Below, piece by piece: positions 1 through 64,000 of a stretch of DNA of 64,000 nucleotides. A program made the position numbers and the translations under genes. Position 1 is the first letter of the stretch. Each line of letters opens with the position of its first letter. The stretch covers positions 13,007 through 77,006 of the forward strand of contig CAXBYW010000004.1 in assembly GCA_963980225.1 (NCBI GenBank), in the 5' to 3' direction. The notes under the pieces were generated by a model. It was not told the origin of the DNA and ran no database searches. It saw only the letters and a program-made list of their open reading frames with translations. The DNA comes from an uncultured bacterium (lineage in GTDB: Bacteria; Patescibacteriota; Microgenomatia; UBA1400; MFAQ01).

Positions 1-135
1 AGACGAGATAGAGGAGGAAGGCTAGAGAGCCGACCACGACGATGGTTTTCCAGAGTTGGCCGATGTAGAAGGCTAAACCGTCCCCAGGAGATTTACTTAA
101 GATGTTGGCTGGTAGAGCGTTGTTTTGGATGGCCA

Positions 136-498
136 TTATAGATTTAATACTGCGGCTGGATCTAAGATATTTAGCCCCAAGACGTTACTAATGATGCCGA
201 TTATAAAGTAGGAGACAACGACAACGATGAGGCCGATAGCGGCTTGGGTCATCTGTGTCTTGGATTCTTCTGCTTTGGTTTTGTCACCACCAGAGGTGAT
301 CCATTTTAAGCCACCGATAATAAAAAAGATGGCGAAGGCTAAACTAGCCACTACCGTTATGGTAGTAATAATAGAGGAGAGAAATTCGGTAAGAAGAAAG
401 CCTGTTTGAGTGCCTGCTGCTTGTTGGTATTTACCTACTCCTGAGAGAGGTTTACCAAGATCGACTGTGGCTGCTTGTGCTGATTTTATTATGCTCAT
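136..498 (-). CDS. TrbC/VirB2-like type IV secretion system pilin-like small membrane protein (paralog 1 of 5)
   Basis: 120 aa with two hydrophobic helices flanking a conserved loop (GGLKWITSGGDKTKAEES). The same architecture and motif recur in four neighbouring ORFs. This is typical of CPR T4SS-pilin family proteins. Confidence 0.6.
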   Translation of the reverse strand: MSIIKSAQAATVDLGKPLSGVGKYQQAAGTQTGFLLTEFLSSIITTITVVASLAFAIFFIIGGLKWITSGGDKTKAEESKTQMTQAAIGLIVVVVSYFIIGIISNVLGLNILDPAAVLNL

Positions 499-501
499 AA
501 T

Positions 502-828
502 TTAATTAACGGTTTCAATTTTTGGACTTAGGATGAAGTTGGCATCATCAAAGAGAATCTTACCAGCAATAGCGGATAGTACGAAGCTTATGGCAATTAT
601 CACTAGACCGATTAAAGCATGATTTATTTTTGTTTGAGCTATTTCTACTTTGGCTTTGTCGCCACCGGCGGTAATGTAGTTAAAACCGGCTATGATCATT
701 TGCCAGAGAGAAAATATTCCGGCTAAGACTATTATGAAAGTAATGATGGCGCTTAAGAAATTTGTTGTATCGCCAACTGTGCTGGGGATACTGGCTGGGG
801 GAGTAATGGTGCCGACGATGTTGTTCAT
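502..828 (-). CDS. T4SS pilin-like small membrane protein (paralog 2)
   Basis: 108 aa. Motif AGFNYITAGGDKAKVE lies between two transmembrane helices. Paralogous to 136-498 and 830-1156. Confidence 0.6.
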   Translation of the reverse strand: MNNIVGTITPPASIPSTVGDTTNFLSAIITFIIVLAGIFSLWQMIIAGFNYITAGGDKAKVEIAQTKINHALIGLVIIAISFVLSAIAGKILFDDANFILSPKIETVN

Positions 829-829
829 A

Positions 830-1156
830 TTAGTTTGGATTAAATAAATCGATGTTTACTATTTGTCCTACTATTGTAGTAATAAGATAGGCGCTAACTA
901 CGACTGCTAAGCCTAATAATGCATAGTTTAACATACGGGCAGATTGTTCTGCTTTGGCCTTGTCACCGCTAGCGGTAATGTAGTTAAAGCCAGAGATGAT
1001 GATGGTAAAGAGGGCGATTAAAGCGCTAAAAATGAGGAGGTTTGAGATTAAAGGATTCAAGAGGGTGGAAAAGGTGGCGTTGGTGCCACCGAGTTTTTCA
1101 CCAGGAGCGTATATTTCTGACAGATCCTTGGCAAAGACGGGGTTTATTAGTGACAT
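830..1156 (-). CDS. T4SS pilin-like small membrane protein (paralog 3)
   Basis: 108 aa. Motif SGFNYITASGDKAKAE. Separated from the previous paralog by only 1 nt (tandem). Confidence 0.6.
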   Translation of the reverse strand: MSLINPVFAKDLSEIYAPGEKLGGTNATFSTLLNPLISNLLIFSALIALFTIIISGFNYITASGDKAKAEQSARMLNYALLGLAVVVSAYLITTIVGQIVNIDLFNPN

Positions 1157-1216
1157 GAAGGATATTATAGCAATAATATAAATCTCAATGAGGAAATGAT
1201 GAGGAGAGTGCTAGAT

Positions 1217-1909
1217 TTAGTTGCCACCAAAGCGACGGTTGCGGGTGGCGAAGCTTTTTAGGGCTGTTTTTAGTTTTTCAGGGGTGAAGTCTGGGAAGAG
1301 GGTGTTGGTGAAATAGAGTTCGGAGTAGACTGATTGCCAAGGTAGATATCCAGAGAGGCGTTTGTCTCCACCGGTTCTTATGATTAGGTCGGGGTCGGGA
1401 ATACCCGAAGTATCTAAATGAGAAGAAAAGAGTTTTTCGTTGATTTTGTCAACGGGGATGTTTTCTTTAACAATCTTTTTTACGGCCCTTAGTATTTCGT
1501 TTCTACCACCGTAGTTTAAGGCGAAGGTGACGGTTATTTGAGAGTTTTTCTTTGATTGTTGGATCATCTCTAGAGATTTTTGAGCAATGTCTTTGGGGAA
1601 ACGATCTATTTCACCTAAGATTCTTAGTCTGGCTCCTTGCTTGATGAATTTTTTAGCTAGGATGTTTAGAGCGAAACGAAAGACTTTGAATAGTTCGGCA
1701 ATCTCTTTTTTGTCTCTTTTCCAGTTTTCGGTGGAAAAAGCCCAAAAGGTAACAAACGGGATTTTTTGTTTAACACACTCTTCTATTAAGGGTTCGATAA
1801 CTTGTTCGGCTGCTTGTTGGTGACCTTTAACAACAGGTAGGTTCTTTTTTTTGGCCCAACGACGATTACCGTCCATGATTATGGCCACGTGATTTAAAGG
1901 TGTTTTCAT
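1217..1909 (-). CDS. uppS: Undecaprenyl pyrophosphate synthase (isoprenyl transferase)
   Basis: 230 aa with UppS hallmarks: N-terminal HVAIIMDGNRRWA, FSTENWKR and a C-terminal RTGG..RLSGYLPWQ region. Confidence 0.9.
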   Translation of the reverse strand: MKTPLNHVAIIMDGNRRWAKKKNLPVVKGHQQAAEQVIEPLIEECVKQKIPFVTFWAFSTENWKRDKKEIAELFKVFRFALNILAKKFIKQGARLRILGEIDRFPKDIAQKSLEMIQQSKKNSQITVTFALNYGGRNEILRAVKKIVKENIPVDKINEKLFSSHLDTSGIPDPDLIIRTGGDKRLSGYLPWQSVYSELYFTNTLFPDFTPEKLKTALKSFATRNRRFGGN

Positions 1910-1922
1910 GAAAGGTATTTTA

Positions 1923-2255
1923 TCAGATCAATGGGTCAGCCTGGAAGCCTATGATTGTAGAGACCACTCTGACTATGAGGAAACTGGCAATGACAACTAT
2001 AATACCAACAAGTCCGTTCATGAGTCTGTTGGAAGCAGCAGCGGTTTTTTTTGGATCTCCGGATGAGAACATGTAGCTCCAACCAGCAAGAAGGGTGTTT
2101 ACAAAAAAAGCCATACCAGCAACGAAGATTAAAAGATTGATGATGGAGAAACTGGTGCCTGCTCCACCCTTATTAGTAAAGATGTCTGCCAAGCTACTGT
2201 CTACAGGAATGTTTGTGGCTGGGTTTTGGTTTTTGATGGTGTCTATTATTGACAT
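1923..2255 (-). CDS. T4SS pilin-like small membrane protein (paralog 4)
   Basis: 110 aa. Two TM helices with loop motif AGWSYMFSSGDPKKTAAA. Confidence 0.55.
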   Translation of the reverse strand: MSIIDTIKNQNPATNIPVDSSLADIFTNKGGAGTSFSIINLLIFVAGMAFFVNTLLAGWSYMFSSGDPKKTAAASNRLMNGLVGIIVVIASFLIVRVVSTIIGFQADPLI

Positions 2256-2263
2256 ATGTTTTT

Positions 2264-2605
2264 TTAAAAACCTGGAATACTTAGTATTTTAACACCGATT
2301 AAGTTTAGGAGAACGATAGAGAGGATGATGAACAAAAGACCGGAGACGGCAGAGCCAATAATTTCTTTACCTTGGTTTAGTTTGTCTGGGTTGCCAGCGG
2401 AAGTAGTAACGATAAAAGTGCCGAAAAGAATAAGAAGTAAGGCAATACCACCACCTAAACCTATGGCTAGTTCTAAGAAACTACCAACAAAACCACCAGA
2501 TGCTACATCTGTGGAGATACAACCTAGGGCGGTGTCGATACCTTTGTCTCCACTAGGAGTGATACATTGAGGGGAAGCGGCGTAGACAGACTTTATTAAA
2601 CTCAT
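2264..2605 (-). CDS. T4SS pilin-like small membrane protein (paralog 5, divergent)
   Basis: 113 aa. N-terminal signal/TM, Cys pair, and TM helices flanking TSAGNPDKLNQGKE. More diverged member of the same array. Confidence 0.5.
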   Translation of the reverse strand: MSLIKSVYAASPQCITPSGDKGIDTALGCISTDVASGGFVGSFLELAIGLGGGIALLLILFGTFIVTTSAGNPDKLNQGKEIIGSAVSGLLFIILSIVLLNLIGVKILSIPGF

Positions 2606-2635
2606 GAAGGTTATTATACAAGCAATGGTTTAAAA

Positions 2636-4375
2636 TTGGTGGTAGATATTATGAAGAAGATATTGGGGGTGGCACTATTGGTGGGGATGATGCTGGGGAT
2701 GATGGGAGTGGTGAAGGCAGATGGTTGTGAAGGGAAGACGGGAGAGCCCTTATACACTTGTTTGGGGGAGGAGATATCAAGATTGAGTAGAGATTTGCAG
2801 TTAAGTAGAGATGCAACTAGTCCCTTGGAGACAGAAGCGTCTAGATTAGGAACACAAATTAGTTCCATTCAGTATCAGATTAATCAGGCAAAGGTAAAAC
2901 AAACAGAATTGGCTGCAGGGATTAGTGAAAGAGAGTACCTTTTAAGTGAGCAGTATTTAGTGTTGGCTGAGAAAACAAAGGCTTTTTACAAGAGAATTAG
3001 AAGTAGCTCTACTTTAGCGATGTTGATGACGTCTGTGGGGACCGGGTCGTTGAGTAGGGAGTTTAATTACAGGAATGAAGCAAATGAAAGAGACAGGCAG
3101 ATTATTGTTCGGTTGTCTAGTGAGATTGGGCAGTTAGAGAGTGATAAGCAGGATCTGGAAATTCAAAGAGAGAAGTTGTCTGGGCTTCAAGCAAGCTTAG
3201 ACAAGCAGAAGAGTTTTTATGATGGGGAGATAGGTAAGGCTAAGGCGTATCAAACAGACTTGTCGGGTAAGATTGCAGCTCTGTCTGCTAAACAACAAGA
3301 AGTGTTGGGAGAGAAGAGTGGGACCTTCCAGACAACTGTAGGTGATGTGCCTTTAGCGGATGACCCTAATTCCAGACCGGATTACAATCCTGGATTTTCA
3401 CCAGCGTTTGCGGCTTTTTCTTTTGGAGCACCACATTTTAAGGGTATGAGTCAGTATGGGGCGTTTGGTAGAGCAAAGGATGGTCAAAGTTATGAAGATA
3501 TTTTACGAGCATATTATGGAGGAGGAATAGAGATAAGGAGTGTGGACGTAAACACAAAGATAACTGTTGATGGTTATGGGAGCTATTCAATTGATGATTA
3601 TGCGAAACGAATTTATGAAGTGCCGGGTAGTTGGGGGGATGAGGGAGGAATGGCTGCTTTAGAGGCTCAGGCAATTGCGGCTAGAAGTTATGCTTTAGCT
3701 AGGGGTGGTTCGATTTGTGCGACTGAGGCTTGTCAGGTGTTTAAACCTAACCCTAAAGGAGGTAACTGGGAGACGGCGGTAAACAATACGAGTGGTAAGG
3801 TTGTGTACGCTAATGGTTCTCCTCTGTCTACTTGGTATGCTTCAACGAGTGGAGGATACCAAGAGTCCTATACCTCTAATGGTTACAGCACTCCTGGGTT
3901 TTGGGATACTAGTAATGGTAGAGATGGTTGGACAAGTGAAGCTTATGAAAAGAAAGCTGGAAGCCCTTGGTTTTATAAAGGGTGGTATAAGACAAGGTCT
4001 GGGGATAGTTGTGGCAGATCTCATCCTTGGTTAACAGGTGAGGAGATGGCAGATGTTTTAAATGCTTGGGTGGTGGTGGTAAAGAGAGGAGAGAGTGATG
4101 ATAGGGTTTTACCTTTAGGTGGTTGTTGGGGAGGTAATCCATATAGTGTGAGTGAGATGAAGGATAAGGCAAATAGTTCTGGGGAGGGCTATTCAAATGT
4201 TACGGGAGTAGTAAGAGTAGATTACTCTAATAGTGGGTATACACAAACTGTGGTTTTTGGAACAGACAGAGGTGAAGTAAGTATTAATGGTTTGGAGTTT
4301 AAGAAAGCATTTAATTTAAGAGCGCCAGGTAGGATTGCCTTGAAATCTGGGTTATTAAATATAGAGCAAAAGTAA
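2636..4375 (+). CDS. SpoIID/LytB-domain protein with N-terminal signal peptide and coiled-coil region
   Basis: 579 aa. Signal/TM at N-terminus, then a long coiled-coil. SpoIID-like motifs are present: GMSQYGAFG, QAIAARSYAL, ACQVF, STSGGY. Confidence 0.7.
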   Translation: MVVDIMKKILGVALLVGMMLGMMGVVKADGCEGKTGEPLYTCLGEEISRLSRDLQLSRDATSPLETEASRLGTQISSIQYQINQAKVKQTELAAGISEREYLLSEQYLVLAEKTKAFYKRIRSSSTLAMLMTSVGTGSLSREFNYRNEANERDRQIIVRLSSEIGQLESDKQDLEIQREKLSGLQASLDKQKSFYDGEIGKAKAYQTDLSGKIAALSAKQQEVLGEKSGTFQTTVGDVPLADDPNSRPDYNPGFSPAFAAFSFGAPHFKGMSQYGAFGRAKDGQSYEDILRAYYGGGIEIRSVDVNTKITVDGYGSYSIDDYAKRIYEVPGSWGDEGGMAALEAQAIAARSYALARGGSICATEACQVFKPNPKGGNWETAVNNTSGKVVYANGSPLSTWYASTSGGYQESYTSNGYSTPGFWDTSNGRDGWTSEAYEKKAGSPWFYKGWYKTRSGDSCGRSHPWLTGEEMADVLNAWVVVVKRGESDDRVLPLGGCWGGNPYSVSEMKDKANSSGEGYSNVTGVVRVDYSNSGYTQTVVFGTDRGEVSINGLEFKKAFNLRAPGRIALKSGLLNIEQK

Positions 4376-4392
4376 TTTGATAGAATATAGAT

Positions 4393-5091
4393 ATGCCTAG
4401 AGTATATTCAGCAAAAAAGAAGGTGGCTAAAAAGAAGGTGGCTAAAAAGAAAACAGACTCACGAGTAGTTGAGGAGATAAAGTTGATGTGTGATGAGGGA
4501 ATGGATAAGGGTCTTTGGAAGAATCTAGTAGTGTGTCCTAAAAAAACTAGTTTTGAGTCACAGCACAGTAAGGAAATAATACTGATAATGGCCAGGAAAC
4601 ATATCGCTACGAATATTGGCTGGCTGTTGTTGGTTTTTGTGTTGTCCTTTGTGCCTATGTTTTGGGGAGATTTTCCTTTAGTTGCTTTAGTTAGTGAAGG
4701 AGTAAGGTTTGGGCTTTTTACTTTATGGTACTTAGCGCTTTTGTTGTTTGTTTTTCAGAAGATACTTTTATGGTTTTACAACATATATATAATTACGGAT
4801 GAGAGAATAATAGATGTCGACTTCTTTGGGCTTTTGTACAAAAATATCAACGTGACTCAGATTAGAAAAGTAGAGGATGTTAATTACTCTCAGGTTGGTT
4901 TGATGTCTAGTATTTTTAACTTTGGAGATATAGTAATACAGACGGCCTCTGAGCAGATGTCTGATGATAGAAATGAAGAACAGTCGGCATTTACTTTTCA
5001 GGCTATTTCTAGACCAAACAGAGTGGCTAGAGTAGTGATGCAGTTAATGGAACAAGAAGAAAAAGAGTCTTATGAAGGGAGGGTAAGATAA
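4393..5091 (+). CDS. bPH_2 (YdbS/YdbT-like bacterial PH domain) membrane protein with lysine-rich N-terminal extension
   Basis: Two TM helices followed by IITDERII..NINVTQIRKVED..FNFGDIVIQTA, typical of the PF03703 family. The true start may be the internal Met (MARKHIATN). N-terminus has a KKVAKK repeat. Confidence 0.55.
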   Translation: MPRVYSAKKKVAKKKVAKKKTDSRVVEEIKLMCDEGMDKGLWKNLVVCPKKTSFESQHSKEIILIMARKHIATNIGWLLLVFVLSFVPMFWGDFPLVALVSEGVRFGLFTLWYLALLLFVFQKILLWFYNIYIITDERIIDVDFFGLLYKNINVTQIRKVEDVNYSQVGLMSSIFNFGDIVIQTASEQMSDDRNEEQSAFTFQAISRPNRVARVVMQLMEQEEKESYEGRVR

Positions 5092-5315
5092 TGGAGTTTT
5101 TACCAGGAATAGACATAGGATTGAGTGAGGTAGTAGGGGTGATGGTAAAGACGGTGTTGGTCCTTATCACTTTACTGTCTTTAGTAATTGTTAGGCAGAC
5201 TAGCTTGATGCATAAAGTGGTAAGTGTTCATATTGGTGGAAACATTAAGACAATGGCCTTTGTGTTTTTTGTGATTAGTTTGGTTTTAACTGGTATAGTT
5301 ATATTAGTTAGCTAA
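5091..5315 (+). CDS. small hypothetical membrane protein
   Basis: 74 aa, two predicted TM helices. Start overlaps the upstream stop (ATGA-like coupling). Confidence 0.4.
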   Translation: MEFLPGIDIGLSEVVGVMVKTVLVLITLLSLVIVRQTSLMHKVVSVHIGGNIKTMAFVFFVISLVLTGIVILVS

Positions 5316-5332
5316 CTAATAATCAGTGCAAG

Positions 5333-7189
5333 ATGAGTAGTTTTTTAGGAGTGGATTTTTTCAGGATCGTAAATGAAGGATTGGTAGACGATTGGGCTCA
5401 AGTCTATGCAAAGGTGCCTTTTGAGGAGGAAGAGTTGTCTGAAAAGGGAGCACTGTTTGGAGTTTTAAGAATAAAGGGTGGGGCAAAACTTGTAAGTAAA
5501 GGCTCAGATATCTTTTTATGGTTGGATGAGTATTTTAACAAGGTCCATCAAAAAGGAGATTTACGTGGTTTAGTAGAAGGTCTTTTGAAAGTGAATGATA
5601 AGTTGCAGGCAGCTTGGGCATGGGTGATAGTAGATGAAGAAACAGGAGAAAGAGTGGTAAAGACGGCGGCTTTAAATGGTGGTCGAGTGGTAATTGTTAG
5701 AAAAGGACAGCAAGTGGTACTTTCCGGGAATGATGATAAAGACAAGGTGGTGGTAGGTAGTTTGAGCTTGGGAGACAGATTAGGATTAGGGGTTGGAGGA
5801 ATGGTAGATAAGCTTGCGGGATTGAAGGATAAGGGTGGTTTGGGTGAAGTGTTTGAATCCTTAAATAAACAAATAGAAAAAGAAACAGAAAGAGCTGTGG
5901 CGGGATTGTTGTTGGAGGTTAAGAAAAAAGAACAAGAAAGTGTAGTAGTTAGTCCCACATCAGAGGAGATTGTTCCGAGTTCGCCGGTGAATGATAATTT
6001 AGAGGTGGTAAGTGAGAGTAAAGTAGTGGGTCCGGATGGACTGAAGAAAAGGTTAGTTGGGTATTACTTAAAAAACTTTAGTAAAAAGAAAAAAATAGAG
6101 ATAAGAGAAGAGAAAAAGAAAAACGACAAAGTATTATGGTTGGGAATAGTATTTTTGGTTTTGTTTTTAGTAAGTGTTGTGGGAGGAGTAATTAAAAGTA
6201 GAAGTCAAAATGTGATGGCCAGTTGGCAGAGCGAACTTAGTTCTTGGCAAAAAAGGGAGGAAGAAGCTAAGTCTTTAGTACAAATTAACCCTGCGGGAGC
6301 AAGAAAACTATTGAGTGAGATAAAAGAAGAAGTTTTAGAGGCAGAAAGTGTTTGGGTGGAAACTAAGTACAAGAAAGAGTGGGAGGATTACAAACTTAAG
6401 TTAGATGAGAGTTGGATAGAGGTTTCTGGGGAAAGAAAGGTTGACCCCAAACTGTTCTTGGTGTTGAGTCTGGTAAGGTCTAATTTGGTGGGAAGTAGGC
6501 TGATAAATCATGAAGACGGAATTGGTTTGCTTGACATAGATGAGGGCTTATTAGTAAGGATTGGATTGGAAGACAAAAAAGCGGAAGTGGTTGATAGTGA
6601 TAGTGATAAAAAATGGAAGGCGGTTGGGGGAGATGGTGAGAATGCTGTGTTTTTAAGCGATAGTGGTCTGAGCTTATTGGGTGAAGAGGAGGTGAGGTTT
6701 GATGCTACAGTGGCAAATCCAGTGGAGGTAGAGGTATTTGGAACTGGAATTTATGTGTTGGATGATGGGACTGGTGAGGTGTGGAAGTTTAGCTTATTAG
6801 GTGGAGAGATACAGGACAGGAGAAGATGGCTCCAGCCTGAAGAGGAAATAGGAGTAAGTGAGTTGGTGGACTTAGATATAGATGGGGATATTTGGGTTTT
6901 GGGTAAAAAAGGTGAGATAAGTAGACTGAGAAGAGGTAGTAGGGAGAGATACGCTTTGGAGGGAAAACCAGATAACTTAGTAGGAGATAGATTGGCTGTG
7001 CAGCTTGATGGAGAAGAGATGGCAATTCTTGATGTGTCTAGTTCTAGAATAGTAGTTTTTAATAAGGAGTCGGGGGAGTATTCACACCAGTTGATTTGGA
7101 GTGGTTTTTCTGAAAGCAAAGACATTTTATATACAGATGATGGACGGTTAATGGTGTTGTCTGGAGGTAAGTTGTACTGGGTAGAGTAA
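5333..7189 (+). CDS. hypothetical membrane-anchored protein (N-terminal cytoplasmic domain, one TM, C-terminal repeat-rich possibly beta-propeller-like domain)
   Basis: 618 aa long ORF with a TM segment near residue 270 (LWLGIVFLVLFLVSVVGGVI). C-terminal region has repeated hydrophobic-Asp strands (IYVLDDGTG, IWVLGKKG, MAILDVSS, LMVLSGGKLYWV). Confidence 0.45.
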   Translation: MSSFLGVDFFRIVNEGLVDDWAQVYAKVPFEEEELSEKGALFGVLRIKGGAKLVSKGSDIFLWLDEYFNKVHQKGDLRGLVEGLLKVNDKLQAAWAWVIVDEETGERVVKTAALNGGRVVIVRKGQQVVLSGNDDKDKVVVGSLSLGDRLGLGVGGMVDKLAGLKDKGGLGEVFESLNKQIEKETERAVAGLLLEVKKKEQESVVVSPTSEEIVPSSPVNDNLEVVSESKVVGPDGLKKRLVGYYLKNFSKKKKIEIREEKKKNDKVLWLGIVFLVLFLVSVVGGVIKSRSQNVMASWQSELSSWQKREEEAKSLVQINPAGARKLLSEIKEEVLEAESVWVETKYKKEWEDYKLKLDESWIEVSGERKVDPKLFLVLSLVRSNLVGSRLINHEDGIGLLDIDEGLLVRIGLEDKKAEVVDSDSDKKWKAVGGDGENAVFLSDSGLSLLGEEEVRFDATVANPVEVEVFGTGIYVLDDGTGEVWKFSLLGGEIQDRRRWLQPEEEIGVSELVDLDIDGDIWVLGKKGEISRLRRGSRERYALEGKPDNLVGDRLAVQLDGEEMAILDVSSSRIVVFNKESGEYSHQLIWSGFSESKDILYTDDGRLMVLSGGKLYWVE

Positions 7190-7198
7190 AATAGGGGA

Positions 7199-7636
7199 AT
7201 GAGGTTGGTAAACAGAAAAGCAAAAAGAGATTATGAGATTGTAGAAAGCTTGGAAGCTGGAGTAGTGTTGACTGGTAGTGAAGTGAAAAGTTTGAGGGTG
7301 GGACAAGGTAATTTGTTGGGTTCTAGAGTGATACTTAGAGATGGTGAGGTTTGGTTGAGTGGTTTTTCCATACCAAGGTATAGATTTGATGGTAGGGAGG
7401 ATGAATATGATCCTGATAGGATTAAAAAATTGTTGATAAAACAAGCAGAAAAACGACGTTTGGAGGTAAAATCCAAGAGTGGAGGTTTGACCATGATACC
7501 TCTGTCGGTGTATAATAAGCGAGGATTGATAAAAGTGGAGATAGGTTTGGTAAGAGGAAAGAAAAAATATGAAAAACGAGAGGTCCTTAAGAAAAGGAAA
7601 CAAAAAAGAGACCTGTCCAGAAGATTTAAAACTTAA
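7199..7636 (+). CDS. smpB: SsrA-binding protein SmpB
   Basis: 145 aa matching SmpB throughout (RKAKRDYEI..E.GVVLTGSEVKSLR..G.LLG). tmRNA gene lies immediately downstream. Confidence 0.9.
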   Translation: MRLVNRKAKRDYEIVESLEAGVVLTGSEVKSLRVGQGNLLGSRVILRDGEVWLSGFSIPRYRFDGREDEYDPDRIKKLLIKQAEKRRLEVKSKSGGLTMIPLSVYNKRGLIKVEIGLVRGKKKYEKREVLKKRKQKRDLSRRFKT

Positions 7637-7650
7637 ATAGATAGAAAGAA

Positions 7651-7899
7651 ATGAAAATGAATATATTTTGGGATAAAGCTATGCCTGTTGCAGTATCTGG
7701 TTACTCTTGGGGTGAAGAGATCTGTAAGTTAAAAACTCAGAAGGCATGGAAGGCAAGTCTTAAACCTAAATTAAAGAAAATGGATAAGGGTGAGTTTGAT
7801 CTTTTTTTGGCGGCAGTGGTAATGGAAGCGGCTAAGAAGCAGGTAATGGGAGTAGATTTGACCGAAAAAGTGGAAATGTTTAGAGAACTTAGAAAGTAA
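7651..7899 (+). CDS. small hypothetical protein between smpB and ssrA
   Basis: 82-aa ORF with no recognisable motif. May or may not be expressed. Confidence 0.3.
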   Translation: MKMNIFWDKAMPVAVSGYSWGEEICKLKTQKAWKASLKPKLKKMDKGEFDLFLAAVVMEAAKKQVMGVDLTEKVEMFRELRK

Positions 7900-7905
7900 T
7901 TTTAC

Positions 7906-7934
7906 TTGATTTTTCAGGCTATTTTTGATATATT
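7906..7934 (+). promoter_or_regulatory. sigma70-like promoter for tmRNA (TTGATT - 17 nt - TATATT)
   Basis: -35 TTGATT at 7906-7911, 17-nt spacer, -10 TATATT at 7929-7934, about 10 nt upstream of the tmRNA 5' GGGG. Confidence 0.5.
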
Positions 7935-7944
7935 CTCTAATATT

Positions 7945-8349
7945 GGGGACGAAAGGTTTCGATGGAATAAGTACATTGACAGTGGCAAGCCGAGTCTTAG
8001 GACAAACTCGTTAATACTGACCTAAAAAATAACTGTCAACGAAGAGAAGACAGACAGCGTTATCGCTACAGCTCCAGTTTTTGCTGGTGTTGAAACCGGT
8101 CTCGCTCCCGCTTACCTTTTTGCGTAATCGGGTGTTTCTAGATGGTCTTTCTTTTAGGGATCGCTAGAGGCAGGTACAAACTTTAAGATGCTTTATTTTT
8201 GTTTAATTTAGGCAAAGATAAAAAAGACTTCTAAATTAACTTAAAACTGATTTTGTTTGTGGGTAGGTTTTGAGGAAAATACACAAACTAAGCTTGTAGA
8301 CATTGTTATTTATTTATTGCAGACGTGGGTTCGAATCCCACCGTCTCCA
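7945..8349 (+). ncRNA. ssrA: tmRNA (SsrA)
   Basis: 5' GGGGACG pairs with 3' CGTCTCC-A (tRNA-like acceptor). The 3' end has a T-arm GGTTCGAATCCCACC. An internal ORF-like stretch ends in TAA. Lies directly downstream of smpB. Confidence 0.8.
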
Positions 8350-8378
8350 CAAAGGTAAATGGTAAAATATTTTATGTT

Positions 8379-8464
8379 GGAGGGTTGGCCGAGTGGTTAT
8401 GGCGCTGGTTTTGAAAACCAGTGAGCGCAAGCTCTCACAGGTTCGAATCCTGTACCCTCCGCCA
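8379..8464 (+). tRNA. tRNA-Ser(UGA)
   Basis: Cloverleaf GGAGGGT../..ACCCTCC-G-CCA. Anticodon loop TTTGAAA (anticodon TGA). Long variable arm. T-loop TTCGAAT. Confidence 0.85.
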
Positions 8465-8488
8465 GAGGCTGGTATAATTCGTTGTATT

Positions 8489-8576
8489 GGAGGCGTCGCA
8501 TAGTCTGGTCAATTGCACAAGATTGCTAATCTTGAACCTTCGGGTTACGTGGGTTCGAATCCCACCGCCTCCGCCA
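8489..8576 (+). tRNA. tRNA-Ser(GCU)
   Basis: Acceptor GGAGGCG/CGCCTCC-G-CCA. Anticodon stem CAAGA/TCTTG with loop TTGCTAA (GCT). Long variable arm. Confidence 0.85.
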
Positions 8577-8600
8577 TTTTGCTTGTGCTAAACTTTATCT

Positions 8601-9128
8601 GTGAGTAATAAAGATGCGGTAGCTAGAGAGCCAGTAGATGAAATGGATATTGGAGAAGAGAAGGTGCTTCATACCTGGAAGTCTGTAGAGAGACCGTTTA
8701 AGAAATGGAATAAGGAGTTTTATAGTACGGTGATGGTTTTTGCTGTTTTGGTGAGTATAATTTTCTTTTTCATAGAAGGATTTATGTTGGTATTAGTAGT
8801 CTGGGCGGTGGTGTTTATGGCTTGGGCGATATCTAGGACAGAGCCGGGTATTAGGGAACATAAGATTACAGATAAAGGAATTAGGACAGGAGGAACACTT
8901 TATAGATGGGATACGATGTTGGTTTACTGGTTAGAGGAGAAATGGGACAAGAAACTTTTGAGAGTACTTTTAAGCAAGTTTCCAGGCCAGTTAGTGTTGG
9001 TTTATGATCAGAAAGAAGAAAAAAAGATTAGAGAAATCATGAGTAAGTTTTTGGCTTTAGAGAAACCGGAGGCTACATGGACTGATAGAGTAGTGAAGTG
9101 GTTTGGTGAAAAGGTGCCTTTAGAGTAG
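8601..9128 (+). CDS. hypothetical membrane protein
   Basis: 175-aa ORF with two adjacent TM helices, embedded in the tRNA cluster. Confidence 0.45.
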   Translation: MSNKDAVAREPVDEMDIGEEKVLHTWKSVERPFKKWNKEFYSTVMVFAVLVSIIFFFIEGFMLVLVVWAVVFMAWAISRTEPGIREHKITDKGIRTGGTLYRWDTMLVYWLEEKWDKKLLRVLLSKFPGQLVLVYDQKEEKKIREIMSKFLALEKPEATWTDRVVKWFGEKVPLE

Positions 9129-9151
9129 TTTCAAGGTAAAATATTGGGCAT

Positions 9152-9224
9152 GCGCCCATAGCTTAATGGATAGAGCACTTGATTGCGGATCAAGAGGTTA
9201 CAAGTTCGAGTCTTGTTGGGCGCA
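9152..9224 (+). tRNA. tRNA-Arg(GCG)
   Basis: 73-nt cloverleaf GCGCCCA../..TGGGCGC-A. Anticodon stem CTTGA/TCAAG with loop TTGCGGA (anticodon GCG, G37). CCA not encoded. Confidence 0.7.
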
Positions 9225-9236
9225 CAATAAAGGCAA

Positions 9237-9321
9237 GGAGGGTTGGCCGAGTGGTCTATGGCGTTGGTTTCGAAAACCAATGGGTGTTAAGCCCGCACAG
9301 GTTCGAATCCTGTACCCTCCG
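9237..9321 (+). tRNA. tRNA-Ser(CGA)
   Basis: Acceptor GGAGGGT/ACCCTCC-G. Anticodon loop TTCGAAA (CGA). Long variable arm. Near-duplicate backbone of tRNA-Ser(UGA). Confidence 0.85.
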
Positions 9322-9344
9322 CAGTATTTACTTGCAATCTTGAT

Positions 9345-10397
9345 TTGACACAATCTTCGGGTTTTGTTAGACTAAATATAGGTATGAGATGGGTTTTTGC
9401 AGATGATGATCAAGTAAGTTTTTTTAAAGAAATTAAAGAGAAATCTGGTTTATCTAATGAAGTATTGGGTAGTTTTATTGGTGTGTCTGGTAGGAGTTTT
9501 GGTGACTGGGTTAATAGAAAGACGCTGCCTTCAAAAGAAGGTGTGTTAAGGTTGGGTCAAAAGTTTAAGATAATGGTTCCAAAGATATTGGAAGAAAGAG
9601 AGGAATTTTGGAGTGGAAGAATTCACGGAAGGAAAGCGGCTTTAAAGAGATTGAAGATTTATGGTCCTCCAGGTACACCCGAGGGTAGGAGGAAGGGTGG
9701 TTTGGTTTCCTGGCAAAGAAGACGAGAAAATCCTGATGTTTACAGGAAGCTAGGGTGTATTGTAGGAAATAAATTTATTAAACCAAAAAAGTCAGAAGAC
9801 CTAGCTGAGTTTGTTGGTATTGTTTTGGGGGATGGCTGTTTAACTAAAGATCAGTGTCAGATTTCTCTTAACATGATAGATGATAAAGAATATGTGAAGT
9901 ATGTTGCAAGATTGGTTTCAAAGCTTTTTGGATATGATCCAACAGTGGCTGAATATCCAGGGCAAACTGTTACGAGGATTATTATTACAGGTGTGTATTT
10001 TATAAAAATAATGAAAAGTTTTGGTTTGATAGTGGGAAATAAAACCAAGAATCAGGTTGGTGTCCCGGAATGGATAAAATCTGATAAAAACTTTTTTCGT
10101 GCCTGCATTAGGGGTTTGTTCGATACTGATGGAGGTACCTTTACTCACAAGCATAAAGTAAAGAGATACGATTATTGCCATTTTGGTTTAACTTATACAT
10201 CAGCTTGTAAACCACTGCTGTCTAGTTTTAAGAAATGTTTGGAGGTTGATGATATCAAGACTTATGGAAAAAAAGATTGTCTGTTTGTGTATAGAGTTGG
10301 TGATATTAATAGTTTTTTTAATATATATCAGACGAAGAATTTAAAACATGTTTATAGATTTAAAGACCATCTAAGTCGATCGACTAGGCTTAATTGA
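9345..10397 (+). CDS. double-motif LAGLIDADG homing endonuclease-like protein
   Basis: Two canonical LAGLIDADG motifs are present: FVGIVLGDGCLTK and IRGLFDTDGGTF, spaced about 100 aa apart. Free-standing between tRNA genes. The annotated start overlaps the tRNA 3' end, so the true start is probably the internal Met (MRWVF). Confidence 0.7.
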   Translation: MTQSSGFVRLNIGMRWVFADDDQVSFFKEIKEKSGLSNEVLGSFIGVSGRSFGDWVNRKTLPSKEGVLRLGQKFKIMVPKILEEREEFWSGRIHGRKAALKRLKIYGPPGTPEGRRKGGLVSWQRRRENPDVYRKLGCIVGNKFIKPKKSEDLAEFVGIVLGDGCLTKDQCQISLNMIDDKEYVKYVARLVSKLFGYDPTVAEYPGQTVTRIIITGVYFIKIMKSFGLIVGNKTKNQVGVPEWIKSDKNFFRACIRGLFDTDGGTFTHKHKVKRYDYCHFGLTYTSACKPLLSSFKKCLEVDDIKTYGKKDCLFVYRVGDINSFFNIYQTKNLKHVYRFKDHLSRSTRLN

Positions 10398-10415
10398 GGT
10401 ATAATTTGTTATGTT

Positions 10416-10499
10416 GGAGGGATGCAGGGAATGGTTAACCGGAACGCTTGGAAAGCGTTTGCCCTAACGGGCTTGGGGGTTCGAGTCCCCCTCCCTCCG
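10416..10499 (+). tRNA. tRNA-Ser(GGA)
   Basis: Acceptor GGAGGGA/TCCCTCC-G. Anticodon stem AACGC/GCGTT with loop TTGGAAA (GGA). Long variable arm. T-loop TTCGAGT. Confidence 0.8.
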
Positions 10500-10540
10500 C
10501 AGAGTAAGTGTTTTTTAGTATTTAGGATAGAATAGGGATT

Positions 10541-12310
10541 ATGGATCAGGTTGAAGAAATTAAGAGAAAAGTAAATATTGTTTCGTTGATTGGTGAGTAT
10601 GTTACTTTAAAGAATACGGGTAGAAACCATAAAGGACTGTGTCCGTTTCATGGAGAGAAAAGCCCGTCGTTTATGGTAAATGAGGAGTTACAGATTTATA
10701 AATGTTTTGGGTGTGGAGTTGGAGGTGATGTAATCAAGTTTTTGATGGAGATTGAGGGTTTAGATTTTATAGAAGCGTTGGAAAAACTGGCTAAAAGAGC
10801 TGGGGTTAAGTTAGAGAAAAAGGGGAGAGATAATCAGAGTAGTGAAAAGAAACGAGTATTGGAGATGCATTCTTTGGCTGGTGAGTACTATCATTACTTG
10901 CTTATGGAGCATAAGGTTGGAGAGGTGGCAAGAAAGTATTTGTTGGGTAGGGGTTTGAACAAGAAAATTTGGGAGAGTTTTCGTTTAGGTTTTTCTTTAT
11001 CTACATGGGATGGGTTGAGTAAGTTTTTGATTGAAAAAAAGGGTTTTAAGGAGAATGAACTAATCAGTGCAGGACTTTCGATAAAGGGAAGTAAGGGAGG
11101 AGTGTATGACAGGTTTAGAGGTAGGATAATGTTTCCTTTACTTGATAGTGGTGAGAAGGTGGTTGGTTTTTCAGGTAGGGTAATTCCTGAACTTGCTAGG
11201 GAAAATGAACCTAAATATATAAACTCACCGGAGACGCTTGTGTACCATAAGTCACAGATGCTTTTTGGTTTGACTCAAGCAAGGCAAGCGATAAGAAAAA
11301 AGGATCAGGTGGTGGTAGTGGAAGGAGAGTTGGACATGATTAGTTCCTTTATGGCAGGAGTGACTGAGACGGTGGCTATTAAAGGGTCTGCTTTAACAGA
11401 GGAAATGGTAGAGAAACTAGCTAGGTTGTGTAACTTGGTTATCTTGGCTTTGGATGCTGATGATGCAGGCGAGGAAGCGTTGAAGAAGTCTATTGAGACA
11501 CTGGAAAAAAGAGGTTTGGAGGTAAAAGTGGTGTATTGGTCTGACGGTAAGGATCCAGATGAACTAGCTAGAAAAAACCCTTTGTCGTGGAGAAAACTGG
11601 TTGACAAGCCGGTGTCGGTATATGAATGGATAATGAAAAAGGCTTTTGATAAATGGGGGGTGGAGACGCCGGAAGACATAAAAAAAATAGTAAAAATGAC
11701 TGTGCCTTACTTGTCCAAGATAGAAAATAGGGTGGTGGCGGAAGTTTGGGTGAAGAGGTTGGCGGAAAAACTAGGTGTAGGTAAAGAAAGAGTTTGGGAA
11801 GAGGTTGAAAAAAGTGGAAAAAGAAGTGAGTTAAGAACTGAGTCAAGTACTAAGGAGGTAGAGAAAATAGAGGAGACGGACAACAAGACACATAAACTTA
11901 CAGAAAGACTTTTAACTGTTCTGTTTCAACTTGAGGGAGAAGAAAAAGGGTTGGTGAAAAAGATACTTTCAGGGATTAGTTTGGATGGTGCTGCCGGTAA
12001 ACTCTTAATAAGGTGGGTTAAGACTAAAGATGGAAAGATTGCTAGTTGGATCAAGAAGTTGCCGGATGAATTAAGAGTGGTGGCAGAAAGGTGTTTTATT
12101 AATGAAAAAGAAGAAGGTTTAGGGGAAAGAGAGGTTGTTAGGTTAGCTGTGGACTTGGCTAGAAATAAATTACAGGAAGAAAGAGTAGTTTTGATCGGTA
12201 AGTTGGAAATGGTGGAAAAGACTGATGATGAGGGTAAAATAGAGGAAATTAGTAGGAGATTGGTGTGGCTAGACAAGAAAGAAAGATTAATAGTTGGGTT
12301 TTTGATCTAG
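10541..12310 (+). CDS. dnaG: DNA primase
   Basis: N-terminal CHC2 zinc finger ([18 protein letters not shown]). Toprim region present ([24 protein letters not shown]). Confidence 0.9.
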
Positions 12311-12356
12311 TAGCTTTGAATTTTTTACCGTTTGTGGTAAGCTAGGGAGATCAGTT

Positions 12357-13508
12357 TTGTTTGAAAAATCAAGATATATGGCTACAAAAAAGACCAAGAA
12401 ACAAACCAAGAAACAGGCAGGGACAAAGACGTTGCCTGTTGAGATGATTATTAAAACTCTTTTAAAAAAAGGAAAAGAGTATGGTTTTGTAACCCAAGAA
12501 GAGATTTTTGAGTATTTCCCTGACGCAGAAAAGAGAGTTGATGATTTGGATAAATTATACAATGAGCTGTTTTCGGCAGAGATTGATGTGTTTGAGAGTG
12601 TTTTGATGGGGGAAGAGAGTGTGGTAGTAAATGCTGATTTAGAGAAGGAGCTAGAAGAAGTTTCTAAAATGGATAGGAAAACTATTAATGACCCGGTAAG
12701 GATGTATTTAAGAGAGATTGGAAGAATTCCTCTTTTGAAAAGAGAGGAAGAGATTTCTTTAGCTCAACAAGTTGATAGAGATGATCCTAAAGCTAAGGCT
12801 AAGTTGACCCAAAGTAACTTAAGGTTGGTTGTTTCTATTGCTAAGAAGTATATGGGAAGAGGTATGAGCTTTTTAGACTTAATCCAAGAAGGAAATAAGG
12901 GTTTGATTAGAGCGGTAGAAAAATATGACTGGACAAAGGGATACAAATTTTCCACTTATGCAACCTGGTGGATTAGACAGGCAATAACTAGGGCAATTGC
13001 TGATCAGGCAAGAACGATTAGAATTCCAGTTCATATGGTAGAGACGATTAATAAGTTAATTCGTACTCAGAGAAAACTAATGCAAGATCTGGGTAGGGAA
13101 CCAACTGATGAAGAAGTGGGTGACGAGTTAGAGATTACACCAGAGAGAGTTAGGGAGATTTTGAAGATTTCACAGAAGACAACTTCTTTGGAGACTCCAA
13201 TTGGAGATGAGGAAGATTCGCTTTTAGGAGACTTTATTCCAGATGACAGACAAGCTTCACCATATGAAGTAACTAGTAAACAGTTAATGCATGAGAACTT
13301 AGAGTCGGCTCTTGATGCTTTAACAGAAAGAGAAAGTAAGGTACTAAAGATGCGATTTGGTTTGGCTGGGAGTAAGCCACTTACACTAGAAGAGGTAGGA
13401 AGACATTTTGGAGTAACCAGGGAAAGAATAAGACAGATCGAGAGTAAGGCGATAAGGAAGCTAAGACATCCAAGTAGAAAACGAAGACTGCAGGACTTTT
13501 TAGATTAG
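12357..13508 (+). CDS. rpoD: RNA polymerase primary sigma factor (sigma-70 family)
   Basis: Regions 2-4 are conserved ([28 protein letters not shown]; region 4 [22 protein letters not shown]). Follows dnaG as in the macromolecular-synthesis operon. Confidence 0.9.
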
Positions 13509-13522
13509 TATAGAATTAAAGT

Positions 13523-13843
13523 ATGATAGGAAAACTTTTAGTTAGTACGATCGCCTTTTATGTAACAGCTTACTTGGTCCCTGGAGTAACGATTGCAGGC
13601 TGGGCCCCTTTATTGGTGGTGTCTGTTGTTTGGGGGATACTAGCTATGTTGATTAGACCTTTACTGATACTTTTGACTTTACCGGTTAATATTATGACTT
13701 TGGGACTATTTACCTTGGTTATAAACGCGGCTTTGGTACTGATGACAGCTAGGTTAGTGGAAGGATTTAGTGTAGAGAGTTTTGGCGCAGCCATGATTGC
13801 AGCCTTAGTGCTGGCAATTATCAATATGATTTTTGGGAGATGA
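13523..13843 (+). CDS. phage-holin-4_2-like (PF04020 family) small membrane protein
   Basis: 106 aa with 3-4 TM helices and the family pattern YLVPGVTIAGW..LIRPLLILLTLPVNIMTLGLFTLVINAALV..LVEGFSVESFG. Confidence 0.6.
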   Translation: MIGKLLVSTIAFYVTAYLVPGVTIAGWAPLLVVSVVWGILAMLIRPLLILLTLPVNIMTLGLFTLVINAALVLMTARLVEGFSVESFGAAMIAALVLAIINMIFGR

Positions 13844-14157
13844 AAAGGTTTTCAGGATTTTTGGAGTTTGTCCGTGAACAGGGTGTGGTGGGTTTGGCAG
13901 TTGGTTTTATTTTAGGAGGGTCGGTGTCCAAGGTGGTGTCTTCTTTGGTAAAGGATGTTATTAACCCTATCTTGGGAATATTTTTAGGAGCAACCGGTAA
14001 CTTGAGCTCGTACAGCTTGAGGATTGGCTCATCGGAAATTCTGTGGGGTAGTTTCTTATCGGTATTGATTGATTTTGTGTTAATTGCTTTTGTGGTGTAT
14101 TTTGGGGTGAAAAAACTAGGATTAGATAAGTTAGACAAGAAGAAAGAGAAGAAGTAG
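13840..14157 (+). CDS. mscL: large-conductance mechanosensitive channel
   Basis: 105 aa. MscL signature: FREFVREQGVVGLAVGFILGGSVSKVVSSLVKDVINPILG, a second TM helix, and a KKEKK C-terminal tail. Confidence 0.85.
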   Translation: MKRFSGFLEFVREQGVVGLAVGFILGGSVSKVVSSLVKDVINPILGIFLGATGNLSSYSLRIGSSEILWGSFLSVLIDFVLIAFVVYFGVKKLGLDKLDKKKEKK

Positions 14158-14252
14158 GTTGAAGTTTTTAGATTATGGCTTGGTTTGAGAGTGTTTTTAG
14201 GTTAAAATAGTGAGGCTTCTGGAATTTATTTTTAGAAGTTGTACATTTATAT

Positions 14253-14541
14253 TCCCCGGTAGCTCAGTTGGTAGAGCGCGCGACTGTCGATTGGCAGCTT
14301 CCATTGGAAACTTTGGAATGATAATTGGGTGAACTGCGGGAAGCCTAAGTGGTTAATAACTATATGGGAATCCGCAGCCAAGCCCACTTTTAGTGGGAAG
14401 GTTCAGAGACTAGGTGAGTACACCCTAGAGCGCCCGACACCTAAATTCGAAAGGATATGGTGATGAGATAGTCCACGCCATTTGGAAACAAGTGGATTAA
14501 GTGTAATCGCTAGGTCACTGGTTCGAGTCCAGTCCGGGGAG
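14253..14541 (+). tRNA. tRNA-Asn(GUU) interrupted by a group I intron in the anticodon loop (exons 14253-14287 and 14504-14541)
   Basis: The exons reconstitute a canonical tRNA-Asn: TCCCCGG-TA-GCTCAGTTGGTAGAGC-G-CGCGA-CTGT^TAA-TCGCT-AGGTC-ACTGGTTCGAGTCCAGT-CCGGGGA-G. It closely parallels E. coli tRNA-Asn, including U1-A72 and the CUGUUAA loop. Confidence 0.8.
14288..14503 (+). ncRNA. group I self-splicing intron (216 nt, ORF-less) inserted between anticodon positions 35 and 36 of tRNA-Asn
   Basis: The 5' exon ends in U and the intron ends in G (omega-G). The intron's GCAG pairs with exon CUGU to form P1 with a U-G wobble. The intron 5' CGAUUG pairs perfectly with the 3' exon UAAUCG to form P10. 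The core resembles known tRNA group I introns (CGCAGCCAAG, AGAGACUAG as in the Azoarcus/Anabaena P7 region). Confidence 0.75.
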
Positions 14542-14609
14542 CTCGATTTTTTACTCAAATGATTTTATGGCCCAACGTGGACAATTCAACCTTTTGGTAA
14601 ACTTAAGCT

Positions 14610-15209
14610 ATGAAAATTAGTCTGGGCAAGTTTAAGTATGTAGCTTTGAATAAGGAGAGGGAAAGTAATAATATCTTCGTTCAGAGTAGGCCCGAGCAAT
14701 GGTTTTTTGTGCTGATTCCTTATGTGGTTGGTGCGGCTATCTCTCAAAATTGGCACTGGTTAATCTTTTTGTTTTTTACTTTTCCATATAATTATTTTGT
14801 TTATAAATTCGATGATATCTTGGAGAACAAGTATGGGAAAGGTGACTATGAAATTATTAGTGCACCAATTTATTTTATAGTTCCTTTTATTGCGGGGTTT
14901 GGGAAGATTGATGTGCTGATTATTGTTGGTTTGTATTTATGGATGTTTGGAGCAAATGCTGTTCATAGTATTGGTCATAAGGAAATTAACTTAAGATGGG
15001 CATATTTTTTATTACCCATAATACTTTTTGGAGCTTATCTGATGTCAAAGACGTCTCTTTTTTCGTACATGTTTTTCAAAGCAACTCTTGTGGTGGGCTT
15101 TACTCATTTAATGTTATTGATAACAAACACATGGCGGGATGATTATTGGATTGCAACATTTGGACTATATGTTGGTTTGGGGTTATACGAAGGCTTACTG
15201 TATTTATAG
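14610..15209 (+). CDS. hypothetical polytopic membrane protein
   Basis: 199 aa with about 6 predicted TM helices. No diagnostic motif. Confidence 0.45.
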   Translation: MKISLGKFKYVALNKERESNNIFVQSRPEQWFFVLIPYVVGAAISQNWHWLIFLFFTFPYNYFVYKFDDILENKYGKGDYEIISAPIYFIVPFIAGFGKIDVLIIVGLYLWMFGANAVHSIGHKEINLRWAYFLLPIILFGAYLMSKTSLFSYMFFKATLVVGFTHLMLLITNTWRDDYWIATFGLYVGLGLYEGLLYL

Positions 15210-15314
15210 TTATAAAAAATAAGTTTCCTTATGGTTCGTGTAAGTTGATGTAAATAGATTCTGGCGAACCCAATCCTGGGAACTTAGCATGATTTAGATT
15301 GGTACAATGAAAGT

Positions 15315-16043
15315 ATGAATAAAAAAGTGTTGATGGTGGTGTTGGGCTTTTTCGTAATAAGCGTTAGTGTCTTTTTTATATCGAAAGGGAAGGTAAGTCA
15401 GGAGAACATGGAAGCAGAAGTTACCATAAGAGAACCTGAGACAGTGGTGCAAGAAGAAGTGGTTATGCTTGTCGCCAAACTAGAAGATGTGAGTGGGGGT
15501 GATTCTAGTGGGACGGCTATTATAATAAGAGAGAATGTTTTAAAACATGAGGTTGAGGCAAGTTTGCCTGAGTTAGTTGGTGACACCTTTTATGAGGGTT
15601 GGTTGGTAAAACAAAAACCCAGTTTAAAGTTTTTTTCGACTGGAGTAATAAGATTACCAGCAGAGAAACTGAGACATTTTATTGAAGGGGCCTACTTCTT
15701 ACCAAGCAGAGCAACGCAAGAAGAGATAGATATGAAGATTTCATGTTTGTCGAAATCCAGAGTGATCATAACCCAAGGAGATGCGGTTGTGTCTCTTAAC
15801 GTTATCGACGCTCTGCGGGTTTCTCCAGGGGAGATAGGGGAGTTCGAAAGAACATTTCTATCGGAATCTACAGAAGATGATAAAGAACAGTTAAAATTGA
15901 TCTTTTGTGGATGGAAGACAACCTTCGAAGATAATAGTTATCTTGATCCATATTCTTGGTCAAGGTACATTTTTACCTTTGAAAAATTAGTTTTCCAAGA
16001 AGACTCTCGTAATCAACTAGACCAGACCAAACCATTACCTTAA
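15315..16043 (+). CDS. hypothetical protein with N-terminal signal anchor
   Basis: 242 aa. N-terminal TM/signal (VLMVVLGFFVISVSVFFI). No recognisable domain. Confidence 0.45.
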   Translation: MNKKVLMVVLGFFVISVSVFFISKGKVSQENMEAEVTIREPETVVQEEVVMLVAKLEDVSGGDSSGTAIIIRENVLKHEVEASLPELVGDTFYEGWLVKQKPSLKFFSTGVIRLPAEKLRHFIEGAYFLPSRATQEEIDMKISCLSKSRVIITQGDAVVSLNVIDALRVSPGEIGEFERTFLSESTEDDKEQLKLIFCGWKTTFEDNSYLDPYSWSRYIFTFEKLVFQEDSRNQLDQTKPLP

Positions 16044-16068
16044 CGGGAAAACGGTTTGGTCTTTTTTT
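16025..16068 (+). terminator. rho-independent terminator (9-bp stem GACCAAACC/GGTTTGGTC followed by T7)
   Basis: Perfect inverted repeat at 16025-16033 and 16053-16061 with a T-run at 16062-16068. Overlaps the stop of the 15315-16043 ORF, at a convergent gene junction. Confidence 0.55.
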
Positions 16069-16085
16069 GTTTATTTTTTGGGGTT

Positions 16086-16775
16086 TTAGAAAAACTCTAT
16101 TACTTGTTTAAATGTCGCCTCCTGTAAGCCTCGTCTTAGAATTTTTAAACCATCTCTTAGACGATGTCTGTATGGTTTGTTGACGGATATTTTGCCTTGG
16201 TTCTGTTTGAGTATTTTTTTTAGTTTTAATCTTGCTTTGGTTTTTGTTTTCCAACCTAAGAGCATGACAGCGTGTGGGTTTAGTTTTACTTCGTCGTCAA
16301 AAGGAACAGATATTGAAAACACAAGCTTTTCCTTTGTTTCTTTAAATAGTGATGACAGTCCATAGGGGGTAAAGCGAAAATAGTCTGATGGGTGTTTGTG
16401 AATATACATATTTTGATGTGAGGAAACTATCATAGCTCCCTTTTTGGAGAGTACTCTTTCTATTTCTTTTGCTATAACCCATGGTTTCTCGGCGTGTTCT
16501 AAGGTTTCTAGGCAAAGTATCAAGTCAAAAGAGTTGTTCTTGAAAGGGAGTTTTTCTCCATTTATTACTCTATCAACTCCTGTGCCTTTTCTCATGTCTA
16601 CTCCAATATATTCACTTCTGTTATCAAACAAACTTCTTAGGTTGGCTATTTTTTTTTGGTTTGATTCGTGCCTCGAGCCAATTTCTAGGACTCTTTTAGG
16701 GGTAGTTAGACTTTTAATTATGATTTCGACTGCTTGGCGTACGTGTATTGTCATGTTTAAGATATGATAGCGCAA
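16086..16775 (-). CDS. class I SAM-dependent methyltransferase
   Basis: 229 aa. Motif I region VLEIGSRHE. Methyltransf_11-like spacing (DLILCLETLEH..GAMIVSS). Confidence 0.6.
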   Translation of the reverse strand: MRYHILNMTIHVRQAVEIIIKSLTTPKRVLEIGSRHESNQKKIANLRSLFDNRSEYIGVDMRKGTGVDRVINGEKLPFKNNSFDLILCLETLEHAEKPWVIAKEIERVLSKKGAMIVSSHQNMYIHKHPSDYFRFTPYGLSSLFKETKEKLVFSISVPFDDEVKLNPHAVMLLGWKTKTKARLKLKKILKQNQGKISVNKPYRHRLRDGLKILRRGLQEATFKQVIEFF

Positions 16776-16865
16776 ATGAAGGCTAAAGTCTTCATTGTTA
16801 GTTTATTTGATTAATTACCAAAGTATGTTTGGAGCCACTTCTTTATAGCGATAGGGTGATTTTTG

Positions 16866-16894
16866 TTGCTATTTGAGCTTAATAAGAATATAAT
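16866..16894 (+). promoter_or_regulatory. sigma70-like promoter (TTGCTA - 17 nt - TATAAT)
   Basis: -35 TTGCTA at 16866-16871, 17-nt spacer, consensus -10 TATAAT at 16889-16894, about 38 nt upstream of the ATG at 16932. Confidence 0.5.
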
Positions 16895-16931
16895 CCGGTA
16901 TACCGTATTAGTAATGGTGTAGTGAATTTTT

Positions 16932-17486
16932 ATGAATGATTTTAGATTTAATGACAGATCAAGAGGTGGTAGGGATGGGCGAGGTTCGTCTAGACCACCA
17001 CTACATGATGCAGTGTGTAATGAGTGTGGCAAGGACTGTAAGGTACCTTTTAGACCAAGTGGTAGCAAACCGGTGTTTTGTAGTGAGTGTTTCGAACAGA
17101 AGGGTGGAGGAGGAGACAGTAGAGATAATAGAGGTGGTAGATCAAACCAAAGAGATTCTTTTAGGCCACGTTTTGGTGATAGAGATTCTGGTAGGCCACC
17201 TAGACGAGAAGGTTCTGGTTCTCCTGATTTGTCACGACTAACAAGAGGTATTGACAGTTTAAATAGTAAGATGGATAGAATTATTAGTTTGTTGGAATCT
17301 TCAGCTGGGATTAAACCAAAGAAAGCTAAGGGTAAAAAAATGGATGAAGTGGCTGAAATGGTGGCGTCTTTGAAAAAGAGTGATGCTGATTTAGCGGCTG
17401 TTGAGAAAAAGAAGGCTCCTAAGTCTAAAGCTAAACCTAAAAAAACTTCTAAGTCTAAAGCTAAAACTAAGAAGATTAAAAAATAG
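16932..17486 (+). CDS. zinc-ribbon protein with RGG/RS-rich middle and lysine-rich histone-H1-like tail (probable nucleic-acid-binding protein)
   Basis: CNECGKDC..(17 aa)..CSECF forms a four-Cys zinc ribbon. Followed by RGG/RD/SR-rich low-complexity sequence and a C-terminal KAKPKKTSKSKAKTKKIKK tail. Confidence 0.55.
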   Translation: MNDFRFNDRSRGGRDGRGSSRPPLHDAVCNECGKDCKVPFRPSGSKPVFCSECFEQKGGGGDSRDNRGGRSNQRDSFRPRFGDRDSGRPPRREGSGSPDLSRLTRGIDSLNSKMDRIISLLESSAGIKPKKAKGKKMDEVAEMVASLKKSDADLAAVEKKKAPKSKAKPKKTSKSKAKTKKIKK

Positions 17487-17650
17487 TCCTATAATTGACA
17501 GTGATTGGGGAGTGTGTTACAATTTCTTTGTTAGCTAAAAAATGCTGATCAGTAGGTACTGATTTGAGTCGGTTAATTTGGATTTTAAGTATTTATACTT
17601 TCCCCTTTTTTCAATCGTCTCCTTTTTTGAGGCGATTAATATATAAAAAT

Positions 17651-18907
17651 ATGAGTAACTTTCAGCGTGGTAATTCTCGTGGTTCACACGGGCAAAATAG
17701 AGGTAATAGATCAGGTGGTGGTGGTGGATATCAAAATAGAGGTAGAGGTGGATCCCAAAAAAGAGGTAGGGGTGGATATCAAAATAGAGGTAGATACCAA
17801 AATAAAGGTATTTTCTTAAATCCTTTGATGTTTGTTAAGAAGGCCGTGAACGTGATCGAGGTTGCGTATACACCAAAAAACAGTTTTTCGGATTTTCTTT
17901 TGGATGAAACTGTCAAAAAGAATGTTTTATCTCGTGGTTATGACGTACCAACTCCGGTTCAGGACGAATCTATACCAGCCATATTAGAAGGAAGGGATTT
18001 AGTTGGTATTGCCAATACAGGAACTGGTAAGACAGCTGCATTTCTATTGCCTTTGATTACTAAAGTAGCAAAGGACAGAAGTCAAAAGGTTTTGATTGTT
18101 ACACCTACGCGTGAGTTGGCTGCACAGATCCAAGATGAGTTTAAGAAATTCAGTGTGGGTATGAATATGTACTCTACGCTATGTATTGGTGGTGCTTCTA
18201 TAAATGTACAGTTTAGAGAGTTGTCACGCAGGCCTAATTTTGTAATTGGTACACCTGGAAGAATCAAAGATCTTGAGAACAGAAGAAGATTGGACTTAAG
18301 GCAGTATCAGAATGTTGTATTAGATGAAGTCGACAGAATGTTAGATATGGGATTTATTAATGATATTAGAGAGATTATTTCTCTATTACCTCATGAGCGT
18401 CAGTCATTGTTTTTTTCCGCCACTTTACCGGAAAAAATCAAAGCTGTGATGCAGACATTTTTGGTTAACCCAGTAATGGTGCAGGTAAAAAATGGAAACA
18501 CTGCTAGCAATGTTGATCAGGATATTATTAGAACCAAAGGTAGAGACAAGGTAGAGATTCTTCATCAGCTTTTGATAAAACAAGAGTTTAAGAAGGTTTT
18601 GGTATTTGGTAGAACCAAATGGGGAGTAAACAAACTAGAGATAAACTTGACTGGTAGAGGTTTTAAGGCAACATCAATTCATGGTAATAAGAGTCAGGGG
18701 CAGAGATCACGAGCTTTGAGAATGTTAAAAAATAGTGAGGTTCAGGTTTTGTTAGCTACTGATGTAGCTTCCAGGGGTATTGATGTTGAAGACATAACTC
18801 ATGTGATTAACTATGACGTGCCAGAGACGTATGATGACTATGTTCATAGAATAGGTAGAACGGGTAGAGCTGGGAAAAAGGGTGTGGCTTTAACTTTTAT
18901 TGACTAA
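17651..18907 (+). CDS. DEAD-box ATP-dependent RNA helicase with N-terminal RGG/GYQNRGRGG-rich extension
   Basis: Q-motif, ANTGTGKT (motif I), PTRELA, TPGR, DEVD (motif II variant), SAT, HRIGRTGR. Start placed at the internal Met (MSNFQRG) rather than the upstream extension. Confidence 0.85.
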   Translation: MSNFQRGNSRGSHGQNRGNRSGGGGGYQNRGRGGSQKRGRGGYQNRGRYQNKGIFLNPLMFVKKAVNVIEVAYTPKNSFSDFLLDETVKKNVLSRGYDVPTPVQDESIPAILEGRDLVGIANTGTGKTAAFLLPLITKVAKDRSQKVLIVTPTRELAAQIQDEFKKFSVGMNMYSTLCIGGASINVQFRELSRRPNFVIGTPGRIKDLENRRRLDLRQYQNVVLDEVDRMLDMGFINDIREIISLLPHERQSLFFSATLPEKIKAVMQTFLVNPVMVQVKNGNTASNVDQDIIRTKGRDKVEILHQLLIKQEFKKVLVFGRTKWGVNKLEINLTGRGFKATSIHGNKSQGQRSRALRMLKNSEVQVLLATDVASRGIDVEDITHVINYDVPETYDDYVHRIGRTGRAGKKGVALTFID

Positions 18908-18974
18908 TCTAACTAGAGGTTTGGTTGGGGGAGATTGGTAGTTTTGATAAACATAGGGTTACAATGTTCTTAAG

Positions 18975-19181
18975 ATGACAAACAGAGTATCTAATCATCT
19001 TCAGGTGTTGCGCCGGAAGAAACAGCTTACACAAGAAGAGTTGGCGAAGAAGGTGGGGGTGACCCGTCAGACTATTATTGCTATGGAGAAAGGTAGTTAC
19101 ACACCGTCGGTACTTTTAGCATTAAAAATCTCCCGGTTTTTTAAGAAGCCGGTAGAGAGTATATTTATACTACAACCATGA
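18975..19181 (+). CDS. XRE-family helix-turn-helix transcriptional regulator
   Basis: 68 aa. LTQEELAKKVGVTRQTIIAMEKG is a canonical Cro/C1 HTH. Confidence 0.75.
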   Translation: MTNRVSNHLQVLRRKKQLTQEELAKKVGVTRQTIIAMEKGSYTPSVLLALKISRFFKKPVESIFILQP

Positions 19182-19354
19182 ATACTATTTTTGAACTTAT
19201 CTTGGGGGGTGTTATTTTGATCATTTTGGCAGTTTTTCTTAATCCGACTCATTTATTAATGCCTGATTCTATCAATACAATGTTGATGCTGGGGCTTTTA
19301 GTGGCGTTTTTAGTTTTTGTGGGAATGGTGTGGAGAGAAAGAGGTCAGCTCTGA
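19178..19354 (+). CDS. small hydrophobic ORF (58 aa) translationally coupled to the XRE regulator
   Basis: Its ATG overlaps the XRE TGA (ATGA). Encodes two TM helices (MNTIFELILGGVILIILAVFLNPTHLL...). Not in the ORF track because it is under 60 aa. Confidence 0.4.
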   Translation: MNTIFELILGGVILIILAVFLNPTHLLMPDSINTMLMLGLLVAFLVFVGMVWRERGQL

Positions 19355-19961
19355 TTTCAAGATAATTGATTTGATGGTATTTAAAAAGTACTTGCAAGAC
19401 AAGAAGATAAGGCGATTGTTGTTGGGGTTTTTGGCTTATCTCTTAACTCATGTGGTTTGGACGAGTAATTTAGCTTTGTACACTGACAGAAGATGGGGAT
19501 TTGATGCGCAGGATATTGGTTGGATGTTGGCTTATGTAGGGTTAGTGACTATCCTGTTCAGAGGCATGCTTATTTCTAAGATGATTGATAAGTGGGGAGA
19601 GGGTAAGTTACGATCTTGGGGAGTTATGGCAACAATTTTAGGGTTGGTAGGATTCTTAGGGAATGGAAGTATCTGGTCTTTGGGGATTACCTTATCTTTG
19701 TTTGCCTTTGGTAGTGGAGTGATTAGGCCATTAATGATGGGAAGTATTTCTAGGGGAGTGAGTGGGAAGGAGCAAGGAGCAATAATTGGACTGACTAATT
19801 CTTTAGGCAGTTTGGCTCAGATAGTGGGGCCATTGATTGGTGGTTATTTACTTACTTATCTGTTCCCACAAAGTGTGATTTTGATGTCTTTGGTGATTAT
19901 GGGGGTAGGTGGTTTCTTCATTCTTTCCAAGCGAGTTAATGGTAAAATGGGCAGTATATGA
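19317..19961 (+). CDS. MFS transporter C-terminal half (truncated; possible gene remnant)
   Basis: About 6 TM helices with MFS-like loop motifs (GWMLAYVGLVTILFRGMLISKMIDKWGE..; SLFAFGSGVIRPL). The N-terminal six-helix half that a full MFS needs is missing. Confidence 0.5.
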   Translation: MWEWCGEKEVSSDFKIIDLMVFKKYLQDKKIRRLLLGFLAYLLTHVVWTSNLALYTDRRWGFDAQDIGWMLAYVGLVTILFRGMLISKMIDKWGEGKLRSWGVMATILGLVGFLGNGSIWSLGITLSLFAFGSGVIRPLMMGSISRGVSGKEQGAIIGLTNSLGSLAQIVGPLIGGYLLTYLFPQSVILMSLVIMGVGGFFILSKRVNGKMGSI

Positions 19962-20206
19962 AGACTAAAAAAAGAATATTCTTACCAAAATGGCAACGCT
20001 GGTTTATGGTGCCTCTTTTTGTGAGTATGTGGTTGTTTATTACCTATATGGAGTTTTTTAATCCAGACAACAGTGAAAACCTAGGTATAGTAGGATACGT
20101 TTTTATGAGTTTACTTTTCTTGGGGGTAGGTGTAATGATGTATCTGATGACCAGTGGGAAGCTGCCTGCTTATATTATCGAGGAGACGAAGGAGAAGGAA
20201 AAGTAG
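19958..20206 (+). CDS. small hypothetical membrane protein
   Basis: 82 aa, two TM helices. Start overlaps the upstream stop. Confidence 0.4.
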   Translation: MKTKKRIFLPKWQRWFMVPLFVSMWLFITYMEFFNPDNSENLGIVGYVFMSLLFLGVGVMMYLMTSGKLPAYIIEETKEKEK

Positions 20207-20221
20207 TTTTTTAAAAGAAGT

Positions 20222-20686
20222 TTATTTTTTGAAGTAAGATTTTATCTGGAAGAGGAAGTACCAGGAAATGGCTGAGCCTACTACTAGTGACCCCAGATTG
20301 AAGGTTAGTAAGTTTTGTACAAAAGCAACAAGCGAAGAATAGAAGAGGAACTTCCAGCCTTGTTTTGTGCGTTTGAACAATCCAGGGAGAGCAACAGCGT
20401 TTAATATTATGATGGCGTAAGTGAAGATGAAGTTGAGGCTAAAGTTATAGCCGGATCTGATCCCCCCTAAGTAGCTAAAAGGCATGCTTATGGCGCCTAG
20501 ACCAAAGATGGCTAGGATTGCTGGAAGAGAGAAGACAAGAGAGACAAGGATTAACCAAGGGCCGTAATTAACGATGGCTTCTTTTAAGTTTTTAGGTAAT
20601 GCTGGAGCCTTTTTAACAAATATGTCTTCTAAGATGGATTCTAGGTTGGACATGTTTATTTTTTGTGTTTTAGTTTTTGCGGCCAT
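20222..20686 (-). CDS. hypothetical membrane protein
   Basis: 154 aa, 4 predicted TM helices. No diagnostic motif. Confidence 0.4.
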   Translation of the reverse strand: MAAKTKTQKINMSNLESILEDIFVKKAPALPKNLKEAIVNYGPWLILVSLVFSLPAILAIFGLGAISMPFSYLGGIRSGYNFSLNFIFTYAIIILNAVALPGLFKRTKQGWKFLFYSSLVAFVQNLLTFNLGSLVVGSAISWYFLFQIKSYFKK

Positions 20687-20712
20687 AATAATTTTTTAAA
20701 TGATTAATAACT

Positions 20713-21132
20713 TTATTGTAGCAAAGTAGTCGATGGTTGTTTTTTTGAAGGAATAAAAACAAGGAAGGTACCAAGGGTAATGTAGACATCGGCGAGATTG
20801 AAAACAGAGAAAGGAAAGAAAGGAAGGAATAGCCAGTCTATGACGTAGCCTGAGATAGATCTGTCTAGAAAGTTACTTAAGCCGCCGGTGAAAATTAAAG
20901 ATAAAGCTAGGGTGAGACGCTTGTCTGTCTTTTTGGTGGTTTTTACAAGCCAGAGGAAAAGAGTAGTGAGTAGAATTAGGGAGAGGATGATTAATAGGGT
21001 GGGTTGGATGTTGAACAAGAACAGGCTGGTGTTTTTTTGATGGGGGAGATTTTGGGTAAAGATAATTTTTTTTGAAAGTTGATCAAGGAGAAGAAGAGAA
21101 AGACTGGTTAAGATAAGATTTTTTTTGGTCAT
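20713..21132 (-). CDS. lspA: lipoprotein signal peptidase (signal peptidase II)
   Basis: 139 aa with LspA motifs GGLSNFLDR and FNLADVYITLG, in a four-helix membrane protein. Confidence 0.75.
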   Translation of the reverse strand: MTKKNLILTSLSLLLLDQLSKKIIFTQNLPHQKNTSLFLFNIQPTLLIILSLILLTTLFLWLVKTTKKTDKRLTLALSLIFTGGLSNFLDRSISGYVIDWLFLPFFPFSVFNLADVYITLGTFLVFIPSKKQPSTTLLQ

Positions 21133-21202
21133 GGTGTGTACATATTACCATTTGAAAGAAAATTGATGTTTGGAGAGTATTAAGGGTAGTTAATAAAATA
21201 GT

Positions 21203-21574
21203 TTGAGCGGAGGTGAGAATAAGATGAAAAAAACAACAATAATATTAGGAGCAGTTGCTTTGGTTCTGGGAGGCTTGTTTAGCTTAACAGGAACGGTTAG
21301 TGCAAATGGAGAGACTAGAGGAAAGGGTTCTGAATACTCTAGAGAACGTCATGAAGTTATGGTGCAGATCTTTGAAAATGAAGATTTTGATGCCTGGCAG
21401 GAGATGATGCAGGACAGGGACAGGTTTGTTGAGATGGTGAACGAGGATACCTTTTCGAAGTTAGTTGAGGTTCACAATTTGAAGACTGAAGGTAAAATTG
21501 ATGAGGCTAGACAGATGAGAGAAGAGTTGGGCCTTAAAGGAGGACGTGGTGCAAAGAGAGACTGCCAGAGGTAG
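21203..21574 (+). CDS. hypothetical secreted protein
   Basis: 123 aa with N-terminal signal peptide (KKTTIILGAVALVLGGLFSLTGTVSA) and an acidic/charged remainder. Confidence 0.45.
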   Translation: MSGGENKMKKTTIILGAVALVLGGLFSLTGTVSANGETRGKGSEYSRERHEVMVQIFENEDFDAWQEMMQDRDRFVEMVNEDTFSKLVEVHNLKTEGKIDEARQMREELGLKGGRGAKRDCQR

Positions 21575-21596
21575 TTTTTTGCAAAGAAAAGTTAAT

Positions 21597-21618
21597 TACC
21601 CCGTCGGGTGGCGGGGTA
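21597..21618 (+). terminator. GC-rich hairpin (TACCCCG/CGGGGTA), possible terminator or attenuator
   Basis: 7-bp perfect stem with 8-nt loop between two + strand genes. The trailing sequence is A-rich rather than U-rich, so terminator function is uncertain. Confidence 0.25.
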
Positions 21619-21631
21619 AAATTGTAATAAA

Positions 21632-22189
21632 ATGATAGAGATGAATGATTTATCAAAGTTGACTGACGAAAGGGTAGTTGAGGTGGTTAGAAAGGATAAT
21701 GATTCTTATAGTGAGATTATTAAACGATATCAAGAAAAATTATTAAGATACGCTACGTACTTGATTAAAGATGAAGAAAGGGCGGCTGATGTGGTTCAGA
21801 ATACTTTTATTAAGGTATATATAAATTTAAATGCTTTTCATACAAAGAAGAAGTTTTCTAGTTGGATATATAGAATTACTCACAATGAAGCAATGAATAT
21901 GGTTAAAAAATATAAAAAAGAGGTAATGATGAGTGAGGGTTTTGATGGGGATTCTGGGGTGGACATTGAAAAAGAGTATGGTGAAAAAGAGTTAGGACAG
22001 ATGATAAAAACCTGTCTTAATGAGGTACCCTTAAAATATAGGGAACCACTGAGCTTGCATTATTTAGAAGAAAAGTCGTATAAAGAGATAAGTGATATAT
22101 TACGTGTACCGATGGGGACGGTGGGAACTAGAATTAATAGAGGTAAGTTATTAATGAAAAAGATATGCCAAAAAAGAAAAATAAGGTAA
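21632..22189 (+). CDS. ECF-type RNA polymerase sigma factor (sigma-70 family)
   Basis: Region 2 (DVVQNTFIKVYINLNAFHTKKKFSSWIYRITHNEAMN) and region 4 HTH (YKEISDILRVPMGTVGTRINRGKLLMKK). Confidence 0.75.
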   Translation: MIEMNDLSKLTDERVVEVVRKDNDSYSEIIKRYQEKLLRYATYLIKDEERAADVVQNTFIKVYINLNAFHTKKKFSSWIYRITHNEAMNMVKKYKKEVMMSEGFDGDSGVDIEKEYGEKELGQMIKTCLNEVPLKYREPLSLHYLEEKSYKEISDILRVPMGTVGTRINRGKLLMKKICQKRKIR

Positions 22190-22644
22190 GACTAGAAGAA
22201 AAAATTATGCGTCAGATTAAGTCTGAGGCAATAAAGATGAAGCCTAAGTGGTATTTTGTGGCAGGCTCAAGCCTGTTGTTTGCTAGTTTGGTGATGTTGG
22301 GTATGGGAGTGATGTTTTTGGTTAACTTGATGTTTTTCTCTTTAAGGGTGCAGGGTCCAATGGTGGGTTGGAGGCTGACGATGATGTTAAGTCATTTCCC
22401 ATGGTGGGGATTGGCCTTGTCTATTTTGGGAGTAGTGGTGGGGATTAAGCTACTGAAAAGATATGATTTTTCATACAAGAAAAACTTTAACTTGATAGTG
22501 GTGATTTTTGTACTAACGATGTTGGTGGCTGGTCTATTGTTTGACAGGATGGGTTTGAACGAGAGAATAATGAAAAGAAGACCAAGACTTAAGTTTTACC
22601 AAGTAATTGAGCGAACTGTGGGGAATGGTAGAATATATCGATGA
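22165..22644 (+). CDS. putative membrane anti-sigma factor
   Basis: Overlaps the 3' end of the ECF sigma gene. Short cytoplasmic N-terminus followed by TM helices. Role assigned by position only. Confidence 0.35.
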   Translation: MPKKKNKVRLEEKIMRQIKSEAIKMKPKWYFVAGSSLLFASLVMLGMGVMFLVNLMFFSLRVQGPMVGWRLTMMLSHFPWWGLALSILGVVVGIKLLKRYDFSYKKNFNLIVVIFVLTMLVAGLLFDRMGLNERIMKRRPRLKFYQVIERTVGNGRIYR

Positions 22645-23387
22645 GTGACTTGGTAAATATAGTACTTCTTTCTTTGTTGGGTGGGGCAATTGCTTTGCTG
22701 GGTGGTTTGATATTCTTGTTTGTTAAAAAATGGTCTGATACTTTAACTAAGTACTCGGTGCCCTTTGCTGCTGGGGTTTTGGTAACGGTAGCTTTGATTG
22801 GTCTGCTCCCGGAAGTGGTTCATCAAGTTGGAGAAAAAGGATTCTTGGTTGTTTTGATTACTTTCTTTGGAGCATATTTATTTGAACAGTTTGCTTGTGA
22901 TCTACATCACCATGACCATAATCATGATGGAGACCCAAGTTGTACGACTTCCATACCTTTGATAATAATGGGGGATACTCTTCACAACTTTATAGATGGA
23001 GTGGCTATCGCAGCGGCCTACTTACTTAACCCTGGTTTGGGATTGGTGACAGCCCTTTCCACATTACTGCATGAAATACCTCACGAGATAGGGGATTTTG
23101 GGATCTTGCTAAAGGCGGGTTGGAAAAAAAGAAAGATCTTGACGGTTAACTTAATATCGTCTTTGTTTACTGTTGCAGGTGCCTTAATGGTGTATTTTAT
23201 GAATTTTTCTGGGGCGATGATTGGAAACTTATTGGCGGTAGCAGCAGGGATGTTTTTATATCTTGGGGCCAGTGACTTTTTACCACATGCTAATGAAGGA
23301 GCTTCTAAAAGTAAGTCAGTTTTAGTGCTGATTCTTGGAGCGTTGGTTATGTATGGGGCGCTAAGTATCGTGCCTCACTCCCACTAA
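22641..23387 (+). CDS. zupT: ZIP-family zinc/iron transporter
   Basis: 248 aa. ZIP signature LLHEIPHEIGDFGILL and a histidine-rich loop HHHDHNHDGD. Confidence 0.8.
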   Translation: MSDLVNIVLLSLLGGAIALLGGLIFLFVKKWSDTLTKYSVPFAAGVLVTVALIGLLPEVVHQVGEKGFLVVLITFFGAYLFEQFACDLHHHDHNHDGDPSCTTSIPLIIMGDTLHNFIDGVAIAAAYLLNPGLGLVTALSTLLHEIPHEIGDFGILLKAGWKKRKILTVNLISSLFTVAGALMVYFMNFSGAMIGNLLAVAAGMFLYLGASDFLPHANEGASKSKSVLVLILGALVMYGALSIVPHSH

Positions 23388-23389
23388 GA

Positions 23390-24079
23390 TTACCAGTTTA
23401 TTGTGTCTTGGTTGTTTTGTTTTAAGTACGTGTTGGCCTTAGAGAAATGTTTAGATCCAAAGAAACCAGAGTAGGCGGAAAAAGGAGAAGGGTGCGACGC
23501 TTCTAGGATCAGGTGTTTTTGTTGGTCGATGTTTACCCCTTTTTTCTTGGCGTAGTTGCCCCAGAGCATGAAGACGACGTTTGCTTTTTTATCTGAGATA
23601 GTTTTTATAACGGCGTCGGTAAATTCTTCCCAACCTTGGTTTTGGTGGGAACCAGCTTGGTGGGCTCTGACAGTAAGAGTGGCGTTTAAGAGTAGAACTC
23701 CTTGTTTGGTCCAGTGAGTTAGGTTGCCGGAGTTGTCGATCACCTGACCGATGTCCTTTTTGATTTCTTTGTAGATGTTTTGTAAGGATGGAGGAGGCGG
23801 TGTGGGGGGGAGGACGGAAAAACAAAGACCGTGGGCTTGGTTGGGGCCGTGGTAAGGATCTTGACCTAAGATGACTACCTTGACCTTGTTAAATGGAGTG
23901 GAGTCGAAGGCGTTGAAGATGAGTTTCGCGGGCGGGTAGATTGTTTTAGAGTTGTATTCTTTTTTAACAAAGTTGGTTAGACCCTCAAAGTATGGCTGGT
24001 TAAATTCTGGTTTTAAGACTTTTTTCCAGGAGGCTTCAATCTTTACGCTCATGTGTACTGTAGGATGGTTTGGAAGCAA
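23390..24079 (-). CDS. ung: uracil-DNA glycosylase (family 1)
   Basis: GQDPYHGPNQAHGLCFSV (water-activating loop), LLLNATLTV and HPSPFSA (His-Pro-Ser-Pro-Leu-loop variant). Confidence 0.85.
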   Translation of the reverse strand: MLPNHPTVHMSVKIEASWKKVLKPEFNQPYFEGLTNFVKKEYNSKTIYPPAKLIFNAFDSTPFNKVKVVILGQDPYHGPNQAHGLCFSVLPPTPPPPSLQNIYKEIKKDIGQVIDNSGNLTHWTKQGVLLLNATLTVRAHQAGSHQNQGWEEFTDAVIKTISDKKANVVFMLWGNYAKKKGVNIDQQKHLILEASHPSPFSAYSGFFGSKHFSKANTYLKQNNQDTINW

Positions 24080-25419
24080 AAGTATCCAAGGAAGAAGAAG
24101 GCGGAGATAAGAATGAGGTTTCTTGCTAAGTTGGGTCGGAGGGGCTTAGGGAGTTTGAAGTTGTTTAAGTAAAGTAGGATGCCGGTATATATGAACATGG
24201 CAAAGGCATTTAAGACTGCGCCTAAGATGATTAGTTGTTGAGGTTGATTGAAGCTTGAGGAGAAAACGGCGATGCCGAAGAATATCTGTAACCAGAGAGC
24301 TAAAAAATAGGTTTTACTTATGTTGCCTGGTTTTTTCTTTAGTAAGTGGGTGTTTTCGGAGATTATTCTGCTGGTGGAGTCTAGTATGCCTAGTTGGGTA
24401 GATAGGAGCATTAGTCCGGTTATGCTTAAAAATGCAGCCCCAATTAAAGGAAATGTTCTTTGAGTTATGGCAGAGGCCTGGTTAAATAAGAAGTTTAACC
24501 CCTCTTGGTTGTTGGTGCTTTCACCAGCGGTGATGTAGGCTAGCAAGCCAAGGGTAAGCATGGTTAGGAAGCCTAAGAGCCAGAAGACAATAAAGTGTTC
24601 TTTGTTTATTACTTTCCACCATTTTTTAAAGTTTTGAAGGTTTTTGTCGGTTAAAGGAAAGGTATTGCCGGTAAGAGAGATGTTTTTGGTTGACCTTATA
24701 TTGGTTATTTTGTCGGCAAACAGGCCCATACCGTAACCTTTGTCTCTTATATAGAAGGATTGAGCTAAATTCAGGTTTCCACCAGCGCCAGAGTAGGCTA
24801 GAGCGCCCAAGAAGGTACCCAGAGATATACCAGCAGGGAGGAATAGATAACCATTACCTTGGCCGACTAGGCCTTGGGTTAAGGCGATTAAATCTTGGGA
24901 TCCAGCTAGGTAGAGAGTGAGGATGATGATGAAAGGAACTCCAATGAAAATTAAGATTTTTTGTAAGGATTCTGTGGTTTTGTAGATGCTCCTTCCAAAA
25001 GAGAGAATGAGCCCGATGAGGATGAAAACAATGGTGGCTATTAGTTGGGGGTTATTTATGTTGAATATGTGGGAGATAACCGTGGCTCCGGCTAGTCCGA
25101 TGCCAGGCCATCCAAAACTTATGAAGGTAGAGAAGATAAACCAGGCGGGTAGCCAACGTAGAAGTTTTTTAAAACCGACGAAGACGCTTTCTCCATATAT
25201 TAAGGCGTAACGCTCTATCTCCATATTAATGAAGAACTGGATGGTGATACCTAGGAGCATGCCCCAGACCAACCCTAGTCCGTGAGTAGAAGTAAGAAGA
25301 GGCCAGAGAATGATCTCGCCACTACCTAGACCTAATCCCAAGAGAATGAAACTAGGACCGATGATTTTTTTTAGAGAGGGAGGAGAAGGTAAGTCCTTTA
25401 ATTTTGTCTCTTTAATCAT
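24049..25419 (-). CDS. Nramp-related divalent-cation transporter-like membrane protein
   Basis: 456 aa, about 11 TM helices. The N-terminus (IGPSFILLGLGLGSGEIILWP...LGLVWGMLL...) parallels Nramp TM1-2, but with GSGE in place of DPGN. Confidence 0.5.
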   Translation of the reverse strand: MIKETKLKDLPSPPSLKKIIGPSFILLGLGLGSGEIILWPLLTSTHGLGLVWGMLLGITIQFFINMEIERYALIYGESVFVGFKKLLRWLPAWFIFSTFISFGWPGIGLAGATVISHIFNINNPQLIATIVFILIGLILSFGRSIYKTTESLQKILIFIGVPFIIILTLYLAGSQDLIALTQGLVGQGNGYLFLPAGISLGTFLGALAYSGAGGNLNLAQSFYIRDKGYGMGLFADKITNIRSTKNISLTGNTFPLTDKNLQNFKKWWKVINKEHFIVFWLLGFLTMLTLGLLAYITAGESTNNQEGLNFLFNQASAITQRTFPLIGAAFLSITGLMLLSTQLGILDSTSRIISENTHLLKKKPGNISKTYFLALWLQIFFGIAVFSSSFNQPQQLIILGAVLNAFAMFIYTGILLYLNNFKLPKPLRPNLARNLILISAFFFLGYFCFQTILQYT

Positions 25420-25434
25420 AGCTTTGAGTATATA

Positions 25435-26139
25435 ATGAAAGTTATGAATAAGGATGATTACATCAAATTAACGGTGGGAGCGCTGAAATCTTTGATAAAA
25501 CCTGGTGGAACTAAAAAGAAATTACCCAAGATCGAAAGTGAGAAGTATCCAGAAATATATGTATTTAGACATGGGGAGACTTTTGATAATCGAAATCTAG
25601 TTTTTTGTGGTTGGAGAGACTCGAAAATAACTAATGTGGGCAAGAAACAAGCCGGTATGTTGACCGAAAAGCTGAAAAATAAAAAGATTGATGTATGTAT
25701 TACTTCACACTTAAGTAGGTCCATCGATACTGCCAAGATTGCCCTCAAAGGAAAGAAGGTTAAATTTGAGGTGGATGATAGGATAATCGAGAGAAATTAT
25801 GGGAAGTTGTCAGGTACCAGTAAGGCAAAGATTTTAGAAACTGATCCGGTCAAGGCGGTGAAGTATCGTCGGTTTTATGATTTTGCACCTCCTAAAGGAG
25901 AGAGTATGAAGGTAGTGAGAAAACGAGTGTTTAAGTTTTGTCGACAGTTGCTAAAACGGATGAGGAAGACAGGGGAAAACGTAGCTATTTCTTGTCACGG
26001 GAATAGTATGAAGATGATAAGATTTTACTTTGAAAAGATGGACTTAGTAGATGTGCTGACGCAGGAGAATCCATTGGGTACGGACTATGCGGAGTATGTA
26101 GTAACGCCTAAGGGATTTAAGGTTTCTAAGACGATTTAA
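25435..26139 (+). CDS. histidine phosphatase family protein (phosphoglycerate-mutase-like)
   Basis: RHGETFDN catalytic motif, SHLSRSIDTA, and a later HGN motif. Confidence 0.7.
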   Translation: MKVMNKDDYIKLTVGALKSLIKPGGTKKKLPKIESEKYPEIYVFRHGETFDNRNLVFCGWRDSKITNVGKKQAGMLTEKLKNKKIDVCITSHLSRSIDTAKIALKGKKVKFEVDDRIIERNYGKLSGTSKAKILETDPVKAVKYRRFYDFAPPKGESMKVVRKRVFKFCRQLLKRMRKTGENVAISCHGNSMKMIRFYFEKMDLVDVLTQENPLGTDYAEYVVTPKGFKVSKTI

Positions 26140-26561
26140 GGGGTGGTGAAGGTAAGGTCGCTAGTGACGATTGGGTTTTGATTGACTGGTTTGAGAGTAA
26201 TATTGAAGAGGTAGTCGGTTTGTTTGATGAGGTTTTTTAAGGTGATTGCGTGAGAGGTTTGAGGATCATCTGAGATCGAGATAACTTCTTTTCCTGAAGG
26301 GGTGGTGAGACTTAGTTGGCTGGTGACTGGTATCTTAGTAGAAAAAGAAATTACTATTTGATTGGATGAGATAGGAGTAATTAAGGGGTTGGAGTAGATA
26401 GTGTTGGCTTGGGTGCGGGTTTCTTGGTTACTTTTTACTTGTTTTAGAGTTAAAGGAAGAACGGATACAGCGGTTAACAAGGTAAAACTCAAAAAAAGAG
26501 TGGAGAGAATGGCTTTGGTGGGTGAGTCCCAGTAGCGACGTTTTTCTATTGAATTGCTCAT
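26136..26561 (-). CDS. hypothetical protein with N-terminal TM anchor
   Basis: 141 aa, signal anchor and a Ser/Thr-rich body. No motif. Confidence 0.4.
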   Translation of the reverse strand: MSNSIEKRRYWDSPTKAILSTLFLSFTLLTAVSVLPLTLKQVKSNQETRTQANTIYSNPLITPISSNQIVISFSTKIPVTSQLSLTTPSGKEVISISDDPQTSHAITLKNLIKQTDYLFNITLKPVNQNPIVTSDLTFTTP

Positions 26562-26687
26562 AATAATATTGTATCAGTTCGAATAAGTATTGGTGTGTGA
26601 TGGTTGAAAAGATAATTTATCGTTTTCATTTTGGTATAATGTTTTATATTACATTTTAACCTGTTTGAAAGCGAGGTGAATTAAGAG

Positions 26688-26978
26688 ATGAATTCTAGTA
26701 ATGGAGATGTAGGAACACGTTTGTATGTGGGTAATTTGCCATATTCTATGCGCACACCTGATCTATTTAAACTTTTTTCTGAGTACGGTGAGATAGTGGA
26801 TTCTGTGGTAATGATGGAACCTGATAACAAAGAAAGAAGTAGGGGTTTTGGTTTTGTGACAATGAAAGATGCTTCGGCAGCCGAGAAGGCAGTGTTAGCA
26901 GTAAACGGAACGGAAATTTTAGGTAGAGAAATGACTTGCAATATTGCTAAACCACGAGAGCCCAGACTTGATTTTTAA
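26688..26978 (+). CDS. RRM-type RNA-binding protein
   Basis: RNP2 LYVGNL and RNP1 RGFGFVTM in a 96-aa protein. Confidence 0.8.
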   Translation: MNSSNGDVGTRLYVGNLPYSMRTPDLFKLFSEYGEIVDSVVMMEPDNKERSRGFGFVTMKDASAAEKAVLAVNGTEILGREMTCNIAKPREPRLDF

Positions 26979-26989
26979 GGTAGAATGGG

Positions 26990-28324
26990 ATGATGAGGTT
27001 GAAGTTTTTAGGAGCAGCTGGAATGGTAACGGGATCTTGTTATTTTCTGCAAGGGGTTAGTGGTAGCTTGGTGGTGGATATGGGAATGTTTCAAGGTTTA
27101 AATAGTAGAGAGTTAAATACTAAGTGGCCGGAGATCGATGTTAGCAACCTTAAGGGGGTACTAGTAACTCATGCCCACTTGGATCATGGAGGTAGATTAC
27201 CTTTGTTGGTAAAGATGGGATATAAGGGTAAGGTGTACATGACGGCGGCGACCAGAGATTTGGTAGAGTTATCCTTACATGATACGGTTAAGATTAGTCG
27301 TGAAAGTCATGGAGATAAGTTGTTTGGGGAAGAGGAAGTTATGCAGCTTTTGAGTCAGGTGGAAATTTTAGAGATTGGAGAAACGAAAGTTTTGGATGAG
27401 TTTAAGGTAAGTTTTTTGAGAGCCGGTCATATTTTAGGAGCAGTAAGTGTGTTGGTAGAGGCCCAAAAAAAACGAATTGTGTTTAGTGGAGACTTGGGGA
27501 CAGGGGAGTCTCCTTTGATCAAGCCACCGGAACCACCAGAAAAGGCTGATGTGGTGGTGTTGGAGTCTACTTATGGAGATAGGTTGCATGAAAATGAAGA
27601 TGAAGAGAAAATTTTAAAGGAAGAGATAAAGCAAATAAGTGAGAGTAATGGGGTTCTTCTGTTGCCGGTATTTTCTATTCAAAGGTCTCAGAGAGTGTTA
27701 CATTTGTTGGATCATATTCAAAAAAAGGGTGGTTTACCTGGTGGTATGAAGGTGTATTTTGATAGTCCTATGGCAATTGAAGCAACCAAGATTTTTGGTA
27801 AGTACAGACAGTATTATGGTGGGGAGATGGCAAACCATTCTAAAAAAGATGATCCGTTTGAGTTTCCTGGATTGGTGGTAACAAGAGATGCTTGGGAGAA
27901 AAAGATAATAAGAAAGGACAAGGGTGCAAAGATAATTGTGGCGGGAAGTGGAATGATGAGTGGAGGGAGAATGATGGGACACGCAAAGGAATACTTGTCT
28001 AAAAAGAATACAAGATTATTGATTGTTGGTTATCAGGCTGTAGGAACCTTGGGAAGGAAGATTGTGAACGGAGATAAGTTAGTAAATATTGACGGTGTGG
28101 ATGTGGATGTAAAAGCTGGAATAAGGCAGATTCACTCTATGAGTGCACATGCAGATCAAGAACAACTACTTTTATGGTTGTCTAAAATTAAAGGAGTAGA
28201 AAAAGTAATATTGACTCATGGTGAGGATGAACCAAGACAGGTTTTGGGTGAAAAGGTGAAAACTATGTTTGGAGTAGGTGTGGAGAAACCCTTACTCAAT
28301 GAAGATATAGGAGTGATAGAATAG
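26990..28324 (+). CDS. MBL-fold metallo-hydrolase of the beta-CASP RNA-metabolising family
   Basis: HAHLDHGG metallo-beta-lactamase motif, downstream beta-CASP region and a C-terminal RNA-specificity domain. Follows the RRM protein. Confidence 0.7.
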   Translation: MMRLKFLGAAGMVTGSCYFLQGVSGSLVVDMGMFQGLNSRELNTKWPEIDVSNLKGVLVTHAHLDHGGRLPLLVKMGYKGKVYMTAATRDLVELSLHDTVKISRESHGDKLFGEEEVMQLLSQVEILEIGETKVLDEFKVSFLRAGHILGAVSVLVEAQKKRIVFSGDLGTGESPLIKPPEPPEKADVVVLESTYGDRLHENEDEEKILKEEIKQISESNGVLLLPVFSIQRSQRVLHLLDHIQKKGGLPGGMKVYFDSPMAIEATKIFGKYRQYYGGEMANHSKKDDPFEFPGLVVTRDAWEKKIIRKDKGAKIIVAGSGMMSGGRMMGHAKEYLSKKNTRLLIVGYQAVGTLGRKIVNGDKLVNIDGVDVDVKAGIRQIHSMSAHADQEQLLLWLSKIKGVEKVILTHGEDEPRQVLGEKVKTMFGVGVEKPLLNEDIGVIE

Positions 28325-28331
28325 CTAGACT

Positions 28332-28958
28332 ATGATTGAGGTAATTTTTGATGTAGAGACCCAGAAGTTGTTTGAAGAAATAGAAGATCGTGATCCGGGA
28401 AAATTGTTGGTGTCGGTTGTTAGTTTATATCGAAGAGAGTTAGATGAGAGCCTTAGAGAGATTAGTGGGGCGATGAAAAGTTTTTGGATAGATGAAGCTG
28501 GTAGAGAACCTAGGATAGGTGGAATGTGGTCGTGGTTTGAGGAAGCAGATAGAATTGTTGGGTTTAATTCTCTTGGTTTTGATGTGCCGGCTTTACAACC
28601 TCTTTATGAGAATGATTTCAGTAAGCTTAATCATTTTGATTTGTTGGAAAAAGTTAAAAATGTTTTGGGCCATAGGTTGAGTTTGGATGCCATTGCTAAG
28701 GAAACCTTGGGGAAGACTAAAAGTGGTGTGGGTACGCAGGCAGTGGAGTGGTGGAAGGCGGGGGATGATAAAAGCTTGGATTTATTAAAAAAATATTGCG
28801 AAATGGATGTGATAGTGACGAAGGATGTATATGATTTTGGGTTGGAAAACAGACACTTGAAGTTTATGGATAAGTGGAATGAGTTACGAGAAGTGGAAGT
28901 AGATTTCTCTTATCCTAAAGAAGTGGAAGAGGGTGAAACTCAGATGGGATTGTTTTAA
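28332..28958 (+). CDS. putative RNase H-like 3'-5' exonuclease-fold protein
   Basis: FDVET near the N-terminus, GFNSLGFDVPAL, and a C-terminal YCEMDV acidic motif suggest DEDD-like exonuclease fold. Assignment is tentative. Confidence 0.4.
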   Translation: MIEVIFDVETQKLFEEIEDRDPGKLLVSVVSLYRRELDESLREISGAMKSFWIDEAGREPRIGGMWSWFEEADRIVGFNSLGFDVPALQPLYENDFSKLNHFDLLEKVKNVLGHRLSLDAIAKETLGKTKSGVGTQAVEWWKAGDDKSLDLLKKYCEMDVIVTKDVYDFGLENRHLKFMDKWNELREVEVDFSYPKEVEEGETQMGLF

Positions 28959-28987
28959 AGCCTAACATGGAGTAAAATACTCTACGT

Positions 28988-29380
28988 ATGAGTTTATTTA
29001 AATTAACTAAAAGAGCAGACTATGCTTTATCACTTTTGGCCCTTTTATCTGGGAAACCAAAAGGTGAGAGAGTAAGTTTGTCTCAGATGGAGTCTTTGGG
29101 AATGCCAAAGGCCTTTATGGCGCAAATTGCCAAGGATTTGGTAGATGGCAAGGTGCTTATCTCTAAGGAAGGAAAGGGTGGTGGTTATAGTTTGGTAAAA
29201 GAACCTGGTGAAGTGACAGTAAAAGAAGCGTTGGAGGTTTTGGAGGGAGAGATTTTACCGGTTGATTGTAATGATTGTGGGGCCAGTGATGGATGTAGCC
29301 AAAAAAGTTTTATGGCTGGTTTTGCAGATGAAATTGGAGAGATGCTCTCTAGTTACACGTTAATTGATTTATCAAGTTAA
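28988..29380 (+). CDS. Rrf2-family transcriptional regulator (IscR/SufR-like, with C-terminal Cys cluster)
   Basis: N-terminal wHTH (KRADYALSLLALLS..SLSQMES) and CNDCGASDGC Cys residues. Immediately upstream of the suf genes. Confidence 0.7.
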   Translation: MSLFKLTKRADYALSLLALLSGKPKGERVSLSQMESLGMPKAFMAQIAKDLVDGKVLISKEGKGGGYSLVKEPGEVTVKEALEVLEGEILPVDCNDCGASDGCSQKSFMAGFADEIGEMLSSYTLIDLSS

Positions 29381-29385
29381 GAAAT

Positions 29386-30108
29386 ATGGGATTCAAAATA
29401 AAAGATTTGTTTGTAAGTGTAGAAAAAAAAGAAGTTCTCAAGGGAGTCAGTTTGGACATAGAACCTGGTGAGGTAGTGGCATTGATGGGTCCAAATGGGT
29501 CGGGGAAGTCGAGTTTGGCTTATGCTTTGGCTGGTCACCCTAACTATGTGGTAAGTAAAGGTAGGGTTGAGTTAGATGGAAAGAAACTGCTTAATAAAAA
29601 AGTAAATGAGAGAGCAAATATGGGTTTGTTTTTAGCGTTTCAGTACCCAGTAGGAATTGATGGGGTAAATGTTAAGGAAATTTTGATTACAACTTTAAGA
29701 GGAAGAGGAGAAAAGATATCTGCTTTGGAGTTGAAGAAAAAAGTAGAAAAAGAGGCGCAAAAAATGGGAATAGAGAAGGAGCTTTTGATGAGAAGTCTAA
29801 ATGATGGTTTTAGTGGAGGAGAAAAGAAAAAGATGGAGATGCTACAGATGAGCATCTTGAAACCCAAATATGCAGTTTTAGACGAAACTGACTCAGGTTT
29901 GGATATTGATGCTTTGAGAGTGGTAGCCGATGGGGCAAAAAAAGCGGCTCAAAAAGGAATGGGAGTTTTGATAATTACACACTACAAACGAATTTTAGAG
30001 TACTTAAGACCGGATAAGGTGTTGGTAATGAAAAAAGGCAAGATGGTGGCTCAAGGTGGGGAAGAGTTGGTTAAGATGCTTGAAGACAAGGGATATAAGA
30101 AATTATGA
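29386..30108 (+). CDS. sufC: Fe-S cluster assembly ATPase SufC
   Basis: Walker [14 protein letters not shown] signature FSGGEKKK, Walker [11 protein letters not shown]. Confidence 0.9.
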
Positions 30109-31457
30109 GTAGTTTTAAGTATGTTTACAAATCTGGCAAGGGTTTAAATGAAAAACTGGTAAGGGAGATTTCTTCTTTGAAAAAAGAACCTGAGTGGATG
30201 TTAGAAAAAAGACTTGAAGCTTTGAAGATCTTTAATGATCTATCTTTACCTGAATGGGGTGCTGATTTAACTGGAGTTGATTTTTCTAATATTCACTACT
30301 ACTTAAAACCTTTACAGAATCAGAAAAAAAGTTGGAAAGATATACCAGATGAGGTAAGAGATACATTTGAAAAAATTGGAGTACCAAAAGCAGAGAGAGA
30401 GGTGTTGTCTGGGGTAAAGGCTCAGTACGATAGTGAGGTGATTTATGGGTCACTTAAAAAAAGTTTGGAAAAGAAAGGAATTGTATTTTTGTCTATGGAT
30501 GAAGGTTTAGTAAAGTACCCAGAGTTGGTAAAAAAATACTGGGGAAGTGTGGTGCCTTTGGGAGATAACAAACTAGCGGCATTAAACAGTGCAGTTTGGA
30601 GTGGAGGAAGTTTTGTTTATGTACCTAAGGGGGTAGATGTGGGCTTGCCACTACAAGCTTATTTTAGAATCAATACAGAAAGAGCAGGGCAGTTTGAGAG
30701 GACCCTAATCATTGCTGATGAGGGGAGTAAGGTGCACTATGTGGAGGGTTGTTCCGCACCGGCATTTTCTACAGGGTCTTTGCACTCGGCGGTAGTGGAG
30801 GTGATTGTAGAAAAGAAAGCAAAGGTAACTTATACCACTGTACAGAATTGGTATAAAAATGTTTATAACTTGGTAACCAAAAGAGCTTTTGTAAAAGAAG
30901 AAGGGGAGATGAGATGGGTAGATGGTAATTTGGGAAGTAGGACGACGATGAAGTACCCTTCTTGTATTTTGGCAGGTAGAAAAGCTAAGGGAGAGATGTT
31001 GTCGATTGCTTGGGCAGGAAAAGGTCAACATCAAGATACGGGAGCAAAAATGATTCACCTGGCCCCAGAGACCACAAGTCAGATTATTTCTAAATCTGTA
31101 AGTAAAGAAGGGGGTAGGGCTAGTTATCGAGGGTTGGTGCATATAAATAAGGGAGCTACCGGGGCTAAAGCTAAGGTGGTGTGTGATGCTCTGATCTTAG
31201 ATGATGAGTCTCGATCAGATACTTATCCTACAAACAAGATTTTTGAGAATGGTGCTAGTTTGGAACATGAAGCAACGGTGGGGAAAATTGGTGAGGAACA
31301 ATTGTTCTATCTAATGAGTAGGGGTATAAAGGCAGAAGAGGCAGAGGCAATGATTGTGAATGGTTTTTTAGAACCTATCATGAAGCAGATTCCTTTGGAG
31401 TACGCGATAGAGATGAATAAGTTAGTAGAGATGGAAATGGAAGGGAGTGTTGGATGA
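30105..31457 (+). CDS. sufB: Fe-S cluster assembly protein SufB
   Basis: 450 aa, SufB/SufD beta-helix core. Confidence 0.85.
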
Positions 31458-31945
31458 GGTATAAGGTGACATTAGATAAACCAGGAAAGAAAGATGTGGT
31501 AGTACCTTTTTTGAAAAAGGGAGAAACAGCAGAGGTGTTGGGGTTGGTGCTTGGGGGAAAACGAGGTGATTATGAGTTGAATGTAATTATGGAACATAAA
31601 GTGGGTCAGACAAAAGGGAGGGTAGAGATAAGAGGATTTGCTAAGAATGGAGCTAGGGTGAAGGTTACTGGTTTGATTAAAATAGATAAAAAAGCTCAAG
31701 AAGTGGATGATTTTTTGGAGATGAGGGTTTTAATGTTAGATGATAAGTCCTGGGCGGTAGTAGAGCCAAGATTAGAAATAGAAGCTAATCAAGTAAAGGC
31801 GTCTCACGCAGCTACGGTAAGTAAGATTAATGAAGAGGAATTATTTTATTTGGCCAGTAGAGGAATTGATAGGGAAGAAGCAGAGGAGTTGATTGTTGAT
31901 GGGTTTTTAAAAGATATTACTGATAAAATTAAAAGCAATGTTTAA
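31454..31945 (+). CDS. sufD: short SufD-like protein (SufBD C-terminal domain only)
   Basis: 163 aa. C-terminus ([35 protein letters not shown]) is paralogous to the SufB C-terminus ([35 protein letters not shown]). Confidence 0.6.
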
Positions 31946-33182
31946 CATAAAAAAAGTAAGGAGTGATTTCCCAATTTTAAAAAGAAAAATAATGGGCAAG
32001 AAACTGGTGTATTTAGATAGCGCTGCTACAAGCCAAAAACCCATGCAGGTAATTGACTCGGTTGTTAATTACTATAAAAATCATAATGCCAATGTTCATC
32101 GAGGAGTACATACTTTAAGTGATGAATCTACAGAAATGGTGGAAAATGCGCGAAATAAAATAGCTGATTTTATAGGTGCAAATTCTAGTGAAGAAGTAAT
32201 ATTTGTGCGCAATGCATCTGAGGGGATAAACTTGGTAATGTATAGTTGGGCAAGAAAGAATTTAAAGAAGGGTGATGTGGTTGTTATTGGTATGCAAGAA
32301 CACCACTCCAACATTGTTCCCTGGCAAGTATTGGTAAAAGAAAAAGGTTTGGAATTAAGGTTTGTTGATGTTGATTCAGAAGGATGTTTGGTGGATGAAT
32401 CTTTAATTAAAGTGTTAGATAAAAAAGTAAAACTGGTGGGGTTAACGCAAGTGAGTAATTTATTGGGAGTTATAAATAACATGGAAGATGTCGTTAAAGA
32501 GATAAAGAAAAAATCACCTATGGCAAAGATTTTGGTAGATGGAAGCCAAAGTGTGTCACATATGAAAGTAGTGGTAAAAAAAATGGGAGTGGATTTCTTT
32601 GCTTTTTCAGGACACAAGATGTTGGGTCCAACAGGAATTGGAGTTCTGTGGGGTAAAAAGGATATTTTAGAAAAAATGGATCCATTTATTTTTGGAGGAG
32701 ATATGATTAGTGATGTTAAGGTTGAAGGATCTAAGTGGAATAAGTTGCCGTACAAGTTTGAGGCGGGGACACCGAATATGGCGGGAGCAATTGGGTTAGG
32801 AGCAGCAGTAGAGTATTTGGAAAAACTTGGTATGGATAATGTAAGGAATCATGAGAAAAAATTGGTTGAATATGGTTTGAGGAAACTAGAGGAACTTGAA
32901 AAAAAAGGAGTAATAGAAATTTATGGTCCTAGAGATAGTGAGGTAAAGGGTGGGGTGTTGACCTTTAATATTAAAGGTGTCCATGCTCATGATGCAGCCC
33001 AGATACTGGATAGTTTTGGAATTGCAGTTAGAAGCGGTTTCCATTGTGCCCAGCCTTTAGCAGAAAAACTCAAGATGGGAGCAGCAGTAAGAGCGAGTTT
33101 TTATATTTACAATACAAAAGAAGAAGTTGATTTTTTGGTGGAAAAGATTTTAGAAGTGTTAAAAGTTTTTAAGATTAGATGA
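31938..33182 (+). CDS. sufS: cysteine desulfurase SufS
   Basis: PLP-lysine region SGHKMLGPTGIGVLWG, HxGxH. Confidence 0.9.
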   Translation: MFNIKKVRSDFPILKRKIMGKKLVYLDSAATSQKPMQVIDSVVNYYKNHNANVHRGVHTLSDESTEMVENARNKIADFIGANSSEEVIFVRNASEGINLVMYSWARKNLKKGDVVVIGMQEHHSNIVPWQVLVKEKGLELRFVDVDSEGCLVDESLIKVLDKKVKLVGLTQVSNLLGVINNMEDVVKEIKKKSPMAKILVDGSQSVSHMKVVVKKMGVDFFAFSGHKMLGPTGIGVLWGKKDILEKMDPFIFGGDMISDVKVEGSKWNKLPYKFEAGTPNMAGAIGLGAAVEYLEKLGMDNVRNHEKKLVEYGLRKLEELEKKGVIEIYGPRDSEVKGGVLTFNIKGVHAHDAAQILDSFGIAVRSGFHCAQPLAEKLKMGAAVRASFYIYNTKEEVDFLVEKILEVLKVFKIR

Positions 33183-33532
33183 AGCTATATAAAGAAGAAA
33201 TAATTGATCATTATAAGAATCCAAGGAGATTTGGAGAGCTATCTAACAAGACTCATGAGGCAAGCGAAACTAATGCCTCTTGTGGAGATATGATGGAGGT
33301 TTATCTTTTTATTAAAGACGGAATTATTGAGGATGCGGCTTTTAAGGGAGTGGGATGTGCCTTATCGACAGCGGCGGCTTCAATGTTAATGGAGAATCTT
33401 GTGGGTAAAAAACAGGAGGATGTAAAAAAATGGGATGGCGAGAAAATTGAAGAATTAATAGGAGAGGTAAATCCAGGTAGGCAAAAATGTGTAATGTTGC
33501 CATTGGAAGCAGTCAGGGAGGCAGTAAAGTGA
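33179..33532 (+). CDS. sufU: SufU/IscU-like Fe-S scaffold / sulfurtransferase
   Basis: Conserved Cys residues (SCGDMMEV, GVGCALS). 117 aa. Confidence 0.75.
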   Translation: MKLYKEEIIDHYKNPRRFGELSNKTHEASETNASCGDMMEVYLFIKDGIIEDAAFKGVGCALSTAAASMLMENLVGKKQEDVKKWDGEKIEELIGEVNPGRQKCVMLPLEAVREAVK

Positions 33533-34233
33533 GTGTTGGGAAACTAAATACCAGGTTAGTTGAAAAGAAACATTTAGCGAATGGTTTTTGGTGGTTTGAG
33601 TTGGAGTTTAAAGAAGTTTTTGATTTTGAGGCAGGACAGTATTTGAGCGTGAAGATGAATGAAAAAGGAGAGATGAGAGCTTATTCAATTGCCACGGTTC
33701 CTGGGAGTAAAAAAATTGGCTTGTTGGTCGATGTGTCACCAGGAGGTTTGGGAAGTAAGTTTTTTTTGATGGCAGAAGTGGGAGATGAGATAGAAGTGTT
33801 GGGACCACTAGGTAGGTTTGTAGCAGACCCCTCTTGCTTTGAAGCTTTGGAAGGACTGGTTTTTGTGGCAACTGGGAGTGGAATAGCTCCAGTTAAATCT
33901 ATACTTGAGGATTTGTTGAAAAATAAAAAATATAAAGGCAGAGTCAGGCTAGTGTGGGGTTTAAGATTTGAGAATGATATTTTTTGGCAAAAAGACTTTG
34001 AGAAGATGGAAGAGAAGTATAAAAACTTTAAGCTCAATTTAGTTTTGTCTAAACCTAGTAAGAACTGGGAGGGAAGAAAGGGTCGGGTAACAGATCTCTT
34101 GGAAAAAATGGAAAAATTAGGCAGTCGACATATTTATCTTTGTGGTGGAAACGAGATGGTTGATGGTTGCAGAAAAAGCTTGTCTGAAAAAGGTGTTAAA
34201 GATAAAAATATTTACTTTGAAAAATATGGATAG
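33487..34233 (+). CDS. ferredoxin-NADP reductase-like FAD/NAD(P)-binding oxidoreductase
   Basis: RAYSIA (RxYS FAD motif), GSGIAPVKSIL NAD(P)-binding motif, LCGGNEMV. The start may be the GTG near 33530 rather than the overlapping ATG. Confidence 0.65.
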   Translation: MCNVAIGSSQGGSKVSVGKLNTRLVEKKHLANGFWWFELEFKEVFDFEAGQYLSVKMNEKGEMRAYSIATVPGSKKIGLLVDVSPGGLGSKFFLMAEVGDEIEVLGPLGRFVADPSCFEALEGLVFVATGSGIAPVKSILEDLLKNKKYKGRVRLVWGLRFENDIFWQKDFEKMEEKYKNFKLNLVLSKPSKNWEGRKGRVTDLLEKMEKLGSRHIYLCGGNEMVDGCRKSLSEKGVKDKNIYFEKYG

Positions 34234-34257
34234 GTTAATATTTGGTATGATTAGAAG

Positions 34258-34890
34258 ATGAAAGATTGGAAGATGATTTTAGGGGTAGTATTAGGAGCGG
34301 TGATTTTGGTGGGAGTAATGGTGTGGGGATTGAGCAAGATGAGTGGAGAACAGGGAGGGTTGAATGTAGAAGTTGATCAGTTAGTTGATGGAGCTGGATG
34401 GGTAACGGGAGGTGAAAATTATCAAGTAACGGTAGTCGAGTTCGCAGATTTACAGTGTTCTGCTTGTAAACAAGCGGAGCCAGTGGCAGAAGAGTTGAGA
34501 CAGATGGATGGAGTACGTTATGTTTACAGACATTTGCCGTTGTTGACGATTCATAAAAATACTTGGAGAGCAGCCAGAGTAGCAGAAGCAGCTAAAGTAA
34601 TGGAAAAAGGTTGGGAAATGGTAGAGCTTTTGTTTGAAAAACAGGAGGAATGGGCAGAAACTGGGAGTTTTGATAAAAAAGCTATGGATTATGCAATAGA
34701 GTTGGGATTAGAGGGGGGTAAGTTTGAGGAGCTTTACAACAGTAAAGAGGTAGAAGATCAGATAGTCAAAGATAATACTTTAGCAAATGAGTTGAGGCTT
34801 GGTGGAACACCTACGTTCTTTGTAGAAGGAGAGCAGGTAGCAAGTAGTTTTGTTTTGACGAGAGTTAGGGAAATATTAGAAAGTAATTAA
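34258..34890 (+). CDS. DsbA-like thioredoxin-fold thiol:disulfide oxidoreductase (membrane anchored)
   Basis: N-terminal TM anchor and a CSAC (CxxC) active site in FADLQCSACKQ. Confidence 0.7.
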   Translation: MKDWKMILGVVLGAVILVGVMVWGLSKMSGEQGGLNVEVDQLVDGAGWVTGGENYQVTVVEFADLQCSACKQAEPVAEELRQMDGVRYVYRHLPLLTIHKNTWRAARVAEAAKVMEKGWEMVELLFEKQEEWAETGSFDKKAMDYAIELGLEGGKFEELYNSKEVEDQIVKDNTLANELRLGGTPTFFVEGEQVASSFVLTRVREILESN

Positions 34891-35577
34891 ATGGAGTCTC
34901 TGGGTTATTTAGTAACGGTTACTGGTTTAATGAATGGTTTGAATCCTTGTGCCTTAGGGCTGATGATAACTTTCTTGGGATACTTGATGGTTTTTGGAGG
35001 TAAAAAGAAGAAGGACAAAAATATATTGATTCTGGGTGGGCTTTACTTGTTTGGGGTGGTGATAACCTACTTACTTTTAGGATTGGTGTTTTATCAGTTA
35101 GCGTATGGATTGCAACGGAGTGTTTGGGTGGGTCTGGTTAAGTATGTTTTGGCTTTTCTACTTTTTGTTTTTGGATTAATGCAAATCAATGAGGGTTTAT
35201 GGCCAGATAGTAAGTTTAAGATAAAGACACCTAAAAATTTAAATGTGTGGTTTGGAAGGTTGATGAAAAAAATAAATGGTCCGGTGGCAATTTTGGTAGG
35301 GGGGTTGACAGCGGTGATTTCTGCGCCTTGCACCTTACCAGTTTACGCGGGTACAGCTATGGTGCTTGCTAGATCAGGAATGGTTTCCGTTAAGATTCTT
35401 GGTTACTTTGTGTATTACAATTTGCTATTTGTTTTACCTTTACTCACGGTTTTGATATTGGTTTACAAAGGTAGGGAAGTTGTCGATATGAAGGAGTTTG
35501 GACACAGGAGTGAAAAATTCCTAAGGGTAGTGGGTGGAGTATTACTTTTGCTCTTAGGTTGGTGGATGATAGAATGA
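34891..35577 (+). CDS. DsbD/CcdA-like transmembrane disulfide-transfer protein (DsbD_2-type)
   Basis: Polytopic membrane protein with conserved Cys in TM1 (LNPCALG) and a later SAPCTLPVY. Confidence 0.6.
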   Translation: MESLGYLVTVTGLMNGLNPCALGLMITFLGYLMVFGGKKKKDKNILILGGLYLFGVVITYLLLGLVFYQLAYGLQRSVWVGLVKYVLAFLLFVFGLMQINEGLWPDSKFKIKTPKNLNVWFGRLMKKINGPVAILVGGLTAVISAPCTLPVYAGTAMVLARSGMVSVKILGYFVYYNLLFVLPLLTVLILVYKGREVVDMKEFGHRSEKFLRVVGGVLLLLLGWWMIE

Positions 35578-35783
35578 ATTTAGATATAAGAATGGAGGTG
35601 AGTAAGATGAAAAAGAAACAGAAAAAAGATTTAGCTCAAGCTTTGATATATGGTTCAGTGGTAGCAGTAACATTGTCTGTCATCGGTATGTTGGGTACAG
35701 ACTTGTATTTAGCCAGTACACAGTGGTTGTTGGTGGGAGCCTTACTAGCACTTTGGGGAATATATTTACAAATGGCTAAGTGA
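35559..35783 (+). CDS. small hypothetical membrane protein
   Basis: 74 aa, two TM helices. Confidence 0.35.
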   Translation: MVDDRMNLDIRMEVSKMKKKQKKDLAQALIYGSVVAVTLSVIGMLGTDLYLASTQWLLVGALLALWGIYLQMAK

Positions 35784-35784
35784 G

Positions 35785-36078
35785 ATGGAAAAAAAGATAT
35801 GGAGTGTTCTAGATAAAATTGATGACCCGGAGTTGGGAGTAGGTTTGGTTGGTTTAGGTCTTATTTATGAAGTAAAGGTAAAAAAAGAAGAAGTGAGTAT
35901 AAAAATGAGCTTAACTAGTATGGGTTGTCCTTTGTTTGATGTTATAGAGAGTGAGATAAAAGAGAAAGTAAAAAAAATAAAAGGAGTGAGTAAGGTAAGT
36001 GTGGAGTTAGTGTGGGATCCGCCGTGGCATCAGGACATGATGAGTGAAGAGGTAAAAGCAGAATTAGGAATAGATTAG
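35785..36078 (+). CDS. DUF59/MIP18-family Fe-S assembly protein (SufT-like)
   Basis: DDPELGVGLVGLGLIYEV..TSMGCPL motif of PF01883. Confidence 0.7.
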   Translation: MEKKIWSVLDKIDDPELGVGLVGLGLIYEVKVKKEEVSIKMSLTSMGCPLFDVIESEIKEKVKKIKGVSKVSVELVWDPPWHQDMMSEEVKAELGID

Positions 36079-36088
36079 GGTATAGTAG

Positions 36089-36835
36089 TTGAATATGCAG
36101 ATTTTTAGTTTATGGATAGCTTTTGCAGCAGGGTTAGTGAGTTTTTTTGCTCCTTGCGTTGTGCCCTTGGTTCCAGCGTTTATTAGTTTTGTGAGCGGGG
36201 TCAGTCTGACTAAGTTAAAACTGAAAGGGATGAAAAGATATCGAAAAACCTTGTTTGTGTCGACATTGTTTTATGTTTTAGGTTTTTCTTCCATCTTTGT
36301 TTTATTGGGAGCAACGGCAGCCGGGGTAAGTGGTTGGTTGAAGATTAATTCGCAGTTAATACAAAGAGTTGGTGGTTTGCTGATCATCTTCTTTGGCCTG
36401 GAGTTTGCTGGAGTACTACGGCTGCCTTTTTTAGAGAGAGAGCATAGATTTAAGTTGCCTGATGGTTTTAAGAAACATAGCCAATTAAGATCTTTGTTGG
36501 TGGGGATGGTGTTTGGTATATCCTGGACTCCTTGTGTGGGAGTGGTGTTGGGGAGTATTTTGGTGTTGGCTGCTAATACGGCTACGGTTTGGCAAGGAGC
36601 ATTACTTCTGTTTGTGTATTCGTTAGGAATATCTATTCCTTTCCTGATTATTTCATTAACTCTTTTAAGCGCACCAAGGTATTTAAAGTTTTTGAAAAAA
36701 CATGTTGGCAAGATTAGCATGATAGCTGGATTGTTATTGGTTGCGTTGGGTGTTTTACTTCTGACTGATACATACAAATACTTAAATAGTTGGTTATTTG
36801 AAGTAGCATTCAGGTTGGGATATGAGATAAAATAA
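36089..36835 (+). CDS. ccdA: cytochrome c-type biogenesis protein CcdA (DsbD transmembrane domain family)
   Basis: Conserved Cys in TM1 (FFAPCVVPLVPAF) and TM4 (SWTPCVGVVLG). Confidence 0.75.
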   Translation: MNMQIFSLWIAFAAGLVSFFAPCVVPLVPAFISFVSGVSLTKLKLKGMKRYRKTLFVSTLFYVLGFSSIFVLLGATAAGVSGWLKINSQLIQRVGGLLIIFFGLEFAGVLRLPFLEREHRFKLPDGFKKHSQLRSLLVGMVFGISWTPCVGVVLGSILVLAANTATVWQGALLLFVYSLGISIPFLIISLTLLSAPRYLKFLKKHVGKISMIAGLLLVALGVLLLTDTYKYLNSWLFEVAFRLGYEIK

Positions 36836-36839
36836 ATTT

Positions 36840-37280
36840 ATGAAGATAATTTTGGGGGCAGATCATGGTGGATGGCAGATGAAGAAAGATGTGACTGAGT
36901 GGTTAAAGGAGAATGGTTACGAGGTGAAAGATGTGGGAGCTGTGGAAGAAAAGAAGGATGATGATTATGTAGATTTTGCTATGTTGGTTGCCGAAGAGAT
37001 TCAGGGGGGTGGTGAAGCCAAGGGAGTTTTGTTTTGTAAGAATGGGTTTGGAATGGTAATGGCGGCCAATAGATTTACTGGTGTACGGTGTGGTTTAGGT
37101 TTTGACAAAAGAGCGGTGGAAAAAGGAAGGATGGATGATGACATAAACTGTCTGGCTATTCCATCTGAGTATGTGGATATATATAAAGCAAAAGAAATGA
37201 TAAGTGTTTTTTTAAAGACTGATTTTAGTGGAGAAGAAAGATATAAGAGACGATTGTTTAAGTTGGCTTCAATAAAATGA
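36840..37280 (+). CDS. rpiB: ribose-5-phosphate isomerase B
   Basis: IILGADHGG and CKNGFGMVMAANRFTGVRCGL (RpiB/LacAB). Confidence 0.85.
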   Translation: MKIILGADHGGWQMKKDVTEWLKENGYEVKDVGAVEEKKDDDYVDFAMLVAEEIQGGGEAKGVLFCKNGFGMVMAANRFTGVRCGLGFDKRAVEKGRMDDDINCLAIPSEYVDIYKAKEMISVFLKTDFSGEERYKRRLFKLASIK

Positions 37281-37960
37281 TAACGATCATACCGGCGATA
37301 TTAGAGAAAAGCTTAAGGGAGTTTGAGGATAAGCTGTTTTTGGTGTGGGGGAACGTGGATAGGGTGCAGGTAGATGTTGTTGATGGTAAGTTTGCTGAAA
37401 CCACAACCATTGGTCCAGAAGACCTGGGGCAAATTGATACAGTAGTGGCGTTTGATGCGCATTTGATGGTGGAAAAACCGGAAGAATGGATTGGGCGATG
37501 TGTGGCTGGAGGAATAGATAGAGTTTTTGGTCAAGTGGAAAAAATGGAAGATGAAATAGCTTTTATTAGTGACGCTCAAGCAGAAGGGTTGATGGTGGGG
37601 CTAGCTTATGACATTGACACCCCATTGGATGGTTTAAAGGAGTATGTAAATGACTTAGATGCGGTGCTTTTAATGAGTGTGAAGGCAGGATCACAAGGTA
37701 GAAAATTTGATGATCGGGTTTTAGAAAAAATTAAACAGGTGAGAAAGATGTCAAAACGAATTAGTATTGTTGTGGATGGTGGAGAAAATGAGGAAAATAT
37801 TAAAAAGTGCATTGCAGCAGAATGGGCTGAAGAGATAGAAGAAGATGAGTTGAACAGATCAACTGCGTTGTTGGAGTTTGTGGTGGGAAGTCATTTGTTT
37901 GAAGAGAAAAATATTAAAGAGGAACTTTTGAGACTGCGAGGCTTGAGAAGCCATTCCTGA
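37277..37960 (+). CDS. rpe: ribulose-phosphate 3-epimerase-like TIM-barrel protein
   Basis: VDVVDGKF, DAHLMVEKPEEWI, LLMSVKAGSQGRKF, IVVDGG motifs. Confidence 0.7.
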   Translation: MITIIPAILEKSLREFEDKLFLVWGNVDRVQVDVVDGKFAETTTIGPEDLGQIDTVVAFDAHLMVEKPEEWIGRCVAGGIDRVFGQVEKMEDEIAFISDAQAEGLMVGLAYDIDTPLDGLKEYVNDLDAVLLMSVKAGSQGRKFDDRVLEKIKQVRKMSKRISIVVDGGENEENIKKCIAAEWAEEIEEDELNRSTALLEFVVGSHLFEEKNIKEELLRLRGLRSHS

Positions 37961-37972
37961 TATACTGAATTA

Positions 37973-38623
37973 ATGGTCAAAGATGTAAGTGAAATAGGGG
38001 ATTTTGAAAGAATTAAGACAGTGAGTTTTTTGGGCTATGCAGATGCAGAAAAGGGAGATAAGTTGTATGAGGCGGCCAAGGAGGTAGCCAGATTAATGGC
38101 AGAACATGGAGTGGTAAATGTAAATGGTGGAGGTCCGGGTGTAATGCGGGCGGCAACTGAAGGTGCACATGAGGGTGGAGGAAAGGCGTATGTGTCTACT
38201 TTTTATCCTAAGCACATAGAGACGTTTGAGGGGAAAGACCCTATGAATAAGGCGGATAAAGAGATAGTGATGAATACGTATTTAGATAGAACACTGAAGC
38301 TTTTGGAGTTAGGGAATGCCTACATTATTTTTAATGGAGGAACGGGAACAGTGAGTGAATTTGGTATGGCTTGGGGATTAGCTAAGTTATATATTGGACA
38401 TCATAAGCCCTTAATTTTATATGGGGAATTTTGGCATGAGATTATGGAGTCGTTTGCTACCAATATGCATATCCGACCAGAAGCCTTAAGAGTTTACAGA
38501 GTTGTAACGACACCAGAAGATGCTCTGAAAGCCTTGTGGCATTATGAGGAGGAACTAGGCATGCATGCAAAACATGAGCAAGGAAAGAATGGGGTGGATA
38601 TAGAGGAAGCCTTTAGGAATTAA
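37973..38623 (+). CDS. LOG-family (TIGR00730, lysine-decarboxylase-like) nucleotide-binding protein
   Basis: NGGGPGVMRAATEGA and FNGGTGTVSEF motifs of the LOG Rossmann fold. Confidence 0.55.
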   Translation: MVKDVSEIGDFERIKTVSFLGYADAEKGDKLYEAAKEVARLMAEHGVVNVNGGGPGVMRAATEGAHEGGGKAYVSTFYPKHIETFEGKDPMNKADKEIVMNTYLDRTLKLLELGNAYIIFNGGTGTVSEFGMAWGLAKLYIGHHKPLILYGEFWHEIMESFATNMHIRPEALRVYRVVTTPEDALKALWHYEEELGMHAKHEQGKNGVDIEEAFRN

Positions 38624-38630
38624 GATATCT

Positions 38631-39485
38631 ATGAAAGTTGAAGAGTTGCAAGATATGGCGAACAAGGTCAGAGAGATGGTAATAAAAATGTTGCTTAATG
38701 CAGGATCAGGACACTCAGCTGGTCCTTTAGGGTCGGCCGATTTTTTTACAAGTTTATATTTTGGGGATGTAATTAAGTACAAGGTGGATGATCCATGGTG
38801 GGAAGATAGAGATAGAGTGGTTTTGTCTGCAGGGCATTACTGCCCAGTTTTGTATGCAACACTGGCTGAGGTTGGGTTTTTTCCTAAAGAAGAACTAGAT
38901 ACTTTGAGGAAAATTGATTCAAGGTTGCAAGGTCATCCGCAGATTAAAAGTTTACCAGGGATTGAAAATACTAGTGGACCTTTAGGGCAAGGTGTAAGTG
39001 TTGCTGTGGGAATGGCTTTGACGGCAAAGTTAGATAAAAAAGATTGGCAGGTAATTTGCTTTATGGGAGATGGAGAACAAAATGAAGGACAGGTATGGGA
39101 GGCGTATATGAGCGCGGCCAAGTTTGGTTTAGGAAACTTAACATTGGTTGTTGATAGAAATAATATACAAATAGATGGGCAGACAGAAGAGGTAATGCCG
39201 CTGGAGCCGTTTAAAGCAAAACTTTTAGCTTTTGGGATGGAAGTATTTGATATAGATGGACATAATATTAAGGAGATAATAGAAACCTTGAAAATGGCTC
39301 GGGCTGTGGGAAAACCAAGTGTGGTGATTTTAAATACAACTCCAGGTAAAGGAGTGGAGTTTATGGAAAATTTAAGTGAGTGGCATGGTAAGTTGCCAGT
39401 CCAACCAGGAGAGGCAGTAGAAGCGCTGAAAAATATTCATGATATTAGAACTTTGGGTGGAAAAATTATTAGTGAGCACGAATAA
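38631..39485 (+). CDS. tkt: transketolase, N-terminal (thiamine-diphosphate-binding) subunit
   Basis: GHSAGPLGSADFFTSLYF and GDGEQNEGQVWEA (ThDP GDG motif). 284 aa split form. Confidence 0.85.
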   Translation: MKVEELQDMANKVREMVIKMLLNAGSGHSAGPLGSADFFTSLYFGDVIKYKVDDPWWEDRDRVVLSAGHYCPVLYATLAEVGFFPKEELDTLRKIDSRLQGHPQIKSLPGIENTSGPLGQGVSVAVGMALTAKLDKKDWQVICFMGDGEQNEGQVWEAYMSAAKFGLGNLTLVVDRNNIQIDGQTEEVMPLEPFKAKLLAFGMEVFDIDGHNIKEIIETLKMARAVGKPSVVILNTTPGKGVEFMENLSEWHGKLPVQPGEAVEALKNIHDIRTLGGKIISEHE

Positions 39486-39486
39486 G

Positions 39487-40470
39487 ATGTTGAATAAAGA
39501 AATGAGTTTGGTGGATGATTTAAAGAAGCCAGAGATGAAGGCTATGCGGGATGGATACGGAGAGGGTTTGGTGGAAGCAGGAAAAAGGGATGAAAAAGTG
39601 GTGGTTTTAACAGCTGATTTAGCAGAAAGCACGAGGGCTAATTTGTTTGCGAAGGAATTTGAAGAAAGGTTTTTTGATTTAGGAGTGGCAGAACAAAATT
39701 TAATGGGGGTGGCGGCTGGAATGGCTTTGTCTGGTAAAACCCCTTTTGTTTCTAGTTATGGAGTATTTAGTCCAGGGAGAAACTGGGAACAGTTGAGGGT
39801 GTCTGTCTGTTACTCTAAGACCAATGTAAAGATTGCTGGTGCACATGTGGGATTTAGCGCTAGTGCAGACGGAGCTACACATCAAGCATTGGAAGATATG
39901 GCAATTACTAGAGCGTTACCAAACTTAATAGTTTTGGCACCTTGTGACTATGAGCAAGTTAAAAAGGCGGTTTTAGCATCCAGTCAGATTAAAGGACCGG
40001 TCTATATCCGCCATCATAAACTTAAAGCTGCTTGTGTGACGACGAGTGTCACACCATTTGAGGTAGGTAGATCTCAGGTGTTTAAAGAAGGGAAAGATGT
40101 GAGCGTGTTTGCTTGTGGGCCGATGGTTTATAAAGCTTTGAAAGTGGCGGAGAAGTTAAAAGGAAAAGTGGATGTGGAGGTGGTAAATATTCATACGATA
40201 AAACCAGTAGATAGAGAAGGCATAATCAGAAGCGTCAGGAAGACTGGTAGGGTGGTAACGGTAGAAGAACATCAGATAACTGGAGGTTTGGGAAGTGCGG
40301 TGGCAGAGGTTTTAGCAGAGGAATTACCAACACAGATGAAGCGGGTTGGGGTAAGAGATACTTTTGGAGAAAGTGGAGAATATGATGATCTGCTTGCTAA
40401 ATATGGATTGGGAGAAAAGGATATAATGAGAGCGATTGATAGTGTAGTTAATAAACCTTTGGAAAGATAA
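39487..40470 (+). CDS. tkt: transketolase, C-terminal (pyrimidine-binding) subunit
   Basis: Pyr and C-terminal domains. Start taken at the ATG one codon after the upstream stop (MLNKEM). Confidence 0.85.
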   Translation: MLNKEMSLVDDLKKPEMKAMRDGYGEGLVEAGKRDEKVVVLTADLAESTRANLFAKEFEERFFDLGVAEQNLMGVAAGMALSGKTPFVSSYGVFSPGRNWEQLRVSVCYSKTNVKIAGAHVGFSASADGATHQALEDMAITRALPNLIVLAPCDYEQVKKAVLASSQIKGPVYIRHHKLKAACVTTSVTPFEVGRSQVFKEGKDVSVFACGPMVYKALKVAEKLKGKVDVEVVNIHTIKPVDREGIIRSVRKTGRVVTVEEHQITGGLGSAVAEVLAEELPTQMKRVGVRDTFGESGEYDDLLAKYGLGEKDIMRAIDSVVNKPLER

Positions 40471-40475
40471 TAAAT

Positions 40476-41342
40476 ATGAGTAGTGGAAATATTGATTTAT
40501 GGTTAAAGAAAGCGAGAGAAGAAAGATTTGCTATTGGTGCTTTCAATGCAGCTAATATAGAAACTTTCAAGGCAATCGTAGGCGCTGCTAAAAAAATGTC
40601 TTCCCCAGTGATTATTGAAGCGTCTCATGGTGAGGTAGAATTTATTGGAGGAGATAACTTGGTGGACCTGGTGAAAAATGCTAGGGAAGAAATGAGTCTA
40701 CCTATTTTTACCAATCTTGATCATGCACCTACGGTGGAGGACGCTATGGATGGGGTAGATTGGGGTTTTGACATGATTCACTATAATGGCAGCAAACTTT
40801 CTTTAAAGGAGAATGTTAAGAATACTAAGCGGGTAGTAGAAGCCGTAAAAGGTGGTGGATCAGTGGTTGAAGCAGAGATTAACCCAATTGTAGGAGAGAG
40901 TGCTGAGCACATGCAAGAAACAGCTGAGGAGATTCAAAAGCAAGGGGAATATACTGACCCACAAGAGGCTGAGGAGTTTGTTAAAGAAACAGGAGTAGAT
41001 ATTTTGGCGTCGTTTGTGGGGAATTTGCATGGAGTGTATAAGACCCCACCAAAGATTGATGTTGATAGGTTGAAAGAGATAGGTAAGAGGGTGGATTGTT
41101 ATTTAAGCTTGCATGGAGGAAGTGGTATTCCAGATGATCAAGTGAAAATGGCGATTGAAAGAGGAGTCGTAAAGGTCAATGTAAACAGTGAAATGAGAAT
41201 TATATATAGGGAGACGTTGGAGAAGGTATTGGAGAAGAATGATGAGGTGGCAATTTATAAAATAATGCCAGAGGTTATAAATATGGTTCAGGGTGTGGTG
41301 GAGAAAAAAATAGAGCTATTGGGGAGCAAAGGAAAGGCCTGA
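40476..41342 (+). CDS. fba: class II fructose-bisphosphate aldolase family protein
   Basis: FNAANIE, LDHAPT, SLHGGSG motifs. Confidence 0.8.
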   Translation: MSSGNIDLWLKKAREERFAIGAFNAANIETFKAIVGAAKKMSSPVIIEASHGEVEFIGGDNLVDLVKNAREEMSLPIFTNLDHAPTVEDAMDGVDWGFDMIHYNGSKLSLKENVKNTKRVVEAVKGGGSVVEAEINPIVGESAEHMQETAEEIQKQGEYTDPQEAEEFVKETGVDILASFVGNLHGVYKTPPKIDVDRLKEIGKRVDCYLSLHGGSGIPDDQVKMAIERGVVKVNVNSEMRIIYRETLEKVLEKNDEVAIYKIMPEVINMVQGVVEKKIELLGSKGKA

Positions 41343-41381
41343 TTTTTCTGGAAACCCTTAAACCAAATGAGACTTAAATGA

Positions 41382-41954
41382 TTAATCTTGTTTAATATAG
41401 TCGATTACGTCAGGGAGATTAAGGAAGCCCTTAATACGTTTACGACCGTATCTAGCTAGGCCGGAGAAAAGAGAGAGGAAACGATATATTTTGAATTTAT
41501 TTTTATTGTTTCTTAAGTCAAAAACCCTAATTTCACTTACGAAGTCTAGAGTATCTGCATCTTGAACTATTTGGGCGTAGAGAGAGTATTTGCGATTTAA
41601 TCGTCTAAAAGGAAAACTAAGGGTGTGGTTGTAGACTGCTTCGGAGAGGAGGTAGCGATCGGACTCAGTTAAGTTGAATTGCTCTAGTATGGAGGGGAGC
41701 ATTTGGCGAAGTAATCTGCTCTCCCTGATCCAATTTAAGAATGATGGTTTATATTTAATGTGGTGAATGTCGTGTAGGAGACAAGCAGCCTTGAGAAGAT
41801 TCAAGTCAATTTTAGAGTTTAGCTTTAAAAGACTGGCTATCTGAACAGCGTTGTTCTTAGTTCTTGTTAGGTGTCCATAACTATGTTGAGAGTCAACATT
41901 TTTAGTAGCTTTTTTTACGTAGTTATCTATTTTTTGAAACTGCTTGGTGGTCAT
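41382..41954 (-). CDS. HD-domain phosphohydrolase
   Basis: H..HD motif (ACLLHDIHHIKYK) and downstream D. Confidence 0.6.
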   Translation of the reverse strand: MTTKQFQKIDNYVKKATKNVDSQHSYGHLTRTKNNAVQIASLLKLNSKIDLNLLKAACLLHDIHHIKYKPSFLNWIRESRLLRQMLPSILEQFNLTESDRYLLSEAVYNHTLSFPFRRLNRKYSLYAQIVQDADTLDFVSEIRVFDLRNNKNKFKIYRFLSLFSGLARYGRKRIKGFLNLPDVIDYIKQD

Positions 41955-41980
41955 AGAGGAGATTATATTAGAATAAAGGT

Positions 41981-42970
41981 ATGAAAAGGGTAATTACCGT
42001 AGGTTCAGCAGTAGTAGATGTGTTGGTTAGGTCTAATGGATTTAGAGTGATGAAAAGCCATTTGGTAGAAGGAGGTGTGGCAATGTGTGAGGTGTATGGA
42101 GGTAAATTGGGTGCAGAAGAGATTTCAACTGAAGTTGGTGGTGGAGGAACTAATGTGGCTTTGGGATTAAAGCGACTGGGTGTTTTTGCCAGACCATTTT
42201 CTTTGGTGGGAGATGATGATTGGGGAAAGTGGATAAGAAAAAATCTAGAGAGAGAAAGTTTGGAGACAAATGGTATTAGAGAGGTTGTTGGTAGTACGGC
42301 GGTATCGGTTATTTTAATAGCAGATGGAGGAGGTAGAACGATTATTACTCAAAGAGGTGTGGGCGCTAAGATGAGTGCAAAGGATATAGACTGGAAGATG
42401 CTTGATAAGGCAAATTGGGTACAGATTTCTAGTTTGGGTGGAAATGTTAATTTGTTGGAAGATATAGTTCTCTATGCTTTTAGTAAAAAAATAAAAATAG
42501 GGTTGAACCCTGGAAAAAAAGAGTTGGAAGAGAAAAAAACTCTACTTTCGTTGTTGCCCAAAATAGAGTATTTAAATGTTAATCATATGGAAGCAGTTAA
42601 GTTTTTTAAAGGAAGATATGGAGAAGATAAGAAAATGGCTCGTAGATTTCTAGATGAAGGAGTTAAATATTTGACGATTACTGATGGAGTTGGTGGTGCA
42701 GGGTTGGCTATGGGAGACACCTGGATTAAAGCAAATTCTTACAAGACAAAATCAATAGATGATACTGGAGCAGGAGATGCGTTTACTGCTGGAGTGGTGG
42801 CCGGTTTTTTGGCTGGACGGGAAAAAGAAGAGGTGTTGAAAATGGGTTTGGCTAATGGGGCCAAGGTGGTAACGATGTTGGGGGCTAAAAGAGGTCTGTT
42901 GCGAAAAGAAGAAATGAATAAGTGGGTCAAAAAGAGAAGGGTAAAAATAGTGGAGGAGAAGTGTGGTTAA
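41981..42970 (+). CDS. PfkB-family carbohydrate kinase
   Basis: GGGGTNVA N-terminal and DTTGAGDAFTAG C-terminal signatures. Confidence 0.75.
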   Translation: MKRVITVGSAVVDVLVRSNGFRVMKSHLVEGGVAMCEVYGGKLGAEEISTEVGGGGTNVALGLKRLGVFARPFSLVGDDDWGKWIRKNLERESLETNGIREVVGSTAVSVILIADGGGRTIITQRGVGAKMSAKDIDWKMLDKANWVQISSLGGNVNLLEDIVLYAFSKKIKIGLNPGKKELEEKKTLLSLLPKIEYLNVNHMEAVKFFKGRYGEDKKMARRFLDEGVKYLTITDGVGGAGLAMGDTWIKANSYKTKSIDDTGAGDAFTAGVVAGFLAGREKEEVLKMGLANGAKVVTMLGAKRGLLRKEEMNKWVKKRRVKIVEEKCG

Positions 42971-42978
42971 ATTAGGGT

Positions 42979-43944
42979 ATGAAACAGAGGGTTTTTGTAA
43001 CACATAAATTACCAGGAAAAGAAATAGATAAATTAAAGGAAGACTTTGAGGTAGACGTTTGGTCTGATAAGGATATTGGTCGAAAAGATTTGATTGATAA
43101 GGTTAAGGGGGTAGATGGAATAATAAGTCTGTTAACCGAGAAGATTGACAAAGAAGTGATGGATGCAGCTGGAGAAAATCTGAAAGTAATTGCCAACTAT
43201 GCAGTTGGTTTTGACAATGTTGACTGTGAAGAGGCAGACAAGCGAAAAATAGTGGTAACTAATACACCGGGAGTTTTAACGGAATCAGTAGCGGAACATG
43301 CGATTGGCCTGATGTTTTCAGTGATGAAAAGAATAACGGAAGGAGATAAATTTATTAGAGAAGGGAAGTTTGCTGGTTGGGAACCGGACTTGTTGGTAGG
43401 AACAGGAGTAAGAGATAAAGTGTTGGGAGTTGTGGGGTTGGGTAGAATTGGTAGGTGGACGGTAAAATTAGCTAACAGCTTGGGGATGAAAGTAATTTAC
43501 CATTCAAGAACAAGAGACGAAGAGTATGAGGAAATGGAAGGAGTGGTTTATCATTCTTTGGAGCAACTGTTAGAGATGTCAGACGTGGTCAGTTTAAGTG
43601 TTCCTTTACATGATGATACAAAAGGTATGATAGGGAAAAAAGAGCTCAAGTTGATGAAGAGGTCAGCAGTTTTAATCAACACAGCTCGAGGTGGTGTAGT
43701 TGAGGAGAAGGATTTAATCGAAGCTTTAAAAGGGGGTGTGATTGCTGGCGCTGGCCTAGATGTATTTTGGGATGAAAGTAAGATTCCTGTTGATTTAATT
43801 AAGTTGCAAAATGTGACCTTAACTCCACATATTGCTTCAGCTACCATAGAAGCAAGACTCTCTATGGCAAAGTTGGCCGTTGATTCTGTGAGATCTGTTT
43901 TATTGGGAAGAATGCCGGAAATGGTGGTAAATATGAAAAAATGA
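42979..43944 (+). CDS. D-isomer-specific 2-hydroxyacid dehydrogenase (glycerate/hydroxypyruvate reductase-like)
   Basis: NAD-binding GVVGLGRIGRWTVKLA, and catalytic-domain motifs. Confidence 0.85.
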   Translation: MKQRVFVTHKLPGKEIDKLKEDFEVDVWSDKDIGRKDLIDKVKGVDGIISLLTEKIDKEVMDAAGENLKVIANYAVGFDNVDCEEADKRKIVVTNTPGVLTESVAEHAIGLMFSVMKRITEGDKFIREGKFAGWEPDLLVGTGVRDKVLGVVGLGRIGRWTVKLANSLGMKVIYHSRTRDEEYEEMEGVVYHSLEQLLEMSDVVSLSVPLHDDTKGMIGKKELKLMKRSAVLINTARGGVVEEKDLIEALKGGVIAGAGLDVFWDESKIPVDLIKLQNVTLTPHIASATIEARLSMAKLAVDSVRSVLLGRMPEMVVNMKK

Positions 43945-44207
43945 AAAAGGAAGAAAGTGGTAGACAGTTAAAGCTTAGTGAGCAAGACAATGAAGAGAAG
44001 GTAGTTGATAAGAAGGATAAAAAGAAAAGAAATAAACCTAAAGATAGATGGACCATATTTGTGGTTTTGTTTATAACAATACTAGTCAGTTTGGTATTTT
44101 ATTTTGTCTCCGGGATACCTAAAACACAAAAAAATGATGAAATGGAAAAAATAGAAAACATAAAAAAAAATAATGATTTCTTTGGCTCAGCTGTACATGA
44201 GCTCTAG
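43941..44207 (+). CDS. small hypothetical membrane protein (lysine-rich N-terminus, one TM)
   Basis: 88-aa ORF. One TM helix (WTIFVVLFITILVSLVFYFV). Confidence 0.35.
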   Translation: MKKEESGRQLKLSEQDNEEKVVDKKDKKKRNKPKDRWTIFVVLFITILVSLVFYFVSGIPKTQKNDEMEKIENIKKNNDFFGSAVHEL

Positions 44208-46174
44208 TTATCTAGGATATAGTTCACAGTTTTTGCCCAAATAGGAGAAGCCCCGGTGACACCGGAAGCAACTCTACTCATTGGTGAGTTATTGTTGTTG
44301 CCCACCCAAACCCCAACTAAGAAATTTGGAGTATAACCTATGGCCCAGTTATCCCTAAGGTCGTTACTAGTGCCAGTCTTAACAGCAACTTTGGCTTTTT
44401 TAATGTTTAAAACTGAGTTAAAGCCAAAAGCTGGGGCACGAGCAAAATTATTTGAGAGGATGTCAGTGATCTGGTAGGCTGTTTCTGATTTGATGACTTG
44501 ACGTGGTTGTTGTTTTCCAAAAGAAAGAGATTTGTTGCTGGGATTTTCAATAGAGATTATTGATTTTAGGGGTGTGGTAACCCCAGAATTAGCAAAAGCA
44601 GAATAGCTTTCTGCTAGATCGGTCATTTTCACTTCTAAACTACCTAGGGCAGCAGCGGGAGTATGACGACTGGGGTCGTTCCAGGTGGTAATACCCATTT
44701 CTTGAGCTAGGGCAATAAAATTATTGACTCCATTTTTGGTGGCTAAAAGAACAGAAGGAATATTGTAAGAACTGGCTAGTGCTTGCCTTAAAGTAACGTG
44801 TCCATGATATTTACCGTCATAGTTTTTGGGAGACCAGGGATCAGAACCAGGCAATCGAATAGTAATTGGAGAGTCATTTATCATGGCTGAAGGAGTGGCT
44901 CCCAACTCGAAAGCTAGGGCATAATTAATAGGTTTGATGGCAGAACCGGGTTGACGAGAAGATGTGGTGAGATTGACGTTACCGTCTGTTGAGTTATCAA
45001 AGTAATCTTTGGATCCGACCATAGCTAAAATTTCACCAGTTTGAGGGGAGGTAATAATACCGGCACCGTTACTTATATTTAGACGAGAAAGACGGTTGAC
45101 CTCTGTGGTAATAAATAGCTGGAATTTTTTTTGAAGATTTAGGTCTAGGCTAGTAGTGACGATTAGACCACCGTGGTTAACAAGGTTTTCTCCAAATTGG
45201 TCGACTAAAATGTCTTTTACATACATTACAAAATGTGGGGCTTGGATCTCTATTTTTAAAGATGCAAACTTTAGGTTGGTTTCTAAGGCTTTTTGATAAT
45301 CTTCCTGTGAAATAAACTTAAGAAGAAGCATTTGATTTAAAACAAAATGTTGTCGATCTGTGGCTAATTCGGGGTGCGCACCAAATGGTGAGTATTTACT
45401 GGGAGCTTTGGTTAAACCAGCGAGATAACTGGCTTGAGCAAGACTTAGATCTTGAGCATTTACCGAAAAATACTGTTGAGCTGCTTCTTGGATGCCGTAG
45501 GTTGGACCACCAAAACCAATTTGATTTAAGTACATTTGGAAAATAGCGTCTTTGCTATAAGTATTTTCTGTGTGAATAGCAAGAACTAATTCTTTTATTT
45601 TTCTAGTTAAACTTCTTTGTGAAGTAAGTAAGGTGTTTTTAATCAATTGTTGGGTGATGGTGGAGCCGCCTTCTAAGTGGCAGTTGGTAAGTGATAGCTT
45701 GCAAGTTGTAAAAAAATTATTGAGATTTTTGGTGAATGCGCGAAAGATGCTACCAGATGAAAATCCATTATGAGAATAAAAATCCTTGTCTTCTGCGGCC
45801 AAAAAAGCACCTGTGACGTAATTAGGAAGAGTGTCTAGGCTAATTAAAGTGCGATTTTCTTGTTTGTATATTTTGAAAAGTAATTGTCCATTGCGGTCAA
45901 GAATTTGAGTTGTTAATTTTGGTAAATGGTCAGCAAGATCGCCGGGGTGGGGTAGATTGTAAAAAATTTTGAAGTATATAAAAATTGACAGAAAAGTAAG
46001 GACGACGGTAAATGGAGTTACTAACTTAGGAACTGTTAGTTGCTTTAGTTTGAGTGATAGAAATTTATGTGGAAATAATAGTAGAAAGTCAATGATGAAG
46101 ATTAGAAGTTTATGAAAAGGGCGGCCGATTAAGTTTAGTAGGGAGACGTGAACTGGTTTTTTTGACCTAGTCAT
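44204..46174 (-). CDS. class A penicillin-binding protein (glycosyltransferase GT51 + transpeptidase)
   Basis: GT51 motif EGGSTITQQLIKN, transpeptidase SAIK (SxxK), SYN-like and KTGTSN. Confidence 0.85.
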   Translation of the reverse strand: MTRSKKPVHVSLLNLIGRPFHKLLIFIIDFLLLFPHKFLSLKLKQLTVPKLVTPFTVVLTFLSIFIYFKIFYNLPHPGDLADHLPKLTTQILDRNGQLLFKIYKQENRTLISLDTLPNYVTGAFLAAEDKDFYSHNGFSSGSIFRAFTKNLNNFFTTCKLSLTNCHLEGGSTITQQLIKNTLLTSQRSLTRKIKELVLAIHTENTYSKDAIFQMYLNQIGFGGPTYGIQEAAQQYFSVNAQDLSLAQASYLAGLTKAPSKYSPFGAHPELATDRQHFVLNQMLLLKFISQEDYQKALETNLKFASLKIEIQAPHFVMYVKDILVDQFGENLVNHGGLIVTTSLDLNLQKKFQLFITTEVNRLSRLNISNGAGIITSPQTGEILAMVGSKDYFDNSTDGNVNLTTSSRQPGSAIKPINYALAFELGATPSAMINDSPITIRLPGSDPWSPKNYDGKYHGHVTLRQALASSYNIPSVLLATKNGVNNFIALAQEMGITTWNDPSRHTPAAALGSLEVKMTDLAESYSAFANSGVTTPLKSIISIENPSNKSLSFGKQQPRQVIKSETAYQITDILSNNFARAPAFGFNSVLNIKKAKVAVKTGTSNDLRDNWAIGYTPNFLVGVWVGNNNNSPMSRVASGVTGASPIWAKTVNYILDN

Positions 46175-48512
46175 TATGATAGTATGAGTTTGGTTTCGTT
46201 GGATTTAATTGGAACAAGTCGTAATTTATGGTGGTAGACGGCCAGGTGATTTTTCCTTCTTCATCTTGAGGATATGCACAGTCAATACAAAATTCTTTGA
46301 CGAATGGGTCTGAAAGGATGGTATGTTCTTCTAGATCTCTATCTACGGTATCGTCACCCTCTAAAATTGGATACTTATCTTCTCTTCTGACCCAGATTTG
46401 TTTTTTGGTTAAAACTTGTCCTGGAGGTAAGAAGTTTTCTATGAATAGCTCTGAGCGAGACTCACATTGGTTTGCTTGTTGAGCCAAAAGCCCGGTAAGA
46501 TTACAGACTTGGTATCCTTTTACACCATCTGGTTTGGTGGGAGGATGATCTTTTTGATCTTTTAATAAATTACGCATGATTTTGTTCCATATGGTGGAGG
46601 CGCCAGTGGTGCCAGAAACGACATAGCTCATGGGAGTATTGTCGTTATTGCCTACCCAGGTGGCAACAAGAAAGTCTGGGGTATAACCTATGGTCCAGTT
46701 ATCTCTTAGATCATTTGTGGTTCCGGTTTTAACAGAAACAGTTTTACCAGGGATAACTAGTTGGCTAGATGACCCAAAAGCAGCGGAGCGAGCTCCGTTG
46801 TCTGAGAGAATGTTGGAAATAATAAAAGCAACTTCTTCTGGAAGAGTAGTGTGGGGGCAATTCTCTTGCGAACACTGACTGGTTTTTTCTTCTGTTGAGG
46901 TTTGGTGAAAGTTTTCCCAGTTTAATGGTAGTGTAGAGGAGATCTCTTTAGTTTTGCTTAAGTCAGATTCTTCTAACACTTGGCCGGTATGATCCTCTAT
47001 TTTTAGAATTGGATTTAGAGGTACGGTAACACCAGAGTTGGCAAAAGTGCCAAAAGCGGTAGCCATTTCCATCATAGTAACTTCACCACCACCCAAAGTG
47101 AGTGAGAGACCGTAATGACTAGGATCTTGCCATCCTTTAATTCCCATGGCACTGGCGGTGGCGATCATGGATTCTACTCCGTTGAGAGACAACATCTTAA
47201 CTGCTGGAATATTGTAGGAGTTGGCCAAGGCATGTCTTAACTGAACTGGGCCATGAAAGGAGTTATCGTAGTTTTTTGGGCAGTATAGTTTTTGCCCGGA
47301 AGCAGAATAGCAAGTAGGGAGGTCTAAAAACATTGTGGATGCGGTCCATCCTTTAAGTAGACCGACGGCGTAGTTGACGGGCTTAATGGATGATCCAGGT
47401 TGTCTTTGGGCAGTAGTTAGGTTTACCTGACCATCTTGCTCCTTATTAAAGTAGTCTGCAGATCCAACCAAAGCAAGAATTTCACCAGTTGATGGTGAAG
47501 TAACAAGAGCTGCACCATTACCCACTCTTAGTCTTTTAAGTTTTGTGATTTCTGCTGAAAGAGAACTTTGGGCATATTCTTGTAGGTCAAGATCCAAAGT
47601 GGTGGTGACTCTTAGTCCACCAAGATTTACCCTATCCTCTCCATATTTTTCTACCACCAACTCTTTAACTAGGAAGACAAAATGAGGGGCCTTAATGGTG
47701 GTGGCAGGAGAAGAAAACTCCAATTCCTTGTTTTTGGCCTCTTCAGCTTGTTCTGCGGTGATGAAGTTATCTTCCACCATTCTTTTTAAGACTTGGGCTT
47801 GTCTTTTGACACTTAGTTCTGGGTGAGCTCCAAAAGGTGATAGTTTTGTGGGTGATTGAGGTAGTCCAGCCAAAAGACTTGCTTCAGCTAAGGTGAGGTC
47901 TTGGGCGTTTTTGTCAAAGTATGTGAGAGCGGCAGATTGAATACCATAAGTGGTCCCTCCATATGGAGCATGGTTTAAATAGAGTTCCAAAATTTCCTCT
48001 TTGGTGTAAATAAGTTCTGTGACAATAGCTAATGAAGCTTCTTTAATTTTTCTGGTTATGGTTCGTCTTGGGTCCTGTAAAAGACCGATTTTGACAAGTT
48101 GTTGGGTGATGGTGGAGCCGCCTTCTAAGCGTTGACCAGTAATAGTTTTTACAAAAGCCCTGGCGATACCAAACAAGTCTAGCCCGTGATGTGTGTAGAA
48201 GTTTTTATCTTCTATGGAGATGGTGGAGTTCTTGACATGGTCTGGGAGACTTTCTAATTTTATGGGAGTGCGATTTTGGTCTGTATATATTTCATAAAGA
48301 AGTTTCCCATTTCTATCTAAAATTTGCGTACTAACAGGAGCAGGGGACTTAGTTAATTTTTGAGGATTAGGAACATCTTTGAATAGTAAGATGATGCTTA
48401 TCATTACTAGTAATCCAATAATCAATAGAGTGAGTTTTTTCCGGGGATACTTCTTGAGGGTTTTTTTGTAGTTTTTGAGAATTTGCTTGAACTTCTTTTT
48501 CCTGGGAGACAT
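46167..48512 (-). CDS. class A penicillin-binding protein, second tandem copy with long C-terminal extension
   Basis: EGGSTITQQLVK, RQPGSSIKP, KTGTTND, plus about 150 extra C-terminal residues. Confidence 0.85.
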   Translation of the reverse strand: MSPRKKKFKQILKNYKKTLKKYPRKKLTLLIIGLLVMISIILLFKDVPNPQKLTKSPAPVSTQILDRNGKLLYEIYTDQNRTPIKLESLPDHVKNSTISIEDKNFYTHHGLDLFGIARAFVKTITGQRLEGGSTITQQLVKIGLLQDPRRTITRKIKEASLAIVTELIYTKEEILELYLNHAPYGGTTYGIQSAALTYFDKNAQDLTLAEASLLAGLPQSPTKLSPFGAHPELSVKRQAQVLKRMVEDNFITAEQAEEAKNKELEFSSPATTIKAPHFVFLVKELVVEKYGEDRVNLGGLRVTTTLDLDLQEYAQSSLSAEITKLKRLRVGNGAALVTSPSTGEILALVGSADYFNKEQDGQVNLTTAQRQPGSSIKPVNYAVGLLKGWTASTMFLDLPTCYSASGQKLYCPKNYDNSFHGPVQLRHALANSYNIPAVKMLSLNGVESMIATASAMGIKGWQDPSHYGLSLTLGGGEVTMMEMATAFGTFANSGVTVPLNPILKIEDHTGQVLEESDLSKTKEISSTLPLNWENFHQTSTEEKTSQCSQENCPHTTLPEEVAFIISNILSDNGARSAAFGSSSQLVIPGKTVSVKTGTTNDLRDNWTIGYTPDFLVATWVGNNDNTPMSYVVSGTTGASTIWNKIMRNLLKDQKDHPPTKPDGVKGYQVCNLTGLLAQQANQCESRSELFIENFLPPGQVLTKKQIWVRREDKYPILEGDDTVDRDLEEHTILSDPFVKEFCIDCAYPQDEEGKITWPSTTINYDLFQLNPTKPNSYYHND

Positions 48513-48540
48513 AGGAGGTATTATAGTAGAATTGGAGGTA

Positions 48541-49140
48541 ATGGGGAAAAAGTTGTTTGGTTATTATGTTTATTTGTTACTGGCCTGGGGATGTTTTCGA
48601 TATTGGGTGAGACTACCAGAGGTGATAGAAGAGCTATGGTTTAAGCCAGTTATCTGGTTGGTGCCATTATTTTGGTGGCGTATAAGCCTTAAGGGAAAAC
48701 CAAAACTGTTTAACAATAAGTGGTTTTTGAGTGGGTTTATGGGAATGGCGGTTGGTCTTTTTTACTTTAGTTTAATAAGACTTTTAACACCTGCTTCGTG
48801 GGAAGGTCTTGGTGGGGCAAATTGGAGTTTGAATTTAATTGGAATAGCATTAACAACAGCGGTAGTGGAAGAGATAACTTTTTCTGGGATGGTCTTGGGT
48901 ATTTTAGATTGGATACGAGGTAAAAAACTATTTAACTTAGTGGTGCTGGGTTTCATGGTTGTGGGAGTGCATTTGCCGATAAATATTTTTGTGTTTGGGC
49001 TACAAGGCAAGGAGCTCGTGGGTGTTTTGGTATGGCTTTTTTCTGTGGCAGTAATTAATGGATGGTTGAGGCGAAAGACAGAAAATGTTACGGGGTCTAT
49101 AATTGCTCGTTTTATTTTAATGTTGGCGGTTTTGGGATAA
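48541..49140 (+). CDS. CPBP-family (CAAX protease / Abi) intramembrane metalloprotease
   Basis: Multi-TM protein with VVEEITFSG (EExxxR/F-type motif 1). Start taken at the internal Met (MGKKLFGYY). Confidence 0.5.
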   Translation: MGKKLFGYYVYLLLAWGCFRYWVRLPEVIEELWFKPVIWLVPLFWWRISLKGKPKLFNNKWFLSGFMGMAVGLFYFSLIRLLTPASWEGLGGANWSLNLIGIALTTAVVEEITFSGMVLGILDWIRGKKLFNLVVLGFMVVGVHLPINIFVFGLQGKELVGVLVWLFSVAVINGWLRRKTENVTGSIIARFILMLAVLG

Positions 49141-49186
49141 AATTTGTGCCTGAGATTTGCTTAAATTGGGTTTTCAGTGTAGGATG

Positions 49187-50428
49187 TCAAGAGATATGGC
49201 AAAAGAAATAAGTTTAAGTGATTTAAATAAGGTTGATAAACAGATCGCAAAGAATTTTGAAGACCAAACAGTGTTTTTAGAATCCTTGGTCAAACAAAAG
49301 AGTGTCAATCCAAGCAGACAAGGGTTTGATAATGTTTCTGAGGAAGGTATGGCTAAGATAATAAGGTCAAAGCTTAGAGATATGGGTGTTGTGTCGAGAT
49401 ATTTACGCAACAAAAAAAAGAGACCAAACTTAGTTGTTTCTTGGGGACCAACGAGGTCAAGGAAGTCCTTGGCTTTAGTGGGACATATGGATACAGATGA
49501 GCCAATTAATGAAAATAAGAGTGAGTGGTTTTCGGGAGAAGTAAAGGATGGAAAGATGTATGGAACAGGAGTTTTAGACATGAAAGCATCTTTATCTGCC
49601 TATGTTTTTGCCTTGAAAGCCTTGAAGGATTTGGGGTTTGAATTAGATGGTAAATTAAAATTGGCCTTTACTGTGGATGGAAAGAGTGAGTATTTTTCTA
49701 AATTAGGATTACATTACTTAATAAATAAAGGCTTCAAAGCAAAGGTGGCTTTGCTTTCAAAACCTGGAACAAATAAAATAGCGGTTGGTCATAGGGGTGG
49801 ATACAGATTTAAGATTTCTGTAAAAGGTGAGGAAGTGGACACCGGTAGAAAGTCTTGGGAAACAGGGAAAAAAGGAAAAAACGCAATTCAAGATGTCGGA
49901 AAAATTATCTCTTGCCTTGGGGGATTTGATTTACCATTTAAGCAAGCAAGAGCATTTCCTGGTAGGGTGCCTGTATTCACTTTTCCCACTAAAATAACGG
50001 GTGGCAGAGCGGTTAATGTGGTGCCTGGCAAGTGTGAGGCTTGGGGAGACGTGAAGCTTTTACCAGGTAATACAGATAGCCAAGTTAGATGGTGGTTGGA
50101 AGGAAGATTGAGTAAGCTTTCGGGTGTGAACTGGAGTTTGGAAGACATACTTTATGTTCCGGCTATGGAGGTAGACAAAACTGACAGGTGGGTTAAGTTG
50201 TTGCATGAACAAGCTGAGAAGGTTTTGGGTAAGTCGCCAAAATTGGAAGGGTGTGGTCCTTGGAATGATGCCTGGATGTTGACCCAGACAGATACTCCTT
50301 GTTTGGCTGGTTTTGGACCTGATGGTCAAATTGATGAAGGTCAGGGAGAGTGGGTAGACCTTGCTAGTTTGAAACAAGTGACGCAAATAATTACTCGATG
50401 GATATTGGTGTATTTGGGAAAAAAATAG
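49187..50428 (+). CDS. M20-family metallopeptidase (ArgE/DapE-like)
   Basis: LVGHMDTD metal-binding motif, GTGVLDMKASL, dimerisation-domain spacing. Confidence 0.7.
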   Translation, partial: SRDMAKEISLSDLNKVDKQIAKNFEDQTVFLESLVKQKSVNPSRQGFDNVSEEGMAKIIRSKLRDMGVVSRYLRNKKKRPNLVVSWGPTRSRKSLALVGHMDTDEPINENKSEWFSGEVKDGKMYGTGVLDMKASLSAYVFALKALKDLGFELDGKLKLAFTVDGKSEYFSKLGLHYLINKGFKAKVALLSKPGTNKIAVGHRGGYRFKISVKGEEVDTGRKSWETGKKGKNAIQDVGKIISCLGGFDLPFKQARAFPGRVPVFTFPTKITGGRAVNVVPGKCEAWGDVKLLPGNTDSQVRWWLEGRLSKLSGVNWSLEDILYVPAMEVDKTDRWVKLLHEQAEKVLGKSPKLEGCGPWNDAWMLTQTDTPCLAGFGPDGQIDEGQGEWVDLASLKQVTQIITRWILVYLGKK

Positions 50429-50547
50429 ATTTTTGATATTAGAAGAAGATTCTGCGGTGATTAGCCTTGGTGATATATTTTGATTAGTTAAGAGAGAGTT
50501 GTAATACTAGGAGTAGTGTTTTAAGGTATCTGTTACCACTAAATATA

Positions 50548-51000
50548 GTGATTATGAATTGTCCTTATTGTAACCACAACGATACACAAGTTTTAGAAAG
50601 CAGATTACTGTTTGAAGGGCTTGGTGTACGTCGAAGGAGAGAGTGTAAAAAATGTACAAAAAGGTTCACGACCCATGAACTAGTGGTCAATTTAGAACTA
50701 AAGGTAGTTAAGAAAAATGGTAGTGTGGAAGATTACAAACGAGAAAAGTTGGCGAAAGGAGTAAGGAAGGCGTGTTGGAAGAGAGAAGTGTTGGAGGAGA
50801 AAATGGAGGAGTTGTTGGATGATATTGAACTAAAGCTTTTAAATAGAAGGACAATCCAGATTAAGTCTACAGATATTGGCAAGATGGTATTGGCAAGATT
50901 AAAAAAATTAGATGATGTAGCCTATTTAAGATTTGCTAGTGTGTATATGGATTTTGAAAAGGCTAGTGATTTTAGTAAGGTTTTAGATAACTTGAAATGA
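50548..51000 (+). CDS. nrdR: transcriptional repressor NrdR
   Basis: N-terminal zinc ribbon CPYC..(x)..CKKC followed by an ATP-cone. Directly upstream of the RNR gene. Confidence 0.85.
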   Translation: MIMNCPYCNHNDTQVLESRLLFEGLGVRRRRECKKCTKRFTTHELVVNLELKVVKKNGSVEDYKREKLAKGVRKACWKREVLEEKMEELLDDIELKLLNRRTIQIKSTDIGKMVLARLKKLDDVAYLRFASVYMDFEKASDFSKVLDNLK

Positions 51001-53435
51001 GTAATACGATATATAGACAATCTAACCAAAATGATAGTTTCGAAGAAAGAATGAATAAGGTGAGTAAGGTGGCAGGTAAGAGACCTGAGCTGCCCGGTGA
51101 TTTGCCTACAGGGTCGTGGTCAGAACAAGCATTAAGGGTGTTAAATGAAAGATATTTAAATAAAGATGACTCTGGTAAGGTGATTGAAACAGCAGATGAG
51201 ATGGTGTGGAGAGTTGCTTTTGCTGTTGCTGGAGCAGAGTCGTTGTGGGATGAAGACAGACAGAGTGTTTTTGAGCAAGCAAAAAGATTTTATCGATTAA
51301 TGGCAGGAGGTAAGTTTTTACCAAACTCTCCTACTTTAATGAATGCCGGCAAAGGTAATGGTCTGCAATACTCAGCTTGTTTCGTGCTGCCAGTTGAAGA
51401 CTCTTTAGAGGGCATTTTTGATGCTATTAAGTATCAAGCTATTATTCATCAATCTGGTGGAGGAACAGGTTTTTCTTTTACGAAATTAAGACCAAAAGGT
51501 TCGATAGTGAAAAGAAGTAAGGGGGTTGCTTCAGGGCCTGTTAGTTTTATGAGGGTGTTTAATGAAGCAACTCAACAGATAAAACAAGGAGGGACAAGAA
51601 GAGGGGCAAACATGGGGATCTTGCAAGTGGATCATCCTGACGTTAGAGAATTTATTACCTGCAAGATTGATGGAGGGATTACCAACTTTAATATTTCCGT
51701 GGCAGTAACTGATGAGTTTATGAGGGCAGTTAAAGAAGGCGGAGATTATGACTTGAAGTCTCCACATAATGGAGAAGTAGTGGGATCGGAAAATGCAAAA
51801 GAGATTTTTGATTTAATTGCTGAGACTGCTTGGGAGACTGGTGATCCAGGAATCATCTTTATAGATAAAGTTAACAATAGTACGGCAAATCCAGTACCTA
51901 GTAAGGGTCCAATACAAAGCACTAACCCTTGTGGGGAACAACCTCTCTATCCTTTTGATGCTTGCAATTTAGGTAGTATATTTTTAGACAAGTTTGTTAA
52001 GAGAGAAAAAGGACAGAAGCCAGAAGTGAATTGGGAGGAATTGAAAATGGCAGCTAGGGAGGCGGTTAGATTTTTAGATGACGTAATTGAGATAAATCCA
52101 TATCCCCTGGAACAAATTAATGATATGGTGCGTTCAGTAAGGCGGATTGGTTTGGGGATTGGTGGTTGGGGAGACATGCTTTACTTATTGGAAATCCCTT
52201 ATGATTCTGAGGAGTCACTTGATTTGGCCAGAAAAATAATGAGAACAATTAAAGTAGAAGGACACAAAGCTAGTAGAGAGCTAGCAAAAAAAAGAGGTTC
52301 GTTTAAGTTGTGGGATGAAAGTATCTTTTCTAAAGGAGAACCAATGAGGAATGCTACGGTAACAACAATTGCTCCGACAGGGAGTATCGGTATTTTAGCT
52401 TCTACAAGTGGAGGTTGTGAGCCAGTATTTGCTTTGTCTTACAAACACATGGTGAAAGATGAAAGTTTGGACAGAGAACTCTTTTTTACTGATCCTGCTT
52501 TTGAAAAGGTGGCGCGTGATGAAGGATTTTGGAGTGAGTCTTTGGCTAAAAAAGTGGCGGAAACCGGTAGTGTAGAAGGTTTGTCGGAGATACCAGAAAA
52601 ATGGCAAAGAATTTTGACTACTTCCCATCAAATTACGCCAGAGTGGCATGTAAAGATGCAGGCAGCCTGGCAAGAAGATACAGATAATGCTGTTAGTAAG
52701 ACAGTTAATTTGCCTAATGACGCTAGTGTAAAGGATGTGGCTGATGTTTATATGCAAAGTTTTGAGCTTGGTTGCATGGGGGTCACTGTTTATAGAGATG
52801 GGAGTAAGGATTGGCAAGTGTTGAATGTTGGTAAAGAAGGAAAACATGAACCTAAGGTAGAGTTAGGGGTGTTGGGTGAAGGTGAGGTGGCAGAGCTACA
52901 GTTGCGACCTGAAAAATTAACAGGAAGCACTTATAAAATTAAGACTCCGATAGGGACAGCTTTTGTAGTAATTAACTCTGATGAATTAGGAAACCCATTT
53001 GAGGTCTTTATTAATGTCGGCAAAGCCGGAACTCATGTTATGGCTGACGCAGAAGCCATTGGTAGATTACTGTCTACAGCCTTGAGGATACCCTCTGTTT
53101 TGTCAGCTAGAGCAGTAGCAGAAGCAGCGATTGAACAGTTAGCAGGTATTGGTGGTTCGGAAAGTGTTGGTTTTGGGAATGGTAAAGTAAGAAGCTTGGC
53201 TGATGGGGTCGCTAAGGTTTTGAAGCGTCATTTGGGTGAGAAGGAAGAAAAACTACTTAATGGTCATTCAGAAATAAAAGATTTAGAGTTATTGGACGGG
53301 GCAGGGTCAGCGAAGCAAGAGCAGTTGATATTAATGGCAAAGAAAGCAGACTTGTGTTCTGATTGTGGACAGGCTAGTTTGGTGTTGGAGGAGGGTTGTG
53401 CTAAGTGTTATTCTTGTGGTGCAAGTAAGTGCTAA
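50997..53435 (+). CDS. nrdJ: adenosylcobalamin-dependent (class II) ribonucleotide reductase
   Basis: 812 aa. Active-site NPCGEQPL. C-terminal Cys-rich tail CSDCGQ..CAKCYSCGASKC. Confidence 0.85.
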   Translation: MSNTIYRQSNQNDSFEERMNKVSKVAGKRPELPGDLPTGSWSEQALRVLNERYLNKDDSGKVIETADEMVWRVAFAVAGAESLWDEDRQSVFEQAKRFYRLMAGGKFLPNSPTLMNAGKGNGLQYSACFVLPVEDSLEGIFDAIKYQAIIHQSGGGTGFSFTKLRPKGSIVKRSKGVASGPVSFMRVFNEATQQIKQGGTRRGANMGILQVDHPDVREFITCKIDGGITNFNISVAVTDEFMRAVKEGGDYDLKSPHNGEVVGSENAKEIFDLIAETAWETGDPGIIFIDKVNNSTANPVPSKGPIQSTNPCGEQPLYPFDACNLGSIFLDKFVKREKGQKPEVNWEELKMAAREAVRFLDDVIEINPYPLEQINDMVRSVRRIGLGIGGWGDMLYLLEIPYDSEESLDLARKIMRTIKVEGHKASRELAKKRGSFKLWDESIFSKGEPMRNATVTTIAPTGSIGILASTSGGCEPVFALSYKHMVKDESLDRELFFTDPAFEKVARDEGFWSESLAKKVAETGSVEGLSEIPEKWQRILTTSHQITPEWHVKMQAAWQEDTDNAVSKTVNLPNDASVKDVADVYMQSFELGCMGVTVYRDGSKDWQVLNVGKEGKHEPKVELGVLGEGEVAELQLRPEKLTGSTYKIKTPIGTAFVVINSDELGNPFEVFINVGKAGTHVMADAEAIGRLLSTALRIPSVLSARAVAEAAIEQLAGIGGSESVGFGNGKVRSLADGVAKVLKRHLGEKEEKLLNGHSEIKDLELLDGAGSAKQEQLILMAKKADLCSDCGQASLVLEEGCAKCYSCGASKC

Positions 53436-53551
53436 ATATTGGCAATTAAGGGTTTGTAGTGATAGTTTGGGGGTTAGCGGTGTTTTTTGTTGATATATGG
53501 TGTAAATGTTGTGTTTTGTTTGGTAGAAATTTGGTCATTTTTTTATGAGTA

Positions 53552-53941
53552 ATGAGGCAGTGGTGGAAGACGTGTTATAGTTTATCTATGGCTACAATTA
53601 AGGAAGTTGAACCAAGATCAATATCGGTGGATGAAGAGGCACTAAAAGAAGTAGAAGGATATGTGGAAAGAGTAGAGAAGCAAATGGAGATTAAGAAGCC
53701 GTCTAATCCATTACAACCTTCTTCAGTAAAAACTCCTGCACCTAAAGTTCAAGATGATTTTGGTAATGTGGTAATGCAGGCAGCTCAGAAACAAGTTAAG
53801 GCAAAAATTATATTACCAATGGATGAAATAGAGGTAAAAGAAGGTTTGCATCATAAGATAATAGATGCTGCTAGATGGTTGGCAGAATGGTGTGTGTTAA
53901 TGATTAAAAAATATCCAGGTAGAGTGTTTTATAAACGATGA
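53552..53941 (+). CDS. hypothetical protein
   Basis: 129-aa ORF (likely starts at the internal MATIKEV) immediately upstream of, and overlapping, the T4SS-like ATPase gene. Confidence 0.35.
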   Translation: MRQWWKTCYSLSMATIKEVEPRSISVDEEALKEVEGYVERVEKQMEIKKPSNPLQPSSVKTPAPKVQDDFGNVVMQAAQKQVKAKIILPMDEIEVKEGLHHKIIDAARWLAEWCVLMIKKYPGRVFYKR

Positions 53942-56259
53942 TTGATCTAGCTAACATGGTGCAGTATGTTTTTGGAGTGGTTTTGGGGTTGTCATTGTTT
54001 TTGACGGTATTTATTGGCTTAGGGATAATATTGTTGCAGTGGCTTAGGTTCAAGAACAGAGAAGAGGTTAGTCTTAATTTTGTTTTACTAGAGTTGGCTG
54101 TACCAAGAGATAATGAGATTAAGATAGATGCGGCAGAACAGATGTTTGCGGCTCTTTCTTCTATTAAGAAGGGTGGCTTTTGGCAAAAATTTAAAGCTCA
54201 ACAGCATTTGTCTTTTGAGATAGTGGGCAAGAAAGAAGATATAAGATTCTATGTTTCATGTCATAGGGATAACATGGAACTTATTGATAAGCAGTTGGCT
54301 GGCGCTTATCCTGGTATTCAAGTGAAGGAAGTAGATGAGTACAATATTTTTGATGAACAAGGTAAGGTCGCTTTTACGGAGTTGGTTTTAAAAAATGAGT
54401 CTTTTAAGCCAATAAAGAGTTATAGAGAACTACCAGTTGACTCCTTATCTCAAATTACTTCTTCTTTAGCTAAGTTTGGAGATGATGAGGGGGCAGTGAT
54501 ACAGATGATTATTAGTCCAGCTGATCCTGCTTGGAGCAAGTCAGGAAGTGGTTTCTTGTCTAAAACAAAAAAAGATGAGGCTGATCCTGAGAAGGCAAGC
54601 TTCAAGATGAGTCCACAAGACATGGAAGCTATTGATCAAAAAGTTGGTAAGCCAGGTTTTTTGGCTAGTGTGAGGATTGTGTGTGTGGCGCCAAGTGAAG
54701 GTCAAGCAAAAAGTAACTTAAGTAACTTAAAAGGTGTTTTTGCTCAGTATTCAAGTGATTTGAATAATTTTTCTAGCAAGAAAATTAGATTTAAAAAAGG
54801 TTTCATGGTGGATTTTGTTTATAGATACCAATCGTTATTTGGTAATAATTCTGTTTTATCTAGTGATGAGTTGGCAACGATGTGGCATATGCCAAACAAT
54901 ACGATACAGACACCACATATTCACTGGTTAAATGCTAAGAGTGCACCAGCATCTGGTGGTTTCCCGTCCACTGGTCTCTGGTTGGGTAGATCAATTTACC
55001 GAGGTCAGACAAGAAATATATTTATGAGTGAGGCGGATAGGATGAGGCACATGTACATTATTGGACGAACCGGTACAGGAAAAACAGAGCTTTTAAAGCA
55101 GATGATTATTCAGGACATGAGGGCTGGTAATGGTTTGTGTTTTCTAGAACCACATGGTGATGGAATAGAAGAACTTTTGGAGATGGTGCCACCAGAACGA
55201 GCAGAGGATGTAATTGTGTTTGACCCAGCTGATGAAGAGAGACCAATCGGATTTAATCCGATGTCGGTTAAGAATATCGATGAGATTTATCAAGTGGCGA
55301 GTTCGATAATTAATCTGATGTACAAGCTTTATGATCCTAATAAGACGGGGATGGTTGGTCCTAGGTTTGAACATTCAGTCAGAAACATAATGTTAACGGT
55401 GGCGGTAGAAAAGGGTGCTGGTTTTGTAGAAATTGTGAGAGCTTTAACAGATAGTAAGTATGTTCAAGAGCTTCTACCAAAAGTAAAAGATCCGGTGGTA
55501 AAAAGGTACTGGACGGATCAAATCGCTCAGACAAGTGATTTTCATAAGAGTGAGGTCTTAGACTACATTACTTCTAAGTTTGGTAGGTTTGTTACAAATA
55601 GAATGATAAGAAATATTATTGGCCAAAGTGAGACGACATTGGACTTTAGAAAGGCCATGGACGAGGGGAAGATTGTGTTTTTGAAATTAGCTAAGGGTTT
55701 GATCGGTGAAGAAGACTCTAACTTTTTAGGATTAGTTTTGGCGCCGAAAATTTTACAAGCAGCTTTGTCTAGGCAAGACACGCCTAGGGAGCAAAGGAGA
55801 CCGTTTTACTTTTATGTTGATGAGTTTCAAAACTTTGCTACACCAGACTTCGCTCAAATGCTATCTGAAGCCAGAAAATATAACTTGGGGCTTATACTAG
55901 CTAATCAGTTTGTTAGTCAGGTGGATGAGCAAGTGCGAGATGCTATTTTTGGTAACGTGGGTACCTTGATGAGCTATCGGGTTGGAGTACAAGATGCAAG
56001 TATTCTAGCTAAGTCTTTTGCCCCAACGTTTAACGAAGGGGATTTGTCGAACATTGGAGCTCAAAATCTTTATGTAAAAACCATTGTTGATGGTACACCG
56101 GTGCCACCTTTTAGTATGAATGTGTGGAGAGACCTAGAAAAAGAGAGAGGACATGGTAGTGCAAAGGTGGCAACATTAGTTAAAGAACTGTCTTCTTTAA
56201 AGTATGGTAGGGATAGGGCAGAAGTTGAGGAGGAGATTTTGAGAAGATCTAAGCTGTAA
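53938..56259 (+). CDS. VirB4/VirD4-like type IV secretion system ATPase (FtsK/HerA-TraG superfamily P-loop NTPase)
   Basis: 773 aa. N-terminal TM hairpin, Walker A IIGRTGTGKTE near residue 375, Walker B FYFYVDEFQNF (DEF as in TraG/VirD4-type coupling proteins). The roughly 300-aa N-terminal domain is VirB4-like. Confidence 0.6.
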   Translation: MIDLANMVQYVFGVVLGLSLFLTVFIGLGIILLQWLRFKNREEVSLNFVLLELAVPRDNEIKIDAAEQMFAALSSIKKGGFWQKFKAQQHLSFEIVGKKEDIRFYVSCHRDNMELIDKQLAGAYPGIQVKEVDEYNIFDEQGKVAFTELVLKNESFKPIKSYRELPVDSLSQITSSLAKFGDDEGAVIQMIISPADPAWSKSGSGFLSKTKKDEADPEKASFKMSPQDMEAIDQKVGKPGFLASVRIVCVAPSEGQAKSNLSNLKGVFAQYSSDLNNFSSKKIRFKKGFMVDFVYRYQSLFGNNSVLSSDELATMWHMPNNTIQTPHIHWLNAKSAPASGGFPSTGLWLGRSIYRGQTRNIFMSEADRMRHMYIIGRTGTGKTELLKQMIIQDMRAGNGLCFLEPHGDGIEELLEMVPPERAEDVIVFDPADEERPIGFNPMSVKNIDEIYQVASSIINLMYKLYDPNKTGMVGPRFEHSVRNIMLTVAVEKGAGFVEIVRALTDSKYVQELLPKVKDPVVKRYWTDQIAQTSDFHKSEVLDYITSKFGRFVTNRMIRNIIGQSETTLDFRKAMDEGKIVFLKLAKGLIGEEDSNFLGLVLAPKILQAALSRQDTPREQRRPFYFYVDEFQNFATPDFAQMLSEARKYNLGLILANQFVSQVDEQVRDAIFGNVGTLMSYRVGVQDASILAKSFAPTFNEGDLSNIGAQNLYVKTIVDGTPVPPFSMNVWRDLEKERGHGSAKVATLVKELSSLKYGRDRAEVEEEILRRSKL

Positions 56260-56334
56260 AATTACCTGTAATTGACAAACCTATAGTAGTGCGGTATAAT
56301 AGGGTTAGTTCATTTACAATCCATTTTATTCCCT

Positions 56335-56895
56335 TTGGAGGTTTTTGTGAGAAAAAAAAGCGTTTTGTTTTCCTTTAAAATAAGCGAGTCTTATATGAAA
56401 GATTTAATTAAGCGTTTCGGGATAGGGTACGAATCATTACCGAACGGAGAAATAGGTAAATTATCACAAGGTGAGGTGTTTTGGCCACAATCTGAGCTAA
56501 AAACATCTTTAGGGGATATTTATGACAACTTACTACTTGTTGGCTTGAATGTGACTTCTGTGAAAATTACGAAATTAGTGAAGCAGAAGGGTGTTTCTTT
56601 CAAGGTGGCGGTTGTTCTGTCAAATACAGTAAGTTCTCAGCACCGAAAGGTGACAGATGTTGAATGGGAGCTGTTGTCAGAATTATTTAAAGACAATTTG
56701 TGGTATGCAATAGGATATCTTAACGAAGATACCAACCCATTATATGGCGAATCCAGACAACTGGTCTCCTTTAGTATGGTTGGAAGGAGACCTAAAGCTG
56801 AACATAAAGAGAGACAGAGAGTTGTTACCCTTGAAGGTACGGGGGATCCGGAATTGGTTTTTTCGGAATTCATCAAGTTATATCCAGGTGGATAG
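56335..56895 (+). CDS. hypothetical protein
   Basis: 186-aa ORF downstream of the ATPase. Upstream GGAGG is followed by GTG at about 56347, which may be the real start. No motif. Confidence 0.4.
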   Translation: MEVFVRKKSVLFSFKISESYMKDLIKRFGIGYESLPNGEIGKLSQGEVFWPQSELKTSLGDIYDNLLLVGLNVTSVKITKLVKQKGVSFKVAVVLSNTVSSQHRKVTDVEWELLSELFKDNLWYAIGYLNEDTNPLYGESRQLVSFSMVGRRPKAEHKERQRVVTLEGTGDPELVFSEFIKLYPGG

Positions 56896-57002
56896 TGGAT
56901 AGAAATAGTTTTAAACTTAAGACTCTGGCATTATGCTAGAGTCTTTTTTGTACAAATAGACAGGCATGAGATGTAGGAGTAAGTTATAATACTGTGGTAC
57001 AT

Positions 57003-57079
57003 GGGCCGGTAGCTCAGTTGGTCAGAGCGCGAAGCTTATACCTTCGTGGTCGCTGGTTCGAGTCCAGCTCGGCCCACCA
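57003..57079 (+). tRNA. tRNA-Ile(UAU)
   Basis: GGGCCGG-TA-GCTC..GAGC-G-CGAAG-CTTATAC-CTTCG-TGGTC-GCTGGTTCGAGTCCAGC-TCGGCCC-A-CCA. Anticodon loop CUUAUAC gives anticodon UAU. Confidence 0.8.
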
Positions 57080-57477
57080 TGAAATTAGATACAGAGAAAT
57101 TAGGTGTATTAGTAGATGAAATATTGAAGTTTAATGACCATCGTGGGTGGAGTCCTGTGGCAGAAGATTTAGCTAAGTCTGTAGTGTTAGAAAGTAGTGA
57201 ATTAATGGAACACTTTCAGTGGGATGCAAGTAGTGTTACCAGAGACTCTAAACTTCCAGAGAAAGATTTGGAAGAAATAGGGTTTGAAGTTGCAGATGTA
57301 TTTTGGTATTTAGTTCTTTTTTGTGAAGAAATGGATATAGATTTAGTTGAGGCTTTGGAAGAAAAACTAAAACACAATGACAAAAAATTTCCAGCAGAAC
57401 AATTTGGTGGTGAACATGATGAAAAATTTTATAGAGAACAAAAGAAAGCATATCGGGAAAAGAAGGGAGTCAAATAA
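57079..57477 (+). CDS. MazG-like nucleotide pyrophosphohydrolase
   Basis: 133 aa from the ATG overlapping the tRNA 3' end. MazG_2-type EExGE..E..AD pattern (LEEIGFEVADVFWYLVLFCEEM). Confidence 0.55.
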   Translation: MKLDTEKLGVLVDEILKFNDHRGWSPVAEDLAKSVVLESSELMEHFQWDASSVTRDSKLPEKDLEEIGFEVADVFWYLVLFCEEMDIDLVEALEEKLKHNDKKFPAEQFGGEHDEKFYREQKKAYREKKGVK

Positions 57478-57845
57478 TGAAAAAAATAAAGGACAGAGAA
57501 GAAAAAAAGGGGAGAGATAGACTTCTTTTGAAGTTTGATTCTCCGTTAATGGATGAGATGGGTGTGGAAGAAGATGTTGAGTCTAAAGATATTGTTATTT
57601 CTGGAAATTTAGGTATAGGAAATAAAGGTAATCCAGTGACTATTGTTGTAGAGGATGAGGTAACAGGGGAGAGTTTGGAGATGAGTCATGTAGAGTCTGC
57701 CTTTGTAGTGGTGGAGGATAAGAGGAAAAGTTCTTCTGGCTGGTTGGCAATAGCTGTCGGAGAGGTTAAGAAGTTAAACCAGGTACTAGGATTTTTAGCA
57801 GGGACGACCTTAGATGGATTAAAGAAAATGATTAGAAAGAATTAG
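57477..57845 (+). CDS. hypothetical protein
   Basis: 122-aa acidic ORF, start overlapping the upstream stop. Confidence 0.35.
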   Translation: MKKIKDREEKKGRDRLLLKFDSPLMDEMGVEEDVESKDIVISGNLGIGNKGNPVTIVVEDEVTGESLEMSHVESAFVVVEDKRKSSSGWLAIAVGEVKKLNQVLGFLAGTTLDGLKKMIRKN

Positions 57846-57848
57846 TTT

Positions 57849-58724
57849 TTAAAGCTCAGAAAGCTTAGGTTTCTCTTTTGACGGTTTGTTGGGAATGAAT
57901 TCTAGGTATTTTTCTGTAGTAGAAAGGCGTTTGTGACCAACAAGTTTAGAGATGTATACGAGTGGACTGCCAGATGACAACTGGTGAGCGATGAAGGTGT
58001 GGCGTAAGTCATTTACCTTTACATTGTCTATACCAGCTAGTTTGAAGTATCTGTCTAGGCTTGAACGGATATTTCTGATTAGGAAAGACTTGCCTGTTTT
58101 AGTAATAAAGATGTTTTGGGTCTCTGATTTTGGACGATCTTTTAGGTATTTCTCTAAGGCTTCTTTTGAAACTTGATTAAAAGGGATAGATCGTTCTGGA
58201 TGAGAATCATGAGCTATGATGGTGGCCTTATTTTCGTTTAGGTCTATATCGTTTATTCTTAGGTTAGCTAGTTCTGAGATTCTGATACCAGTTTGAAGAA
58301 GAATTTCTACGATAGCGAAAATTCGAGAATCATCTTTACAAGCATCCCTTAAGGCCCTGTATTCTAGTTTAGAGAGGATTCTTGGAGGCTTGACCTCATA
58401 TTTGGGGTGGGTGACTGCTTGAGCAGGGTTAGCTTTAATGGTTCCTTGTGACTGAAGGAAACTAAAAAATGACTTAATGGAGTTTATTTTTCTAGAAATT
58501 GATTTGGCTGTATAGTCTTTCTTGTCTAAGTGGTCCTTAAATGCATCAATATCTTCTGCCTTGACTTCATTAGTTGAAGTCTTGCTTAAGCTTTCTTTTA
58601 GAAAATTGCTTAACTGTTCTATGTCTTTGGTATAAGCTAAAATAGTAGCATTAGCCCTCCCAAGCGTGGCAAGGTGGGTTTTAAAATTACTGATTGATGT
58701 TGCAAAATTGTTGCTTGACTCCAT
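57849..58724 (-). CDS. tyrosine site-specific recombinase (XerC/XerD / phage-integrase family)
   Basis: N-terminal core-binding domain. Catalytic R..HxxR..Y region (LRHTFIAHQLSSGSPLVYISKLVGHKRLSTTEKYL). Confidence 0.8.
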   Translation of the reverse strand: MESSNNFATSISNFKTHLATLGRANATILAYTKDIEQLSNFLKESLSKTSTNEVKAEDIDAFKDHLDKKDYTAKSISRKINSIKSFFSFLQSQGTIKANPAQAVTHPKYEVKPPRILSKLEYRALRDACKDDSRIFAIVEILLQTGIRISELANLRINDIDLNENKATIIAHDSHPERSIPFNQVSKEALEKYLKDRPKSETQNIFITKTGKSFLIRNIRSSLDRYFKLAGIDNVKVNDLRHTFIAHQLSSGSPLVYISKLVGHKRLSTTEKYLEFIPNKPSKEKPKLSEL

Positions 58725-58791
58725 AATTAATTACTTCTACGTATTTATTAATGATAAAAGATTACTACAGGCTATATTTTACTAGGCTTTA

Positions 58792-59166
58792 TTGTATATG
58801 TCAAGGTTGAAAAAAAGCGGTTTTTTAGATAAATTGATGTTTCTAGTAGGCTTGTTATTGTTATGGTCTTTGGTGCGTGGTTTTTCAGAGTTTAAGGGAG
58901 CTTATAGGCGAGTTGAAGAGGCCAAAGAAGTGCTTGATTTTGAGGACATCAAAAATCAGCAGTTAAAAGAAAAGTTGGAAGAAGTGCAAAAAGATGATTA
59001 TATTGAGAAAGTGGTTAGAAATGAGTTAAATATGCAAAAAGAAGGAGAAGTTGTGGTGGTTTTATCAGATGATCCGACTAAAGTTGACGTATTTGGGCAA
59101 GAAAATAAGCTAGAAATAGAAGAAAATAAGCAAAATTGGAAGAAATGGCTTGATTTGATTCGTTAA
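58792..59166 (+). CDS. FtsB/DivIC-like septum formation initiator
   Basis: N-terminal TM, coiled coil, and conserved C-terminal IEKVVRNELNMQKEGEVVV. Confidence 0.6.
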   Translation: MYMSRLKKSGFLDKLMFLVGLLLLWSLVRGFSEFKGAYRRVEEAKEVLDFEDIKNQQLKEKLEEVQKDDYIEKVVRNELNMQKEGEVVVVLSDDPTKVDVFGQENKLEIEENKQNWKKWLDLIR

Positions 59167-59323
59167 TTTGGTTGCGGGCCCGGGGTTACGCTCCCCAGTT
59201 AAGTGAGATTATGAGCCTCACGAGATACTTACCTCCCGCCCGCACGTTAGGTAGGGGAATTATATCATTTTATGTGGCTAGTTGGCAGGAATGGCTGTGG
59301 CTAGTGTAGAATAGTGGGTACCT

Positions 59324-59398
59324 GGCAGGGTAGCTCAGCTGGTTAGTAGCGCCGTCTTCATAAGGCGGAGGTCGAGGGTTCGAGTCCCTCCCCTGCTA
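59324..59398 (+). tRNA. tRNA-Met(CAU) (elongator type; could alternatively be lysidine-modified Ile2)
   Basis: GGCAGGG../..CCCTGCT-A. Anticodon stem CCGTC/GGCGG with loop TTCATAA (CAT). No initiator features (1-72 paired, no 3 G-C in the anticodon stem). Confidence 0.75.
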
Positions 59399-59429
59399 CA
59401 CTAGGTGTTGATTATTAATATAAGAAATT

Positions 59430-60446
59430 ATGATAAATAGAGTTTTGTCTGGTATTACTCCAAGCGGATCTAAGTTACATATAGGTAATTTTTTTGGTGC
59501 GGTCAAGCCACAAATAGAGTTGCAAGAGAAAATTGGTGAAACATTTTATTTTATGGCTGACCTTCATGCCCTAACTACTGTTCAAAGTAAGAAAGTGTTA
59601 GAGGAAAATATTGAGGCGGTGATTTTGGATTATTTGGCCTTAGGCCTTAATCCTGAAAAGAGCGTGTTTTTTAGGCAATCAGATATTGCGGCCCATTCTC
59701 AGTTGGCGGTGGTTTTGGCTAATTATGTATCTTTCGGTCAGATGAAACGTATGCATGCGTTTAAGGACAAGTTGCAAAAAGGAGTGAGTCAAGAGTCGGT
59801 AAATATGGGTTTATTTAACTATCCTATTTTAATGGCGGCTGATATTCTTCTATATAAACCTGATGGAGTGCCCGTGGGTGAGGATCAGAGACAGCATATT
59901 GAGATAACTAGAGATATGGCTGACAAATTTAACAAGGTTTATGAGAAGGAGGTATTTCCTTTACCAGAACCTTTAATATCTAAAAGTGTAGGAAGAATAA
60001 TGGGAACAGACGGAGAACGGAAAATGAGTAAGAGTTTGGGTAATGTAATTGGTATTTTTGAAGAAGATGAGATTATTAAAAAACAGATAATGAGTTGTTT
60101 TACGGATCCTAACAGGAAGAAAGCGACGGATCCTGGAAAAGTAGAAGGTAATCCAGTATTTATTTTTCACGATTTACTTAATGATGATAAAAAAGAAGTG
60201 GAAGACTTGAAGGATAGATATAAGAAGGGTAAGGTGGGGGATGTAGAGGTAAAGGAAAGGTTGTTTGAGGCACATAAGCGCACGTTTGAGACGGCAAAAA
60301 AGAAAAGGAAAGAACTGGAAGGCGATTTAGAATTGGTGAAAGGTATTTTAAGTAAGGGAGCAAAAAAAGCAAAATTGGTGGCGGATAAAACAATGGAAGA
60401 GGTTTATGAGCTGATTGGGATTAAGAACAAGTTGAGTGGGGTATAA
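59430..60446 (+). CDS. trpS: tryptophanyl-tRNA synthetase
   Basis: Class I HIGH variant (SGITPSGSKLHIGNFFGA) and KMSKS. About 338 aa, typical of TrpS. Confidence 0.85.
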   Translation: MINRVLSGITPSGSKLHIGNFFGAVKPQIELQEKIGETFYFMADLHALTTVQSKKVLEENIEAVILDYLALGLNPEKSVFFRQSDIAAHSQLAVVLANYVSFGQMKRMHAFKDKLQKGVSQESVNMGLFNYPILMAADILLYKPDGVPVGEDQRQHIEITRDMADKFNKVYEKEVFPLPEPLISKSVGRIMGTDGERKMSKSLGNVIGIFEEDEIIKKQIMSCFTDPNRKKATDPGKVEGNPVFIFHDLLNDDKKEVEDLKDRYKKGKVGDVEVKERLFEAHKRTFETAKKKRKELEGDLELVKGILSKGAKKAKLVADKTMEEVYELIGIKNKLSGV

Positions 60447-62345
60447 TTGGAGCTCATGGCCACAAAGAAAAAACAAGTAAAAAGATTTGAGATAAAGCTT
60501 AATCCTAAGCGTTTATTAATATGGTTTTTAATTATCTTTTTGTTTTTACCTTCCCTTTTAGGTTTTTTGGGTGAAGAGACTGGGGTAATAGAGAATATTG
60601 CCTTATCAGAAGCAGTTAAGGAGATAAAAGATGAAAAGGTTGAGAAGGTAGAGATTAGAGGTGATGAGCTGGTTCTTTTTTATCCGGAAGTAGATGGTGT
60701 TCCTCATTTAAAATTGGCTAGAAAAGAAGAGGGTTCTGGTTTTGTTGAGATCTTACAGGGAGCTGGAATTGATGAAAATAACGTAAAGGTAGAAGTAGCA
60801 TCACAAACCTTATCCAAAGCTTTTTGGGGGATGGTGTCTTTGGTGGCACCAATATTAGGATTTGGCGTGCTACTTTATTTTATGTCCAAGAGGCAGATGG
60901 GTGGCAGTGGTGCTGGGGGGATGTTTGGTATGGGGAAGAGTGGGGCTAAGTTGTTTGTTAAGGGTAAGCAGTCTGAGAGGTTTAGTAATGTGGCTGGAGT
61001 TGATGAAGCTAAAAAAGAGTTAGAAGAAGTTGTGGATTTTTTGAAGAACCCTAAAAAATATAAAGCAGTCGGAGCTAGAACTCCTAAGGGAGTTTTGTTA
61101 ATTGGCCCAAGTGGTGTCGGAAAAACATTGTTGGCGCGTGCAGTAGCAGGAGAAGCGGGAGTACCATTTCTTTCTATGGCAGGGTCAGAGTTTATGGAAA
61201 TGTTGGTAGGTGTTGGTGCAAGCAGGGTCAGAGACCTCTTTGCTACAGCTAAAAAAATGGCTCCGGCAATTATTTTTATAGACGAGATTGATGCTATTGG
61301 TAGAGCTAGGGGTGTGGGAACTATGGGAGGACATGATGAAAGAGAGCAAACATTGAACCAAATATTAGTAGAGATGGATGGTTTTACGGCTAATGATAAC
61401 GTGATTGTAATTGCAGCTACTAACAGGCCAGATGTTTTGGACTCTGCCTTGGTTAGGCCAGGAAGGTTTGATAGAAGAGTAAGTTTAGATTTACCCGACA
61501 TTGCTGATAGAAAAGAGATAATAAAAATTCATGCTAGAGGCAAGCCGTTTATAAAGAGGTTGAAGTGGTCGATGGTGGCAGAAATGACTGTTGGCTTTTC
61601 TGGGGCCGATTTGGAAAACATGCTTAATGAGGCAGCTATTTTGGCAGCTAGAGAAGATAGAAAAGAAATTCTTATGAAGGATATTCGAGAAGCGGCAACT
61701 AAGGTGAAGCTTGGTCCAGAGAAGAAACGTCTGCAAAGTAAAAGAGAAAGAGAGATGACAGCTTATCATGAAGCTGGACATGCAGTTGTAGGCCACATGT
61801 TACCAGGAGCAGACCCCATCCACACTGTGAGTATTGTCTCTAGAGAGTTGTCTTTGGGACATACTGAAAGTAGACCAAGTAGGGATAGATATCAGTACAC
61901 GATGTCGGAGTTAAAGGATAGGATGGCGGTAATGATGGGAGGAAGAGCGGCTGAAAAAATTATTTACAATGAGTTGTCTGGTGGTGCAGCTAGTGATATT
62001 GATGGAGCTACAAAACTAGCCAGAAAAATGGTGGTAGATTTAGGAATGAGTAAGTTGGGGCCATTAGCTTTGGGAGCTAGCTGGGAGTCAGCAGGTGCCA
62101 TGGGAAGAGGCTTCATGAGGCAGGTGGAGGTGTCTGACAGAATGCAATCTAAGGTGGATGATGAGATAAAACTTTTTATAGATGAGGCTTATGGGCGAGC
62201 AGAAGAGGTATTGAAGAAAAACAGAGCGGTAATGAAAAAATTAGTTAATAAGTTGTTAAAAGTAGAGACGATTGAAGTGGATGGGTTTTTGAAAATAATG
62301 GGTACTAAAAAAACAACTTATGATAAAAAAATTAGTATTAGTTGA
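60447..62345 (+). CDS. ftsH: ATP-dependent zinc metalloprotease FtsH
   Basis: N-terminal TM, AAA Walker A GPSGVGKT, SRH, zinc site HEAGHAVV. Confidence 0.9.
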   Translation: MELMATKKKQVKRFEIKLNPKRLLIWFLIIFLFLPSLLGFLGEETGVIENIALSEAVKEIKDEKVEKVEIRGDELVLFYPEVDGVPHLKLARKEEGSGFVEILQGAGIDENNVKVEVASQTLSKAFWGMVSLVAPILGFGVLLYFMSKRQMGGSGAGGMFGMGKSGAKLFVKGKQSERFSNVAGVDEAKKELEEVVDFLKNPKKYKAVGARTPKGVLLIGPSGVGKTLLARAVAGEAGVPFLSMAGSEFMEMLVGVGASRVRDLFATAKKMAPAIIFIDEIDAIGRARGVGTMGGHDEREQTLNQILVEMDGFTANDNVIVIAATNRPDVLDSALVRPGRFDRRVSLDLPDIADRKEIIKIHARGKPFIKRLKWSMVAEMTVGFSGADLENMLNEAAILAAREDRKEILMKDIREAATKVKLGPEKKRLQSKREREMTAYHEAGHAVVGHMLPGADPIHTVSIVSRELSLGHTESRPSRDRYQYTMSELKDRMAVMMGGRAAEKIIYNELSGGAASDIDGATKLARKMVVDLGMSKLGPLALGASWESAGAMGRGFMRQVEVSDRMQSKVDDEIKLFIDEAYGRAEEVLKKNRAVMKKLVNKLLKVETIEVDGFLKIMGTKKTTYDKKISIS

Positions 62346-63246
62346 CGGCAACTCTTTGATCCATAGGGCCTATCATGGGTATCCTGGCTTGAGAACAGGT
62401 GATGGGGAACTGGTGAATGCGGTGTTTGGTTTCTCGTCGATGCTTTTAAAAGTTTTGGAACAACTTCAACCAACTCATGTGGCGATTGCTTGGGATGTTA
62501 AAGGTAAGACCTTCAGACATAAAATGGATAAAGAGTATAAGGCGGGAAGAGCTAAGACAGATCAAGAACTGATTGATCAAATAGATAGAACTAAAGAGGT
62601 GGTAATGAGTTTGAACATTCCACAGTTTGGTGTAACTGGATATGAAGCAGATGATATTATTGGAACTCTGGCACAACAAGCTTTTGAGACAAAAAATATG
62701 GGAGAAAAAGAGGTAATAATCGTGACGGGGGACAGAGATGCCTTACAGTTGGTAAGGGGTAAAAAAATAAAGGTGTATATGCCCACAAGAAGTAAAAAAC
62801 AAGGAAATGGTTCTCAGATGTTTGATGAAGAAGCAGTTAAGATTAAGTATGGACTTTCTCCAAAACAGTTAATTGATTTAAAAGGCTTGATGGGAGACAG
62901 TTCAGATAATATTAAAGGGGTAATGGGGATTGGACAAGTGACAGGAACAAAATTACTTGAAGAAGCTGGTGATTTAGATGGGGTGTATAAAAATCTTGAT
63001 AAACTAAATGTAAGTGACAGAGTTAAAAGTTTACTTAGAAAAGAAAAAGAAACTGCCTTTGTTAGTAAGGCCTTGGGGACGATAGAGTGTGAGATGCCAA
63101 TTGATTTAGAGTGGGATAGATGTGAGTTGAATGATTATGATAGAAGTAAGGTGGAGAAATTATTTAAAGAACTAGGGTTTAAGAGCTTGCTTGCTAGATT
63201 ACCACAAGATAAATGGGAAAAAGAAGCAGAAGGAGTGTTTGTATGA
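62320..63246 (+). CDS. 5'-3' exonuclease (Pol I N-terminal / FEN-like domain protein)
   Basis: LVLVDGNSLIHRAYHG N-terminus and FEN-family acidic clusters (GYEADDIIGTLA, VTGDRDALQLV). Confidence 0.8.
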   Translation: MIKKLVLVDGNSLIHRAYHGYPGLRTGDGELVNAVFGFSSMLLKVLEQLQPTHVAIAWDVKGKTFRHKMDKEYKAGRAKTDQELIDQIDRTKEVVMSLNIPQFGVTGYEADDIIGTLAQQAFETKNMGEKEVIIVTGDRDALQLVRGKKIKVYMPTRSKKQGNGSQMFDEEAVKIKYGLSPKQLIDLKGLMGDSSDNIKGVMGIGQVTGTKLLEEAGDLDGVYKNLDKLNVSDRVKSLLRKEKETAFVSKALGTIECEMPIDLEWDRCELNDYDRSKVEKLFKELGFKSLLARLPQDKWEKEAEGVFV

Positions 63247-64000
63247 AGATCGCTTTAGTACATGACTATATAAAGGAGTTTGGAGGAGCAGAGAGGGTAT
63301 TGCGGACACTTTCGGATATGTATCCTAAGGCTCCAATTTACACAGCTTTTAGGGTGAAAGGATCTGAAGGAGATAAGGCTTTTGAAAACAGAGAAGTAAG
63401 AGAGAGTTTTTTGGCTCCTTTATTGAAGGTCTGGAAGCTTTATAGCCCCTTAAGGTTTTTAGCACCCTTGGTTTGGAGGAGTATGGACCTATCTGAATTT
63501 GATTTAGTAATTACTAGCTCCAGTTGGTATATTACTCGTGGTTTTAGGGTGGGTAAGAATACTAAGGTTGTTTGTTACTGTCACACTCCACCTAAATATT
63601 TATATGGATATGAAACGAGTATTAATTTGCAAAAATACTGGCCGGTGAAGATTTATGCTTGGGTGGTGAATCATTTTTTGCGGCTTTATGACTTATGGTC
63701 TGTGGATACGGTTGATAAGTGGGTAGTTAACTCTTTAAATGTTCAAAATAGAGTGAAGAAGTTTTATAAAAAAGATTCAATGGTTATTTATCCACCAATA
63801 GAAGTGGGAAAATTTATTGATGCAAGCAAGGATGTGGGAAAAAAAGACTATTTCTTAATTGTTTCCCGATTGGTAGGAAGTAAGGGTTTGCAGGAAGCTG
63901 CAATGGCAGCAAAAAAGGAAGGTTTTAAGTTAAAAATATCTGGTAGCAAGGCGGGCCTATCTGGAGTAGCTGGAAATCTAGAGAAATTGGGTGGAGAGAT
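63243..64000 (+). CDS. GT4-family glycosyltransferase (N-terminal part; runs off the window end)
   Basis: MKIALVHDYIKEFGGAERVL N-terminus typical of GT4/GT1. ORF still open at position 64000. Confidence 0.7.
   Translation, partial: MKIALVHDYIKEFGGAERVLRTLSDMYPKAPIYTAFRVKGSEGDKAFENREVRESFLAPLLKVWKLYSPLRFLAPLVWRSMDLSEFDLVITSSSWYITRGFRVGKNTKVVCYCHTPPKYLYGYETSINLQKYWPVKIYAWVVNHFLRLYDLWSVDTVDKWVVNSLNVQNRVKKFYKKDSMVIYPPIEVGKFIDASKDVGKKDYFLIVSRLVGSKGLQEAAMAAKKEGFKLKISGSKAGLSGVAGNLEKLGGE

Follow-up and report, generated by a model that had tools for sequence, protein, structure and literature searches.

We analysed a 64,000-nucleotide stretch of a contig from an uncultured, ultra-small CPR bacterium, hereafter the window. 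Three open reading frames lie in tandem on the forward strand at 53552-53941 (129 aa), 53938-56259 (773 aa) and 56335-56895 (186 aa, TTG start), as given in the initial annotation, and the stop codon of the first overlaps the start codon of the second by 4 nt (ATGA). The features at this locus, together with those of a pilin array near the left end of the window, are:

136-2605, minus strand: five VirB2-like pilin ORFs (136-498, 502-828, 830-1156, 1923-2255 and 2264-2605; PF18895), the in-window part of a type IV secretion system (T4SS)
1217-1909, within the above: uppS, interrupting the pilin array
53588-53941, plus strand: small conserved partner ORF, 117 aa, or 129 aa if read from 53552 (orthology, position, HMM)
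53938-56259, plus strand: ATPase gene, 773 aa, DUF8128 and a T4CP-type (VirD4/TraG-like) motor (ORF call, Pfam, precomputed PF26449)
53959-54042, plus strand: single N-terminal transmembrane helix, aa ~8-35 (Kyte-Doolittle scan, AF2 models)
54073-54972, plus strand: DUF8128 domain, aa ~46-345 (Foldseek of the N-domain model, PF26449)
54973-56127, plus strand: RecA-like nucleotide-binding domain, aa ~346-730 (model secondary structure, Foldseek, PDB sequence search)
55063-55086, plus strand: Walker A, GRTGTGKT, aa 376-383 (motif scan, alignment)
55804-55836, plus strand: Walker B, FYFYVDEFQNF, aa 623-633 (motif scan, alignment)
56272-56945, plus strand: strain-specific unit apart from the system, with promoter, 186-aa ORF and terminator (promoter and terminator scan, homologue searches)
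56272-56300, plus strand: perfect sigma-70 promoter sequence, TTGACA-17-TATAAT (sequence scan)
56335-56895, plus strand: orphan ORF, 186 aa, TTG start (ORF list)
56919-56945, plus strand: terminator with a 12-bp stem (sequence scan)
57003-57079, downstream of the ATPase gene: tRNA-Ile
57477-57845, plus strand: 122-aa ORF (comparison with locus L005 and related loci)
57849-58724, downstream of the ATPase gene: tyrosine recombinase

The 773-aa protein, for which the homologue search recovered more than 4,500 relatives, was modelled with a pLDDT of 79.7. The N-terminal transmembrane hairpin proposed initially gave way to a single anchor, as indicated by hydropathy and by both AF2 models, in which aa 4-45 form one continuous helix. 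The basic residues R37, K39 and R41 follow the transmembrane segment, which therefore places the N-terminus outside and the remainder in the cytoplasm. The proposed Walker A and DEF-containing Walker B motifs were both found and showed no variation in an alignment of 31 homologues, with D628, E629, F630, Q631, N632 and F633 of Walker B all invariant. The ATPase is a bitopic membrane protein with one N-out transmembrane helix, a cytoplasmic DUF8128 domain with the predicted fold of a VirB4 N-terminal domain, and a P-loop motor.

To assign the motor, we compared it with the profiles of T4SS and related ATPases. TrwB_AAD_bind (31.4 bits, cut-off 20.5) and TraG-D_C (28.2 bits, cut-off 22) scored above their Pfam cut-offs, while none of the VirB4, FtsK and HerA models reached threshold. 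Eight of nine distant family members matched at least one of the T4CP families PF02534, PF10412 and PF12696 at E<=1e-3, with PF02534 reaching E=1e-15 along almost the entire model, and none of the nine matched the VirB4 models PF19044 and AAA_10. The best profile matches are those to T4CPs rather than to FtsK or HerA, and other T4SS genes are present in the genome, in agreement with the earlier proposal of a T4SS-family motor. In the AF2 model, a helical insertion at aa ~447-614 is the counterpart of the T4CP all-alpha domain; Foldseek matched the motor half to TrwBdeltaN70 (E~1e-12, TMt 0.60-0.65) and to Cagbeta (TMt 0.53), and a search of PDB sequences matched TrwB (E=5e-4). The motor half is of the VirD4/TraG type, and the T4SS ATPase class, initially described as unresolved, is that of the family combining Pfam DUF8128 with T4CP domains.

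The protein resembles T4CPs (VirD4, TrwB, TraG, TraD) in its P-loop motor, Walker motifs, all-alpha-like insertion, Pfam scores, TrwB-like fold and N-terminal membrane anchor, and its gene lies apart from virB4, as is often so for T4CPs. It differs in having one transmembrane helix where canonical T4CPs have two, and a DUF8128 domain of about 300 aa between anchor and motor where these have no VirB4-like domain. Furthermore, it is encoded by a core chromosomal gene off mobile elements with no relaxase nearby, and all its scores against the NCBIfam T4CP equivalogs are far under the cut-offs.

DUF8128 (PF26449; 2,033 representatives at 50% clustering) is annotated in precomputed data on a protein identical to the window ATPase. 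The domain is predicted to consist of two alpha/beta subdomains and ends in a conserved motif (...SVLSSDELATMWHMPN). Searches of PDB and Pfam with the front half gave no match at the sequence level. In Foldseek searches with the N-domain model, the top 13 PDB matches were all TrwK/VirB4 (best E=5.9e-6, TMq 0.48), with TrwK the sole significant match, and the BFVD matches included gp156 (E=1.3e-16) and the VirB4-like gp155 (E=3.8e-9) of phage G. The predicted fold of the front half thus matches only the VirB4 N-terminal domain. Of the two resemblances noted initially, the VirD4/TraG-type ATPase half is upheld by profiles and fold, and the VirB4-like front half by predicted fold and not by sequence. 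Domain order and predicted N-domain fold are shared with VirB4/TrwK of R388 and with the split TrsD and VirB4 of CPR and pGO1-type systems. The window ATPase differs from these in its VirD4-like motor, in having no sequence match to VirB4 models and no VirB3-like transmembrane protein encoded upstream, and in that a bona fide TrsD and VirB4 pair is encoded elsewhere in the same genome.

For the upstream ORF, the ATG at 53588 is the probable start, giving 117 aa; on two identical contigs it was picked by the gene callers, and it is where similarity to the orthologue begins. Its N-terminal part is variable and charged, whereas the C-terminal amphipathic helix is conserved (KIILPMDEIEVKEGLHHKIIDAARWLAEWCVLMIKKYPGRVFYKR). 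In a relative with a 76%-identical ATPase, the equivalently placed ORF shows 39% identity. Of 78 species-level loci, 77 have a small ORF that reaches or overlaps the beginning of the ATPase gene, and an HMM built from the C-terminal 60 aa matched 69 of these 77 at E<=1e-3. Codon usage is host-like, hydrophobicity is too low to indicate a transmembrane segment, and Pfam, NCBIfam, PADLOC and PHROG gave no match. On its position, motif and start/stop overlap, the ORF behaves as a real conserved partner of the ATPase, as had been suggested. Cagbeta-CagZ and TraD-TraM are likewise pairs of a T4CP and a small protein encoded beside it, a presumed motor-binding regulator or adaptor; the likeness is one of gene organisation, the 117-aa protein having no sequence similarity to CagZ or TraM.

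The suggestion that the downstream 186-aa ORF is also a partner did not hold. No homologue was present in 80 related species loci, a search of 5.8 billion proteins recovered only its own cluster, and the unit matched no Rfam family. With host-like codon usage and its own promoter and terminator, it is a strain-specific orphan unrelated to the ATPase pair. A further associate of the ATPase may, judging from locus comparisons, be the 122-aa ORF, which had no family match. It is 53% identical to the ORF immediately 3' of the ATPase gene in L005, was detected in most loci with ATPase identity >=70%, and in Collierbacteria-level relatives has the ATPase and the Xer-like recombinase as its immediate neighbours on either side.

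At least 587 species genomes carry the ATPase gene, at 54-91% protein identity, and the housekeeping synteny is kept across Microgenomates, with PBPs, NrdR/NrdJ, Xer, DivIC, TrpRS and FtsH as neighbours. Since GC around the gene (0.39-0.40) equals that of the remainder of the window and the neighbourhood is syntenic, its initial description as an island is unsupported. The gene order recurs in species with 54-76% identity, and variability is confined to a 1.2-kb stretch with the 186-aa ORF, the tRNA and a MazG-like gene. The ATPase gene is a core, syntenic chromosomal gene of a Collierbacteria-like CPR bacterium.

The pilin array noted at about 50 kb from the ATPase is real; it lies about 51 kb away and belongs to a cluster that runs past the left end of the window. 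In total, the 303-kb contig holds eight T4SS pilins, three of them outside the window along with four unannotated ORFs, a PrgI/VirB3-like ORF (308 aa), a TraC-like/TrsD ORF (228 aa) and VirB4 (569 aa; PF19044, AAA_10). The ATPase had been called the only recognisable T4SS motor in the window, and we found no other among about 37 scanned ORFs, which account for most of the intervals 1-33 kb and 53.5-59.2 kb; for 44-64 kb, gene names come from the precomputed annotation of identical contigs, and about 10 ORFs at 33-44 kb (117-343 aa) lay outside the scan. No relaxase-like gene was seen in the window or in 80 Microgenomates loci, and in none of the CPR loci seen did the ATPase gene adjoin T4SS genes. 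The arrangement on the contig agrees with the available part of Table S3 of PMC12102498, which gives for Woesebacteria and Collierbacteria a single t4cp1 match, unlinked to the cluster of VirB2 array, TrsD and VirB4 and at a distance of 66-91 genes from it.

We also examined relatives on phages and plasmids. Gp156 of Bacillus phage G is a full-length homologue (hhalign with a DUF8128 profile: probability 99.25%, E=5e-20), encoded directly 3' of the VirB4-like gp155 (PF19044, AAA_10), which is about 30% identical to CPR TrsD and VirB4, and near the TrbL/VirB6-like gp153. In SPO1-like phages and 0305phi8-36, small membrane proteins are followed by the homologue and then by a gene for Replic_Relax, the MOB_C relaxase family (PMC5357655). 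The ATPase matched PHROG 5156 (gp156, ORF201 of 0305phi8-36, SPO1-like gp27.4) at E=1.4e-87, and these proteins share the full-length arrangement of DUF8128 and T4CP-like ATPase as well as small membrane proteins encoded immediately upstream of the phage genes. Unlike the window ATPase, they have no fused transmembrane helix, and their genes are linked to VirB4-like and TrbL-like genes in phage G, or to MOB_C-type Replic_Relax and an actin-like gene in the others. On replicons of Streptomyces and Embleya, 1.3-1.7 kb separate the best C-terminal-half matches from VirB4-like matches. On megaplasmids, the distance between DUF8128 matches and VirB4-like genes is about 5 kb in Priestia and about 11 kb in Pontibacillus, where a pilin-like and an M23 peptidase gene are found in the region as well.

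Taken together, the pair at 53588-56259 probably encodes the coupling-type (VirD4/TraG-class) ATPase of a chromosomal, pilus-bearing CPR T4SS and a small co-translated partner. We read the ATPase as a T4CP because the TrwB_AAD_bind and TraG-D_C profiles, those of distant members and the TrwB fold match support this class, and link it to a T4SS because pilins, PrgI-like, TrsD and VirB4 genes share its contig and because phage and plasmid relatives are linked to VirB4-like genes. Counting against this are the housekeeping neighbourhood away from T4SS genes, the lack of a relaxase-like gene, the sub-cut-off equivalogs and the non-canonical single helix and VirB4-like domain. T4CP homologues are also commoner in Patescibacteria than VirB4 (2,918 of 3,035 genomes against 2,417; Quiñonero-Coronel 2025, PMC12102498). 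In Southlakia epibionticum, t4cp is non-essential while the T4SS genes are essential, and exaptation was raised by the authors (PMC12102498); Wang et al. could recognise neither a coupling protein nor a relaxase in its T4SS cluster.

A T4SS-independent housekeeping DNA translocase, exapted for septal segregation or dimer resolution with the neighbouring Xer and comparable to FtsK/SpoIIIE or Streptomyces TraB, would suit a strongly conserved core gene that is nearly universal and has housekeeping synteny, and likewise the exaptation and non-essentiality in PMC12102498. All 10 close loci and 15 of 27 distant Microgenomates loci encode a Xer-like tyrosine recombinase on the opposite strand, no more than 5 kb downstream, and DivIC usually comes next; PBP genes lie upstream, and PG_binding_1 and M23 peptidase genes downstream in Gracilibacteria and Peregrinibacteria. 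Xer linkage is missing in these two groups, however, and may therefore be inherited synteny. We consider such a translocase unlikely: FtsK_SpoIIIE scored 18.6 bits (cut-off 24), the ATPase has neither a gamma (KOPS-reading) domain nor a multi-TM N-terminus, FtsK was absent among the top 50 Foldseek matches, and phage and plasmid homologues accompany VirB4, VirB6 and relaxase genes. Collierbacteria genomes also hold a separate t4cp2 (TcpA/FtsK-like profile) match in the accessible table of PMC12102498, so that an FtsK-like protein is probably already there. The tRNA-Ile and tyrosine recombinase downstream could instead mark the remnant or cargo of an ICE, prophage or defence island, such as a MADS-like or HerA-like defence ATPase, given the PADLOC mad8 match on the ATPase half (E=9e-17), the PHROG 5156 match with its phage homologues, and the DUF87/HerA matches of distant members. 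This reading is largely refuted and scarcely credible, since composition is unshifted, gene order and distribution are those of a core gene, the variable stretch is short, the recombinase is XerC/D-sized and syntenic with DivIC, IMG/VR contigs yielded no relative, and further MADS or NurA-type partners are absent.

A second, divergent VirB4-class ATPase driving assembly or pilus biogenesis, its VirD4-like profile matches being superfamily cross-talk, would account for the VirB4 order of membrane element, VirB4-NTD-like domain and ATPase. TrwK/VirB4 also ranked first in the whole-model Foldseek search (E=1.2e-15, about 870 columns), TIGR00929 spans the whole C-terminal half (E=1.8e-7), and the short motif ILNtEELAxxfH can be aligned to the C-terminus of CPR TrsD. 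We judge this improbable: PF03135, PF19044 and AAA_10 match the true VirB4 of the genome but neither the window ATPase nor the nine distant members, TIGR00929 scored 29.8 against a cut-off of 643, T4CP families are above cut-off, TM-scores to TrwK are low (0.3) compared with TrwB (TMt 0.65), and hhalign to TrsD gave a probability of 9%. Quite improbable, too, is a DNA-uptake motor for competence or nucleotide scavenging through a ComEC or T4P-dependent route, since com genes were absent from the neighbourhood in every locus examined and linkage elsewhere is to VirB4, VirB6 and relaxase genes. It draws on the natural competence and missing nucleotide synthesis of CPR bacteria (PMC12857230; PMC12102498), on non-essentiality in S. 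epibionticum paralleling that of comEC (PMC12102498, PMC12857230), and on weak NCBIfam matches to CedD (E=1.9e-6) and CedB, ATPases of archaeal DNA import; these matches are far under cut-off and confined to the P-loop region.

As a coupling-type ATPase, the protein would, by analogy with TrwB and VirB4, form a membrane-attached hexamer with the VirB4-like front domain as a docking module, feeding a macromolecular substrate (DNA or protein) by ATP hydrolysis into or out of a channel built from the VirB4/TrsD, PrgI/VirB3-like and pilin genes 51-64 kb away. The amphipathic C-terminal helix of the small protein may, given the gene organisation, bind the ATPase and so adapt or regulate it. The DUF8128-T4CP family very probably corresponds to the T4CP homologues, or 't4cp1, 75% coverage' matches, in the available part of PMC12102498. 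The window ATPase is no different in kind but a member, sharing the phylum, the position unlinked to the VirB2-array/TrsD/VirB4 cluster, the public name 'type IV secretion system DNA-binding domain-containing protein' and, on an identical protein, DUF8128. The VirB4-NTD-like predicted fold of DUF8128, the phage and plasmid relatives and the small partner conserved in Microgenomates do not appear in the portion of that text available. The ATPase is an informative member of an already catalogued family whose function is only predicted, and the pilins in the window belong to the chromosomal T4SS that it most likely serves.

The ORF list placed three genes at exactly the coordinates of the initial annotation: an ATPase of 773 aa and a small ORF on either side of it. 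The stop of the upstream ORF and the start of the ATPase overlap in the sequence ATGA. These and the adjacent features were located as follows.

53552-53941, + strand: upstream ORF, 129 aa (ORF list)
53938-56259, + strand: ATPase, 773 aa (ORF list)
ATPase residues 376-383: Walker A, GRTGTGKT, invariant in 31 homologues
ATPase residues 623-633: Walker B, FYFYVDEFQNF (hhhhDE at residues 623-629), invariant in 31 homologues
56335-56895, + strand: downstream ORF, 186 aa, TTG start (ORF list)
57003-57079: tRNA-Ile, anticodon UAU
57477-57845: 122-aa ORF, 53% identical to an ORF that directly separates the ATPase from the Xer-like recombinase in Collierbacteria-level relatives

The homologues used to assess the invariance of the Walker motifs were 67-86% identical to the ATPase. 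Both motifs are intact, as in the P-loop NTPase of a type IV coupling protein (T4CP). The N-terminal hydrophobic residues form a single stretch (residues ~8-35), and both AlphaFold models predict one continuous helix at residues 4-45 followed by basic residues. The N-terminus as modelled is one N-out membrane anchor rather than the TM hairpin that had been proposed.

The motor is of the VirD4/TraG class because of its scores against T4CP families in Pfam, the matches of distant family members, its placement among PDB sequences and its TrwB-like model. The scores were 31.4 bits for TrwB_AAD_bind (PF10412, cut-off 20.5) and 28.2 for TraG-D_C (PF12696, cut-off 22). Eight of nine distant members matched at least one of the families PF02534, PF10412 or PF12696 at E<=1e-3, and PF02534 was above its cut-off of 20.1 in four of the nine, with up to 58 bits and a best match (E=1e-15) that covered nearly the whole model length. 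TrwB was the best relative in sequence comparisons with the PDB, and Foldseek aligned the C-terminal half of the predicted model with TrwBdeltaN70 at E~1e-12 and a TMt of 0.60-0.65. A helical block between Walker A and Walker B in the model (residues ~447-614) resembles the all-alpha domain of T4CPs. Whereas T4CPs have two TM helices directly before the motor, the ATPase has a single one followed by a DUF8128 domain of ~300 aa. Matches to NCBIfam were all sub-threshold (VirD4-like CD1115, SXT TraD, CedD and VirB4), with the equivalogs TraD and CD1115 far below their cut-offs.

Other identities for the motor were weighed with the same data. That the protein is a second VirB4 is contradicted by the Pfam and NCBIfam profiles: PF03135, PF19044 and PF12846 gave no Pfam match in the ATPase or the nine distant members (none to PF19044/AAA_10 in the latter), and TIGR00929 scored 29.8 against a cut-off of 643. 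The comparison with VirB4, TraG-D_C and TrwB_AAD_bind profiles that had been suggested for settling the class thus placed the T4CP models, and not the VirB4 models, above cut-off. The FtsK_SpoIIIE model (PF01580) scored 18.6 against a cut-off of 24 and covered the P-loop only; the predicted structure has no winged-helix C-terminus corresponding to the FtsK gamma domain, has one TM helix versus the polytopic FtsK N-terminus, and did not retrieve FtsK among its top 50 fold matches. The DUF87/HerA profile was above cut-off in most of the nine distant members and reached 16.3 against 23.2 in the ATPase itself; with an N-domain fold unlike that of HerA and no NurA-like neighbour, a HerA identity was rejected. 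The PADLOC model mad8 matched residues 368-670 only (E=9e-17), and a MADS defence system was dismissed given the housekeeping context and the lack of PADLOC matches on the flanking ORFs.

The front domain (residues ~46-345) belongs to PF26449 (DUF8128), according to the precomputed annotation of the identical protein and of all 120 closest and 120 distant homologues; a literature search for the name DUF8128 retrieved no paper. We modelled residues 1-345 separately (pLDDT 80). At E<=1e-3, TrwK/VirB4 of R388 was the only PDB protein related to this model, accounting for the top 13 matches (best E=5.9e-6, TMq 0.48), and the next matches were unrelated FAD oxidases. TrwK also ranked first for the whole ATPase model, with ~870 aligned columns. 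Among predicted viral structures, the N-domain model retrieved true family members and also, at E=3.8e-9, gp155 of Bacillus phage G, which is VirB4-like. The likeness to the VirB4 N-terminal domain rests on predicted structure, since searches of PDB sequences with the DUF8128 profile gave no match, Pfam scans member by member found no VirB4-NTD, and hhalign against an alignment of 76 CPR TrsD sequences aligned only a 28-column motif (prob 9%). TrsD of the CPR is the free-standing VirB4-NTD-like protein. The VirB4-like N-terminal domain of the initial annotation is thereby supported as a fold resemblance of the predicted structure and is not borne out at the sequence level.

The closest proteins carry the names Candidatus Collierbacteria, Woesebacteria or Patescibacteria. 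Among more than 4,500 scored relatives, the best 120 were all ~773 aa long and 67-91% identical. The identical protein was found on 18 contigs, including one of 303 kb. With one genome per GTDB species, relatives are encoded at at least 587 loci; 80 of these, with ATPases 54-75% identical, were kept. Many of their titles were uninformative or evidently mislabelled, while the informative ones named Collier-, Woese-, Shapiro-, Gottesman-, Levy-, Chisholm- and Beckwithbacteria. Family members of ~810-825 aa in Gracilibacteria and Peregrinibacteria were reached by way of a more remote representative, whose N-domain is 28% identical. A search of 1.84 billion cluster representatives with the N-terminal 345 aa alone retrieved 2,033, those of full length measuring 800-1,100 aa. 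The ATPase is a phylum-wide core protein.

The gene is surrounded by housekeeping functions, namely two PBP1a genes, genes for a Rce1-like protein, an M20 peptidase, NrdR and NrdJ, the ATPase with its upstream ORF, and genes for a Xer-type recombinase, DivIC, TrpRS, FtsH and others. This neighbourhood is syntenic in a relative with a 76% identical ATPase, and the GC content around the three genes (0.39-0.40) equals that of the whole window. Composition and synteny led us to reject an island or ICE origin, and the earlier designation of the region as an island, at odds also with a phylum-wide core protein, was abandoned. A different conserved order was seen in Gracilibacteria and Peregrinibacteria (loci L087-L089): DnaE, AspRS, the ATPase family gene, a PG_binding_1 protein and an M23 peptidase with SLH domains. 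Across the window, the GC skew was positive in every 2-kb bin (+0.16 to +0.58) with a monotonic rise, and most genes are on the + strand, which places the window inside a single replichore whose strand asymmetry is very strong. The segment at 7199-10500 contains SmpB, tmRNA (7945-8350) and a cluster of four tRNA-Ser genes and one tRNA-Arg gene, with a LAGLIDADG-type ORF of 350 aa (9345-10397) among the tRNA genes.

The relative with the 76% identical ATPase has an ORF in the corresponding position, to which the upstream ORF is 39% identical. The two are similar from the second ATG (53588) onwards, most clearly over the C-terminal ~45 aa. A small ORF ending at or overlapping the ATPase start was present in 77 of the 78 species loci with upstream DNA. 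Of these 77, 69 were detected at E<=1e-3 by an HMM built from the last 60 residues; the other eight have a related W-L...W helix as judged by eye. The ORF has host-like codon usage, is too weakly hydrophobic for a membrane span, and could not be assigned to a family in Pfam, NCBIfam, PADLOC or PHROG. The Gracilibacteria and Peregrinibacteria loci lack such an ORF and have AspRS ahead of the ATPase gene. Both the conserved position and the C-terminal HMM favour the earlier suggestion of a partner subunit, and within Microgenomates the upstream ORF is a conserved, probably co-translated partner of the ATPase.

The downstream ORF, proposed as a second partner, fared differently. None of the 80 species loci has an equivalent, and a search of 5.8 billion proteins retrieved only the ORF's own cluster. 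It was rejected as a partner and is an orphan gene specific to the strain. The unit (56272-56945) has a perfect sigma-70 promoter, TTGACA-17-TATAAT, and a strong intrinsic terminator of its own. An RNA gene in its place was rejected because the region matched no Rfam family and the codon signal was coding-like. In relatives the ATPase and the 122-aa ORF are adjacent; here the orphan gene, the tRNA-Ile and a MazG-like gene are inserted between them. The 122-aa ORF could be a further associate of the ATPase. A tRNA-Ile with the anticodon UAU is an unusual bacterial way of reading AUA. The mechanically listed GTG ORF at 57046 overlaps this tRNA, so the start of the MazG-like gene was set to 57079.

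The pilin array of the initial annotation was recovered as five T4SS (VirB2-like) pilins of PF18895 at 136-2605 on the - strand. Beyond the left end of the window on the same 303-kb contig, the T4SS cluster continues (locus L094, 10674-20363) with three more pilins, four unannotated ORFs, PrgI (VirB3-like), TraC-like/TrsD and VirB4. The eight tandem pilin genes are divergent and are interrupted by uppS. The VirB4 matches PF19044 and AAA_10 and is a genuine, separate VirB4 about 64 kb from the ATPase gene, the T4SS genes as a whole lying 51-64 kb away from it in the same genome. The four unannotated ORFs (645, 537, 716 and 230 aa) may be VirB6/VirB8-type channel parts, and a 579-aa SpoIID-domain protein (2636-4375), transcribed divergently from the pilin array, may be a peptidoglycan-remodelling component of the cluster. 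Searches with tblastn for a relaxase (Replic_Relax), an extra VirB4, TrbL and ALP in the window and all CPR loci returned the known TrsD/VirB4 loci only.

This layout agrees with the corresponding entries in Table S3 of Quiñonero-Coronel et al. 2025 (PMC12102498), in which Woesebacteria and Collierbacteria have one unlinked hit to the profile t4cp1, 66-91 genes from the cluster of VirB2 array, TrsD and VirB4. In that survey, 2,918 of 3,035 Patescibacteria genomes carried a total of 5,713 T4CP homologues, of which only 148 lay near virB4; the t4cp of S. epibionticum was not essential, and a possible exaptation was raised (PMC12102498). We infer that the t4cp1 hits represent the ATPase family.

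Relatives in phages and plasmids were linked to secretion genes. The ATPase matches PHROG 5156 (E=1.4e-87), and tblastn identified full-length homologues in the Bacillus phages G, 0305phi8-36, Stills and YungSlug and in SPO1-like phages. In phage G (L177, 86958-97081), the DUF8128 profile matches gp156 with prob 99.25% and E=5e-20. The gene immediately before it, gp155, encodes a VirB4-like ATPase (PF19044, AAA_10) ~30% identical to the CPR TrsD and VirB4 pair, and gp153 is TrbL/VirB6-like. In the SPO1-like phage Goe10 (L176) and in 0305phi8-36 (L178), an actin-like gene and small membrane proteins precede the homologue, and homologous Replic_Relax genes, of the MOB_C relaxase family (PMC5357655), follow it. 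In YungSlug (L180) an M23-type peptidase overlaps the start of the homologue, and related M23 genes are located downstream of the ATPase genes of Gracilibacteria and Peregrinibacteria. Large Bacillus phages thus carry a T4SS-like module with a DUF8128-T4CP homologue (PHROG 5156). Plasmid matches to the C-terminal half were annotated as "T4SS DNA-binding" or DUF87 proteins of actinomycetes, Bacillus, haloarchaea and Sulfolobus, and on Streptomyces and Embleya replicons they were located 1.3-1.7 kb from VirB4-like matches. On Priestia and Pontibacillus megaplasmids, the distance between DUF8128 matches and VirB4-like genes was about 5 and 11 kb, and a pilin-like gene and an M23 peptidase gene are also present in the Pontibacillus region. 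On a Haladaptatus halobius plasmid (L182, 8893-12842), DUF8128 is a separate ORF of 355 aa directly upstream of a 932-aa T4CP-like ATPase, a split that parallels that of TrsD and VirB4.

It is mainly because of this repeated, independent linkage to VirB4, VirB6 and relaxase genes that we prefer a role in type IV secretion. The strongest competitor is a housekeeping translocase similar to FtsK, consistent with the Xer/DivIC neighbourhood of the gene in all 10 close loci and in 15 of 27 distant loci. However, this linkage is class-specific and the family lacks FtsK features. Furthermore, Collierbacteria in the Table S3 entries have, besides the unlinked t4cp1, a hit to t4cp2, a TcpA/FtsK-like profile, ~20 genes from VirB4 (PMC12102498), so that a separate FtsK-like protein is probably present in these organisms. 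A competence motor finds no support in the gene context. A mobile-element or defence function fails on synteny, composition and missing partners, and a scan of IMG/VR yielded no close relatives of the ATPase. In type IV secretion, the ATPase would serve as a hexameric pump that docks on the T4SS, with substrate and direction of transport as further parts of the proposed mechanism.

The ATPase is thus a typical member of the orphan T4CPs of Patescibacteria, a widespread family that combines DUF8128 with a T4CP and had already been registered by Pfam and the 2025 survey. The initial annotation was largely right, apart from the island and the downstream partner. Three results extend the literature that we found: DUF8128 is predicted to have a VirB4-like fold, a micro-protein partner is conserved in Microgenomates, and relatives on phages and plasmids are linked to genes for VirB4, VirB6 and MOB_C. 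A bolder reading, which we put forward as speculative and rather unlikely, is that DUF8128-T4CP proteins are a hybrid third class of T4SS motor, with a VirB4-type docking domain and a VirD4-type pump that are fused or, in haloarchaea, adjacent, and with a dedicated micro-protein partner in Microgenomates. In CPR bacteria, such a motor would drive the passage of host-derived DNA or other macromolecules through the essential T4SS with its pilus, and large Bacillus phages would have captured the module together with a CPR-like VirB4. If true, this would explain the near-universal retention of the family in minimal CPR genomes.

The CPR/Patescibacteria are host-dependent and have retained a T4SS, which proved essential in the single species examined, and the question is what its cargo is and which motor feeds it. 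The ATPase family is highly conserved and present in almost every CPR genome. With a VirD4-class motor carrying a putative docking domain of VirB4-like predicted fold, a conserved and probably co-translated micro-protein in Microgenomates, and phage and plasmid relatives beside VirB4, VirB6 and relaxase genes, the question of the orphan T4CP becomes open to experiment, through interaction tests, deletion in Saccharibacteria and tractable Bacillus phages.

Follow-up and report, generated by a model that had tools for sequence, protein, structure and literature searches.

A conserved tRNA-Ile(UAU) locus in Collierbacteria-like Microgenomates: proposed reading of AUA and putative leaderless expression of genes abutting the tRNA

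Genes and signals at the locus

The 64-kb window, which is the whole stretch of DNA that was analysed, comes from a Collierbacteria-like Microgenomates (Patescibacteria, CPR) genome, and we compared it with roughly 20 kb per genome from 80 relatives. A tRNA-Ile(UAU) gene was located by ARAGORN at 57003..57079 on the forward strand, with its discriminator A at 57076 and an encoded CCA at 57077..57079, and the Rfam tRNA model scored 69.6 bits at 57003..57076. The anticodon loop is CTTATAC, of which CTTATA is invariant among 29 distinct orthologous sequences, and 17 of the 21 cloverleaf pairs exhibit compensatory changes in the same set. Considering that ARAGORN, the Rfam model and covariation agree, the UAU anticodon named in the original prediction is real. 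The TATAAT box at 56985..56990 (+), 12 nt 5' of the tRNA, is the putative -10 element of a tRNA-led unit, and about 48 of 56 loci have a TAnAAT hexamer 9–13 nt 5' of the tRNA orthologue. Further upstream, a lineage-specific ORF (56335..56895) is ended by a terminator-like hairpin at 56919..56945 (+), where a 12-pair stem is followed by TTTTTGT.

Directly at the tRNA 3' end begins a gene for a MazG-like (DCTPP1-like) NTP pyrophosphohydrolase of 132 aa (57079..57477, +). Its product matches Pfam PF12643 at 38.4 bits against a cut-off of 27 and pyrophosphatase 4qgp with a phmmer E of 1e-14, and the metal-binding motif E38xxE41...E70xxD73 is kept and aligns with those of 4qgp and DCTPP1. The ATG shares the final A of the encoded CCA (57079), leaving zero intergenic space, and the stop codon overlaps the next ATG. 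The small ORFs had been described as following the tRNA immediately; the arrangement is tighter still, as the overlap of ATG and CCA had gone unremarked. The second ORF (57477..57845, +) encodes a conserved 122-aa protein that occurs only in Collierbacteria-like genomes and represents a real family of 65 clusters. It had no match in Pfam, NCBIfam or PHROG, its AF2 model was poor (pLDDT 60), and a Foldseek search of that model against the PDB returned nothing below E = 1.

On the opposite strand lies a two-domain Xer-like tyrosine recombinase (57849..58724, -), for which XerC, XerD and XerA score about equally. Its end and that of the 122-aa ORF, stop codons included, are 3 nt apart. It converges with the tRNA/MazG/ORF unit and is divergent only from the FtsB/DivIC septum-formation gene (58798..59166, +; identified by profile matches), in place of the divergent orientation assigned to it before. 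The tryptophanyl-tRNA synthetase gene trpS is found at 59430..60446 (+). The parts that the original prediction listed, namely tRNA-Ile(UAU), the MazG-like ORF, the 122-aa ORF and the tyrosine recombinase, are all present according to ARAGORN, Rfam, Pfam and conservation.

The gene order FtsH, TrpS, tRNA-Met, FtsB, Xer, 122-aa gene, tRNA-Ile(UAU) and TraG-like gene is common to about 40 Collierbacteria species genomes, and tRNA-Ile(UAU) adjoins Xer in 57 of the loci examined, this one locus being held across Microgenomates families. The MazG-like gene is missing from all 80 GTDB loci, and the same junction is occupied in just two other, related lineages. In MazG-less relatives with an identical tRNA, the junction reads ...GGCCCACC-ATG-AAA-AAA, with ATG-AAA-AAA as the first codons of the 122-aa gene. 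By this comparison, the 122-aa gene is the ancestral gene directly 3' of tRNA-Ile(UAU), and the MazG-like gene is a lineage-specific, recent insertion placed exactly between the CC of the tRNA and the ATG of the 122-aa gene. The insert is one ORF of 398 nt, bordered on neither side by non-coding DNA, and is the only part of the segment that varies among relatives.

The dN/dS values of the MazG-like gene, 0.06–0.14, indicate purifying selection, and conservation of its N-terminal sequence sets in at the junction ATG. A longer call of 143 aa from the GTG at 57046 was rejected, as its 11 N-terminal residues (VAGSSPARPT) are an in-frame translation of the T-arm and acceptor of the tRNA, and the same VAGSSPARPT prefix is seen in MazG-less relatives where the unrelated 122-aa gene is called. 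This bears on gene calling for CPR genomes, with callers here extending the ORF into the tRNA and giving the prefix 'MVAGSSPARPT'. A word-indexed search of 5.8 billion proteins found only five relatives of the MazG-like protein, and IMG/VR contained no close viral relative. A phage origin was considered and set aside, the only phage-related match being at family level, to a PHROG pyrophosphatase.

Reading of AUA codons

AUA is a frequent codon, used 21.4 times per 1000 codons and accounting for 34% of isoleucine codons. When the ATA codons of the window were aligned with orthologues, they faced ATT or ATC in 42%, ATA in 10% and ATG in 4% of cases. This profile is that of ATT and ATC codons, whereas ATG codons align with ATG in 46%. 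By this measure, AUA behaves as an isoleucine codon and not as an ATG-like one.

The E. coli isoleucine identity set, which Nureki et al. reportedly defined in 1994, comprises A73, C4:G69, U12:A23, C29:G41, A37 and A38. The tRNA-Ile(UAU) has A73, C4:G69, C5:G68, U12:A23 and A37, but differs from the set at two points, with A29:U41 for C29:G41 and C38 for A38, with the reservation that the E. coli set may not transfer to CPR. An IleRS adapted to U34 has Arg or Lys at the position of E. coli Trp905 or is of the eukaryote type; no IleRS in which this could be compared was found in the window or in any relative locus examined.

As one option, it had been suggested that the UAU tRNA forms a second Ile2 system beside the CAU tRNA at 59324. 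This does not hold, as the CAU gene (59324..59399, +; ARAGORN and Rfam) is of the elongator-Met type with A4:U69 and G5:C68, and it has a positional orthologue in most relatives. Another CAU tRNA, which neither ARAGORN nor the Rfam tRNA model detected, lies at 59169..59244 on the reverse strand. It is an atypical initiator-like tRNA in which U1 pairs with A72, the D-loop measures 4 nt and the T-loop reads AGCGUAA, and 14 of its 24 pairs covary. The GC-rich stretch at 59165..59300 had also been considered as a structured RNA of the forward strand; it folds no better than shuffled sequence and has no Rfam match, and corresponds to this minus-strand tRNA. The CAU tRNAs seen in the window and in the relatives' loci form only two classes, elongator and initiator, and none is Ile2-like.

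In Firmicutes, tilS sits near ftsH. An ORF with the SGGxDS PP-loop motif is absent from the 64-kb window, and no TilS-like ORF was found in the loci of the 80 relatives, the ftsH neighbourhood included; the single SGGxDS ORF in those 80 loci is MnmA-like. Our literature search returned no papers that connect lysidine or tilS with CPR or Patescibacteria, and neither is annotated in the supplements of the Ch65 genome paper.

Taken together, we propose that this lineage reads its frequent AUA codon with tRNA-Ile(UAU). Alternatively, the UAU tRNA could be an auxiliary and redundant AUA reader, with tilS and a lysidine-modified tRNA-Ile2(CAU) encoded elsewhere in the genome. TilS and lysidine are regarded as nearly universal and evolutionarily stable in bacteria, TilS being present in about 98% of surveyed genomes (PMC6063277), and both systems coexist in some bacteria, such as Lactobacillus casei and Cyanothece (PMC3575796); moreover, our view covers 64 kb of the source genome and about 20 kb from each relative. 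While these points speak for redundancy, one would expect a redundant tRNA to have a patchy distribution, and here a single locus with an invariant anticodon loop persists across Microgenomates families. The frequent use of AUA, the lack of an SGGxDS ORF in the window and of a TilS-like ORF in the 80 loci, and the restriction of the CAU tRNAs seen there to elongator and initiator types also count against an auxiliary role, and we consider it somewhat unlikely.

Expression across the tRNA junctions

The start codon of the MazG-like gene lies 2 nt after the discriminator, and at about 40 junctions in relatives the distance is 1–6 nt. In about 26 of 40 Collierbacteria loci, the ATG downstream of tRNA-Ile(UAU) is 2–6 nt past the discriminator, and similarly close starts are found at tRNA-Met to trpS, tRNA-Trp and tRNA-Ser junctions; in several relatives the trpS ATG is 2 nt past the tRNA-Met discriminator. 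A gap of 1–6 nt after the discriminator can accommodate neither a promoter nor a ribosome-binding site. A GGAG-like motif is present where tRNA and ORF are spaced apart. Position C74 is encoded in 167 of 167 tRNA genes, and a start codon never lies less than 1 nt from the discriminator.

Leaderless signatures are also frequent elsewhere in the window. As a sequence signature, 29 of 70 ORFs have a -10 hexamer 5–9 nt 5' of their ATG, compared with 3.2% of all ATGs, and about 40% of the genes in the window appear to use a leaderless mode. A census of Shine-Dalgarno sequences was dropped as evidence, since SD-like words arise inside genes because the coding strand is G-rich.

Based on these features, we suggest that the tRNA, with its own promoter, heads a small unit in which it would be co-transcribed with the two ORFs. 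An endonucleolytic, RNase Z-like cut at the tRNA 3' end, after position 73–75, would then free an mRNA starting at or within a few nucleotides of the AUG, which would be translated as a leaderless message. The MazG-like gene, placed at the old junction, would have inherited the ancestral tRNA-abutting arrangement, and it is probably expressed by cleavage off the tRNA transcript. Some points count against this reading. An encoded CCA, as in this tRNA gene, inhibits RNase Z in B. subtilis and E. coli. Furthermore, a cut that leaves the CCA intact deprives the AUG of its A, so a single transcript may not yield both a mature tRNA and a mature mRNA. The window contained only a beta-CASP metallo-beta-lactamase RNase-like ORF, at 26984..28324, and no identifiable RNase Z gene.

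The junction ORFs might instead be translated from the unprocessed tRNA-mRNA or from a promoter inside the tRNA, so that tRNA 3' cleavage would make no mRNA 5' end. Many genes of this genome lack a Shine-Dalgarno sequence, and A-rich codons, which favour SD-independent initiation, follow the ATG (ATGAAA...); with CCA and ATG overlapping, tRNA and mRNA are also hard to separate cleanly. Against translation without cleavage, there is no TAnAAT-like hexamer 5–9 nt 5' of the junction ATG, and the ribosome would have poor access to an AUG set against the folded acceptor stem. In addition, starts at least 1 nt from the discriminator, together with the universal C74, fit a fixed cut site and not random packing. 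We therefore regard translation without cleavage as unlikely, and processing of the tRNA transcript is retained as the favoured reading.

Core-chromosome setting and comparison with known systems

The original prediction also likened this layout to an integrase-at-tRNA module. On such a reading, the MazG-like gene and its neighbouring ORF would be an island integrated at the tRNA-Ile 3' end by the adjacent recombinase. Several features speak for it: the recombinase lies 770 bp from the tRNA 3' end and matches PHROG integrase families, the MazG-like gene is truly inserted at the tRNA 3' end, and a lineage-specific ORF is also located between the TraG-like gene and the tRNA. However, synteny, the lack of an att repeat in the window and uniform composition contradict an island, which is highly improbable. 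The recombinase and the 122-aa ORF are syntenic in the Collierbacteria genomes with or without the MazG-like gene, the recombinase is 53–89% identical across 80 genomes of the class, and the insert is one ORF without flanking non-coding DNA. The 32-nt 3' end of the tRNA, sought as an att direct repeat, is present in a single copy in the window with up to 3 mismatches allowed, a search for direct repeats in 40–64 kb found nothing, and neither GC content nor skew breaks along the window. Judged by these comparisons, the segment is conserved core chromosome and not a mobile element, and a tyrosine recombinase beside a tRNA should not be called an island before synteny is checked.

The alternative that had been set out beforehand, a chromosomal Xer, agrees with the data, as the recombinase is syntenic with ftsB, trpS and ftsH in about 40 Collierbacteria genomes and no att repeat accompanies it in the window. 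By inheritance and position, it is the lineage's Xer-like protein, vertically transmitted beside ftsB. Residues R148, E151, R241, H264 and Y273 are invariant, and among solved structures the protein matches XerA (5hxy, 4a8e) and XerD (1a0p) best (E 1e-23 to 1e-21). The sequence departs from the canonical R-K-H-R-H/W-Y signature in 80 of 80 orthologues, in which the hairpin Lys is replaced by Pro (SHPER) and the His of HxLRH by Asn238, and its score of about 170 bits is below every NCBIfam equivalog cut-off (220–335 bits). A role in dimer resolution is assumed as a prediction from homology and context for a protein in which two canonical catalytic residues are missing. A promoter-like site, TTGACA-17-TAAAAT, precedes the gene at 58776..58804 (-), and orthologous ftsB-xer spacers keep TTGCAT-17-TATAAT. 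This conserved element had been considered as a dif site and was assigned to the promoter; no dif-like site was recognised near the recombinase.

Regarding the original prediction as a whole, a genuine conserved tRNA, frequent AUA and alignment of ATA with isoleucine codons support, within the limits of what is testable, its idea that AUA is decoded unusually by a UAU tRNA, while the integrase-at-tRNA module is not supported. The best overall explanation, to which we attach fairly good confidence, combines a core-chromosome segment, a UAU tRNA as AUA reader, a MazG-like gene inserted at the junction, and leaderless mRNA released by tRNA processing. We put forward only tentatively, as a possibility short of an even chance, the wider proposal that Collierbacteria-like Microgenomates employ tRNA genes as C74-anchored punctuation for leaderless mRNAs and read AUA class-wide with a UAU tRNA and without TilS. 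If true, bacteria would have their own counterpart of mitochondrial tRNA punctuation, joined in this case with a clade-level loss of the near-universal lysidine system. The proteins concerned in the punctuation include the 122-aa protein, the MazG-like protein, TrpS and others.

Bacterial tRNA-Ile2(UAU) is found in Mycoplasma mobile and other bacteria lacking tilS (Taniguchi et al. 2013, PMC3575796), and 19 species are listed in tRNADB-CE (PMC4013482). Like the Mycoplasma mobile tRNA, the tRNA described here is a genome-encoded UAU tRNA that would read AUA as isoleucine, and shares C4:G69, C5:G68, U12:A23 and A73. Unlike in those cases, it is conserved at one syntenic locus across a class-level CPR lineage in which AUA is common. 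While UAU isoleucine tRNAs have so far been treated as rare exceptions, a CPR class with a fixed-locus UAU tRNA and heavy AUA use would, if the proposal is true, be the largest known group with this alternative.

The recombinase resembles the chromosomal Xer proteins (XerC/XerD, archaeal XerA, XerH and XerS) in its two domains, vertical inheritance and cell-division gene neighbour, and differs from them in its sub-cut-off NCBIfam scores, its Pro and Asn active-site variants and the lack of a recognised dif-like site nearby. The MazG-like protein, in turn, is similar to the all-alpha pyrophosphohydrolases of the MazG-like/DCTPP1 (RS21-C6) type (PF12643; PDB 4qgp, 2a3q and 6sqw) in its ExxE...ExxD motif and its length of about 130 aa, and is set apart by the placement of its gene at a tRNA junction, by its putative expression from there and by its few relatives.

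In mitochondria, tRNA punctuation yielding leaderless mRNAs was reportedly described by Ojala, Montoya and Attardi in 1981, and our literature search turned up no description of it in bacteria. As in mitochondria, the coding sequence here begins where the tRNA ends, there can be no promoter or leader of its own, and the translation system would have to handle 5'-terminal AUGs. In contrast with mitochondria, the genes lie on a bacterial chromosome with a promoter per tRNA, the ORF abuts the tRNA on its 3' side only, and cleavage is a step that we infer. The tRNA-abutting starts and the leaderless signatures suggest that tRNA processing can make translatable mRNA 5' ends in bacteria, which is relevant to gene expression in extremely compact genomes.

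Gene order around the Xer-like recombinase

The XerC/D-type recombinase foreseen in the original prediction is a two-domain tyrosine recombinase at 57849..58724 (-), which matches the XerC, XerD and XerA profiles about equally; it converges on the tRNA unit, where the original prediction had it divergent. More than 20 metagenome contigs, including one of 303 kb, code for the same protein. Relatives with 53-89% identity were found at 80 loci (one genome per GTDB species), all in Patescibacteria of the Microgenomates group; the CPR-named genomes among them are mostly Collierbacteria, with Woesebacteria, Beckwithbacteria and Gottesmanbacteria also represented. Eight neighbour proteins were placed in these loci by tblastn, and the loci were scanned for tRNAs. 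The order FtsH, TrpS, tRNA-Met(CAU), FtsB, recombinase, 122-aa gene, tRNA-Ile(UAU) and TraG/DUF8128-like is conserved in about 40 Collierbacteria-like species genomes and partly retained in more distant Microgenomates. A second copy of the tRNA-Ile(UAU) 3' end, sought as an att repeat, is absent from the 64-kb window, and the base composition shows no break along the window. Because the recombinase is syntenic with ftsB and trpS in about 40 genomes, with neither an att repeat nor a composition change in the window, the proposed integrase-at-tRNA integration module is refuted and a mobile-element reading of the locus is wrong. The recombinase gene belongs to the chromosome and has been inherited vertically.

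R148, E151, R241, H264 and Y273 are invariant in the 80 orthologues. In all 80 Microgenomates sequences, the catalytic Lys of the beta-hairpin is aligned to Pro (SHPER, residues ~178-182) and the His of HxLRH to Asn238, a variant Xer active site that was unexpected. The protein scores under every NCBIfam equivalog cut-off; among solved structures, the best relatives are XerA (5hxy, 4a8e) and XerD (1a0p). Judging from sequence and position, it probably works like a chromosomal Xer and is placed like one. Since its active site departs from the canonical one (Lys to Pro, His to Asn238) and no dif site was recognised in the ftsB-xer spacer, we name it Xer-like.

The GC skew lies between +0.16 and +0.58 in every 2-kb window across 1..64000 and never changes sign. 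A very strong G-over-C skew is a published property of the order UBA1400, and our values agree with the one-directional skew of Collierbacteria, Beckwithbacteria and Ch65 (PMC7143001). A second small insertion, the lineage-specific ORF 56335..56895 (+), is located 5' of tRNA-Ile(UAU); none of the 80 GTDB loci has a relative of it. Within 56272..56945 (+), a perfect TTGACA-17-TATAAT promoter comes before this ORF and a terminator-like hairpin after it.

tRNAs of the AUN box

The predicted UAU isoleucine tRNA is real: ARAGORN called positions 57003..57079 (+) as tRNA-Ile (anticodon TAT), the Rfam tRNA model gave 69.6 bits, and the anticodon loop reads CTTATAC. It carries the Ile-type pairs C4:G69 and C5:G68. 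The fetched DNA contained 57 tRNA-Ile(UAU) genes with 47 distinct sequences, and an alignment of 29 distinct sequences exhibited compensatory changes in 17 of the 21 base pairs and an invariant loop CTTATA. In the window, AUA makes up 34% of the Ile codons, with a frequency of 21.4 per 1000 codons, and TGA serves as a stop codon. In codon-level alignments with orthologues, window ATA codons stand opposite ATT/ATC in 42% and ATG in 4%, a profile equal to that of window ATT and ATC codons, whereas window ATG codons stand opposite ATG in 46%. Considering that ATA aligns like ATT/ATC and unlike ATG, AUA stands for isoleucine. In the search for tilS, no PP-loop ORF was found within the 64-kb window, the only PP-loop ORF in the 80 loci was MnmA-like, and no IleRS gene was seen in the window or the fetched loci. 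UAU isoleucine tRNAs are regarded as rare (PMC3575796, PMC4013482), and TilS is present in 98% of bacteria (PMC6063277); our literature search found no paper connecting lysidine or tilS to CPR. The UAU tRNAs described here are new, clade-wide members of a known rare kind, and modestly interesting.

The CAU tRNAs around the recombinase fall into two classes, the elongator-Met type and an initiator type. The former (G1, A4:U69, G5:C68) includes the window tRNA at 59324..59399 (+), which the original prediction linked to a possible second Ile2 system and which is an elongator tRNA-Met. The 3' strand of its D-stem has an extra base (GTAGC vs GAGC in orthologues) and it has a G1:U72 pair; its Rfam score is nonetheless 58 bits. 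A further tRNA(CAU), atypical and initiator-like, lies at 59169..59244 (-); it was noticed in a GC-rich spacer and called by neither ARAGORN nor the Rfam tRNA model. About 36 loci carry orthologues of it, with covariation in 14 of 24 pairs. Its acceptor stem UGCGGG is initiator-like, yet position 1:72 is paired, as U1:A72 or, in Beckwithbacteria-like loci, A1:U72. The D-stem has 5 bp, the D-loop 4 nt, and the T-loop is non-canonical (AGCGUAA/GGCGGAA). This atypical initiator tRNA is one unexpected feature of the locus. As the UAU tRNA and the elongator and initiator-like CAU tRNAs are found together, all three AUN-box tRNAs cluster here, none of them Ile2-like.

Other RNAs in the window include a group I catalytic intron at 14278..14495 (+; Rfam RF00028, 83 bits) and a tmRNA at 7945..8352 (+; 160 bits) with the tag peptide ...APAYLFA. 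The tmRNA is followed by a tRNA-Ser/Arg gene cluster (8379..10500) whose interleaved ORFs start 22-40 nt past each tRNA.

Insertion of the MazG-like gene

Both small ORFs predicted after the tRNA were confirmed. The MazG-like ORF at 57079..57477 (+) matches Pfam PF12643 above the cut-off, and the conserved 122-aa ORF at 57477..57845 (+) matched no family in any library searched. The MazG-like gene is the sole exception to the conserved gene order, with no tblastn match in the 80 loci. A word-indexed search of 5.8 billion proteins returned just five relatives; two (78% and 73% identical) occupy the same junction on related metagenome contigs (L093 and L091), and two further, more distant ones are in unrelated contexts. 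The start ATG takes the last A of the tRNA-encoded CCA, hence a 1-base overlap. In close relatives that lack the gene (L095, L097), the tRNA is identical or nearly so to that of the window and is followed by ...GGCCCACC-ATG-AAA-AAA, the start of the 122-aa gene. These sequences place the MazG ORF (57079..57476) exactly between the CC of the tRNA and the ATGAAA at which the older gene starts; ATGAAA is present at both ends of the insert, and non-coding DNA is absent. Such a seamless gene insertion at a tRNA/ORF junction is unexpected. With a dN/dS of 0.06-0.14 and an N-terminus conserved from the junction ATG on, it is a working gene. The ExxE...ExxD motif lines up with pyrophosphatase 4qgp and dCTP pyrophosphatase 1, and no close viral relative was found.

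tRNA/ORF junctions and expression

About 48 of 56 loci have a TAnAAT box 9-13 nt ahead of the tRNA 5' end; its counterpart in the window is the -10 box TATAAT at 56985..56990 (+), with a terminator-like hairpin directly before it (56919..56945, +). Of 40 Collierbacteria loci, about 26 have the ATG of the 122-aa gene 2-6 nt past the discriminator, and the discriminator-to-ATG gap is 2 nt in the three MazG-bearing lineages. Start codons of unrelated genes likewise lie 1-6 nt past the discriminators of tRNA-Met (2 nt before trpS in seven species; L013, L014, L026, L034, L039, L040, L044), tRNA-Trp (L067, L078) and tRNA-Ser (L058, L083), so the abutment appears to be general in these genomes beyond this locus. 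The gap was never zero at the junctions examined. Position 74, which directly follows the discriminator, is C in 167/167 tRNA genes of the window and loci L011-L094, whereas just 30 of them encode the full CCA, which suggests a 3'-processing or CCA-repair system depending on C74. Both the abutting ORFs and the universal encoded C74 are unexpected.

The junction ATGs leave no space for a promoter or Shine-Dalgarno sequence, and the tRNA itself contains no suitably spaced -10-like hexamer; tRNA-ORF spacers, where they exist, contain a GGAG-like motif. Along the window, 29 of 70 ORFs (for example at 1156, 2605, 10541, 41954, 48512 and 60456) have the -10-like hexamer TAnAAT 5-9 nt before their ATG, vs 3.2% of all ATGs, a spacing that is the signature of widespread leaderless transcripts. 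From this signature and the abutment, we infer that the tRNA and its downstream ORFs may be co-transcribed from the tRNA promoter and that endonucleolytic cleavage at the 3' end of the tRNA would free a near-leaderless mRNA. The overlap of CCA with ATG makes a clean tRNA/mRNA split awkward, and the sole RNase-like candidate seen in the window is a beta-CASP RNase-like gene at 26984..28324. Our literature search found no description of such a tRNA/ORF arrangement in bacteria. The putative scheme resembles mitochondrial tRNA punctuation, in which cleavage at the tRNA 3' end likewise releases the mRNA.
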